This document shows, piece by piece, positions 1 through 64,000 of a stretch of 64,000 nucleotides of DNA. Made by a program: the position numbers and the translations under genes. The notes beneath the pieces are model-generated. The model was given only the letters and a program-made list of their open reading frames with translations. It was not told the origin of the DNA and did no database searches. The number at the start of each line of letters is the position of its first letter. Position 1 is the stretch's first letter. This DNA is from Amphiscolops sp. MND2022. Its lineage: Eukaryota. The stretch spans positions 56,482,001-56,546,000 of the forward strand of contig OZ076418.1 in assembly GCA_964187785.1 (NCBI GenBank). The letters are read 5' to 3'.

Positions 1-1167
1 TTCTGGTAATTTTGGAGTCTATGTTCCAACCTTCAAAATATGCGTGGTTTGGATCTTCTGAAAGGGAAGAGCGATATATAGGTGGACTCATGTTTTTAAT
101 GTGTTCTATTAGTTTGTCCAAATATTTAAGAAAGATTTTGGTATTGATTGTGCAATATTTTGTAGGTAGAATGTTCTATAATGTTTGTAGGTAAAAATTC
201 CTTGAACAGGGTTTAAATTAGTTTGAAAAAGTGTCTGAGAAGTAGGTATGTTTTGTATCTAATGTAATAAAGGTAAGAGTCTAATTGTTCTCGAAGAAGA
301 TAGTATGTATAGAATGAGATTCAGTTTCAAAAGGAAGTGGTTTTGAATTTTGGAAAATGAGATTGTCTAAACAGGGTTAGATATCTTGAGTTCTAGAATG
401 TAAAAGTACTAAAAAACTGGTGAACTTTTGAAACTAGTCCATATCGAGTATCAGAGTGTGTTTTTTAATGGAAGAAGTGGTCACCAAAAAGGACTTGAAA
501 AAACAATGGTATGTTATAGATAAACGTTGAATAGAAACGGAATGCAGGATATATGCTTGAAAAATCCAAGAAGTAGAAGTTTAAAACTAAGGGTTATAAG
601 ATATTGTAGGTTCGAAACTTTAAACTGAAGGTGACAAGTAATTGGCCAAAAACAAGAGCAACAATAGCTAAGAGACCTAACGAAAACCAAAGACCTATAA
701 CAAACTATACAAAACTATCAACAGAATGCATCGAAAAGTGTGTTTATATCTGTTGTCTTTGTGAATTTTTTGATAATTACGTTGCATGGAATAGATGTTG
801 GTATTAAAATATTTTATATAGTTGTATAAAAAGGATGTTAAATATCTCGTGTTGGATAGCTTGTTATGTATCTTGTATTGGAGAATGTATTGTATACCAG
901 CGGAGTGTTAAAAAGGAGTTTTTGTTATCTAAGAAACTAGTGATATAGTGTTCTAAAAGTAGTGTTGTAGGATCAAAATGTATTTTTATGTCTGAGGTGT
1001 GAAGCTCTTAAAACTGTGCTATCACGAACAAGTTGATACTTGCTAGAACTAGAACCGAGTCTACTTGCAGGTGAATTGTTGGATAGAACTTCGAAGAAAA
1101 ACAACAACATGTATCGCACCTCTGCGGTGGGGGATAAGAGAAAACTAACACATATCACTTTATTTGT

Positions 1168-1281
1168 GGTTGGAACGGAGACGAATTTTAACCACACGAA
1201 TCACTGTTTAAAAGGTTGGAACGGAGAAGAAAATTACCAACACGAATCATTGTGTAAGTATTTGGAACGGGGAAGAAATTT
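1168..1281. repeat. ~46-47 bp tandem repeat, 2.5 copies
   Basis: Units begin ggttggaacggagacgaatttt (1168), ggttggaacggagaagaaaatt (1214) and tttggaacggggaagaaattt (1261). Confidence 0.8.
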
Positions 1282-1437
1282 AACTGAGAGGAATTACGTT
1301 GGGTACCTAGTCAGAACCATACCAAACCACGAATTAATTTTCGGTGAAAATTGGCTGGAAGGAAATGTTAAAATGTGTATATGATTCTAAGAGGAGGAGA
1401 AACAGTGTGTCGGACAAAAAGGTATTTTTCTTTTTCA

Positions 1438-1596
1438 CTAGTTCTGTTCTGAGAAACTAGCGAGATACGTTCAGGACATCTGCCAATATTATAACTATAT
1501 AACTGTCATTTGATTAATATAGTTCTGTTCAATCGGGAGATACTTCAAGACATCTGCCAAAAGTATATCTATTTAATTGTTATATAATTAATATAG
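1438..1596. repeat. Two diverged ~75-80 bp tandem units
   Basis: tagttctgttc...gagatac.ttca.gacatctgccaa...attaatatag occurs twice in succession. Confidence 0.6.
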
Positions 1597-4559
1597 ACTA
1601 ACATCAATGGGAAACATCTTGGGAAACAAACATCGCTAAATTTTTTAAAAGAATTGAAACCAAAGACATATCTTAATTTCAGAAGCATCGCTAAATAGAA
1701 TAGTAGATATCACCTTCTGGAAGAACTAAAAATCGCATGCCAGGTTGTCATTTTAGTTAATTGTCAAGTCTATAACGATACTTGAAGTCATGTACAAATA
1801 AAGACTTTGTGATCATGTATCATGACATCACAGTGTCATGATGCGTTGACAGGTTGCACCTTGATTTCGGGTCTCCTCTGACATGTTTGGGGCTGAAATG
1901 GCACAACAGTGGGCTTTAATGGCACAACAATGGCACAACAGAGGTCGGGGTGATCCTGTATCCAATTGGGACGTGATTCGTACTTTTTCGTCTTCCTTGT
2001 TGCTTTTCGGTACCTGCTTGGTCGGTCATCTATATTATGGTGTTATATGTTATCGCACTTTTTGAAATCTTCGAAGAAACTTTGTACATCGACTGGTTGA
2101 GGTTACATCCACCCCGGGCCGCAGTTTGTCGTCCTCGGCAAACGAGAGGAAATGATACATACTCACTGGGTTTCAGCAACAATGTTTCAACTTTTTGCTT
2201 TAGTCTAGCTAGTCAAAAACATTCTACACCGAGTTTGTAGCACTTTTTTGGATGTTTTAGAGAATAAAATCAGTTTCGGTTACAACACTTACCATTCATT
2301 CGATTCAAGCCTGATTAAAAAAATCTTTTCTAAGGATGATAACACTTACGCGACCTTCAAAGATCCGTCAAATTGTGAATGCAGAATTTTGAATTTTACT
2401 TTTTCAAGCAGAAAGGTAGCAAGCCAGGTAGTAAGTAAACATTAGTTCGCTGTAATCTAACTAAACAAACTATAATGACACATGGTATGTTAACATAAAT
2501 TGCACTTACTTTTAACATTATTGAAAAGTTGCTTTTTGTTTTGCTTAGTTTTCTTGTTGGAATCCGTTTGATTGCCAATGAACAGTTCCTGGGAGAAATC
2601 ATTCTCTTTAAAGATCAATTGCTGCATATTGACTCAGCAAATCTAGCGCGACCATTTCAGAAAGATGTAAATTTTGTTGAACAAGGCTAGGAATCTCGTT
2701 TGAGTTACTTGCGATTGCATTTGGGCTATCAGCATAGCAATTCCTGCTACAAGTGTTAGCGTAGCTCCTGATTGGAGTTGATTCTCAACCGTAGCAACCT
2801 GGTCGACTCTACCGTTCAACTCCCAAACCGTTGTGGAAGTTCTAGACTCACTAGACTCAGGTGGTCTTGCTGGACTATTCTTGGTGACATTAGGAGACAA
2901 ACTATAAGAGGTAGAAGGCTGGTATGCGGTTCCTTGAAGAATTGACCATTATCAACTGATAAATAATAGATAGCACCTGGGTACTGCAGTGAAGAAATGG
3001 TGATTGCACTGAAGTGCCGCGCAGTGGCAATGGGATAGGACTTGAATTGAAAAAAAAACAGGCTACATATGTTGATAAAAACGTTTCGTGATTTTTTCAA
3101 ACCAAATACAATCAGGGGGTGAGTAGACTATCAGAAAAACGCTTCCGACAGTTTGCGTTAATAAAGGTTCAACAAATGGTTAAAACGAAACAGGATTGAA
3201 AGTTGCTAATCTTGAGTGCTTCCGGTGCTGAAACTAACGTGTGCTTGTTTATTGCTGTTGTTTGCTGAGCCTGATACGGTTGATACGTATACTGCATCGT
3301 GGAGAACTATTTCAATGTGTTGGCAAATTGAATGATCTCTGAACATTGCATACCAGGTTTGTACTACGTTAATCGATCTTTTGGGGTCTTAAATGGGAAA
3401 GCAAACATGTGAAATGTGATCTTGTGTGACCTTGTTTACTCGGTCGATCAAACAGAGATGTAATATGTCATGTAACATGGGATGTTTGTTGGATGCTCTC
3501 CTGAACAACAAGAATATGTCAATATTCCATGATGCGGTTGGTGACTTGACTCAGTGGGTATCTTTTCATATAACTGGTCCTTGGAAAATCTCATCTTGCC
3601 CTTATTCTAGAATAATGTAGCGCCTCATCGCTGAACAAGACGTAAGGTCCGCTGGACAGCGCGCTACCACAGTACCGCGAGCTTGCAAGGTTTAGTTTTC
3701 GTATCAGGATAACAATAGTAGATGGTTTGACTGGACCTTCAATTGCGTTGTCAACAATTTTCCTGTAGAGGTAGTCGGACTGCCTAGATGCGGTGTTAGG
3801 TAGTGAAGTATGACCTTGCGGTCTTGCTACACTGTCCTGTGCAATGACCATTTTCCCATGTTCGTGCAAGACCAATCATGGACCACTGCGATGATCCCCT
3901 TCACTGTTACAGGGTTTCCAAAAGTGTAGGTGTGTTTATCCGATAAGCGTATCTTGGCTTGACGACAGAAAACTAGAGCTAGTAGTTGTAACCAATGGTA
4001 GCTGAGGAACTTTCCACGAATTATATCTGTTAAGTGGAAAGAAGGAGTGTTGTCTAACTGCACGAGTTGGAGGTCTTGAATGGTCTGTTGTAAAGTATTC
4101 AGGAAGCCTTACAGTTGGAGCAACATGTATAGGTACAAGAATTTCATTAATCCTCTAGTACAGTTCCTACTAGTACAAGTTTCTACTAGTAGTTTCCTCT
4201 GGGATTTCTTGTACTAGTAATCCTCTAGTAGTAGTTTTTACTTCAGAGAGTAGTTGTACCGATGGTAGAGGTGAATAACCTGTATCAGGTATATGTTCAA
4301 TATCTATTTGATGTTGGAGTCGAGATGTTTTGATGTCAGTGGATGTTTGTAGTTGACAAGTATTTCTACTGCTTCTGGATTTGGTAAAAGGACCAGAGGA
4401 GTATGGATTGGTGATGGTTGCCATTGAGAACATGGAGTAATCTGTATTTCAGTAAAAGGTGGTCTGTCAGTGTTTAGAGGATTAGGTGTGGAAAAATTAC
4501 TAGATGAGGTTTATAACTTTGAAAAGGGGAGACTTGGAGCATAATGAGATGTTTCAGAA

Positions 4560-7500
4560 GAAGAATCCAGGATCATAGTTTATAACTTGGTTATGACTGG
4601 GTTTAGTTTTTCAAAGTCACTAATTTCCATTCAAGCAAAGGGACTGAATGATATTTTTCAAAAAGTTTTGACTGTGATATGAAAAGACCACAATCTTTCC
4701 GTTGTTGGTGTCTCAGATTGTTATTGGTTTCGGTAATTTGTCCGTTTGAAGCGTGAGAACTTGGAAATTGGTTTTGAGATTGGTGACATGTTCTGTCCAA
4801 AGGAGGAATATTTTGCTTTGTTTTCCTTCTTGTGAAGAAATGTCGTGAGAAAAGGTATCGTTTGAATTGAAAAGGGATGATTCGCTATTTGCATATTTGA
4901 ATAGTTGTGAAGTATCAAGTTTGATTTAGTCAGAGAAACGCTTGAAATTGTGAAGTGAGAACATAGGACTGGTTCTTTTGGATAACAGGGTATAGGTTGT
5001 TTCGATGTGTATGAAACATAGAACCATCTTGAGAAAGACGTTCATTTGTGACATCGCAAAATCATGTGCAGAGTTTCGTTTCAAAACAAAAGTACCAAGC
5101 GAAATAGGTGTTCCTTCATGATACGTTTTCGTTACATAGGCTTTTGAATATACTTTTCAAATTGTATAATCGTAGAGGGTAGCATATATTTCTAACAAAG
5201 CAGTTTCTACCGCAAGAGACCATTATGAAAAAGGTTTAGAAGGTGTAAGATTGAAGAATGCATTGAGATCGGTTTTGTCATATTTGAATGATCTGGAAAA
5301 GACGAGTGTGCAAAGCAATTTCATGAGGAGGAACATTTCATGATAAAAAGGAATGTGAATTACGTGCATACAGATGCATATCAACTTGGTGTGCAAAATC
5401 TTTTGGAGTGTTTTGAGGGATTGAAGGAACATCCGAAGATATGTACCAAGGTTTTTGTTTTGAACATCAACGAGTCCGTTTGTCCAATGTGAGTAGGGAG
5501 AGAGTGTGGCAGTACGTCTTCATGTATATTAAGTAATATACAGGTTTTGGAGTGTTATTTTGTAGAATAGCGAAGTCAATTTGAGACGAAAGTTTAAGTT
5601 GATTAACCTGTAGTTCAGCTTTACTGAAAGAAGGACTGAGCATATCAGCGACAGAAGGAATTTTTCCACGGGTGTGAAGAATTTTGAGTCTTGGAAACTT
5701 TTTGTTGTTTACATTTGTGCAAAATAAAAGCGTGGATTCAGACTTTCCTTTTTTTGTGAAACAGTGAAGAAAAGGTTCATGATTAGTAAATATGTGATGT
5801 GGATGTGGTTTTCCCCATAATAAACTGTTTAAAGAAAAGCGTGTACTATAACAAGAAGTTCACTGTCAAGGTGGGAATTGTTTGTTTTTGTGGTTTCAAA
5901 AACCTAGAGTTGTATAAAATGACCTCGTTAACTTGGAAAAGGCCAGCACCTAATCAAATTAATGAAGCGTCAACTGTAAAAAAGTTCATGTTTTGTATTT
6001 GGTGTTGTAAGTTCTGTGTCAGAAGTAAGAGCAGTTTTTAATTGTTGAATAAGAGATAAGAGTCATGATCAGGAGTCCAGTTCCATAGAGTTTCCTTGCG
6101 AAGAAAATCATAAAACGGTTTTAGTTTGATGTGAAGCTTTTCGATCTTTTTGGTGTAGAAATTGAGTGCACCTATGAAACTAATAAGGGCAACTTATGCA
6201 GTAGGAGAAGGATGTTTGTGAATAGTAGCAATTTTTGAAAGTTAAGGATTTGTCGTTTTGTAACCGTTTTCATGTCCAAGGAGTTTAACTTTTAGTAACA
6301 TAGAAAGGGATCTTTCGGGAGCGAGTTGAGGGTTATGTTTAGTACTTATTATATGAAATTATTCAATAAACTGAAACTTATGTTCTTGAGATTTTGAGAG
6401 AAAAAAAATATTGTCATTGTAAACGGGAGGAAAGCGATGGTCTATAAGAGATTTGAATGAGTCCAACGTTTGTTCAGTGAAGGAATTAGGAAGGCAACTG
6501 AGACAATAAAAGCCTCGAATAAAAGAGAACGAATTATCACCAGATGAGAAGCTGACAAGTTCTTTAGTTTTTTGTCAAGAGGTGTACGTGCATAGGCGTA
6601 CAAGCATTATATAGCACATTTATTTTTCTTTGCGCGGGCTAGTTGAGGAGTAAGAGGTTCAATAGGCTAAAATTAGCCTGATTGGTCTGTAAGAAAGTTA
6701 GGACTTCTAGCAATAAAAACACTTTTAATAGAGTCTCCTTTGTGTATTGTAGTAAGTGGATTTTTACAAATGGTTCCGTATGTAGGTTTATCATGGGGAG
6801 ATGAACGAATTTGTTTTTTTTTAAATTGTGTTTTTTGAGTTACCTAGGAAGGTCGTTCAGTTTGTCTGTGTAATTCTTTGGTACTTTGAAAGGACCTTGT
6901 GTGATAAGTTGGGCAATGGGTTTGACTCATATAAGAAATGGTGTTTCAATTTTACCAAAATCATTTTTATGTGTAGCATCTCAAGTTCTTTGCTTGAGTA
7001 AAAAGTTACAAAGCGTTACAAATACAATGTCTGTAACATCAGAAAAATGAAAGCTGAATTTTTTGAAAAAATGAATATTTTGTTTGTGTATGTGAGAAAG
7101 GGAAGATATGAGTAGTATGTATGAGAAGTAGGTGGAACATTATAGTGAGAAGAGGATTTGTTTTGTTGTGGAGGAATCTGTCCTGTGAATGTGAATGGAG
7201 TCTTTGGATAAGATAGGTGCGAATTTAGTATAATTAGGAAGGTCTTCCAGTTGATGTTTGAATTTTAACGTAAAATCATGGATCATCCGCAAAGTACACA
7301 GAAGAAGCTTGTCTATGCACTTCAATGATGTTAATATTTTGTATATACTCTCCAAAGAAAGGAGTTACAAGGATCATATACTTAACATCTTCTACTGCGA
7401 ATGGAATTATGAATTGACGAGGGTTGTCTTTTTTGGTTGTGTTAAGTGTAAGAGTTACATAGTGTAGTGTAGGAATTTCATTTGATCAGCAAGTGTTAGA

Positions 7501-9400
7501 GTTTTGAAGCGTTAATTGTTGAATCATTACATGTGTTGTTGAAACATTTTGTAATTGTAATGTAAGTGGTAGTTGAGTACAGAAAAAGAAGCACGACTGT
7601 CTAAAAGGAATAAATTTTCTGTACGCGATGGACAGTCATGTTTGTTGTTACCTTTCCGGAGTATGTAAAAACTTTTGGACAAGAGTAAGGGCTTCCACTT
7701 CACATAGTTCCTTTGAAATGAAAATTGTTTTTCGATGGCTTGTACAAAAGCAGATCAGAGTTATTCATATAAATCGTTCAAACAAATTTACTAACTATGG
7801 TCTGTACCAGTCAGTGAACATTGTACAAACTTTATACACCTCCAACTTACAACAGAACATGAGTACAAGTTTTGGCACGCTAGAGGTTTTGCTTTGAAAG
7901 CCAATCGTCTAGCGTGCCAAAATTTATATTCTTGTTCTGCGGTAGGTTGGATTCCTGATGAGAATGTAAGACGTGCTTCTATATGTTGTAAATGTTGTTC
8001 AGGTGTAACTTTATATTTTATACCATAAAAGTTTTCATTAGATTCCGAAATTGAAGCAGATAAGTTTATATAGGTTGGATTTGAAACTGTAGGTAAAGGT
8101 ACTGTAGATGAAGATTTTGTCTGATGATTGATATTTGATTTAGGAGGTACGTTATGTATTGTTGTAAGTGGTCGAACATTAGATGTGTTAAAGTGAGGAT
8201 TGTTTCTTATATTGATTGAAGGAACATGAAGAAGTTGGAAATGAGTAAGTTGTAGTGTAGTTTGTGTATTATTAGAAAGATGAGATATAGGGAGTGATTA
8301 TATCTCGATGGTTTGTTTTTGGTGTTTTTTGCTGATTATGGAAGTGGTTGTTCTATATTATTCATGTTAGTGCTCGTTATACTTTAGAAAAGCCGATTAT
8401 TAGGAGTTGGTGGCATTATAGGTCTAGAAATAGTTCTCGAATTTGTATAATTTGATAATGGATTTGCATGTATTGTATTGACAACAGGTTGTTGGTTACT
8501 GAGGTGAGGATTTTTAAGCAGGAGTATATGGTGATGTACGAATAGTTTTTTGCCTTTTGGAGATGTTGTCTGAAATTGAATTTCAGTAGCGTTTTTTCAA
8601 AATTGTATACAAAGCTTTTATAATTGTGTTCGAAAGACCTTGTTGAGGAGTTCTGAAAAATGTATAACTTGATAATGGGATTGCATGTATTGTATTGACA
8701 ACATGTTGCTGGTTACTGAGGTGAGGATTTTTATTGTGTTCGAAATGGTGAGGATAGAATCTTCATGTGATGGTGCAGGTGGGTAAGCAGTTCGAGGAGA
8801 AATTTGTTGAGGTAAAATTGTTGTTGTGTTGTATTGGTCTTCCCTGTAGATGAGGTAGAAGGATCATATTATTTGAGCTTGTTATTTTCATTTTCTGTTT
8901 TAGTCTTACAGGGACAGTACATAGGATCGAGTCTGCAGTGACAGTTATACTATGGGAATCTGTAGTAGTTTCATATGCGACCGTTGATATCTTGTCTAAA
9001 ATGATTGTGTTTTGATGTTGTTGCGGTAATATTTTTTTAAACTCAATTTGGCGCTGTTCGTGAATGGTGAGGTGTACCTTCATTTGGATCCGTTTGTGAT
9101 TTATCAACATTTAAAATTAAATAGGGTGTTTCTAAGAAAAGACTAGAAAACTTATAGGGTCTACCGTCAGATGTTCCAGATTGTTCTACAATGAAATGAT
9201 TGCCTAATACAATAGGTCCAAAATATGGTATAAGCAATGCTGTAGCAAATTTGAGTATTAAATGTAAAAAAAAACTGATCAAAAACTGGTGAAATAACGG
9301 CAAGAGTCGTCCCGAATTAAAACGAGAGGAATTTAAGAAAGCGTACAATATTAGCAGTGCGCGAGCCGCTCCAGGATGGTGCAACAATGTCATAAGTCAT
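4560..9400 (-). mobile_element. Decayed Gypsy LTR retrotransposon A (gag-PR-RT-RH-INT remnants)
   Basis: Minus-strand translations: protease-like FIIPFAVEDVKYMILVTPFFGEYIQ (~7330-7440); RT VKLLGHE...KIATIHK.PSP and FIGALNFYTKKIEKLHIKL (~6120-6300); integrase core SPYSHWTNGLVDVQNKNLGTYLRMF (~5430-5520); integrase C-terminus LSQDGSMFHTHRNN..PCYPKEPVL (~4960-5060). Many stops and frameshifts; boundaries approximate. Confidence 0.8.
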
Positions 9401-10819
9401 TGACAACTTCGCTAGAGAATTTGGACATCGCCACGGGAAATATTACTGAAATTTTCTGTAGTTATTCAGCTAAATAGGTCTAAAATTCCCGAATCAAAAA
9501 AATTTACGTAAGGGAAACGTTAAAGTCCAGAAAAGGATTTTGGCCCTAGCTACTTCCGGTTTAACCTTTTTCTTGAACATTTTTACTACCGGTTTCGTCT
9601 TCTACAATTTCCATACTATTCCATACCATTATATTTCTAAATCATAATATTCCATAAATATGAAAATCGTAACAAAATCCAAAAACAAAACGAGTGCTTC
9701 CCCATCACCCTGAAATTAAAACATTGAAAACCATTTTTAAACCCGCAATCCCAACGGAGTTCATACAATCTGAAATGAAGTAACCATACAGAAAAGTACA
9801 GTAGATTGTTTTCGATCATAGAAGTTGTCAAAACTGACTTGATTTACAGTCAAGCAATATAGGCAATTAATCACAACGTAATGACTACTTCGCTCGACAG
9901 TATTGACACCTTGTTTTTTCCAACTTAGCGAGCCAATACTGTGCGTCTTGGTTGACTTACTTGAGCTCGGGCCAAAAGGAGTGATTTCGTGACGTCATTG
10001 GCTAAGATAACAAGAATGCACTCCTACGCTCTTCGCAATTCCGCCATCATTATCGCCAATCTTAATACACTAGGGGACGCAACGGAGCGCTTGTTAAATT
10101 TTAGTTATGAAAGGAAGGTCTTTGTTACGGTTCAAATAAACATCCTAGCAACAAATGCTAGTTTAATTAGGACTTTAGTTGGGTTCTCAATTGGTGAAAA
10201 GATGTGCTGTAAGATGAGAAAGAAACTGACTTTCGATTCTGAATTTCATACAAAAGTCAATCGGAAAAAACTTTATCCATCTTCCTCTGGACTGTTATTG
10301 ACCACTTTATCTTGCAATTCAAAATAATGCAACAAACAATTTGTAATTGTTCTTTTGCGCAGTGAATTGTTTTCCCAAATTAATGTGATAAAACATGAAA
10401 CAGGTTTACAGAAATGTCTGAGGTTTTTTTCGTAGTTATGATAGGTGATATGCAAAGATGTAAAATATGAGTTTTGTTGAACAATATGCATTTGTGTTTA
10501 CTATTACCTTCAATGGTAATCATTGGAAACTCTCAATACAAGCTCAGCATTTTTGTTCTCACTTCAGCAACTTGGAAATCAATTAAATGTTCATGCTTCC
10601 GTCCATTCGTCGATCGGAAAGTCAAGTAGGCTTTCGTTTTGCCGCTTTTTTGACGTTTCAACAGGAAATGCATTTGCCTCAACAAATGTGACGAAGAAGT
10701 GGCGCAACGAGGAAAATTGAATCCTGATTATGGGACGCGGTACTTAAATGTTATGAATAAACAGGGTTTTAGAACGAACCCGACTTTTATGATACCTAGA
10801 AACTTCTAGGTGAGGAGAA

Positions 10820-13800
10820 GATGACAACTATAATCTATCCTTGATGAATTCAACGACATCTTCGACACCCAGAGACGACACAACAGTCTACCAGTGCCAA
10901 TCAACCTTAAAGAAGATCGGATGGTCATCATGTACCGCTACAAAATCATCACGACGCTATTCTCCTCAAACAATGCCAGCCCCATCAATGTGCAACGCAA
11001 ACCCAACAAAAAACGAAGATTTCGATGGATTTACGCAAAATCAACGAACTCATTTCAATTGACAACATCAACAACCACCATCTCATCAGCACCCGCTGAG
11101 ATGCAGCGCAACACCTAGCAGGCGAAAAACCTGTTCTGTGAACTCGTCTGATCTCGAGCAATTCACTGCCTCTAGATGGACAGTAGAATTCCCTACTTTT
11201 AAGTTTGCTAGTAGAACGTTTGCATACCGCAAACTAGCCCAAGGGCTCAGCAGGTCCTTATAAACATTCTCGAGTTTCCTTCCAGAGTCTTTTGACACAG
11301 TCATCAAGCAGACCAGTGGGCTCATTACGTAGACGACATCGAGATTACGGAGCAACTGATCAAAAAATTCAGAGCCCTCAAAAGTATCATGAAGACTGGT
11401 TTAAAACTGCCTACCATAAAAGGCAAGTTTGGAGTAAACCAAGTCGAATTCATTGACAGAACAATGGAGTAGCACGGCAAAACAACTGAGTCACAAACTT
11501 TCTGCCAAAAGTTCGCTTCCCAAATGTGGAAAAGCAAGTGCAGAAATACAACGAGTTTGTGAACTACTACAGAAACTACATACCACGTTTCTCTGGAAAG
11601 TTAATTGCGATGTATGAACTCCTAAAAGCTGATGCCAAAATCTCCGTCTCTGAAGAACTAGTCGACAACTTCAAAGAAATGATCGCTAGGCTGGCGGAAG
11701 CCTGTGCACTCACTTTACGACAGCCAGTGGCTGGACAACAGTACGTCCTTATGGCGGATGCAAGTCGACGAGCTCCGGGATACGCATTGATGATAGAAGT
11801 AACTGATGAACGGAAAATAAACGAAAGACATTCGCCCCAGGAGCGTTCGGATCATTAGCTCAACTGAAAAAGTTAATTTATTGCAAGGAACTTCTAGCAG
11901 TATATCACGCCTTCCTTGAACATAATCATATAATGAGGAAACTACTCTACCGACACTAGTAAGGACGGACAACAGATCTGTAACCAGATTCTTTCACTCC
12001 AAAATTAAAATGTCTGCTTTGTGGAATGCCTGCGACTACGTGTTACAGTTCAACATCCGTATCATCATCACGTAGCAGGCTCTCAAAACACTGCGGCTTT
12101 TGTATCGAGATTGGAATTCACTCCCAAAGAGAAACTTCAACTGAAAATACGTGACGACATACTTACGTCACCTGTGGAAGTCAACCTTCAATCAACGGAC
12201 ATCGCAGATAAAGAACAGTTTTTCATCCTTCCGAGGGAGAAGAGGAATCCTGAAACAGAAATCTTCACCAGAAAAGGACTCACACCATAGACTCAAACAA
12301 CACGCCATAGACGAAAAGGAATGCCACGACTTCTTCACTAAATAAACCGAAGTGATCAAAATTCCACTTAACTCACAGTCTGCACATTCAGCAGGCGCGA
12401 AAAAAAATGCGCGTATCCAGAACGAACAAGATGCTGACCTTCTCTTCAAAGCGCTACAACTACGAATACTACACGAAGAATACGACGAACACCTCGAAAC
12501 TGAACCAAGAGGGAGAGACATCCTTCGTCGCGAAAAAAAGTTTTTTTATGAACAACAGTGTGCTCATACGAAATAAATCGGAGATGGCACTGTCACGCAT
12601 CACCATACAAGAATGTAGAACAAAAAACTACTATCCAGCACAAGCAGAGAAAATTAACGCATGGGTAACAAGTTGCACCGACTGTATAGCGAATGAGAGT
12701 GTAGACACGAGGTACATACAACCAAAACTGTTCAGCACTTCCGAATTCAAATGGAACCAGATTGCTTAGAAGTAAACATACTACCAAACTTGCCCTCGTC
12801 AATTGGCTACAAACACATCATAACATAGAAGGACGTTTTCTCTCGCTACCTTTTTGCTTACCCTGCGCAGGACATGACTGCCAAAACAATCGGACGATTA
12901 ATCATCGACGTAAAGATGAGACATTGATATCTGCCGAAAGTCACGCTAACCGACAAGGGATCGCAATTCTGATCAAAAGTGGTCCACAGCACAAACGCTA
13001 GACATACGGATGAGCCACGCATCGACAATACTTGCTCATACAAATGGCATCCCAAGGCGAATTCACGCTCTTCGAAAACCTCGCTGAAAATATCAACGGA
13101 AGAACGACGATCATCGTAGCATTTGTACGTACAGATAGCGATGATGAATTAGAAAATTAGCTTTCACGAAAGCCTAGGACGTGAGCCTACAACCGTGTTC
13201 CACGGACAAATTGCGTACAACATATTAGACATCAAACTGGGTCTCAAACCAACATGAAAAAGGTATACCAACGAAGACCTAGGGGATGAATTACAGAAAA
13301 AGAACATAACTTCATCATAGTGCCAAAGTCAAATTGATGCAGTCCTACCTTATGTATAAAAGAAACGACAAGAAAGCGACTGCTACTCCTCTAAAGCTCA
13401 ATGACTAGTGCTACGTCCTTGACCCGAAAGCAGACAATCAGTCAATGAAGAGTTGCATTTGAAGACTGCATTTGGACTTGGCTGTAGATACTCGTCAGAG
13501 TGCTGTCTGATAACAACTACGTGGTCAGAAGAACAGGTACCAAAGACTTCGCCTAAGGCTATATGTAATCAACCAACAAGTAGCTGATGTAACTGGAAGA
13601 TCAATTTCCAGATCCTGAGGGTAAAACAACCCATGAACATTGGTACGCGCAAACTTGGAAAACCGAATTAGGAGAAGTTGTGTTCGGAAAACCTGCCGGA
13701 AGAGGCCACAATTACAGAAGTCGCAGTAACGACAAAAGACGACGCAGTTACAACAGAACTTGAAGCCGTTTAAACAACTGCAGTGGAAAATTCAGAAGGA

Positions 13801-14120
13801 GATAAAAGATTATCCGACAAAAAACTTTAAATCATTCAATCTCGACGTCAGCGATAATCTTTATATCATGTCCTCACCTCCTATAGAGAGCACTCTCTGC
13901 TGCCTAGCATACCTCCTATGGTCGTTGGATATAACCCTGGAAAAGTGGGCAGATATAATTTACGACCTAATCCAAGACCAAACGCTGATCTTGACTTTAG
14001 AATGCTTGGCTCAGTTACAACGGAAAGCCCACGTCAGTCTCAAGGTTGAACAAAACAAGCGAGACGCCAGACCAAACAGGATTGTTTGCATGAATTTTGC
14101 CACCAAACACAGGATAAACC
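10820..14120 (+). mobile_element. Decayed Gypsy pol remnant B (RT-RNaseH-INT)
   Basis: RT HYVDDI at ~11324-11340; ORF 11526-11858 FVNYYRNYIPR...RQPVAGQQYVLMADAS (RT thumb/RNase H); integrase zinc-finger remnant VTSCTDC in ORF 12407-12769. Fragmented. Confidence 0.8.
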
Positions 14121-14769
14121 AATAGCGTCCTGAATTGAGATTCATTTAACTCAAAATATATCAACAAATATTCAAAATAAACTCAAAGGAACTGTTCAAT
14201 AAATACAAGGCACAAAAATGGTTCACATAGTATAGTAAACTTTTGGATGATCATCTTTCGTTTCATTCCCTTCTTCGAATGTGGCTTAGCGCTAGCCCCT
14301 TCATTTTTATCAACTCTTGTGCCCCTCCTTCTATCGATGTGGATGCATCGGCTTTCTTTTGTTGCACAACAGTACTCAGTTTGCTGCCGCTCCCTAAAGC
14401 AACTGAACATCGGCTGATCTGAGCCAATCGATTAGCTCTATTGCACTCGGTAAAACGGTCTACGTCGCATGCTTTACGTGGTTCTGCCTGGTGGGTCACA
14501 TTCAATTTTTTCTGTTCAAATACGATCCAAATTGACGCCTTTGAAAGATATCTCAGAGTCTACCGGCAGCTACAAAGATTACACCGGCACTTTCAATAGC
14601 AGTGCGAACGGTGTCTAGAGTCTGACTACCGAAACGAGATGATGAGAGTAAACCGACCCAAGAACGTATAATGGTACTAAAAACCAGCAGCGTCGAAATT
14701 TTTCAGGATCAAGTTCACGACTTGACAAATCAATAACAACTGAAGGTAGATTACGCTGGGGAACTCTGA

Positions 14770-17700
14770 AAAGCAGGCATCATCATTTGCCAACTTGGAT
14801 CACCCGGTGCCGCGATTGGAAGCCAAAATTGCTCAACAAATATGGAAAATTGTGGTGTGAAAACTGCGATGAAGATATAACGGTTGAAACAAGACCTTTC
14901 AATGTGAGACTCATATTAGAATTTAAGAAAAAATCCAAATCCATCATCTCCAAATTTAAGATCAAACCTAGTTATTAGTACAGAAACATAAACTGAATAA
15001 AAATGAATCGAAAGAGTGTCAAACGATGGAGGTAATATCGCAAAAAATGTTACCCAGATTCAAACGTCAAATAATTAAATATCTAGCTAAGTTGGTTTGA
15101 AGGACAAGAAGAAGTTTTAATATAACGATGTATTATAACAATTTTGATGATTTTCACATACTTCAAACAATAGCTGACAAGCAGTTAGAAGAGTCTTTAC
15201 AAATTCAAGAAGTAACGGAAAACAAAATGGAAATATGTAAATTCATGTATATTCAACCTTCTTTATGCGTTGAGTTACTAGAAACTTCAAAAAATAGTGA
15301 CCCTTTTTGAATTTTATGGATTATATTTGCCTACCAAATGCTAGTTGACGTGAATAAACAACGCCAATGCATTAACTTCACGAGTCTCACAATTTCTTTT
15401 TAAAAGTTAGGAGATTCCCAAGTTTGAAAAGTTGAACAACTTGAATATAAATATTTTTGAGTTGATTAAAACATTGCCAACACCAATTTAAACTGATCAA
15501 AACGTACTCAGAAGACCAAATAGATCTCTTTTGTGTGCAAATCATAATTGTCTGATAACAACATTACTTTCCCTGATGAATGAAGGTATGCACATCAAAC
15601 AGGTATGGTAAGGATGAGATGTTCAACAGCAGTTAGTTCACAAGACATCCTGAAAGATCACAAAGAAAGTTGTATAAAACTACAACCAACCAAACTCAGG
15701 TTTAGTGATAACCCCAACCGAATGTTTGAAGATTATCACAGGAAAGTAGATGTTCCCATAAAAATAAATGATGACTTGGAAAGTAATAACCAACATCAGT
15801 TTGTACCAATGTGCTTTAAAGAATTTCAAAGTGCTGTTGGTTATTAATTGATATCACCATTTAGAAATCAGTTTTACTCATATTTTGGAACAAACTGTGT
15901 AGAATGGTTTGAAACGGAAATTTTTTAGAAATAGAAGCAAATACATATTTCAAAAAAAAAGATGCAAATCCTCAAGGAAAAATCCAAGGAGCTGAAGTGT
16001 GGCGGCTTTGTGATGCCCTTTGTCTCCTCTTTGGGTAACCAATCAAAAGATGAATTTTGAGATCATGATCATCCGAGAGAATACAGAGGAGCAGCTCATA
16101 AAGTATGTAATCTCGGCGGCAAACAAAAGTGTAGCAACTGCTGGCCATCATCCTGCGCAGTTTAATGCCGCCCTGATCCGTTGCTTGTACTGTGGACCGT
16201 TACTGAACAAATCCTGCTTTTTGTGTTTTAAAGGAATGTTTCGTATGGCTGGTGGGTCCGATGTGACCCGTACGAAACCCCTGCGATCCCTTTTTGCACT
16301 TGTTTGGATCCAATTTGATCCGTCACACACTTCCCTCAATGTACCTTCACGCGTTCCGGCTCTCCAACTATGAGAGTAGCTACTTAGTCGCTCTAACTCT
16401 AGCCAAAAGTGGTGAAAATTGAGAAGTTGATCACTTAGTCTCTTGGTCCTAAGACCCAACTAGACTATAGCAATTCACTGGAGAAAAGCTCTATCTAATA
16501 ATGGTAAAAATCTGGCTTACAATTTTACATTAAATATACATCAAAACATGTTGTATAAATAAATGACATTTGAAACATAATATGAAGGTATTGGCTAAGT
16601 AAACAAACAATGTGGTGGTTTCGGCATGTTGGTCAGTAGGGCTAGAAAGTATGTTTACACAATGTAAAAACCTTTAATTTCAACAGAATTACAACTCCTT
16701 CAAGGTCATATGAGAAAATAACAAAAACTTGTAGAGCAAAATATGGGTTTTCAATGGGTCCGACTTAGGTCACTTTGGGTGCTATTCGCATGAAATTGGG
16801 GTTTTTACGGGGTAGGGCGTTCCGAGTGAAAAATTGAGTAGCACCTCTAGTATATACATGCTAAGTTTTAGGGTCATTGGTCAAGTGCTTCTCAACAATG
16901 GCCGGGGTGGTGCACTTTCCCTCGGGCTTATTGATAAATTTTCTAAGCGTTTTGAATTATAAGTTCCATCAGTTACGTTCAGAACTCAGTTTCTTGTCTT
17001 GCAATTTACTGGCGCCAACGAAAAGCGATAAAGATTTGTTCCTATTTTTTCCTTAATTTTAGTTATTTATTTGTTGTGATTGTCATCTAGCACTCGATGA
17101 ATTACTTCAACAATTTATGTTTATCTATTAGGATCAAAGATATTATCCAAGAGTTTGCAAAAGTATGCATATAAAGAGGTTGGTTGTTTAGGATTCTTAG
17201 ATTTACAAAGTTTTTCTCTTCTAGACTACAAAATCTTACAGCATCTCTTGACACTGTGGACCCCAAGGGTTTAACTGAGGATAAAGTTCATAAAAAGTTG
17301 CTCTATCTATATGCGAAACTCAATCTATAAAAATGGATCGACGACATAAACTAACAGGAAAAGACTCTTGGACAACATTGATACAATCCTCCTCATCTTA
17401 AGATGATATACAGGTGAATTATAAATACAATATAACAACAGAAAAACAACTGTTTTACCTAAACATTGAAAATCTACAGATACCTTCCTTGTGTTTTTGA
17501 GAACTTTACCAGTACCTGATGAGTAATTCTAATGTTTTCAAAGACTGTGAGATTCTGTTAAACAGTCATTTACAAATTACAAACCAACCACCAAACTAAC
17601 GTGTGATTTAGCATACCAGGAAAAGTACATGATACAATATAGACTTCTCAAGTTTCTTGTTAACATAGGGATTAAAGTAACATAAATTCAATGTGACATT

Positions 17701-18620
17701 TTATATAATAACCATGGTTAGCAAAGTCATGGAACATAACACCCGAAAAATCAACGCAAAAACAAACTTTGAAGGAGACTATGCAAATTAAAGAGCAATG
17801 CTTTCTCTGGGAAAACAAGGAAGAGCGTTATAGGCAGAATCAATCTAGATTTCAAATCTCACCCTTAAATAGTCCAAATGAAACAAAAACAAACCAAAGC
17901 GATCGTGGACAACTATTCTACCTTAATTGTTTATAAAAGTGATAAATAAAACACAGTTTTCTGAAAAACCGTTTTATTGAGGTTCTCTGTTTTCAAATTA
18001 GGTAAACTATTAATGTATGAGTCTCATTATTATACTTAAGGAACAAAAAAATGCAAGTACAAAATATTTATATTGACAGTTTGTTTTTCTCAGTTTTGAT
18101 AGAAATGTAAAACGTTTATTAAATTTCTTACAACAAAAAAGGAAAAAATGTGATTTCGTTGAACCAAATAAAAGCTATCAAATATATGATCCTAATATTG
18201 AAAAAGGTATAGGAGAGAGGAAAATCAAAACATCAATTATATTAGTTTTTTCAAAAATTGCCACTTACGTTGGAAATCAATTTCGTCTCTTTTTCTAATG
18301 TTCAAAAAGCAAACAAAAAAAGAATACAAAATGCTCCGAATATTGACGAAAAAGTCATTGTTTTTTTCAGAAACAAGTTAAAAACCCTACTTTTGTCTTT
18401 CATTGTTACATCAATTAACAGTACATTGGCAAGACAAACTATCTTTGAAGCCGTTTGACGTCAAACGTTTGTTCATAATACCTATAAAATGTTTACATTA
18501 GAACAAACACACAAAACTTTTTTGGTGTAACTGTATTTTATGCATAAAGTTCATTGGATTGTATTTCGAAGAAATAACTAAAAGTAATTCAGACAAAGAT
18601 ATAAATTTTAGCGTGTGAAA
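14770..18620 (+). mobile_element. Polinton/Maverick protein-primed DNA polymerase B remnant, copy 1
   Basis: Endonuclease-VII-like motif DHDHPREYRGAAHKVCNL (~16060-16115); polymerase motif ...FKLGKLLMYESHYY (~17990-18035, cf. ELSKLLMYEFYY); N-terminal LWCENC. Interrupted at ~16130-16950; many stops. Confidence 0.75.
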
Positions 18621-18789
18621 ATTGATGAAAAAAATGAACCTTCAAGAGTTCCGAAAACGGATAAGCCACCCAGCACATCTTTCATGAAGTAAACAAATGT
18701 TATAATAAACATAATAATAGGCATTTATTGTATATAAAACGAACTTCATGATTTGTATATATACTAATATTTATTATATAGTATGAAAT

Positions 18790-19990
18790 TATATATAGTC
18801 TGGGTTCAAAGAAGTTCCCTAATTCATAATATGCTTGGTCATAATGATCTCTATCATAATTACGATCTATTCCATCAACAGGAAAATTTTCTGAAACTTA
18901 GAAATTTTAAACCAATATTATTGTGAAAAAGGCAATCATCATTTGACTCTTGGGTAAGATAGAAATCATCGGAAATCAGGTGAACGTAAATTAGTCTGTG
19001 TGAAAATTTTTGGTGTGAAGACTGCGGTAAATACATAACCGATAACAACAAGACATTCAATGCGAAACTCATGAATTAAAACGTCAAATACTATCATCTC
19101 CAAAAAAACATCAAACCTAGATACAGGAACAATGTTTAATGATAAGAACCGAATGAGCATCAAGACACAGAACACCAAACGAAGAGAATACTTTTGCAGA
19201 GTATAAACGTAAGTATGTAAATATGAATAGAGCATCTACCTGAAACGTTTCAGAGTTTGTCTATCAACAACCCTGTGGTGGTTCTTTGTATGGCATAGTG
19301 ACTTTGGTATGTCACAAAGATGTATTACAATGATTTTAATGATTTTCAAATTTATGAAAGAATAGATGATGAGCAGTTGGAAGATTTACAATCTGAAATT
19401 GCAATGAAAAAGCAGAAAAAAAGAAGAAGTATGTAAGTTCGAGGGTATTCAACCCTCTTCAAGCGTTGAGTTACTAGAAAGTTTAAAAAATAGTGACCCT
19501 TTCTGAATTCACTGGTGTATATTAGACTACAGACAGCTAGTTGATGTGAAAAAACAACGCCAATGCATTAAATTCAGCCGACTTAAAGTTTCCTTTTAAA
19601 ATTAGGGAGATTCCCAAGTGTGACCAGGTGAAAAACTCGAATATAAATGTTTTTGAGTGGAATAAAACATTGCCAACACCAATGTAAATTGATGAAAAGT
19701 ACTCAAAAGACAAAATAGATCTCTTTTGTATGCAAATCATATTTGTCTGATAACAAAAGTACTTTCCCTAATGAATAACGATTCGCATATCAAACGTGTA
19801 TGGTATGGAACAATGTGTAACAGCATTTATTTCACAAGACATCTTAAAAGATCACAAAAAATGATGTATAAAACAACAACCAACAAAAATCAATCAGGCT
19901 CAGTGTTAAATCCCACCTAATGTTTGAAGATTATCACAGGTAACAGATGTTCTAATATATGATGACTTGGAATGTAATAAAATAATCAAT
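18790..19990 (+). mobile_element. Polinton pPolB 5' remnant, copy 2, containing a partial LTR (~19180-19314)
   Basis: 18930-19130 aligns by eye with 14770-14970. 19315-19950 is a close paralogue of 24961-25560 and 15125-15800. Confidence 0.7.
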
Positions 19991-20028
19991 CTCAAGATAG
20001 TCCCAAAGTTTTCTTTAAACAACGTTTC

Positions 20029-23000
20029 ATAACGAATCGGACCTCAGAGTAGTGTATAAACGTAAGTGTGTAAACATGAATAGAGCATCTTTTTGAAACG
20101 TTTTAGAGTTTATTTTCCGCCCAAAGATATTGGGGGGGGGGAAAATCATGATCTGTGATGCTCACATTTTTTTCAGTTTTTTTGACAAGACTCCTTTTAA
20201 ATGGAAATCCATAATCCAAGTCTCTCTTTAAAGCTCTGGAAAATTTTGATTTCTTTCAAAAACAAACTCTCTGTTGATGTAGAAATAGTAGTGAATTAGA
20301 TCGCTTTGGTTCCGCCAAATCTCTACGATTTCCGTCCACTTGACTATTTCAGTTACAATCAATCGGTAGGTCTTGGGTTCGAATCTTGCCTCCGACTGAT
20401 TTCTTGTGACAAGACTGAAAATATCCCGCTGTTTAGCTGGCGTCTTGTTTATCAACAACTCTGTGGCTCTTTTGTATGACATAGTGACCTTGGTGTGTCA
20501 CTTTCCCTCTCCATGTGGGTTGGTGTTTTGGTGCGAGTGCCAAATAATACGGTTGATTTCAGATTTGTTTTCATTGGTCAGCATTTCACGGTCTTCTCTT
20601 TCTTCACTGTCCGTCTGCACTCTGGTTCGACTTTCCTGTATCAAATCATGGTTAAGCCTAGTTTCCTTTTTAATAATGTCTGTTTTGTAGGAGACACAGC
20701 CTAAATTTCCGGTTTCTTTGTCAAATGGAAGTCGCTTGGGTGTTCTTATCGGTATATTCAGTTCGGTTGTTGCAAGACCATAATTTATAACTGTTCCCGC
20801 GATGAGGTCTTTCCTTCGGGTGGATTGGAGGCTTCGATGTTCTTGTGGCCTTCGCTAGTGGTATAGCAGTGGAACTCATCATCTGAGATGATGCTCAAAT
20901 CCAAGTCCACTGTTTTCTCCACAATTTTTCCCGCGACGTGAACTGTCTCCTTTGGTTGCGTGCTTTGTCTTTACGTTTCAGCCAGTCTTCGCGCGTTTCG
21001 TGATTTTCTGCGTTTGGTGGGTCCTTGGTTTTTCTGTAGTCGCAGGATGCGGGGGACTCCATGTCTTTTGAACAGGAGGGCTGTTCGTTGGCTGATTGTC
21101 GAGTGCCAATCTGTTTTGATAATGTTAAGGTGTCTGAAACGGTAGAGGATTGGATATCAGTTTTCGGTGGTAATTTTTTAAGTATGAACCGTTCAACTAC
21201 AATCAATTTTCTTTTCTGTTTGTCGTGAAGGTGTGATCATGCCCAAAATATCTATTTGTGGTTAATTGTCAAACTTGCTTTCCAGAGAGCTCTTTTTTTA
21301 AAAAAAGTAAAAGGATAATTGTTTACACATACCGTACTTGACGGATTCTTTGTTGTGTGAAGGTCAACCACCGTTTGTATTTCCGATCATTTGTTTTCTT
21401 TTTCGACATCACCAGATGGTCTGTGATATCGTCTGTAGAGTTCCGCGTTATGTACACGCGTTAAGTAGAGTTCCGCGTTATGTTTCTGCGGAATTGGCTG
21501 AAATAACAGTTTTTAGGTTAGTCAGTTTCGTTTTGGGTTTCCGTCCGAAGTGGAGTTCAACGGTGACTTTTGTCGTTCCGAATTGACAGTAAACCTAAGT
21601 ACGTATACTGCCTTATCTAGGCTGTCTCTTAGGATTCCATCCTCCAAACTTGCCTTTATCAGGTTCTTCAGTGATTGGATTGTTCTTTTGACCCATGCGG
21701 TGCCGATATGTTTGATGGGCCTTACTTACGAATTATATTGCTTTTTGTTACAGTAATTGTTTAATTCTTTTGATATGAATGCGCTGCCTCTATCTGTTTT
21801 GGTACCATCCCATAAATGTTAGTATATTCTTGTGAAAATTTTACGTTTTCGTGGTTAGTATTTTTACAATTTTTGCTACTGTCCGTCGACTGTTGCTGTC
21901 GATAGCGATTGTTTAAACGGAGAGCGTTCAACATGTTTGCTATGTAGAATCCTCGTGTAGACCACAGGCTTTAAAGTTTTGTCACCCGGAGTTTGTGGCG
22001 GATTTCTTTTTAATTTTTCAGTGCTAGGAATTTGGAATTCTAGGTTCTTACCGGTTATTGAGGCAAGCCGAGCAGGTTTTGGCTTTCCTTTCAATATCGA
22101 CTCGCACATTTAGCCACTAGACGATCATTACATCACCGCACATTTTGTTGACACCAGGGTGTCCGAAATGTAATGCGTTGAGAGCGGCGTAGCGTATTAA
22201 TGCGGTTGTTGACCACTGTAATACAACAGCAGTGGGTAAGTCTTTCGGCGACATGTTTGTCATCTTCAGAGATTTTTTTCAAGTTGTTGTTATCGTGGCA
22301 ACATTGTAGTTCAATTGATTTCGGATCTGCGACGCGGTTTATTTGATTAATGTCTCCAAGTTTAGCATAAAATCCAGTTCCACCGATATGAGGTTTTTTT
22401 GTTCCTAACTGCTAAATTTTCTGTAACTCGGTTGATTCGGACGTAACGTCCGCTATTTCTTCTATTGGTCAGTCTCGAAAGTTTTGTCCCGGAATAGACT
22501 GGTATGCGCCAGGTTCCTTGGTTGTTATTGGCTTTTTGGGAGAGGAAGAGACCGTGGATTCGGATTTTTGTTGGTTTCCAACGGTGCTTCCGTCGGAGTA
22601 TTGTCTCTCTGTGGGGTTGGGTCCCTGAAGTCTTTGAAATACCCACCACCGAGATGTGTAACTCGATGTTCTTCTTTCCGTTCGGGCGCAAATCGATGCG
22701 TTTTATCTGCTTGCGTTCGCCTTCTTCCGGTCTCTTTGGGATTAGGATTTGTCTATCATGTTTCTTGTGGTATTGGTAGCACATATTTCAAGAATTGGCA
22801 AGTTTATTGCGTCTTTCCAATAGCTCCTGCCTTTCCAGTTGTCTCTTCTTCTGATGAGTTGCATAAACCTATCGTCGGCGCCTCAGTGGTATTTTAATCT
22901 GTCGTCTTCATCTCTTGGAAATTTTGATTATGGGTGTTGTTGTTGCTGTCCATGTTTTCTGACGGGATATTTTTTGTTTCAATGCAATTTGACTGGTTAG

Positions 23001-24960
23001 TGGCCGAACGAGAGCTTGTGGGATAGTTGTTTGATATGAGGCAGCGCGTGCAAGTTTGCGTGGGTTGCGCATAATGCATGGCTGCATGAACAACTTCTGA
23101 GATGGTATGGCCCGGCCCTACAGTTTTTATATGGAATATTGTTTTTTGCTAACTTTATAGCCTTCATTTTTTAGTTTCATCAGTACAGATTCCAGTTTCT
23201 GGGTGTGTTTGTCTTTCGAGCCGTGTGTGACGACAATTATGTTGTCCAACCACACCGGGTGTTGCGTGACTGAGTGTTCGTTCATTTGCTCTTGGAATAA
23301 CGTGGATAAATCGGCTGGACCGTGAAATCCCTTCAAAAATTTGTAGTATCTGTTGTTTTTTCCCTGTAATTACAATGTTGCAGTGCTTGTTCTGGGTGCT
23401 AGTGTCATCCGTAGGCATAATCTCATTCTATTACAGATATCCAGATCGTGTCGGTGCTGTTCCTTGATAGATCTGCGAATATATGATTGAGTAGTTCATC
23501 CATAGTTGGCATGTGTGGTCTCTTTTTTTGCAGCTTTCGTTTAATTAACGGGTATCTAAAGTGATTTCGACGAGTTTGTACTTTGTATGTGATTATTACA
23601 AGTGATACAACGAAGTTTTCTTATATGGTTGCTTGTCTGTCGAAATGTGCGGAATTGGTTAGTCGGTTTATTCCGTTCTTTACGTCGTCTTGTAAGTGAT
23701 ATTGTATGGGTCGTGCTTTTTGTTGTATCGGATAGCATCCTGTTCGATTTCTTCATCTTCAGAGTTTGTGTCTTCCATGTACTTTATTGTTCTTTGGTTG
23801 TTGTTGTTTTGTTTGCTTCAACATACCCGGGTGAATATACCTAGTATTTGGCAGTTGTTTCATTTCGTGGATTTTGCCGGAGAATATTGCTGTGGTTTCC
23901 AGCTTTGTTGTCCGCAGAATCCACATTTTGTTCCTTTTTTGCGTAGATTTACCCTAATTGTTGTTTTCGTATTTTGTATTGTGGTATTCTTGGTTTCGTG
24001 TAATTTGTCTGTTCTGGATTGGATCTTGTTCAATTCCTTTGTCTTTTGCTAGTGCGGGGGTATCGTAGATTGTTCGTGTCGTCGGTCGTAGCTGGTTTAA
24101 GTTATTAGCTCTGGAGTTGTTCTGATGTTTAGTGTTTTCTCACGTAGTAACTTCTCCCGTCTTTTTTTGTCGGTGATAAAGGTGACAAATTTTGATACCA
24201 GTAGGTCTTCTTGTTTAATGTTTTTGAATTCGCAATTCATCTCTAGTGTTATTAGTTTTTTCCAATGATCTTCTGGTATTTCGTTGCCTTCTTGCTTTGC
24301 CCAGAAAAATACTCAGCGGCTGTTGTATGTGTTTCTCGTGGCCATGTAGGGTTCCCGGAGTAATTGTAGTAGTTTGTCTGTTTTGATTCTGTCTGGGTCC
24401 GTGTTAAAGTCACCTTTTGTGATTTTTTCGATGGATGAATGTCCGGCACCCCAGATAACTTTTTATCTGATTCGGGTTCTTTTTTGTCCCATGTTACACC
24501 GGAGGGTACTATTTAAAACAATAGTATCTGTTTGATAACGATGTTGTGGATTCTTTTAATGTGTTTCCACAAACTTTCGGTGTGAATATTTTCTTTCCGT
24601 CTAATCCGGTATCCTCCTGGTACGCTAATTGCATGTTGTTTGTTGTTATGTCATCCTCGGTGGTGTTGTCGGGATAGGTTTTTGTTAGAGGAAAAAATCA
24701 AAAGTTAAGTTAGAAGGTTGGATCTTGTTAATGCACCATGTTAAGATCTCTAGTTCTAGGTTTAAAAAGATGGTTTGTTGCATAATCTAATTCGCACTGT
24801 TCTATTTCAAATCAATCTTTGCAATGTAACAGGTCTCAGAGTAGTGTATAAACGTAAGTATGTAAACATAAATAGAGTATCTGACTGAAACGTTTCAGAG
24901 ATTGTCTATCAACAACTCTGTGGTGGTTCTTTTGTATGGCTTAGTGACTTTGGTATGTCA
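20029..24960 (-). mobile_element. Decayed, internally deleted Gypsy element C with both LTRs
   Basis: 5' LTR 24825-24960 (minus strand TGACATACC...CTGTTACA). 3' LTR ~20029-20500, preceded on the minus strand by polypurine tract GGAGAGGGAAAG (20501-20512). Degenerate RT LFQE.....WLDNIIV (23127-23336); integrase TDRGSAFISKE (~21770-21800). Confidence 0.75.
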
Positions 24961-27150
24961 CAAAGATGTAATATAATGATATTAATGATATTCAAATATT
25001 TGAAACAATTGATGATGAGCAGTTGGAAGATTTCGAAAAATAGTAGAAAAAAGTAGAAATACGTAAATTCAAGGATATTCAACCCTCTTCAAGCGTTGAG
25101 TTACTAGAAATTTTGAAAAAGAGTGAACCTTTTCGAATTTAATGGTGTATATTAGCCTACCGACTGCTAGTTGATGTGAAAAAACAACGCCAATGCATTA
25201 AATTCAGTAGACCTAAAGGTTCCTTTTAACATTAGGGATATTCCTAAGTGTGAAAAGGTGAAAAACTCGAATATAAGAGTTTTCGAGTTGAATAAAACAT
25301 TGACAACGTCAATCTAAAATGCTGAAAATTACTCAAAAGGTCAAATAGATCTCTTTCGTATGCAAATCATAGTTGTCTGATAACAAAGTTACTTTCACTG
25401 ATGAATGACCATTCGCACATCAAACATGTATGGTATGGAAAAGATGTGTAACAGCATTTATTTCACGAGACATCCTAAAAGATCACATAAACTGATGTGT
25501 AAAACATCAAAAAAATCAATCAGGTTTAGTGTAAAACCCCAGCTAATCTCAAGATAGTCCCATAGTTTCATTTATTCAACTTCCAATTGATGTTGGTTAT
25601 TAACTAATATCTCCATTTGGAAATCAGTTTTGCACAAATTTTGCAACAGACTGAGTAAAATGTTTTGGAAAAGGGTCTTCTGTATAGAAAAAGAAGCAAA
25701 TACACATTTCAAGAGAAAGATACAACTCCTTAAAGAAAACATTCCCAAGAAGTTGAAGCGTGTTGGCTTTGTTAAACCTTTTGTTTCCTCTTCGGGTGAC
25801 CAACCAATAGATGAAGTCCGAGATCATGATCATTCAATAAAAAATACAGAGCCGCGGCTCACAAAGTATGTAGTCTCAACTGCAAACAAAAGCGATCAAA
25901 CTTTGCTCCTAACTTTTTTTCCATAATTTTAAAATTTTGTTGCGATTACCATCTAGTCCTCGAGGAATTTTTTAGACAAGCGTTTATTTTTCAATTAGGA
26001 TCAAAAATAAAATCTAAGAGTTTGCAAAATTATGCATCGCATCTGTTGAGGTACTTTGTTTGGGATTTTTAGATTCACAAAGGTTTCTTTCTTCTAGTCT
26101 CCAAAAACTTATTGCATCTCTTGATACTGCGGACTCCAAGGGTTCAACTGATGATAAATTTTCCAAAAAGATAGACCTTCCATTTTAGAAACTAAATCTA
26201 GAAGATATGTACCGACCAGTAAATTTAACCGAAAAAGACTATTGGACGTCATTCAAACAATCCTCCTCATCTCAAGATGATATACAACGTACCCAAAAGG
26301 TGATCCATATGTACAGTATTACAGCAGGAAAACAAATGTGTTATACATGAATTTTGATGTTCTACAATTAGCTGATGTGTTAAGAAACTTTGTCACTACG
26401 AGTTCAAAACAAAACGGGATTTTTCCTTTGTATAATTAAACATTACCAGGTTATTCCTCGAAAGGTGGTTTGAAACATACCGAAATCAGGGAAGATTTTT
26501 GAAAGGTGAACAATTCTTAACATTATTGGAAAAACAAATCCTTGGAGGAATTTCCAGTGTAAAGGGCGATGTAATAGGTTTGTTGAATCGGATGCCCTCG
26601 AAATATCTTTCATATTGATGTCAATAATCTATATTGATGGACTATCAGTCAACCGATTTGTACTGGGGAGTCATTAAGTTTTTCAATGCCTCTGTGAACT
26701 CTGTTAAACAACCAGTTTACAAATTACAAACCAACCACCAAACAAGTACGAGATACATTATAGACTTCTCAAGTTTTATGTTAACATGAAGGTTGAAGAA
26801 ACATAAGTTCAATGTGACAATTTCAAACAATCATCTTGGTTAGCATCTTGGTTTGGAAGCGACTTATGCAACTTAAAGAGCAATGTTTTTTTTCGGGCAG
26901 TCAATGAAGAACGTTAAGGCAGAATCAATCTAGATTTCATATTTCACTCACAAATAGACGAAATAAAAGAAAGACCATCCAAAGTAATGTTCAAAGAAAT
27001 TGTGAACCACTATTGAACGTCAAACATTAATAAATTTGACAAATGAAACACAGTTTTTGAAAATCTTTTTTTCAAGGTCCTGTTTTTGAATTACGTAAAC
27101 TATTAATGTATGAGTTCCATTATCATACTTTAGAACAAATGATAGAAAAT
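24961..27150 (+). mobile_element. Polinton pPolB remnant, copy 3
   Basis: Collinear paralogue of copy 1, including gatcatgatcattca...acagagccgcggctcacaaagtatgta (EndoVII motif, ~25820) and gtaaactattaatgtatgag (KLLMYE, ~27095). Ends abruptly at the (TA)n run. Confidence 0.75.
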
Positions 27151-27207
27151 TCCATCATATATATATATATATAAATATAAATATATAAATCAATATAAAT
27201 ATTATCA

Positions 27208-27294
27208 TATAAATCAAGGACAAGTTGCTGGTGAGAAAAAATTGAAAAACTGTCCAAGTTGCCAAATCTTCAGAGCAACATGGACAGCAACTGG
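27208..27294 (+). repeat. Left terminal motif of the YR element; direct copy at 36010-36097
   Basis: tataaatcaaggacaagttgc...aaaaactgtccaagttgccaaatc...agcaacatggac versus tataaatcagtgacaagttgc...aaaaactgaccaagtttccatatc...agcaacatggac; roughly 75% identical by eye. Confidence 0.75.
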
Positions 27295-27915
27295 GACAAC
27301 TCCCAAAAAAAGTTTCCAGTGGGAATTTTTTTCCCAAAAAAGTATCTGGTAATCCCTGGGGCCATATATTTCGTTTTTTCATTGAAATAAAGTTCTCCGC
27401 CACCTACAAAAAACTGAAAAAATTGATTTTTTCCAACTTGCGGGGAGCTGGAGGCCGAGTTGCGGAAAAAAATTTCGCAAGATGGTCCAATTTTCAACGA
27501 AAAAAAAACATAATAAAAAACGTTGTTGCAGCAGCGGAAAGTAGGATTAAATCATAACTGGGCCTTTTGATAACCAAACAACCCGTTTCCACAAATTTTT
27601 CAGGAGGAAAAATCAATGACTACAAGAATACCCAACAATAATATTTTTTCCGCAACATGGAAAGCAAAATGGCCCTTTTGTGGTAAAAAAATGCACACGA
27701 ACAGTTTATAATGCAAAATGCAAAAATAAATACTGTTCCAAAAGTAACACTGAAAATACTAAATGCTGAAACAAAACCAGAATAATGCGAAAGTTCTAAT
27801 ATAGGCAGTTCTAGACTAGATATCTAATTGGTGTGGCTTCTGTAATTTCTAAAGACGCTGCGATCCTAAATTGTGTCGCTTCTAAATTGTGTCGGTTCTA
27901 AATTATGTGGGACCT

Positions 27916-30686
27916 CTAAATTGCGTGGCTTCTGCACAAGACGCTGCGACTCTGGGCAGCAGCCACCTGCTGCTTCAGTTCCTCGTAAGACCAGACAGAA
28001 CTGTTATGCATCTTCAGCTTGTTCTAAACACAAAACAAAGAATTAACAAAAGGTGCTCGAATCATGAAGAGCACTTTTTGAAAAAGCCCAGTTTTATGAT
28101 TTTTTCACATGGCAGACGCGTACAACACTGCAGTAAATTTGATGCATTTTTCACATTATTTTCATCAAAAGTGAATATTCAATTTTCCGGAAAGTTTGAT
28201 TGTTCGGGCAACATTCAGATATTTGACCCCCCCCATTGACTCCGAATAATCATCGTACATGTATAATTTTAATGTAATATTTTACCGCGCTGTGAGTCGT
28301 TTCTCTTTTTGCCTCCTTGCTGATTAAGATCTCCGCGACCGTCAGACAATTAGGGCTTTCGATATTATTCATCACCCACAGCAAGAAGATTGCTGGTAGC
28401 GAGAGATACCTCTCATCGGCACGCAAGGCTTGTTTCTTCTCCTGCATGTAGACATCTGCAATCAAATCTAAAACAAACATAAAGATTGCTATCCGAGGTT
28501 TCGATTACAGTCAGTGTCAAAAACACGTTTATTTGCTCAGATAGTTTTCCAGCTGGGTGGCGTCAAAAGTCCAACATGGAACAAAACTTTGTTTACCTTA
28601 CTCAGTGTTTTGTCCCACAGAAAGTTAGCTCCTCTTGCTTTGGAGTGCTCTGTAGTCCTCACAAGGTGAGGAACACCGCCTGGTAGGATCAATCCCTCAC
28701 CCTGGTTCAGCACAACCTTCCGGCAACTGAGCGTGGGATCTGATCCGAACACAACTTCGTTCCCGAAAACACTCAATCATGAATTTTAACCGTTTGTGAA
28801 AACACCTTACATTCTACACAAAATGTTAAGTAAGGTACATTTTAGTCGGGGTTACCGAAAAAATTATCTCAACGGAAAAACTGCAATAAATCAATAATAA
28901 GATTTGATTTTGTTTTTGAGGAAAGGAATAAAAATAATTCTCAATTTTTATACAAATATTTTTTACTGCCAAAATAATTCTGCAATGACTTTTCAGCACC
29001 TTTTCGTTTGCATAATTTTTGTGTGGATTGACTGAATTATAGCCGATAACCGTCTCTTACGTCCACTGCATTTGAAAGCCACCCAAGTACTCCTTTATAA
29101 CAGGCAACTCAGGCCGACAGAAACTGCAATTATTGCAATAATTCAATTTTGAGACAAATCTTTTGCAATTATTTGTTTTTAGTATGCAATTTGTGTACTT
29201 TTAAATTACGACTATATTTCAGTTAAATTGACAAAGATTGTCAACTTAAATTTTGCCTCGTTTGAAATCCGAATACTTCCTCATGTTCTCCGGAGTTGGT
29301 TCAATGACAAGCAACTCCTTTTGTCCTCGTACCAGCAAGTAAAACACGCTTGTACCAGAGAAATCCACGTGCCAAGGTGTTATTGCCCCTTTCTCGGTCA
29401 GCAATAAGTACTTGTTGAGCGAATTATGGTTGAGGCAACCAGGGAGCTTGTCCAGAAATTGATGGTAAAGGGACACCCCCTTTATCACTGCAGGCAGCTC
29501 AACGTCACAGAGAAGATCATCTTCTAAAAGAAACAAGAAACTTCTTCATCTTTAGATCTCAAAAAAAATGTTGATTGAACAAAAAAAATTAAATGTTTTG
29601 GGCAAAATGAACCAAAATGAGACAAACTTCAAACACCTATTTCTGTTCTTTCAATGCGAAAAGTGTCTAAAGTAGAGAACAATGTATTATGGGAAAACAA
29701 ACCTGGTCGAAAATAGTCGATGACGTTGAATGGATTTGGTCCATCCAAGGTGTCAATAAAATGTTGCAACGTCTGCGTCCTCATCTTCTCATTGCCTTCA
29801 TTGGCATAGTGTCTTACAGAAAGGGGATGGGAAATCATGTTGTTGGAGTTTCCCAGAGACAACAGACATTGCTTGAAAGGCTGACGAAGATATGAAGAAG
29901 GGATTGTGGAGCGTAGTCCTCTCAACTTATGTGGATCCTGCACTTTGACGACAGGAATATCGCCCGAGAGTTGGGGCAGCATATTTTCAACATCACTGGC
30001 CGACAGAACTTTTATAAACTCGATTGGTCTGGTAGAAGCTGTCCGATTTTGCATCATTTTAGTGCAACTCTCTGATAGGAAATTGAAGTAAAAGTCACTT
30101 TTGACAGTGTTTGCTGAGCTGGAGATTTCGACAAGTGTCAGCGGATCTCCAGTGACTGTGAGAAGTTGGGTGGCAGCAGTCGAAGCGGATGGAACTGGGT
30201 CCTCTAGGGCGGCAGAAAGGGCAAGGGATCTCTCATCTTCCGTCTCTCTGACTGCAGGGAGACTGTCTAAAGTGGGCTTCTCGTTCGCGATCAGAGTCTT
30301 GTTCACCTGATCCAAGGTCGGCATCCATCCAAGCCGAATCGAGTCGCGTTCAAGCAGCCTCGAAAAAGAATTCAGATGCCTCTCTGTTACTAGATTTGTC
30401 ACATTCTTCTCTGTGGGGAGCAAGACTTGTCCACGCGCTCTGACTTGTTGGTGATCTGTGCTCGACCATTGAAACTGATCGAGTGACAGAGTTTGCCCAG
30501 AGCGTGCTCCGACAGCCTCCATCTGGTTTCAAACACCTCCTCGGAAGTCCCATACCCGCAGAACATGCACCTGGTCCCGACTGGTTTCTCCATGCAGGAA
30601 CGTTTCTTCTGTTCATTATGCCTTTTGAGAGATCCACGTGTTGCAAACAGTTCGTTGCATACTAAAACTGGTTTTGAAATTAACAT
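27916..30686 (-). pseudogene. Spliced JmjC histone demethylase-like gene (KDM2/KDM7/PHF8 type) with N-terminal C2HC-like zinc fingers; at least one frameshift
   Basis: KYLLLTEKGAITPWHVDFSGTSVFYLLVRGQK and LNQGEGLILPGGVPHLVRT...GANFL match the KDM2/7 JmjC core with an intact H-x-D...H iron triad. Exons ~30662-29637, 29523-~29257, ~28770-28602, 28467-28286, 28023-27916. Introns 29524-29636, 28468-28601 and 28024-28285 are GT-AG and phase-consistent; the ~28.8-29.25 kb junction is uncertain. Confidence 0.85.
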
Positions 30687-31173
30687 ATGGTCATATTATC
30701 CACACGTAGCAAAAAGATGCGAAAACAAAACAACTTGGTCCTTCCATATTTTGTCGGATATAATAATACCACTATAGTTCACAGACCTCATACATGCAAT
30801 ACGAAAAAGTAACAAATCAGTTTTTCGTGCTGCGATTTCTCCAAAACAACTTCTTCATTGCAACTTGGCACCGATTTTTATAATTTGTAAACAAATTAGT
30901 TGCATTGGCCCACTCTGCAGCCAAAATACGAAATTTGTTCGTTTTAGTGTCAGAGTCGATGATTATGTGCATCGGTTGGGTGTCGATGGCGGCTGCCCGT
31001 AACGATTGCTATTCACGAGTCCGAAAATAATTTTCAATTCCCACGCGTCCGAATAATAGTTGAGCGGTCTCATTTCTAATTTACTGTAACAACCCGACAG
31101 TCATTACTACCCCATCAATTTTCAAGTTTTATTTAGATATTTTAAAATAAAACAACGTTTCATTTTGTTTTAA

Positions 31174-31235
31174 CAGTTTGTGTGAACTCCTTGTAATATA
31201 CACAATTTGTTAACCCACTGAGTAACTGCTATTTC
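31174..31235 (+). repeat. 62-bp inverted repeat, partner at 37995-38056
   Basis: 55/62 identical to the reverse complement of 37995-38056; a partial direct copy lies at ~31425-31490. Confidence 0.85.
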
Positions 31236-34200
31236 CAGCGTTACATTTTAGTTTTTTTCCATCCATAAGTTTTAGATATCATTCATGTCTTTAAACTTTA
31301 GATCTTATTCCCTTTAGATCGTATTACTGTCCACAAATTTCAGATCTTATTCCATTGAGATGTCGTTCATGTCATCCAATTTAAGGTCATATTCTCTTTT
31401 ATTTTTTTCGGAATTAATCGTATGTTTCATTATTTCATTAACAGTTTGTGTGAACGAGTTGTATTTTCCACAATGTGCTAAATTCTGAATTCATTCTCAA
31501 AAGATTCAGTCTTTACTAGGTACATCACAATTTCCACCATTTGTTCATCGCAAACTTCTCCTGAACATTTCCATTTTTATATAGAGTGAAACTAATTTTT
31601 AGGTCATATCAGCCCCCCATCTGTATAAGCCCGGGAGAGGGGGGCTTATACGTCGGATTATACAATAGTTTCGCGTTAATGTCATTAGCTCCTATGTTTT
31701 CATTTCTTTTTCTGCAACAACAAAAACAACTATTTGTTTTTCAGATACATCTCCGCTGAACATATCCACTATTTGTTTTACATGTAGGCCTAAATTTTGA
31801 AGTATAAAAGCAAGAAGAATATGAGGATTGAATCAACTTACCACTGCATTGAGGCCTGTTGTCTCGAAAAGGTGTGTCCATGTCGAATAATGTCGAGGTG
31901 TTCCGATTAACGAATAAATTCGAAAGTCACTCAATTCTTATGCTAAAAGAAATTCGAACTAAATTTCGAATATGGAATTAAAACCCAAAACAAAACTCCA
32001 GAGTCCTAAAGCAAAGAAAATACTTACTTTGGCAATAGGATTGTAACAGTAACAAAGGTGCAAAATCGAAAGCTCGTAGTCTACGTGTGAGAATAACACT
32101 AGGTAATACAGTCCGTACAGTAAACTGCGAATGTATAGTGACTCCATGTTTGTCAATATTAAACTAAGCGCAGCACAACATCTGCGGCAGCAATAGTCAG
32201 TATTTCACCAAGCGCAGCATTGTATTGACTAAGCGCAGCAATGTAATAATTGACGTACACTGAGTAATACAGCGTGTACATGTTCATGTATGTTGTGTAA
32301 TACTATGACCTAATATTGACAAGCGTTACAACATCTTTCTGAGAAGTAAAAACTATTGTTCAAAATTGAAAGTTTCTGAGAGGTCTGATGTAGATTTGAT
32401 ATAGCTCATGAATTTCTTTAGAGTATAGTTACCAGAAAAGGTTATGAAGGATGCTAGAATGGATGAATGATATGATGATAGCCTTTCATTTGCATACCAA
32501 GTCATGTTTTCCCCCCAAACTGCGCAGGGGGAGGGGGTTTGGCAGCAGAGATGGGGGTGGGGGTGGGGTTTGAATTATGTCTCTTTGAAGGAGACACAAG
32601 GTTCGAATACCGTTATGTCGACATCGTCTGCATTTTGGTCCAAGAAAATAATTGATGTCGACATCGAAATAATCATATCCCTATCCATTACATTGACTGT
32701 AAAAATTTATTATATACGAAATAACTTTTTCTTCCCCCCACATTTTTCGAGATGATGTTTTAGCAGAAAAGTATAATAACAAAGACATGAATAGAAACAA
32801 GAATCCTTTGATTTTAAATGTATTTACAGAGTGACAGTTTATAATTGAGATACTAACTTTGTCCACAATTTTTCCCTATTCTTCAAAACTTGTGGGGTGT
32901 TTATTCACGAACAAAATGTACTTACGGTTTCGCTAAGGGGGGGTTGACAGGGTTGTATAATAAAAAATTTATGTTAAAAAAATTTAAAATGAACGAAAGA
33001 AAATATATTTTTTGGGCTAAATCTAGAAATATTTTCAATTGAGCAAATTTTTTTATAGCGACACCACAATATAGCGACACCAGGAATAATTTACCATTAC
33101 ATTATGTCACTTCAAAAGCCGAACATCTCTTCAGTCACTCAAAATATGTACTACTATGATGAACAAGACATTTTGGAATACCAAACCTGTTGCGTCTCTG
33201 TGCAATTTTATTAACCCTGGGTGAAATGGCCTTCTTGGTATTAAGTCCACTGGGGACATATAGTGGGGAAAATATATTTCAACCCGGGGAGGTTGCGGGG
33301 GTTGTGGGCGGTTTGGAGTCTGTTGATAAGACACATGGTCCTTTTTCTAAGGATCATTCCTTTTTTAATGTTGATGCCGAAAAGTGACAATGAGTGCGTT
33401 GATGTTAATGTTAATGTGAGGTAGGTGAGTTCATCAATTTACAAATGCGGCTAACTTGAGTTCAAATCTTTGTAGAGTTTCGAAACTAACACTCAGGTGT
33501 TAAAATGAGTAAAGACTTTTTTTGCGAAGTTCTACAGTATCGAAAATTTTGCCAGTATTTTCGTTTGCTTCTCAAACTCAACTTACTCTCAACTTGAATT
33601 GAATTTCGAAAGCTCTCAACTTGAATTCTACAATGCCTTGAACTCGATCAGCTTCTGTGGCTGTTGCCCGCGTAACTCGTTCAACTCGGGACGTGAAAAT
33701 CCGAAAACTCCCAAATCCTGGCTCAAAACAGCCGACCAAAAAGACAAGCAACCTGGCGGTGGTTGGAAAACTTTCGTTAACAATTTCGGACGACTCTGTG
33801 TCTCCTTATCCAGTTTCGGCTGTGGAAGTCCCTACTGTGGAAATTCCTGCTGCAGAAGTCCCTACTGTGGAAATTCCTGCTGTGGAAGTCCCTGCTGTAG
33901 AGCTGTCTGATGTTGCTGGATCGGAAAAGAGATGTAAGTGATTCTTTACTTAAAACATTTTATTTGGTTTATCTTGGAAACATGCATGTAAAAAAAAGAA
34001 GATATAAATGTACATTTTCATGGAACTGTCAAAAAAGGACATATCTAAGGTTCTTAGTCCGCACTATAACACGCAACTACCAAACAAATACTTTTGGAGT
34101 AGTTTGAATACCAAAATACCAAAATGAAATAGCATTTAACTCATTGTGTAAAATAGGGGGTGTTTACACAAACTGATAATGAAGTGATAAACATCTATAA

Positions 34201-34460
34201 CAGTAACTTTCAAATAAAAAAAAATTCCGGTCGTTTTAGGCACCGGAACCGAGGAAGCAAGCGGTGCTGGAGCTGTGAAGAGTCCAATTGCAGTCCAAGA
34301 GTCTAATGAGCGGCCTCTGCCGGCTGCTGTATCAGAGCAAGTGATGCGTCCCGATACACTGCTGAGCCTAATAGATGCCCATCTGACGCACATAGTATTC
34401 GATTCTGAAACCCGAAAAACGCATAAACATTGTGAAGTCCCTTAATACATTTGCACGATA

Positions 34461-34949
34461 TTGGCGAAGCCACTTGGGATGGCCTTGTACCGGGAAATGA
34501 CGCAGTCTTACGGCACATCGTGTGACAGTGTCAGATACAAAGATTTCCTGAGCTACACGGGAATTGAATATGAGTTTGGAGTTTTTGCCAGAAAGAGGCT
34601 GCAAAAGGGCTCCAAGATTCAGGGCATTGATGGTTACTTTGCAGAGGCTGTGGATAGTGCGCCCACAGTTTCTCTCTTTGGATCTGAGGGAAAATCCAGA
34701 AAGGAGCGAATCATGCTGGGACCAGCAAGTTTTGTTAACCACAGCTGTCAGCCTAATGATGTGTATGTTTGCGGAGGTCCGACAAAAAACCGAAGCAATT
34801 TGCGGATTGAGGCCATTAGAAACATTGAAGAAAATGAAGAAATTTTTGTTATATATGGAACAAATTTTTTTGGCAACAACAACGAAGAATGCGCCTCTTA
34901 CCCGGGCAGCCCATTGAAGTCCCTGTATGTGTTTCTGCTGTTGATCTGA
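34461..34949 (+). CDS. SET-domain exon, SUV4-20 (KMT5B/C)-like
   Basis: MLGPASFVNHSCQPN and YGTNFFGNNNEEC match SUV4-20 signatures (LGPAAFINHDCRPN; YGDGFFGENNEFC). The in-frame upstream ...KTHK resembles the SUV4-20 pre-SET THK. The post-SET CxCxxC is not intact. Confidence 0.85.
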   Translation: MAKPLGMALYREMTQSYGTSCDSVRYKDFLSYTGIEYEFGVFARKRLQKGSKIQGIDGYFAEAVDSAPTVSLFGSEGKSRKERIMLGPASFVNHSCQPNDVYVCGGPTKNRSNLRIEAIRNIEENEEIFVIYGTNFFGNNNEECASYPGSPLKSLYVFLLLI

Positions 34950-35162
34950 ACTCCAGCCATGTGAACCTAACAAGCGATGTGTCAGCAACAGCTTCTTACA
35001 ACTGAATATACGCTAACCAAGAGTAAGTATACGTATTGCAATAACGTTTTTCTCATTAATTTAGAAAACTATTGGCTGTGAACATTTTACCCAAAAACAA
35101 TTCCACATAACAACTTCTGTATAATTTGGATTGATTACACAAAACGTTATTTTTTGGATTAG

Positions 35163-35585
35163 GCAGCACAGTGAAGTCCCTGAATACGTTCCTGCTGTTG
35201 GTCTGAACTCCAACCATGTCAACCTAACAAGCGAAGTACCAGCAGCTGATGTCTCTGAATGCACTTCTGCTGTTGGTGTGATCCCCGGAGAACAGAAGGT
35301 TAAAAAACTCCAACAGACCAAATATGGCGAAATTACCCAGTGCCTGATCTGCGAAAAAACAGCGAAGCGGATATATAAGCACTATGTCCGTTCTCATCCA
35401 GAGCTGACTGAGAAGGACCTTCGAAATTTGAAGGACTTCATGAGAACCCGAGGTCGGCATGAAAATAAAAAAATATTTTATTGCGAGGAGCACGATCGTC
35501 GATTTCTCAACAAGATGGATCACAACAGACATTACAATTGCGACCTCAACTCTATCTTCGTGGTTGCTAACCACACTAGTAAAAG
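35163..35585 (+). CDS. C2H2 zinc-finger exon
   Basis: CLICEKTAKRIYKHYVRSH and CEEHDRRFLNKMDHNRHYNC. Confidence 0.65.
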
Positions 35586-36157
35586 GTATTTTTTGTTGTT
35601 ATCAAATTAGCGTTGTAATTATCGTTGTATTAATTAGTTTTTACGTGTGATGGTTTCCAAACACACAAAATGTTTATTAGGTAGTGAGTGGTAAACGCTA
35701 GAATATCAAGTTATCAGTTGCCGTTTTTAGAACTCTGCCACTCGAGTTGCGCGCGAAATTGCGCAATATTCATCTGCCGAGGGAGAGTCACATGTCTCTG
35801 GTGACTGAGTTCGTCAACCACGAGTTTCGAGAAAGAGGCTCAGGGTTGTCCGATGAAAGCGTCTTCGACGTGCGAGGACGCGACTCGCTGAAGAGCTTCC
35901 TGGCAATTATTTATGGGACACGCTCGCGTTAACAGAACCAAAAGCGCTGATTCCAGCTATTGAAAGGTATTCATTTATTTTCTATTTAATATTTAATGAA
36001 ATAAAATAATATAAATCAGTGACAAGTTGCAACTAGGAAAAACTGGAAAAACTGACCAAGTTTCCATATCCCCAAAGCAACATGGACTGCAGAATGGATC
36101 AACCACATAAAGACCTGTTGGTCAGAAACTGTTCTGAGTTTTGCATTTTTTTTCTAG

Positions 36158-36922
36158 AGTTGAGCTGAGAAGACAATGGGAGCCGAGCACAACAAACTGG
36201 TACATGTCCCAGTTTAAGGTTTTTCTTGATTACTGCCACACGTACGAGAAAAGGCAGATGAAAAAGGAATCCTGCCTTTCCACCATGCAGAAGGCGCTGA
36301 GAGATGCGAGAAGAGAATTTGCGCCCAATCTTGCACGTTCTTCCAAAGAAAGCAAGAAAGTTCTCCCGCGTGCCCAGTCTGCATCAAGTCACAAAGAGGC
36401 AGCTGCAAGTGATTGAGGTGCTGGAGCGGGACTTGGAAGAGAAAAACTTGACGACGACTACCCTGAAAGCTCTCAACTTTTTCCTGCTTCAATGTCGCCT
36501 CAACGTCACGCCTGGTCCCATATTGAACGTGACGTGGGAGTGCTTCGACTCCCACTTGAAAGCTGGACACGTCTATGAAACCAGTGACCACAAGACGGGG
36601 AAGTTTTATGACGTTGCTGTCAGGATTGAGGCCGACCAAATCACGCTCTTAGACGAAATGAGGGAAAGGATGAAGAGCGAGTACCCCACAATGCCTTCCC
36701 TCACCAAGTCCCAGCAGGAGACAAAAATGTCCTACTTAATCCGAGACACTTTCACGGAACTGTTCCAGGACGATCCAAACTTCGTGCGATATAATGCGGC
36801 GAACTCAACACGAAAATTCTGGGAGATGCACATGGCTGGGCTGGAACTGTCGCAAAATCACAAAGATGCCCATTTAGCCCAAACCGCACACTCAGAGATC
36901 ACGGCCAGGAAACACTATCAAA
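36158..36922 (+). CDS. Tyrosine recombinase (core-binding plus catalytic domain) exon
   Basis: Core-binding WEPSTTNWYMSQFKVFLDY, then after a frameshift LNVTPGPILNVT (box I), DHKTGKFY (catalytic K), NSTRK (x-x-x-R) and HLAQTAHSEITARKHYQ (H and catalytic Y at 36916-36918). Confidence 0.8.
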
Positions 36923-38849
36923 GTAAGTATATTGAATATTTTTTATCCACTTGGATATGTGGTTGGATGTTTTCCTGCTTCGAACATTTTTTAAACAAAA
37001 CCTGTGTGTTTAACTTTTTGTGTTTTTACTTCTTGTCTGCACAAAATTTTAATGCTTTTTAGGAGTCACTGAAGCAGATCGAAATGCGGTGCTGATTATC
37101 TACAGCAACACACTGCGGACAGTGGCAGAGGAGCCTGAGCAATTGCCGGAGGAAGAAGAGAGCACTGAGGAAGAGGTCGAGAAAGAAAACCCGAGACCTA
37201 AAAACTACCAGCGGACGTCATTAAATTCTACCTTTGACCTCGGAAGATCGGCATTGAAGCGTGCAAGAAATTTGGAAGACGACGACGACAGCAGCAACGA
37301 CGACAATTCATACGACAGCCTCGACAGCATTGATTTTCCGCAAACCCCGAGAACCCCGAAAACACCTAAAACCTCGAACACCCCGAAAACCCCAAAAACT
37401 CCAAAAACTTCGAACACCCCTGACATTCTAGAGAAAAAACGAAAATTATATTTTAAAAGCATGAAGCATTTCAGAAATACTAAAGATCCTTGGACAGAAG
37501 AAGAAAGAAGTGTTTTCCATATGGCGTTACCGACAATCCAAAAGTCAGAAGTTGAAGCTAATTTGAAGGAATTTGAACCAGCAAAGCAAAGTGTCTGCTC
37601 ACAAGATATACCGTAAGGTGAAGGCTGCCTGGATGAATGTTAACAAGAAGTTCCCATGCCAGTAAAAATTATTCAACTTTATTCAACAAAACCGCAGAAA
37701 CTTTTTTAAGTGTTATAAACGCTTCTCATTTTCATTTTTGAAAAATTTATTCATTTTTTCCAAATCTTTTAAATGGCTTTCAGTCGTATGAAACGCATGT
37801 TTTCAAAAGCTGACTCTTTTATACTTTGAGTATTATACCTTAGATAGTTAGATTGACAAGATTTTAAAAACTTGAATATTGATGGGGCGGTAATGGCAGA
37901 AGGTAAAAATTGACAAAAGTCGTGGAATGAATTTAGAAAATCTACAATATTACTGGTAAAAAAACTCTAAGTCGAAGAAATAGAAGAAAGTGGCGAAATA
38001 ATAGTTACTCAGTGGATTAACAAATTGTGTAAAAAAGAAGGAGTTCACACAAACTGCCAATAAAAGCAGCATAGTGTTATTTTCAACCCTTTCACCAAAA
38101 TTTAACACTAAGAGGGATAACCTGCTTTCTGAAACAGTTTTGGAGCTTTTTGCAAACATTTTGCAAAAAATTTTCATTTTCCCTCAAAATTGCTAGAAAT
38201 CTGTCCGACTTGCGAAAAGTTGTCCATGTTGCATGTTTGGTTATTATTAGTATTTATTAGTAAAATTATGCAACTTGGAATATCGGTTATTAAGGGTCAC
38301 GCAAAATGGTCCGATTTCTAACAAATTTTACGCATTTTGTCCCTGATTTTTTTATATATGTATATATATATGTATACGTTTGTTTGCAACATATAGCCCT
38401 GTAGCAGGGGTGATCGGGTCTTTATTGTTGTTAGGTTTTAAAGTGAATGTCACCCTACACCCTACTCCGTATTTTTTTTCTTGATCAGCAAATCCAAACA
38501 ACCTTTCATCGTAATTCTCACAAAAGTGACCATTTTTCTTTTGTTTCTTAGTTCGTGTCTTCTTGTACTTTTTGATACGTTAAATCCATACAATAACGCA
38601 CTTGTTTGTTGGTTGGAAGTTGAACAGTTTTCCTTTCCAGCTGACGACATGTCTAACAAATTTTTTGAATTGACCAATACCTTTGGTCAACCAATGTTAA
38701 TTTTAATTGCTTTCATATAATCCACGTTGTTAAAGTTTTAATTTATTTGTTTTTCTGAACGTTTGACAAACTTCTAAACAGTTTTCTTTGTGATTCCAGT
38801 TACTTTACCAAACTCAATTTTGTTTTCTTTGCATTTTTCGGGAACTATA

Positions 38850-39720
38850 AAAATCATATTCATTGGAGAAGACATTATTATATTGCATATGTAAGTTCTC
38901 AAGTTGATCAATTTTTTCATACTTCTGAAAATTTTGCTTTTGGACTGAAAATTAAATAGATTTCCCTGTTCATTTCCTTGTCTTCTACAGATTTCCTTGT
39001 CTTCTACAGGGTAGGTTACTGCACTTGTATATTAATTTCATGTATTTAAACAGTTCGCTATTCCAATCAGTTGTATAACTTTTACTATACAAATTGGTTA
39101 TCAGGAACACTCATAGGGTCCCCGATTTGAAATTTAGGTTAATTCGGACTCTTATTTTCAGGCAGTTTTTTAGTTTATCAGTAGTTGACTTTTCACAAGG
39201 TGTTTTACGGTTTATGGCATGGGCACGAAGAATATATTTTTCCGAAGCACCATCCAGATGATTTGTCCAACAAGCTTTTACTTCAAACTACATTGGTTTT
39301 CTATAAGATCTAAAGATATTCTTTAGAACTGTTCAACAACACAAGCTTCTAAATCTGATGGTTTAAAAACTTTCATTTCTTACATCTTTCATTTTATTCA
39401 GGGAAATTCAAAAAGGTGTCCTGAAAAAATGATTATCCCCTATCGGAACACGCCTCATTTCGTTTTCGTTCTTCTTTTTCAATTAGAGTTTCAAAAACTT
39501 GTGTTGTTCCCGTTCCACTTTTGATAGGTAGGGAAATCCCCATGCTTTTTAGTTTGCATATCGAATTACCAAAATATAAACATAAACTTGCAGTCTTCGT
39601 TGTCTTTCGCTAGGGATGTTTTGATTTTCAGATCGACACTCATCGGTATGGTGAATTTCTATCATAACTCTTTCAAACTTTTTGATTACTGTGAAAAGTC
39701 ATTTCTTTAGCGATTGCCTT
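38850..39720 (-). pseudogene. Polinton retroviral-like integrase remnant
   Basis: Minus strand ...CKFMFILVI (cf. YKYILTVID) at ~39560-39605; PKFQIGD...SYTTDWNSELF (cf. PKFKVGD...GYTPNWSEEIF) at ~39050-39140. Confidence 0.7.
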
Positions 39721-40189
39721 TTCAAATCATTCATTTGTTATAAGTTTTTCGTCTTCAAATACCAAATCTATAGTGTAAAAAGGGAAATAATGACTGTAGT
39801 TGTATTTTCTCTAAGCACTGACACTTCTTATACAAAAATTCTTTGTATACTTTATCACCCAGTCAGTACTTTTTTTAAGTTAATTGTTTCAACTAATACT
39901 TAATAAACGAAGTGTTTGTGTTGAAAGTGATTAAAACTCTGGTTTGTTTGTGTTATTAAAAATGATGCAGAGAATGTAACAGCTTGAAATCAAACAATCA
40001 GTTCTATAGGTGTAAAATTGTGTTAGTGTAAATTACGTGTAAATATTATTTTGTTACAAAAAAACGAATACCATAATTCAACAAAACATTTATCAAAAAA
40101 CACCAAAAACATGCAAGAAATTAAAAAGGAAACAATAAAATTCGTACAAAAAATTGATGACAGTTTTGTTCAAAGTCAAATTGAAGATG

Positions 40190-40760
40190 AAATTGGTATA
40201 AAGGATACAATTGAGGAACCATTTACAGCTGTTACTTCAAATAGAACATTATTAGCTGGTCATTCAGTTTGTGGTAAAAACTCTCTGTAATTAAATAAAT
40301 TAAAATTACCACGCTTGGTTAATCCTGAACAACAACTACAAAACACCTAATTCGCCGGGACAGAACGAGAACATTAAAGACGTTCCAGTAGAACTTTTAG
40401 CAGATAGAACAATTTACGATTTTCAAAGTGCAGTTGATGCGTTTGCTGATATGTTGGATAGAAACCAGGAATTAATAGATCCATTTTTGATTAGAACAAG
40501 ATAATGATTCGCATGTTTCTTATTTCTCACATTCATGTTTCGACTTACCTAAAAGAGCAATCAAAAACAGCAGTAACATTATAATTTTAATTCAACGGAC
40601 AATAAAACTTAGTACAGTTATAGGGATAAAGCTGGTTTTGATGTCTTATGAAATTACCGAATTGTGTAGAGAGACATGGGAACGAAGAACCTAAATATTT
40701 ATTAATTTTAAAAAGCTAGATGATAATAAAAACGAAAAAGAGCTTTATTTAAATCTAATA
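40190..40760 (+). pseudogene. Polinton FtsK/A32-type packaging ATPase remnant
   Basis: Walker A-like NRTLLAGHSVCGKN (40240-40282); FDLPKRAIKNSSNIIIL...YRDKAGFD...ELCRETWE (~40540-40685). Confidence 0.75.
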
Positions 40761-42559
40761 AATTTTTACAAAATCTTCGGTACCGAACGGATCCTTATAA
40801 AATTTTAAACGAAAAAGTTCTTCTTTTAAAACATTTATATCTTCGTCTACTTTCACTCCTAGTTGTTCAAAACAGTCCAGAAGAAAATATGGTAAATTTT
40901 CGAGCCTCTATTTAAGTAAAAAATTTTTTAACTCATTAGATTGATAATCCCTTATAAAGAAATTTTTTTCAGGTATAAAGAATTTTCATTTAGAAAGTGA
41001 ACCAATCTCTGATATTGATTTGTTGTAATATGCTCATGTTTTTATAGTTCATCAGTAATTGCTATTATTTGTTCATTGAGTTGAGGCTTATCAGTCCCTT
41101 CTTGTTTGTCTGAGTAAGACAATTTCGAATGGTCTATAAGTTCGTTTGGATCAGATGGAAATTAAACTTCAACCCACTTCCGGTTTGAGTTAAAGTTTTA
41201 GTTTGTTGTTTCTGCCCGGTTTTTTATCTCCTGGAGTGTTGATATTATAATACATGTCAGCAAACAAAGCTCAAGTTACGCCCTGGTTTTGTATTTATCT
41301 ATCAATCTGTGCCTGATTTTTGGAAAACAAAAGATCGTTAACATTGAAACTGTAAGTGTTTAATCAATTGTATATATTGTATGTGTGGAAAGTCATTGAA
41401 ACTTTGAATAGTACTTGTTTGGGATTAGTATGGGTAATTGTGAACATTTCGAACTTCCTTGAACAGGATTTAAACTGAAATGACTTTGTTTTTGTGAAAA
41501 AGAAGGTTGGAAACTGTTTTAGCATATGACATGTCAACTTGGTAAGAACCAACATGATTGGTAGAAAGTTGAATATGGCGGTTGGAAATTTCATCAATTT
41601 TTTTCCTATTCTAATTGATTTTTTCGAAGTTTTTCTTCAAAGCACACTTTTAGATTCTTGCTTTGATTCAGTCTGTTCCTCTATTTCTTCAGCAAGTTTT
41701 TCCTTTTCCTTTCTTCTGAGTTTCAGTAACGGGTTCAAAAACGTTTTTCGTATCACAATGTTTCCTTCCAACGCTTCCCAAGATTTCCGTTTATCCTTTC
41801 AGCTTTCAATAATGATTTTGTTTCTTTCAGATTTTTTCTTTGTTTTTTTTTCAATCATCACGACTATGAAGAAAACATTCCTTATTTACAAAAAAACATA
41901 GTTTTTGTTCTAAGTTTTGCATTAAACCTTGTATGTTAGGCTTTAAATTTAAATATAAAAGTAATATAAAGTTTACAAGGTTTAATGACATTCAAAAATG
42001 ATCCTCAAAATGAAAGAAAATGAATGAAACCAATTAGTGAAATTATTTGGATTAACGTTATATGAAGAATTATTTTTTGAAAATAGTTGTAAATGTTTCT
42101 CAGAAACGTGATTTATTGTTCTTCTAAATGAATTGGGAACATCTTTGCCGCTTGCTGTAGTGAAGCGGGAATTTGGTTTTTGGTCAGCACTTTTCATAGC
42201 AGTTACTTTTTTTAGGACCAACGAAGTGACAGATTTCATAAGTTTTATAAGACTTTCCTTATGCAAATGCAAGCTCTTTCTTGATGAACAAAATTTATAA
42301 CATCAGGGGCTGTTACAGGAAAAAGTTTTGGATTTTTACTTGCTGCTGCAGCTCCTATGTTTACTAAAATTTCTAACTGTCTGCCAGGATTGTTGAAACT
42401 TTTCTTTCCACGCGAAAATTTGCAGCTTTCCGGAACGAAGAAAAGAGGATTCCAAATCATCTTGCCTGTATAGTTTGATCAGATGCAATAAATGATTTTT
42501 TTCTCTTACATATAGCACAAGTACCTCCTTATGAAGTAACAGAAGCTCCTGTTGTTTAA

Positions 42560-43560
42560 TTTGAGTATTACCTGCTTTTATATGGAAGTGGCTGATAAGT
42601 GTTTACCACCAACACAAAAGAGTTTTTAATTTTAATTGAACTCCTCAATTAGAACAAAAAACTTTTCGTCAATTTTGAATTTAGATGATATGAATTGTGA
42701 ATGGTATAGACTCCTTTTTAGAATCCACTGGGTTGTGGTTAGGTATGGAAAATTGGAGTTTTCTAATTTTGTTTGTATGTTTTTATACAAAGCTGCGGTT
42801 GGCACTGTTATAATTTTTTATCCTGGAGGAGTATTATAAAAAAAAGAATATATTGCTATTTCTCTCTCCATTAAAGTTTGAGCTATCTATACAACCACAC
42901 TTTAGATGAACTTTGTCTAAGAATGCAATCATATTTTTTTCCTCCTTCTTAATAGTATTTGTTTGAAAGTTCTACGATTTTGTTAGGTTCTGAAATTAAA
43001 ACTTATCTGGGCTTGAGGTTGTTGAAACTGATTTTCTTGATTTTTTCTCTGCTTCTAACTGAGATTCAAAACTAGGATCAGAAAGTTGTTTTGTAATAGT
43101 TCGATTTATGCTAAATCATTCGTACACTCCTGGTGTTAACACTATTTCAAAGAAATCATTTTTAATTTCAAAGGAAGAATTAATTACCAGATACTCGGAA
43201 TATTTTGGTTTCTTTTAGTGGAGTGGAATTTTGTTGTTGGTTAAAAGCTTCAAGTATTTTTCATTCCTTGGTCAATATCTTTTCTGGTAAGTTTTTTAGG
43301 AGAACCATCAACCATAACTTCAGAGCGTTTCCTACAAATTCATTCTTGTTACAGATTCTGTATAAAAGTTCAATCTTCATTCCAAGTTCTTGTGAGTGGT
43401 TGGTCTTTCAGAAGTTTGTTGCTGGTGGGTGTTATAATAAAAACCGTAATATATACTTCCAAACTTGTAACGCCTATCATCCATTTTTCAGACCATTCCA
43501 GGGTTTTGAAAGAAAAATATTATTTTTGCTCATCACTTTTAAATTCTAAAAAATTTTAGA
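42560..43560 (-). pseudogene. Polinton minor capsid (penton)-like remnant
   Basis: Minus strand DKVHLKCGCIDSSNFNGERNS (~42860-42925) resembles the Maverick minor-capsid motif DKxHLKCDCIxGSxxNG. Confidence 0.55.
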
Positions 43561-43734
43561 TCAGTTGGAAGAAATCAGTTTTTTGAAATCAGTTGGAAGA
43601 AATATAGCAAGCTTCATTCATTTTTTTAAAAATTAACATTTAATTTAAATACCATTAAAAATCTTTAATTCTGCTGACGGTCATTTTATATAACGGCTCA
43701 AAATTTGTTTTATGCAGTTTTGAAGCTCATATTT

Positions 43735-44469
43735 TGTAACGGAAAGTGCTTAGCGTTTATCCACTACGCAGGGCGGAGGAACTGAAGCCATGGGTGATGA
43801 TCCGGGACTGATCGCCATGATTCCAGTTCATTTTGTCCTCCTGGGGAGTGCCGGTCCCGAGAAGGGAGAACCGTCTCTAAGGTTGCTTTCTGACCGGTTC
43901 CGGTCTGTAACTGCTACCAGTCACATGAAACACGCTTTTTTCCTCGTATCCACTGTGCAAACAGCCTGTAAAAATTGGGTTAAGCTGCATAGAACTGAAT
44001 TGAACGGTCCAGATGGAACTCCATCATTAATAACAATAACATTACCAGAGGTAGCTCTCGAGTGAAGAATTCATCAAACAACTAATTAACACATCAAAAG
44101 GGTACAAAAATCCAGTTTGGCATGTCTAAAATCACTCTGGGTGGCATGGCACTGGTTCTTGGGTTCCACACAACCCCGGGTCCGGGCACTGCAATCACTC
44201 GGACATGCTGAATTCGTCTGATTTTTGATGTATACCGTGGGAATTAGCGCATAGGCTTACGATTTTTCGGTTTCGTGACATTGTACGCACTTCTCTTGTC
44301 GGTATGTCACTTTTTTCCGCCTCGCGGGATTGTCGATCCACGCTCTCTATAATTTGTGCGGGACTGGTACATCGTGAACACATGTTTGAGGGCCACGTCA
44401 CTTTCGAACAAAATTTTCAGAAAATTGTCAAACGTCAAAAATTTTTGTCGGTCACAGGGTGCCGTTACA
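43735..44469 (-). repeat. 3' LTR of Gypsy D (735 bp)
   Basis: tgtaacggaaag...gccgttaca; the minus-strand polypurine tract AGGGAGTGGA abuts it at 44470-44479. Confidence 0.95.
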
Positions 44470-45238
44470 TCCACTCCCTGGGCTCCTGGCTTGTCGTCCC
44501 TGGCAAGCATCGGGGGTTTTCGTTTGAAGACAGGACATTGCGCATGCTGTGGATACATCTTGAAGTTGATGTGCCGTTGCATAGAACAGCCACTCTTGAG
44601 ATGTTGCCTTTTCGGATCTTATCGTAATTTTACTACAAGACCTAATATTTTTTACAAAAAAATTGAGACGTTCGTAGCACCAGCTCGAGAGGTTGAGCTT
44701 CTAAAGTGGCTTAAGCCAATTTTAGCACCGGTGAGGACTAAAATGTCTTTTGCGGCAAGTACCTTGCTAAAATGTCTTTGTCTCATTTTTGTAGAGATCC
44801 GTTTTTTGCAGGTTTCGTTTAAAACATCGTCTCTCAATAGCGTATAAGCTCGGTTTACAAACAGACAGTCGATAGAGTGTACAAGACTCAGCTAAAGGGT
44901 ATCAATTGGAGTTTAAAAGATTATTTTTTGGCGACTATGCCTTTGCACCTGGTTTTCTCCTTTTGACAACGCCGAAGGCGTTTATTGAAAGAAAATTTTG
45001 TTAGCTTGATCATTTCTTTTCTCATGAGCTTTGTTATCGTAATGCTAGCACAAGGGGCAGGCGCACTCTTTGGCCATACACCCGAGGCGTAAATCTAAAT
45101 CAAAAGGTCTAACTAACAACAGTTAACTAAAATTGCACCAATTGAATGCAGCACCGTAAGAAGGCTATGAAGTTTTTTTGGAGTTTTCATTGCGGAAGGC
45201 CCTGCTTCGTTTGATTGGTTGATAAAGTTTCAAGTCCA

Positions 45239-47313
45239 TCAAAACGTCAACAGTTTATTGAATGGCAGATTTGTTCCTGCTTTGAAGGCTTTCCTGCTTC
45301 GAGGAGAAACTTCTCTTGGGGGTGAGGCATCGCTCACTGACGCTCGTCGGACTGGCGAAGGCACAACAGTTTCGGCAACGGTATCAATAGTGAGGTCTCC
45401 GATAGGTTCTGCCAGCTCTACATTTGGGGTCAGCTCTGCTGCTTGTTCTCCAGAAGGACTAGGAGTTACAGGCATAGCTGTGTTATCTACTGTAACTTTC
45501 GCTTCATTGGTATTAGCTTCTACCGTCAATGGTTGCTCCAATGACATCGCCATAGTGGGAGGCTGTAACGATTGTGGCGCATATCGAGCAGCGCGTTCTT
45601 CTTCAGCGCGGTGATTGGCTGCCAAGGCTACAAGCTTTGATACCCAGCCAGCTTGCTTCCAGAGTGCGGAAGCTTGTTTCCACACGTCGAAGTTGCTAAA
45701 TTCCAGGTTGAGGCATTCTTCGTCCCACTCGGCGCGCATTTCTGCGCCTAATACCTGGTTCACTATGTCCAATAAAGACAATGGCATATCTCCGGACATG
45801 GTCATGCGTCCTTGTGGGCGCCATGCAGGCTCATACTGCGAGGGACCATTCTACGCGACAGGTTGCGATCACGCACCAGTGCCGCCACGTGAATCCATTT
45901 GGGTACATTGGTCACGTCTAAGTGCCGTAATTGATGATCCAGCAACTCCTTCCCGCGTCCAATTGGGCGTGTGCGAGGGTGGGCTACTGGTTCTTTCCAG
46001 TAGCGATTGGGTACCTGGATAAATTTGAACTTGTAGTCCGAACGGACATGCAGGCTAAGCTGCAGGCAGGGATTTATCATTTTCTTGATAGAGTCCGACG
46101 ACCAAGGAAACCGGAATGGTTGTCCATTTAAGTCGACAGGAGCATTAAGCCAATTGATGGGACCGTATTCCCTTGGTAAGACGACGACTTTGCGCGAGCG
46201 GGCACGGACAACACCCATCATATTTTCTTCCACTTATTGCTCAGTCTTGACAGTGGTGTACGCTTGAGGTACTTCGCCACTGTATGTTTCTCGTATCATT
46301 TGGGCATAGCTCATAGGCGGGCTTCCTTGAAGGTACGTGAAAATGGATACCGTTGCAACATGCACTGCTAGAGATACTGGCTTGGTTGGATAACGTAATA
46401 GTCCAAGAGCTCCAAACATTGGGATTAAAACGGGAGCTACACTGGGACTAAATCCTCTACTTCGGCTAGCGTCAGGTCAGCCAATTGTTGCGGCATCGGA
46501 AAGTCCGGGTTCTCACGAGGCAACTGCGCGTCTGGATCGTGTAGGGGTTGAGCTTGGTCTGCTCCTACAAATAATCCTAATGCATAGATCAGTGTGGAAT
46601 AGAGCCAGTGTTGCACGGAAGCTCTCATTCGGAACAAATGCTCTGTGTAGTTGTGTCTGTTTTGTGCGAAGAGAATATCTCCACACCCAAGCAAGCTGGT
46701 TAGTTTTCCTTGAGCTAAGACTAGGTACGTGTAGAATTCTAGCACTCCACCTGACGTGACTAAGTCTACGACGATGGCTAGCGGTCCGGCTACGAACTTA
46801 GTAGGCCCAAGGGCTAGCGCAAGGACTAACACTTCATTTATTGAAGTTTCTTTGAGTGTTTCGGTGAGTCTTTGCAGCTGGTCGTCTGTCAGGTTGAACT
46901 CGCCTGCGACGACGTCCATAATGCCAACCTAATCCAAAACTTGTCAGCAATGCTTGGAAAGAGACAGATAGGGCTCGTGCGATCATTTCTAGAGTGACTC
47001 TGGCCAGGCAATCATTGTACCAATCCCCGTAAGTGGCCACTTTGGCTTGAATCAAATTGCTAAGGGTCACGGCTTCATGGGCTACAATGTTCCTAAAGCC
47101 CAGTGGCATTTTGATAAATTCTGTGTTGTCGGCGAATTGGATCTGGGGAAGGGTCCTTTCGACCTCTCGGTTAAGTGGCCATCGATTTAATTGATCCCAG
47201 ACTGCTTCAAGGTCCGCCTTGATGGTGTTGGGATGTGGTTCGCGCACCAGCCAGTTGTACCTGCGCATATTTTCACGCTCTGCAATGGGCCTTCTGAGCC
47301 AATTCGTTCTCAT
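45239..47313 (-). pseudogene. Extra ORF3 of Gypsy D at the env position, function unknown, in five fragments
   Basis: Abutting or overlapping minus-strand ORFs 46834-47313, 46437-46919, 46234-46419, 45802-46233 and 45239-45805 between integrase and the polypurine tract. Confidence 0.55.
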
Positions 47314-50300
47314 GTCTCATCGAAGGTTAGCGTGCCTAGACGCATTCCATGATCAAAGTACATTGCATCGTCCCACGTTAGTTGGGCATTGTCACCACGT
47401 TCCACTGGTTGCAATAAACGTGACATTACTGCCAAGTATGCGTGTACTGAGACCGATGGGTCGGTGATTGCTTCAGGATGGGGTTGGGTGTGAATTTGTT
47501 GTGGGGAGTAGGTAGGGATGGGAAGCATCTCGTTATGCGTTTCTTCGTCTGTTTCGGAAGTGGAGTAGTCGAATTGCTGGTAATGCTGTCGGGTTCCTCC
47601 CGCGCGCAGCTTTGTGCGCAATCGCGTGTCCATCCAGTGACGCTGACGAGAAGGTAACGAAGCATTCGAAGCCTCTGAAAGCAGTTGTTTAGATTTATAG
47701 GAAAATTTAGAACAGTCATCGTTAATAGGTTCGATGGAGTGTTCAGGCTCCGGGTCCATATCCACGGCTCCGGTCCATAACCACATACGGACGTCGCCGG
47801 TATCAAGAGGAGTGGCGACAAATTCAAGGGGGCCACTATTATGCGGTTTGAGACGTTCAAAGTGGACCTTTTGACCTGTATCCAGGATGTAAACACGTCC
47901 ATCTTGTAAGGTGTGCACTACACGGCGTGGGCCACGCCAATGGCGCATTAATTTGGGAGAACATTTTTGGGGAACGTACCGACAGAAAACCCATACTAAA
48001 GCGCCTTTCGCGTAGGCTTCAGCTCTTATTGCGCGATAGTATTTAAGCTTTTGTCGCAGCTGAGCTTGGTGTGTGTTTCGGCGCAGCAAGTCATGAATTT
48101 CCTGTTGGCGTGCTAACACATGGCTTAACTACATACGCATCATGTGTAGGAAAGGACTTAGTGGCAAATTCAGGGTACAAGTAGGTAAGAGGTATCGCCT
48201 TTTCTGTACCCCGGGTTAACATGTAGGGTGAAAACCCTGTGGTTGCATGGCGTGTAGAGTTATACGCGCCAATGACCTCATCCAGGTGCTGGTCCCAGTC
48301 GCGCATTCGACGCGAACAGAAAACTCGTAATAACGTGAGCAAAGTACGGTTTCGGCGTTCCACTAAGCCTTGCATACGTGGATGGCCAGCTGTGGAGGTT
48401 ACTTTTTTGACCTGAGAGGCCTTCATGAATTCATTGGAAAGTTCCGCCGTAAGATTCGGAGCATTGTCCGATTGCATCCGGGTAGGTGTACCGTGGCGAG
48501 CGAACCACTTTTGAAGCAATAAACGGGAGGTGGTGATGGCTTCTTTATCGTAATGACTACAAGGGATGTCTTCGGCAAATTTCGAGAAATGGTCAATTAT
48601 GACCAAGATCCCGGTATTACCGTCATCAGTGGGACAAATTTTCATGTGGTCATATTGCACCATTTCATTAAAATATCCACTTTGAATGATTTTGAGGTGG
48701 AAGCGTACGTCCCCAGGCTTGTCTCGGACCTGTTGGCATGTGAGACATTCGCTGACATATTCACCCACGGTGCGGCGAATCCCAGGCCAGGTATGGCGTT
48801 CTTGTACGCGAGCCACAACTTTGCTAATGCCTTGGTGTCCCATGGCATCATGTGCACGAAAAAGGATTTCGTGTTGTTACAATTGAGGCATTGCAATCAT
48901 GCAGGGTCGCTCATGCAGCGGACGTTGTGAAGCCGGGTATTTCACACAGAGAACACCGTTTGAACTCAAGAACAGTAACTCCTTCTTTTGTTTGAAACAG
49001 TTGCGGGCAAAAGTACGAGCATCTTCCGGAAAGATGTCTTGATTTATGGACTAGCATTCTCCATGGACTAGCCTTCTGATCGCTGGGACATGGACGTCCC
49101 GGATCTGGGCCAATACCAGGTCCTCAATCCCATGGACAGTGTGGGTATGTTCGTGAAGCTCAGTATTCACACTGCGAAGTGCCATTACTGCCTGCTTGAT
49201 GTGGGTAGGCGCATTGTGCAATGTTGCGCCTTCGATGTTAGCCACGTCATAGGTAGTACGTGGGGCAATGTTGGTTCCTCTGGGTACTCAGGATAGAAAT
49301 CTTCGTGGGCGTGCAGGATGGGAGGTGGCGTTGAGGGTAGTGGACGTTGTAAGGCTTCGATTCGCTTAGCCCGCCTCTTCGCTCGTTTTGAGCGACGAAT
49401 CACGCGTTGAACCAGGTCAGGGGGATTTGGTTGTAGATTCTTCAGGTGTATTGGTAGTTCAGGATGATTAGAAATTACCAGTCCTTGCTGATCAAACCAG
49501 GGTGCGGTGGGGAGCCGTTCGTATTCGTTCTGGAATAAGAAATTCCAACGCTCTGCAACTGGTGGTAGTTTTTCAAGCTGTCGTTCTCTCCATCGGCAAT
49601 CATTGGTGCGTTTGGACAAACTATCGGCATTGCGATGTTGCGCTCGTGGTCGATGTTCGACACGGAAATGGTTTTTTTTCCAATGCCATGATCCATCTGC
49701 CAATAAGAGCTTGATCCGTGGAACAGGTTTTTAGCCATGAAGGTGCTTGATTATCCACTCTCAGCGTGAAGTTTCGGGGACACAAGTAGCTGTGGTTTTT
49801 GACGATGAAATGGTATGCCGCGTACATTTCTAGCTTCGGCGCTCCGTATTTGGGTTGGGTGGCAGTAAGCTTTTTACTGCCATATACGATGGGGCGTAGC
49901 CGCCTTTCTCCTGGTGTGCCTTGCCACTGATGGAGAATGCCTGAAATTGCAACAGCACTGGCATCAGTATCCAGCACAAATTCTCCTTCGGAATCCGCTT
50001 GTGCCAGAGCGGTGGCATCGATGAGTGCTTTTTTTTATTTCGTTGAAAGCCAATTGTTGTTCCGTTCCCCAGTCAAAAGTGGCTTTGATTCCGGTAATCG
50101 CGTGCAATGGAGCCACCAAGTTGGCGTGCCACGGAATGAACTCACGGTAATAATTGGCAAAGCCTAGAAAGCTTTGCATCTCCGTTTTGTTACGTGGTAT
50201 TTCCCAGTCACGTAGCTTCGAGACAGCCTTGGGATCCGGCTTTATACCTTCTGATGACACTACGCGTCCAATGTACTTGATCTCAGACTTCATATAGTCA

Positions 50301-52157
50301 CATTTAGCAACTCTCATCTTGAAGCCGGCTTCTCGCAAGCATTCAAAAACCTCGCGAAGCCGTACCATGTGATCTTCCACTGTTTCTGTGGCGACAACGA
50401 TGTCATCGATGTAGGCCATCACCATGCTACCTTCACGATTCACGATCTTACGTAGAGCCCGTGCTATTGCTCTTTGGAAGGTGGCAGAGGCATTGCACAT
50501 CCCGAAGGGCATGCGTCGCCATTCAAACAGTCCTAGCTCGCAGGCGAAGGCAGTTTTTTGACGGTCGGCTTTGCCAACAGGAATTTGTCAGAAAGCCCAA
50601 GCTAGGTCTATACTGGTGTAGATTTTAGCTTTGCCCAGCCTGGCGAGGCTCTCATCTATCCGAGGCAATGAATACGCATCTTTGACGGTGACCTCATTCA
50701 AGGGACGGAAGTCACAACAAAAGCGTAACTCGCCATTCTTTTTCTTGACCATGACTATCCCACTTGCCCAAGGTGACAGGGAGGGTTGGATCATGCCCAG
50801 TGCGAGCAAATTACGTACCTCCTAATTAGCACGTTCTGCCCTTTCAGGAGACATACGTCTAGCTCCCTCACGGTGGGGTACTGGGCCTGATTCTAATTCA
50901 ACGGGGTGTTTGGCTATGGTGCATCGACCAATGTCAGTCTTGTATTTCATGAACAAATCATCAAATTCGGTCAAAATGTTTTCTAATGAGGCGCTGGCCT
51001 TTGGACCCCAAAGGTTCTGGACCTCTTTAAGCTGTGACTCAGGTCCCTGTACTGGAGCCATGAGTTCGGGACCCGTACGCTTACGTACCTCACGTTCTGA
51101 AAGACATTCCTCGGTGGGGTCTGTTGACGACAAAATCTCAAATTCAGAAGAAGAAGTTAATTGTGAATCAGTATCATAATTCATCTCTTCATAAATCCTA
51201 ATAACAAACGCAAATTGGTCATTTTCGACCTGAGTTCGTAAAGCTGAGTAGGGTGCAAACTGTTGTGGAATGGCTCGATAGACCAACGACACAGGAACCA
51301 CCTTACCCAGCTGAGTTCCCCTTCGTATCCGTTGTGGGTTACTGGTCAGGTTTAGCACGCTGACAAAAACATAGCCTGCTTCCCTGACAGTGGCAACGCT
51401 GTCCTCTAAAAACACAATATTTTGCAGCGATGTGTCGGCTATTGCCGCATTCAACATCACATTTTGGAATATCAACGGTTCAAGGTCGTCAGTGACCACT
51501 TTCGCTTTGACCACTGTTCGTTCGAATAGCCGCAGAACCAAGTCGCTATCTAAAGCGACGGAAGTGGCTATGGAAGTATCACCTATCTGCGTACGTGAAT
51601 GATGCCAGACAAGTTTCACTGGGGCACGGACCACAATCTTCATGGAGGTCAGATCCACGAGTACTTGATAGGTTCGGAGGAAGTTACGACCTAGTAGGAA
51701 GTCTTCTACGCCCATGGCATCATCCACAACGACGAAATTGGTTTCAAGTTGGTAGCCAACTGATTCCTAATTGGAAGCGAATCTGCTCTGCCAATCCAAA
51801 GGTCTTAATTTTTTTGCCGTTGGCGGCATACAAGTCGATTTGGTACGGTTTCAGTACAGTGCCTGTTTGGGAGGCTATACGGTTGAAAGCTGAAAAAGTT
51901 AGGATAGATACGCCCGAACTTGTGTCAACAAGGCCTCGCAAAGGGATTGGGGCCGCCTGGGGCACCACGAAGGAGACTACAAGGGCGGCGCGCTCGTCTA
52001 TCCGTGTTTCACAAGAAGGTTCTTGATGATTGATGTTGTAACACTTGAGTTCCTGCGCACCCAAGCAATTTCCGCAAATTCCAGGAGGAAAGACGCCCAC
52101 TACCACACAGGCCTCAAACATCACTTCTACTCCATTAATTTTGGTGCAGATGGGCAC
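47310..52157 (-). pseudogene. pol: Gypsy D pol (protease, RT, RNase H, integrase), fragmented
   Basis: Protease LVDTSSGVS; RT LRFCCDFRPLN, MPFGMCNASATFQR, YIDD; RNase H LDTDAS, HRNADSLS; integrase GHQG...CLTC, IDHFSK, SDNAPN, GLVER; WRGP motif. Confidence 0.95.
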
Positions 52158-52269
52158 AGGAGAATAGGTTGTGAGTGTGTCAGAGTCCCCTGGGCGTACA
52201 ATTCTTTGGGACGGGGTATTTCCACACGTTTGTATAAGGTTTGTAGTTCAACCCACAGTTTGGCTAACG

Positions 52270-64000: not shown

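What the first reader, a model, noticed from the sequence alone, without database searches (positions are those of the whole stretch)
27157..38376. Tyrosine-recombinase mobile element carrying both a histone-methyl writer (SET) and an eraser (JmjC)
Seen in sequence: an ~11.2-kb block between two (TA)n runs with inverted end motifs, interrupting Polinton DNA, holding two divergent intron-containing genes (JmjC on minus; SET-ZnF-YR on plus). Established: Cryptons are YR-only DNA transposons, and fungal Starships are YR elements with cargo. SUV4-20 SET enzymes deposit heterochromatic H4K20me2/3; KDM2/7 JmjC enzymes remove H3K36/H3K9/H3K27/H4K20 methyl marks. Inference: a cargo-carrying animal YR transposon family that edits chromatin at its own insertions or recombination sites, e.g. 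to escape or exploit silencing. I do not know a described family with this writer-plus-eraser pairing.
Basis: partly seen in the sequence, partly recalled or inferred. Interest (0 to 1): 0.93.

Follow-up and report, generated by a model that had tools for sequence, protein, structure and literature searches.

The report
Tyrosine-recombinase transposon with histone-methyl enzymes
The block is a decayed copy of a multi-copy, apparently undescribed mobile DNA element that carries a tyrosine recombinase joined to a SUV4-20-type histone methyltransferase domain, plus a separate KDM2/7-type histone demethylase gene, and that sits in AT-rich microsatellites.

Summary
The element spans window 27210-38350 (11,141 bp). 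It ends in 19-nt inverted repeats, and TA-rich microsatellite lies outside both ends. The same assembly (ENA ERZ25074608) holds at least five separate insertions of this family, 76-93% identical. Their ends coincide and their flanks differ. A second family there (YR about 47% identical, copies 98% alike) has the same plan and sits in (TAA)n. Both families carry a SET-zinc finger-recombinase gene and a KDM2/7-like JmjC gene, in different relative orientation. The SET-ZnF-recombinase order recurs in another assembly, a GenBank metagenome contig and a JGI protein (one 895-aa ORF). JmjC was seen only in the first two families. The recombinase is very divergent. It has no direct Pfam or PDB sequence match. 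A model of a sister copy hits only tyrosine recombinases, and R..HKTG..R..H..Y is nearly invariant. It is not CryptonA (no DUF3504) and not a Starship captain (no DUF3435). The window copy is a fossil with several frameshifts and one stop. Polinton flanks were not confirmed. The host is unidentified. Chromatin editing by the element remains inference.

The parts
27157..27209 (.). Left TA-rich microsatellite outside the element (target, or crossover region)
   Evidence: TRF. Every copy end seen abuts (TA)n, (TAT)n/(ATT)n or (TAA)n.
27210..27228 (+). Left terminal inverted repeat (19 nt)
   Evidence: 15 of 19 positions match the reverse complement of 38332-38350 in the window. In sister copy L008 both ends carry the same 19-mer. 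Homology to L008 and L010 starts here.
27210..27700 (.). Left subterminal region with an array of about 11-nt GCAANNTGGNC-type motifs in both orientations
   Evidence: 87-88% identical to L008 and L010.
28253..30695 (-). JmjC gene (KDM2/7/PHF8-like), broken. It has a 5' exon with a C2H2-like finger and a long family-specific region, JmjC halves at 29249-29545 and 28540-28776, and a further exon at 28253-28504.
   Evidence: PDB matches to KDM7 residues 171-226 and 230-283. Sister ORFs P0142-P0151 are 65-92% identical. HxD...H is present in the sequence. Two frameshifts relative to sister ORFs.
30864..30881 (-). Internal, diverged copy of the element end, pointing into the JmjC gene
   Evidence: A fuller copy lies at the same place in L004 3826-3936 and L008 9928-10038.
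30882..33641 (.). Region between the two divergent genes, with tandem repeats, hairpin repeats and nested dispersed repeats
   Evidence: Partly absent from subfamily copies L004, L008 and L009.
33642..37616 (+). SET-zinc finger-tyrosine recombinase gene, broken
   Evidence: Same order of parts as the single 895-aa ORF P0045, and as L001, L011, L012 and L013.
34446..34946 (+). SET domain exon, SUV4-20/KMT5-like
   Evidence: Pfam SET 3.9e-10. PDB KMT5B 2.3e-12 and KMT5C 8e-11; next best are H3K36 enzymes at 7e-3.
35125..35607 (+). Exon with two C2H2-like zinc fingers
   Evidence: Weak Pfam zf-C2H2_ZNF462_11 match, 2e-4. Conserved in L001, L011, L012 and L013.
35967..36157 (+). Canonical GT-AG intron that holds an internal copy of the left end (35999-36112, about 80% identical to 27197-27289)
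   Evidence: Donor and acceptor are conserved in L004.
36158..36922 (+). Core-binding and catalytic domains of the tyrosine recombinase
   Evidence: 81 relatives among 1.84 billion representatives. R, HKTG, R, H, Y are nearly invariant. AF2 model of sister ORF P0134 gives Foldseek top 26 hits that are all tyrosine recombinases. 2 of 29 relatives hit Pfam Phage_integrase.
36923..37062 (+). Canonical GT-AG intron, in phase with the next exon
37063..37616 (+). Acidic and low-complexity C-terminal exon with a conserved W-T-x-E-E stretch, ending in a stop codon
38222..38350 (-). Right subterminal motifs and the right terminal inverted repeat (38332-38350)
   Evidence: Homology to L004, L006, L008 and L009 stops here and the flanks differ.
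38351..38376 (.). Right TA-rich microsatellite outside the element

Best explanation
The block is a fossil copy of an autonomous-type DNA transposon from a previously undescribed lineage of eukaryotic tyrosine-recombinase (YR) elements.

Shown:
- The element is an 11.1-kb unit with 19-nt terminal inverted repeats and subterminal arrays of an 11-nt motif.
- It is present in many copies with different flanks.
- Every end seen is bounded by AT-rich microsatellite.
- It carries two conserved genes. One is a SET(SUV4-20-like)-C2H2-core-binding-YR protein. The other is a KDM2/7-like JmjC protein.

Inferred mechanism:
- The YR binds the inverted terminal sites and the subterminal motifs and excises the element as a circle.
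- On that circle the two ends form a lox/FRT-like site: two inverted 19-nt arms around a TA-rich spacer.
- Strand exchange with a genomic (TA)n or (TAA)n tract inserts the element conservatively. That leaves microsatellite on both sides and no classical target-site duplication.

More speculative:
- The SET domain tethered to the recombinase methylates, or binds, H4K20 on nucleosomes at donor or target sites.
- The JmjC enzyme removes repressive methyl marks from the element.
- The internal copies of the end, which sit directly upstream of the YR exons and of the JmjC gene, act as promoter modules or as internal recombination sites.

The copy in the window can no longer do any of this.
For: Mobility:
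- Five separate loci of this family lie in one assembly: the window, L004/L008 (one locus), L006, L009 and L010. Homology stops at the same end bases and flanks are unrelated.
- Two family-2 copies are 98.4% identical. Both end at the same base, followed by (TAA)n of different length and then different flanks.

Ends:
- TIR statistics are and motif clustering.
- In L008 both ends carry an identical 19-mer.

Recombinase:
- R, HKTG, R, H and Y are nearly invariant in 29 relatives.
- Pfam Phage_integrase matches 2 of 29 relatives (best 4.3e-5) and Phage_int_SAM_1 matches 3 of 29.
- The top 26 Foldseek hits are all Xer, Cre, Flp, lambda Int or other integrases, probability up to 0.98.

Gene content is conserved across deep divergence:
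- SET-ZnF-YR occurs in P0045 (a single ORF), L001, L011, L012 and L013.
- JmjC lies inside the element bounds in two families whose YRs are only about 47% identical.
- The YR and JmjC clusters share at least 9 contig lengths.
- Between subfamilies, Ka/Ks is 0.1-0.3 for the JmjC core and the SET domain.
- No DDE transposase or other recombinase turned up among the ORFs tested inside the element.
Against: - No empty site and no circle junction was seen.
- Similarity to known YRs is weak: no direct Pfam or PDB sequence hit, Foldseek E about 0.02 and TM 0.35-0.44.
- TIRs next to TA-rich DNA are more typical of DDE transposons than of Cryptons.
- The microsatellite could be part of the element rather than its target.
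- Among same-family copies Ka/Ks is about 1, so most copies are decaying.
- JmjC is absent from L011, L012 and L013.
- The gene models have no RNA support.
- The window copy is broken and has one conserved catalytic position substituted.
- No enzymatic or chromatin data exist.
Confidence: 0.65

Rival explanations
1. The terminal inverted repeats are recognised by an unlinked DDE transposase (a Tc1/mariner- or PIF-like one with a TA or TAA target). The element is moved in trans. The YR-like protein serves another role, such as resolution of replication products, DNA binding, or none.
For: TIRs and TA/TAA-rich insertion sites fit DDE families. From my own knowledge, not checked here, Tec elements of Euplotes combine TIRs, a DDE transposase and a YR. 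The YR match to known enzymes is weak.
Against: The ORFs tested inside the element show no DDE domain. The YR is the one protein shared by all related loci, and its catalytic pattern is nearly invariant. Two families with different ends each keep their own YR.
Confidence: 0.12
2. The block is a composite. One small element carries JmjC (27210-30881) and another carries the YR core (35999-38350), each bounded by end-like sequences. They bracket a SET-ZnF segment and travel together only in this genome. JmjC would then be a passenger of a separate non-autonomous element, not an integral gene.
For: Internal end copies lie exactly at these positions. In sister copies the ORFs after both internal copies begin within the module. 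JmjC has another position and orientation in family 2 and is absent from L011-L013.
Against: SET-ZnF-YR is one continuous ORF in P0045. The internal end copy lies in a conserved canonical intron. Every copy long enough to show it has the same co-linear layout. No solo JmjC unit or solo YR unit was seen.
Confidence: 0.1
3. It is a host gene cluster (a KMT5-like and a KDM7-like gene) spread by segmental duplication, not a mobile element.
For: Both enzymes have ordinary host counterparts. L004 and L008 share their flank, so at least one duplication or haplotig exists.
Against: The ends are sharp, coincide between copies and are inverted. Flanks are unrelated at five loci. The gene is fused to a recombinase. 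The copies decay. A second family has the same plan.
Confidence: 0.03
4. It is a fragment of a virus-like element (a Polinton or an endogenised giant virus) that encodes SET, JmjC and an integrase.
For: From my own knowledge, SET and JmjC genes occur in large DNA viruses.
Against: No Polinton hallmark domain appears in 30 flank ORFs or in the contig's gene tables. A scan of viral contigs found no relative of the YR. The unit is only 11 kb and has its own ends.
Confidence: 0.03

Closest known systems
Crypton DNA transposons (CryptonA/F/I/S)
   Same: They are eukaryotic DNA elements whose only recombinase is a tyrosine recombinase. Some carry one extra gene or domain (GCR1_C, C48 peptidase). A circular intermediate and recombination at a short shared sequence have been proposed for them (PMC3212892, PMC13465315).
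   Different: Cryptons are described as lacking terminal inverted repeats and as having 4-6 bp direct repeats. This element has 19-nt TIRs, subterminal motif arrays and microsatellite flanks. None of 29 relatives matches DUF3504. No Crypton with a SET or JmjC domain is reported in the papers searched.
Starship elements of fungi
   Same: They are YR-mobilised elements that carry other genes. Some have TIRs (PMC13465315).
   Different: Starships are tens to hundreds of kb, are restricted to Pezizomycotina, use a DUF3435 'captain' and carry variable cargo. This element is 11 kb with a fixed gene set and no DUF3435 match.
Cre/loxP and Flp/FRT site-specific recombination
   Same: If the two ends were joined they would give two inverted arms around a short AT-rich spacer, the layout of lox and FRT sites. 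Cre, Flp and Xer are the best structural matches.
   Different: Those are plasmid or phage maintenance systems with fixed sites. Here the partner site would be a genomic microsatellite, and the joined site was not observed.
Tec1/Tec2 transposons of Euplotes (from my own knowledge, not checked here)
   Same: They are TIR-bounded eukaryotic elements with TA at the insertion site that encode a tyrosine recombinase.
   Different: Tec elements also encode a DDE transposase and have long TIRs. They have no histone enzymes.
DIRS/Ngaro/PAT retroelements
   Same: They are YR-encoding eukaryotic elements with unusual terminal and internal repeats. From my own knowledge, some DIRS encode a methyltransferase-like domain.
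   Different: They encode reverse transcriptase and RNase H. No RT was found inside this element.
KDZ/Plavaka transposons linked with TET/JBP genes in fungi; vSET of chlorella viruses; SETMAR (all from my own knowledge)
   Same: They are precedents for mobile or viral DNA associated with an epigenetic enzyme, or for a SET domain fused to a transposase.
   Different: They use different recombinases (DDE or none) and different enzymes. None pairs a histone methyl writer with an eraser on a YR element.

Membership tests
Tyrosine recombinase superfamily | Two-domain fold (core-binding plus catalytic) | tested here: met
   AF2 model of sister ORF P0134 (pLDDT 72, pTM 0.64). The top 26 Foldseek PDB hits are all tyrosine recombinases, probability up to 0.98. 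E is about 0.02 and TM 0.35-0.44, so support is moderate.
Tyrosine recombinase superfamily | Catalytic R-K-(H)-R-H/W-Y residues conserved | tested here: met
   R141, H168-K169-T170-G171, R245, H271 and Y280 of P0134 are at least 90% conserved in 29 relatives. The first His position is not His. The window copy has one of these positions substituted.
Tyrosine recombinase superfamily | Sequence match to Phage_integrase models or to solved YRs | tested here: inconclusive
   The window exon has no Pfam or PDB hit. The family profile has no PDB hit. 2 of 29 relatives hit PF00589 (best 4.3e-5) and 3 of 29 hit PF02899.
Crypton (general) | DNA element whose only recombinase is a YR, with no RT | tested here: met
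   The ORFs tested inside the element show no RT, DDE or other recombinase domain.
Crypton (general) | No terminal inverted repeats; 4-6 bp terminal direct repeats (PMC3212892) | tested here: not met
   19-nt TIRs and microsatellite flanks.
CryptonA | YR matches DUF3504 (PMC3212892) | tested here: not met
   No DUF3504 match at E up to 1 in 29 relatives.
Starship | DUF3435 captain YR at one end, large variable cargo | tested here: not met
   No DUF3435 match. The unit is 11 kb with a fixed gene set.
SUV4-20 / KMT5 SET enzymes | SET domain closest to KMT5B/C, with the NHSC and C-terminal motifs | tested here: met
   Pfam SET 3.9e-10. KMT5B 2.3e-12, against 7e-3 for the next family. The motifs are visible. 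H4K20 specificity was not tested.
JHDM1 / KDM2-KDM7-PHF8 JmjC demethylases | JmjC fold with HxD...H iron ligands, closest to KDM2/7 | tested here: met
   The two exons match KDM7 171-226 (1.5e-7) and 230-283 (1.3e-3). The family-2 gene matches PHF8 at 5e-11. The ligands are present in the sequence. No PHD, CXXC or F-box domain was found.
Polinton/Maverick (flanks) | Protein-primed PolB, rve integrase, adenain-like protease, capsid genes, long TIRs | tested here: not met
   30 flank ORFs have no Pfam family. The only rve in the window belongs to an LTR retrotransposon at 43735-58355. Very decayed remains cannot be excluded.
Mobile element (any) | Several copies with the same ends and unrelated flanks | tested here: met
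Mobile element (any) | Empty site or excision product | not testable with these tools
   The assembly and its reads cannot be searched by DNA here. The in-window paralogue of the left flank gives no empty site.

The most novel reading that the evidence does not exclude
These elements form a new superfamily of eukaryotic tyrosine-recombinase transposons in which chromatin enzymes are part of the transposition machinery. An active H4K20 methyltransferase domain is built into the recombinase. A KDM2/7-type demethylase is encoded beside it. Together they let the element write and erase histone methylation at its own ends or target sites. Integration occurs by lox-like recombination into AT microsatellites. 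Internal copies of the end act as promoters or as sites for rearranging modules.
Probability: 0.3. Interest if true: 0.9.

Novelty: new variant of a known kind. Interest (0 to 1): 0.8.

Why it matters
Transposons are known to read chromatin (chromodomains) and to be silenced by it. A transposon lineage that stably encodes both a histone-methyl writer, fused to its recombinase, and an eraser would be a new strategy in the conflict between mobile DNA and host silencing. It would also extend eukaryotic tyrosine-recombinase DNA transposons beyond Cryptons and Starships to a type with inverted terminal sites and microsatellite targeting. Finally, it is a possible source of domesticated SET or JmjC fusion genes. 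The family is rare: 81 relatives among 1.84 billion representative proteins, and none of the proteins looked up carries a functional name. That rarity explains why it may have escaped description.

Tried and rejected
- Pfam on single exons missed JmjC and YR. PDB sequence searches recovered JmjC but not YR. The family profile against PDB found nothing.
- A Polinton context was looked for in 30 flank ORFs without result.
- The in-window paralogue of the left flank (15124-18047) was tried as an empty site. Homology ends 18 nt before the (TA)n run and nothing matches the right flank by blastn or tblastx.
The viral contig scan was empty.
- Host identity could not be established. There is no tRNA or Rfam family in the window, the accessions appear in no paper, and a neighbouring ORF with a faint 7tm_1 hint has no PDB relative.
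- Ends for the L012 family could not be found from a single copy.
- Ka/Ks on short exons is noisy; only the contrast between subfamilies is used.
- The tblastn-based break count was ambiguous and was replaced by a frameshift-aware alignment that printed counts only.
- Consensus lines that the alignment tool printed by itself were not used.
Full report
**1. What is in the sequence**

TRF finds TA-rich runs at 27157-27211 and 38353-38376 (sequence).

Between them, stop-to-stop reading frames give a minus-strand gene and a plus-strand gene.
- The plus-strand exon 34446-34946 is a SET domain (Pfam 3.9e-10). Its best solved relatives are KMT5B/SUV420H1 (2.3e-12) and KMT5C. The next family is far behind at 7e-3.
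- The minus-strand exons 29249-29545 and 28540-28776 match consecutive parts of KDM7 (residues 171-226 at 1.5e-7, residues 230-283 at 1.3e-3), followed by KDM2A and PHF8. The HxD...H iron ligands are present.
- Exon 35125-35607 holds two C2H2-like fingers (weak Pfam hit).
- Exon 36301-36922 gave no Pfam or PDB hit.
- Canonical GT-AG introns lie at 35967-36157 and 36923-37062. The second joins the flanking exons in frame.

**2. Is the recombinase real?**

HMMER against 1.84 billion representative proteins found only 81 relatives at E below 1e-3. In an alignment of 29 of them, R, H-K-T-G, R-K, H and Y are at least 90% conserved. This is the tyrosine-recombinase pattern, with the first His position replaced.

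Two of the 29 hit Pfam Phage_integrase (best 4.3e-5) and three hit Phage_int_SAM_1. None hits DUF3504 or DUF3435. A family profile found nothing in PDB sequences.

An AlphaFold2 model of the uninterrupted sister ORF P0134 (91% identical to the window; pLDDT 72) was compared with the PDB. Its 26 best matches are all tyrosine recombinases: XerA, Cre, Flp, lambda Int and other integrases. Probability is up to 0.98, but E is only about 0.02 and TM 0.35-0.44.

I accept a very divergent tyrosine recombinase with moderate confidence.

**3. Is it a mobile element?**

The window comes from ENA assembly ERZ25074608, contig ctg184083. The fetched stretches of that contig cover window 19629-47062 and do not touch the N run at 58648-59038.

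Protein searches found sister ORFs of both genes in the same assembly at 64-92% identity. The loci fetched align with the block at 76-93% DNA identity.
- L008 holds a full copy.
- L004 is the same locus or a recent duplicate of L008: 97.7-99.5% identical, flank included.
- L006 runs from its contig end to the right end of the element.
- L010 runs from the left end of the element to its contig end.
- L009 is truncated on the JmjC side.
- L005 and L007 are partial.

In all copies that reach an end, homology stops at the same bases, and beyond them the sequences are unrelated. That gives five independent insertions.

The ends are 19-nt inverted repeats. In L008 both ends carry the identical 19-mer. 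In the window 15 of 19 positions agree (27210-27228 against 38332-38350). The 18-mer of the window's left end occurs three times in 64 kb against 0.15 expected. An 11-nt motif, GCAANNTGGNC, is clustered at both ends: 7 of its 9 matches in the window lie there, against 1.6 expected in the whole window.

The element is therefore 27210-38350, 11,141 bp.

**4. Insertion sites**

Every end seen abuts AT-rich microsatellite.

| Copy | Sequence outside the end |
|---|---|
| Window | (TA)n on both sides |
| L010 | (TA) about 38 at the left |
| L009 | (TA)9 and more at the right |
| L006 | TAATATATAT at the right |
| L008 | (ATT)n at the left, (TA)4(TAT)n at the right |

A second family in the same assembly (L001, element about 5981-17392) is bounded by (TAA)n on both sides. 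A second copy of that family in L010 is 98.4% identical. It ends at the same base, followed by (TAA)n of another length and then a different flank.

So these elements either insert into AT microsatellites or carry them at their tips. Without an empty site I cannot tell which.

**5. Gene content across relatives**

Family 2 (YR about 47% identical) has a SET ORF, finger-like sequence, a 481-aa YR ORF and, downstream on the same strand, a JmjC gene. All lie within its ends. Its JmjC exon matches PHF8 at 5e-11. In the window's family the JmjC gene is upstream and divergent.

The order SET - fingers - core-binding - YR is also found in:
- P0045, a single 895-aa ORF from a JGI metagenome;
- L011, GenBank metagenome contig JAAUXW010332506.1;
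- L012, from another ENA assembly, ERZ25071359;
- L013, a third family in the same assembly.

None of those three loci shows JmjC within reach. The SET-YR fusion is therefore the conserved core, and JmjC is a long-standing companion in part of the lineage.

**6. State of the window copy**

A frameshift-aware alignment against uninterrupted ORFs of sister copies printed counts only.

| Part | Frameshifts | Stops |
|---|---|---|
| JmjC first exon | 2 | 0 |
| SET part | 1 | 1 |
| Core-binding/YR part | 2-3 | 0 |
| C-terminal exon | 1 | 0 |

For the last two rows, some events may lie in intron read-through of the reference ORFs. One of the conserved catalytic positions of the YR is substituted in the window.

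Ka/Ks between same-family copies is near 1. Between subfamilies it is 0.1-0.3 for the JmjC core and SET. This fits selection while the lineage was active, followed by neutral decay of inserted copies. More complete relatives exist: long ORFs in L004 and L008, and the young family 2.

**7. Internal copies of the end**

The left-end module of about 100 nt recurs at 35999-36112. There it lies inside the conserved intron 35967-36157, in the same orientation as the left end. This copy is present in all sister copies that reach that region (L004, L005, L006, L008, L009, L010).

A more diverged copy lies inverted at about 30864-30881, directly upstream of the JmjC gene. Fuller copies sit at that place in L004 and L008. 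In sister copies the ORFs downstream of both internal copies begin inside the module with the same residues.

Family 2 has a foldback of its own right end inside the element.

I cannot decide between four readings: promoter modules, internal recombination sites, self-derived miniature insertions, or a composite origin.

**8. Context**

The Polinton context was not confirmed. 30 flank ORFs and the contig's gene tables give no Pfam family.
- The right neighbour at 43735-58355 is a Gypsy-like LTR retrotransposon.
- The left flank is a thrice-repeated unit of unknown nature.
- The host organism is not identified.

**9. Mechanism and comparison**

The most economical reading is a tyrosine-recombinase DNA transposon. 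Joined on a circle, the two ends would give two inverted 19-nt arms around an AT-rich spacer. That is the layout of lox and FRT sites. Exchange with a genomic AT microsatellite would leave microsatellite on both sides, as observed.
- Shown: copies, ends, flanks, gene content, fold.
- Inferred: the circle, the crossover in the microsatellite, and any chromatin function.

The element differs from Cryptons as described (no TIRs, 4-6 bp direct repeats, at most a peptidase or DNA-binding partner; PMC3212892, PMC13465315). It also fails the DUF3504 and DUF3435 tests. Full-text searches found no paper that describes a YR element with SET or JmjC. Repbase and Dfam could not be consulted.

I rate it a new variant of a known kind, a YR DNA transposon, with high interest.

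While reading ORF tables I noted for myself where two interruptions lie and which catalytic residue is replaced. Checkpoint note 2 names that residue class. No coordinates of breaks and no mending changes appear in notes, script output or this report.

Noticed in passing
window 43735-58355: A Gypsy-like LTR retrotransposon lies on the minus strand. It is GC-rich (about 0.5 against 0.35 around it). Its LTRs at 43735-44470 and 57612-58355 are 94% identical. zf-CCHC, RVT_1 and Integrase_H2C2+rve domains were found. The N run at 58648-59038 lies just beyond it and was left alone.
   Followed up: partly
window 15124-18047, 19198-20023, 24843-27139: The DNA left of the element is a unit repeated three times (69-85% identical) with no recognisable protein domain. 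Homology to the paralogue stops 18 nt before the (TA)n run.
   Followed up: partly
window 20043-24903: A 4.8-kb stretch has strong AT skew (-0.25 to -0.36) and minus-strand ORFs without Pfam hits. It is bracketed by 69-nt direct repeats (20043-20111 and 24835-24903, 88% identical). It may be another inserted element.
   Followed up: no
window 28786, 31170, 31438, 34136, 35107, 38017 (about 48 nt each): A palindromic hairpin motif (TTAAC..TTGTGT..ACACAA..GTTAA) occurs six times, all inside the element, in introns or between genes. There are 3 exact-pattern matches against 0.39 expected. A 71-nt inverted pair at 31165-31235 and 37995-38065 belongs to it.
   Followed up: partly
window 35999-36112 and 30864-30881; L004 3826-3936, 9892-9998: Internal copies of the element's own end module lie directly upstream of the YR exons and of the JmjC gene. 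In sister copies both downstream ORFs start inside the module with the same first residues.
   Followed up: partly
L001 14842-15044: Three direct copies and one inverted copy of the family-2 right end form a foldback inside that element, within the JmjC gene region.
   Followed up: no
L001 14243-17455 and L010 13501-16735: Two family-2 copies are 98.4% identical, far younger than the window's family (76-93%). One of them lies only about 4 kb from a copy of the window's family in L010.
   Followed up: partly
L009 1180-1325: This copy is truncated inside the JmjC first exon, and the truncation point abuts a (TA)n run. That could be a secondary recombination at a microsatellite.
   Followed up: no
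L012 11709-12194: A second partial recombinase-coding stretch follows directly after the first in the related element from another assembly.
   Followed up: no
window 33819-33898, 37338-37420, 34905-34987 / 35162-35244: Coding tandem repeats (15/30 nt and 9/36 nt units) and a duplicated 83-nt segment give low-complexity linkers between the domains of the SET-YR protein.
   Followed up: no
window 37063-37616: The C-terminal exon has a conserved W-T-x-E-E stretch shared with P0002, P0005, P0032 and P0045. By eye it looks SANT/Myb-like, but there is no Pfam support.
   Followed up: no
window 32592-32700, 32768-32879: Short dispersed repeats also found at 63339-63441 and 60495-60608 are nested in the element's intergenic region. 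This stretch is absent from subfamily copies L004, L008 and L009.
   Followed up: no

Follow-up and report, generated by a model that had tools for sequence, protein, structure and literature searches.

Sequence comparison points to a novel form of tyrosine-recombinase transposon in the genome of Amphiscolops sp. MND2022, in which a demethylase-like cargo gene, kept by selection, lies beside a methyltransferase–recombinase fusion. The cargo gene joins zinc fingers to a JmjC domain, and we consider it somewhat likely (probability of roughly 0.55) that intact copies remove mono- and dimethyl groups from histone lysines, presumably on the chromatin of the element itself. The copy found in the window, by which we mean the whole 64,000-nt stretch of DNA analysed here, is capable of none of these proposed functions. 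If the enzyme is active, it would show directly, and in a form open to experiment, that an animal transposon can alter its own silencing marks; it would also be a demethylase joined in nature to a DNA-binding module and needing no PHD reader. The literature searched contained no case of a histone demethylase maintained by selection as cargo of a transposon, and open copies in a second family (family B) make an enzyme assay feasible.

A tyrosine-recombinase element with two genes

The features of the window element, a dead member of family A, are collected in Table 1; it is 80–89% identical to 12 other regions of the genome.

Table 1. Coordinates of the window element, its termini, internal repeats and gene parts
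Feature	Position	Strand	Basis
Complete element of about 11.2 kb (DNA transposon with tyrosine recombinase), dead family A copy	27157..38372		Similarity extent, inverted TA-rich ends
TA-rich run at left end, with 19-bp terminal inverted repeat at 27210-27228	27157..27228	+	Terminus common to family B
JmjC exon 6 and stop	27915..28023	-	Copy comparison
JmjC exon 5: helices aligning with start of Jumonji helical domain	28286..28467	-	Alignment
JmjC exon 4: third iron ligand His, pocket Asn; acceptor mutated to GG	28602..28762	-	Alignment
JmjC exon 3: T, H-x-D, F, Y, K core; donor mutated to TT	29250..29523	-	PF02373, E 0.022
JmjC exon 2: both C2HC-type fingers, then a conserved helical domain, a linker and the JmjC start; 4-nt frameshifting deletion	29703..30661	-	Copy comparison
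Internal terminal-repeat copy, JmjC gene intron 1	30860..30878	-	In 11/13 family-A regions scanned
JmjC exon 1 (predicted): start codon, first Cys of finger 1	31842..31881	-	Conservation, with GT donor, across family A; family B has a homologous exon
SUV4-20/KMT5B-type SET domain	34347..34904	+	PF00856, E 3e-10; sister copy KMT5B E 6e-15
SET-finger-recombinase polyprotein: zinc finger and N-terminal helical part	35170..35967	+	PF23075, E 2e-4
Internal terminal-repeat copy, intron before recombinase exon	36012..36030	+	In 11/13 family-A regions scanned
Tyrosine recombinase domain; 1-nt and 5-nt deletions	36138..36921	+	Fold matches, copy comparison
Right terminal inverted repeat (38332-38350) and TA-rich run	38332..38372	-	Terminus comparison

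In the copy on contig C11, SET domain, zinc finger and recombinase form a single frame of 1153 codons. The SET domain of a sister copy matches KMT5B/SUV4-20 best (10 of 13 matches; E 6e-15, with the next family at 4e-5), and in family A it keeps the Ser251 position, called catalytic in bioRxiv 2023.03.17.533220. The recombinase escaped sequence searches of Pfam and PDB and emerged only from fold searches: its model (pLDDT 78.8) had Cre and Tn1549 integrase as top Foldseek matches (E 0.007), and comparison with Xer gave Z 13.6 and rmsd 9.8 over 254 aligned positions. Arg, Lys, Arg, His and Tyr of the recombinase are conserved in sister copies, with Asn at the first His, and a protein search returned just two relatives, both without names. 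In the window, the post-SET part is disrupted by a 19-nt deletion near 34904, and Thr (codon at 36508) replaces the first of the recombinase's catalytic Arg residues; together with the recombinase deletions and the JmjC lesions described below, these changes leave all three enzyme domains dead.

Open frames inside three element copies consisted of JmjC, SET, finger and recombinase parts only, with no reverse transcriptase, polymerase or capsid among them, while capsid and polymerase matches fell outside the termini. An endogenous virus or a DIRS retrotransposon was rejected, as neither capsid nor reverse transcriptase lies between the termini. Where resolved, the termini lie against runs of TA or TAA, or against a small number of TA units, and such runs occurred once in 20 random 10-kb stretches. 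Quite probably, these elements would move through excision as a circle by the recombinase, followed by reinsertion into TA/TAA runs. One family-B insertion site lies in a polymerase gene of Polinton-like type. Among 14 further copies of that site, five were unexpanded, six had lengthened TAA runs, one had a long run followed by other DNA, and two carried short inserts. These variants could be excision footprints or ordinary slippage.

A repeat of 44–71 bp recurs within the element in both orientations (28786, 31170, 31438, 34136 and 37995-38065) and is a possible binding site.

Searching the 1.07-Gb genome with JmjC exon 2 gave 39 matches, grouped into 31 loci. Both SET and recombinase lay within 10 kb at 23 of the 31, and one or the other at 25; for the recombinase alone, the chance expectation is about 1.4%. 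This count drew on 26 of 150 scored recombinase matches and 24 of 150 scored SET matches, picked for their position near JmjC loci, and matches missed could only lower the 23 of 31. The sequence-only reading, which had placed the JmjC gene on a mobile element, is borne out by this linkage and by the terminal repeats that bound the gene. That reading makes no mention of the SET-finger-recombinase gene.

In family A, the JmjC and SET-recombinase genes are arranged head to head. None of its ten copies is lesion-free; two carry just one 1-nt indel each, in a homopolymer run, which may be assembly error, and copies of the younger subfamily are 97–99% identical. Family B has the same terminus and its two genes point in the same direction. 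JmjC and SET-recombinase genes stay together across families in both orientations. An open JmjC gene of 568 codons with AG/GT splice sites is present in three of six family-B copies, one of them on C5 at about 7.445-7.449 Mb, and two copies on different contigs share 99.6% identity over 10.5 kb. We count this pair and the open copies in favour of recent activity of the element.

Of 1068 candidates, 150 were scored, and most of these appear to be of a more distant JmjC type with Gln in H-x-D. Among six such loci fetched, two had a recombinase-like frame of another type, which matched no Pfam family and which we take to be a recombinase from its motifs, and three had SET-like pieces in the DNA fetched. 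Further SET-finger-recombinase families are many, with single frames of up to 1333 codons; some had no JmjC in the DNA fetched, and their SET domains are SUV4-20-like in some and KMT5A-like in others. Tandem and nested partial element copies with repeated right ends occur at C1:22.155-22.195 Mb and C2:35.24-35.26 Mb, an arrangement that recombination of circles or ends with copies already in place would be expected to produce.

Structure, chemistry and selection of the finger–JmjC gene

Comparison of the window copy with nine others yielded a JmjC gene model of six exons and 589 codons. Exon 1 lies outside the 27916–30686 range in which the gene had been noticed and is predicted from conservation; family B, whose protein is 43% identical to that of family A, has a homologous counterpart with equal splice phase. 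With the first Cys supplied by this exon, finger 1 reads C-x2-C-x12-H-x7-C, and finger 2, in exon 2, reads C-x2-C-x17-H-x5-C. The ATG at 30686 was rejected as start codon, its position being intronic and the conserved first exon lying upstream.

The WHVD motif (starting at 29374), the PHL motif (starting at 28671) and the T and K positions for 2-oxoglutarate, all reported from the letters alone, were located on the minus strand. The claim that the catalytic triad is intact did not hold for the window copy. Relative to other copies, a 4-nt deletion near 30476 shifts the frame of exon 2 after finger 2 and thereby cuts the fingers from the JmjC domain, and intron 3 has lost both splice dinucleotides (donor TT after 29250, acceptor GG before 28762), so that the last iron ligand is not spliced on. 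An intact window gene is rejected on these grounds: the window copy is a pseudogene, whose triad is present in the DNA and not expressible from it.

The H-x-D...H iron triad is found in window exons 3 and 4 and in families A–E, and the Thr, Lys and upstream Asn positions are ones that we take to have 2-oxoglutarate-binding roles. In the alignment all three are kept, along with Tyr222 (KDM2A numbering, PMC4197961). For KDM2A, the same source gives I144, Y199, L201, D214, F215 and N298 as the methyl-lysine pocket and H212 and H284 as ligands; families A and B retain all six pocket residues and both ligands, and the kept pocket favours a mono- or dimethyl-lysine demethylase. Clade-wide changes lie beside the pocket, namely Ser to Asp after I144, Gly to Ser/Thr after F215 and Trp to Phe before Y222. 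On balance, the JmjC domain of intact copies is predicted with reasonable confidence to act as a demethylase. For the Jumonji helical domain, a genome search with PF17811 matched only in a host gene, and element exon 5 aligns by eye with its first helices.

Neither PHD nor CXXC is present in the 589-codon model, in which Pfam found only weak C2H2 matches on the N-terminus; the C-terminal CXXC, PHD and F-box of KDM2-type proteins are likewise absent, the gene stopping about 100 codons past the JmjC domain. Three element families, with protein identity of only about 43%, have kept both Cys/His fingers, which are therefore not there by chance. The gene model thus agrees with the sequence-only reading in having two C2HC-type fingers in place of PHD/CXXC. 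Whether, in addition, the fingers and a helical domain act as the replacement targeting module and bind element DNA is about an even bet on the present comparisons.

This helical domain, of about 70 residues, follows finger 2 (window about 30460-30270), is conserved across families A–C and matches no Pfam family. A profile of the region weakly matched an archaeal TFE winged helix (E 0.007), which we do not count as evidence, and fold prediction for fingers and helical region was poor (mean pLDDT 46.6).

Selection was estimated from Nei–Gojobori counts over 547 codons of family A copies. The two subfamilies differ by 123 synonymous and 82 non-synonymous changes (dN/dS 0.15), whereas changes private to single copies gave 0.72 and 0.75 (Fisher p 9e-13 for the contrast). 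Likewise, dN/dS was 0.19 (95% bootstrap 0.15–0.26) between the window and a copy on C3 and 0.86 (0.54–1.35) between the window and a close relative on C2. In the finger region dN/dS was 0.16, as strong a constraint as in the JmjC domain (0.18–0.20), and between the window and sister copies the recombinase gave 0.13 and the SET domain 0.28. Low values between subfamilies beside about 0.73 on private branches indicate a cargo selected during element replication and decaying after insertion; the dN/dS comparison proposed earlier for these copies therefore came out as not neutral. Between families A and B, dS is saturated and core identity is 56%.

Relatives among host enzymes and known transposons

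All 14 PDB matches were KDM7A, KDM2A, PHF8, PHF2 or worm KDM7, in line with the KDM2/7 ancestry suggested before, and an intron-free relative (P0030) matched PHF8 at E 7e-24. One of five candidates proved to be a conventional multi-exon host gene with a Jumonji helical domain, at C4:53.02-53.03 Mb. Since a pattern search found no PHD motif in the 40 kb around it, this gene is called KDM7-like from the tree alone. Its existence led us to reject the element gene as sole host KDM2/7 orthologue, which had been named as the finding that would overturn capture. No second host gene, including a KDM2 orthologue, was seen among 150 scored of 1001 candidates, so a lost host KDM2 could be the source of the cargo.

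Trees were built from 64 of 130 sequences, and from 41 under a mixture model, after 22 short matches had been dropped. The element JmjCs form one clade (100/100) separate from KDM2, KDM7 and Jhd1, in an unrooted tree with long branches, and lie about 1.7 substitutions per site from these host-type proteins, matching the strong divergence from host paralogues noted earlier. In the 41-sequence tree, eight environmental JmjC proteins group with the element clade, so that this clade may extend beyond the Amphiscolops genome; their metagenome contigs, at 1.1–2.1 kb, are too short to include neighbours. None of 15 pattern matches on viral contigs was a JmjC relative.

With KDM7 (PHF8/KDM7B, KDM7A) and KDM2 (KDM2A, Jhd1) enzymes, the element JmjC shares the triad, the T/K/Y/N residues, the methyl-lysine pocket and, judging from the exon 5 alignment, probably the start of the helical domain. 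It differs from both in being multi-copy and element-borne. Where KDM7 orthologues have an N-terminal PHD, it has two C2HC-type fingers and a novel helical domain; KDM2 orthologues carry CXXC, PHD and F-box C-terminal to JmjC, and the element protein carries none of these.

Among transposons, the closest likeness is to Cryptons, above all CryptonV; these too have a tyrosine recombinase and lack reverse transcriptase. Insertion in microsatellites is reported for CryptonV families (PMC8869645), a targeting shared by the element, both ends of which adjoin TA/TAA runs. In contrast, PMC3212892 describes the original Cryptons as having 4–6-bp terminal direct repeats and no terminal inverted repeats, unlike the 19-bp terminal inverted repeats of families A and B. 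Further differences are the length of 11 kb, the SET domain fused to the recombinase, the separate JmjC gene and the Asn at the usual His of H-x-x-R. In view of its inverted termini, and with CryptonV compared by description, we call the element Crypton-like and do not class it as a member.

Epigenetic cargo is known from HarbingerS and MuDR elements with SET in oomycetes, from TET/JBP carriers in fungi and from Vandal anti-silencing in plants (PMC12730594). These too are DNA transposons carrying an enzyme or factor that alters epigenetic marks. Their transposases are of the DDE type and their cargo is either a writer or a binding factor, or else a dioxygenase acting on DNA, whereas the present element combines a tyrosine recombinase with JmjC; the parts of PMC12730594 that treat their cargo name neither a histone demethylase nor a writer–eraser pair. 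No report of a transposon-borne JmjC was found in the literature, a search that did not cover Repbase Reports, where such elements could be described. The main text of bioRxiv 2021.11.30.470311 does not contain the term 'JmjC', and its supplementary table of 823 fusions may bear on novelty.

Proposed function, rival readings and neighbouring mobile DNA

In the mechanism we favour, an intact JmjC gene would yield an iron- and 2-oxoglutarate-dependent mono/dimethyl-lysine demethylase that its fingers target to element DNA, extra copies of the terminal repeat lying in two introns. Removal there of a repressive mark would keep the element both expressed and excisable. Reported PHF8 substrates are H3K9me1/2, H3K27me2 and H4K20me1 (PMC10349869). 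That the mark belongs to this repressive PHF8/KDM7 set, with H3K9me1/2 or H3K27me2 more likely than H4K20me1, is an assignment to which we give slightly less than even odds.

One difficulty for removal of a repressive mark is the partner SET domain, which is of the type that writes H4K20me2/3. These marks are usually tied to heterochromatin, and with such a partner plain anti-silencing fits poorly. PHF8, moreover, is described as helping to silence retrotransposons rather than to free them (PMC10349869), and both the distance of the element clade from all host-type KDM2/7 and the lack of a lesion-free copy among the ten of family A count against the favoured mechanism. The SET domain could instead belong with JmjC to a matched H4K20 module, JmjC erasing H4K20me1 and the recombinase-fused SET making H4K20me2/3 at the element ends, with effects on repair, replication or packaging of the excised circle and not on transcription. 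The KMT5B/C match of the family A SET, at the E values given above, and its kept Ser251 position point that way, as do the weak best match of a related element's SET to KMT5A (E 2e-5, tied with EZH2), the inclusion of H4K20me1 among the substrates given for PHF8 (PMC10349869), and the cohesion of the two genes in either orientation. We nevertheless hold such a module to be unlikely: 467 SET and 761 recombinase candidates contrast with 31 close JmjC loci, and the many SET-recombinase elements without JmjC nearby imply that the SET domain does not need an eraser.

Less likely again is that JmjC acts as demethylase or hydroxylase on something other than histones, such as the recombinase of the element itself or a host silencing factor. 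The long branch separating the clade from all histone-acting relatives, the missing PHD and CXXC and the clade-wide changes next to the pocket would suit this reading, but the enzyme retains the six residues of the methyl-lysine pocket and is paired with a methyltransferase of histone type. Lastly, the gene might bring no benefit to the element with which it is copied, being either a neutral passenger or a host gene family that has expanded; this is largely refuted by the dN/dS of 0.15 on the shared lineage and seems to us highly improbable. The passenger reading could draw on the ten broken copies of ten in family A, on SET-recombinase families that lack JmjC and, with no host KDM2 orthologue among the 150 candidates scored, on possible descent from a lost KDM2; the host, however, has its own conventional gene, and the cargo lies within element termini in families diverged to saturated dS and 56% core identity.

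A wider and doubtful reading is that the elements represent an undescribed group of animal tyrosine-recombinase transposons with a complete histone-methylation writer–eraser kit, made up of the SUV4-20-type methyltransferase–recombinase fusion and the zinc-finger-targeted KDM2/7-type demethylase. Such elements would set their own chromatin state, possibly around H4K20, and may also be carried by the Polinton-like viruses that often serve as their insertion sites.

Remnants of Polinton-like polymerase or double-jelly-roll capsid genes adjoin five of 18 family-A/B loci, including the window (25761-27091 and 38453-38620), and a sixth locus adjoins an unclassified frame that we take to resemble a minor capsid gene. 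Polinton-like or capsid matches were present in none of 20 random 10-kb stretches, and two family-B copies end at one and the same site of a polymerase gene. The adjacency may reflect target preference or hitchhiking. Elsewhere in the window, a Polinton-like segment is present as three diverged repeats at 15093-26286, with polymerase remnants at 17641-18247, and a Gypsy-type LTR retrotransposon occupies 43795-58355 on the minus strand, with LTRs 94–97% identical and broken gag/pol frames.
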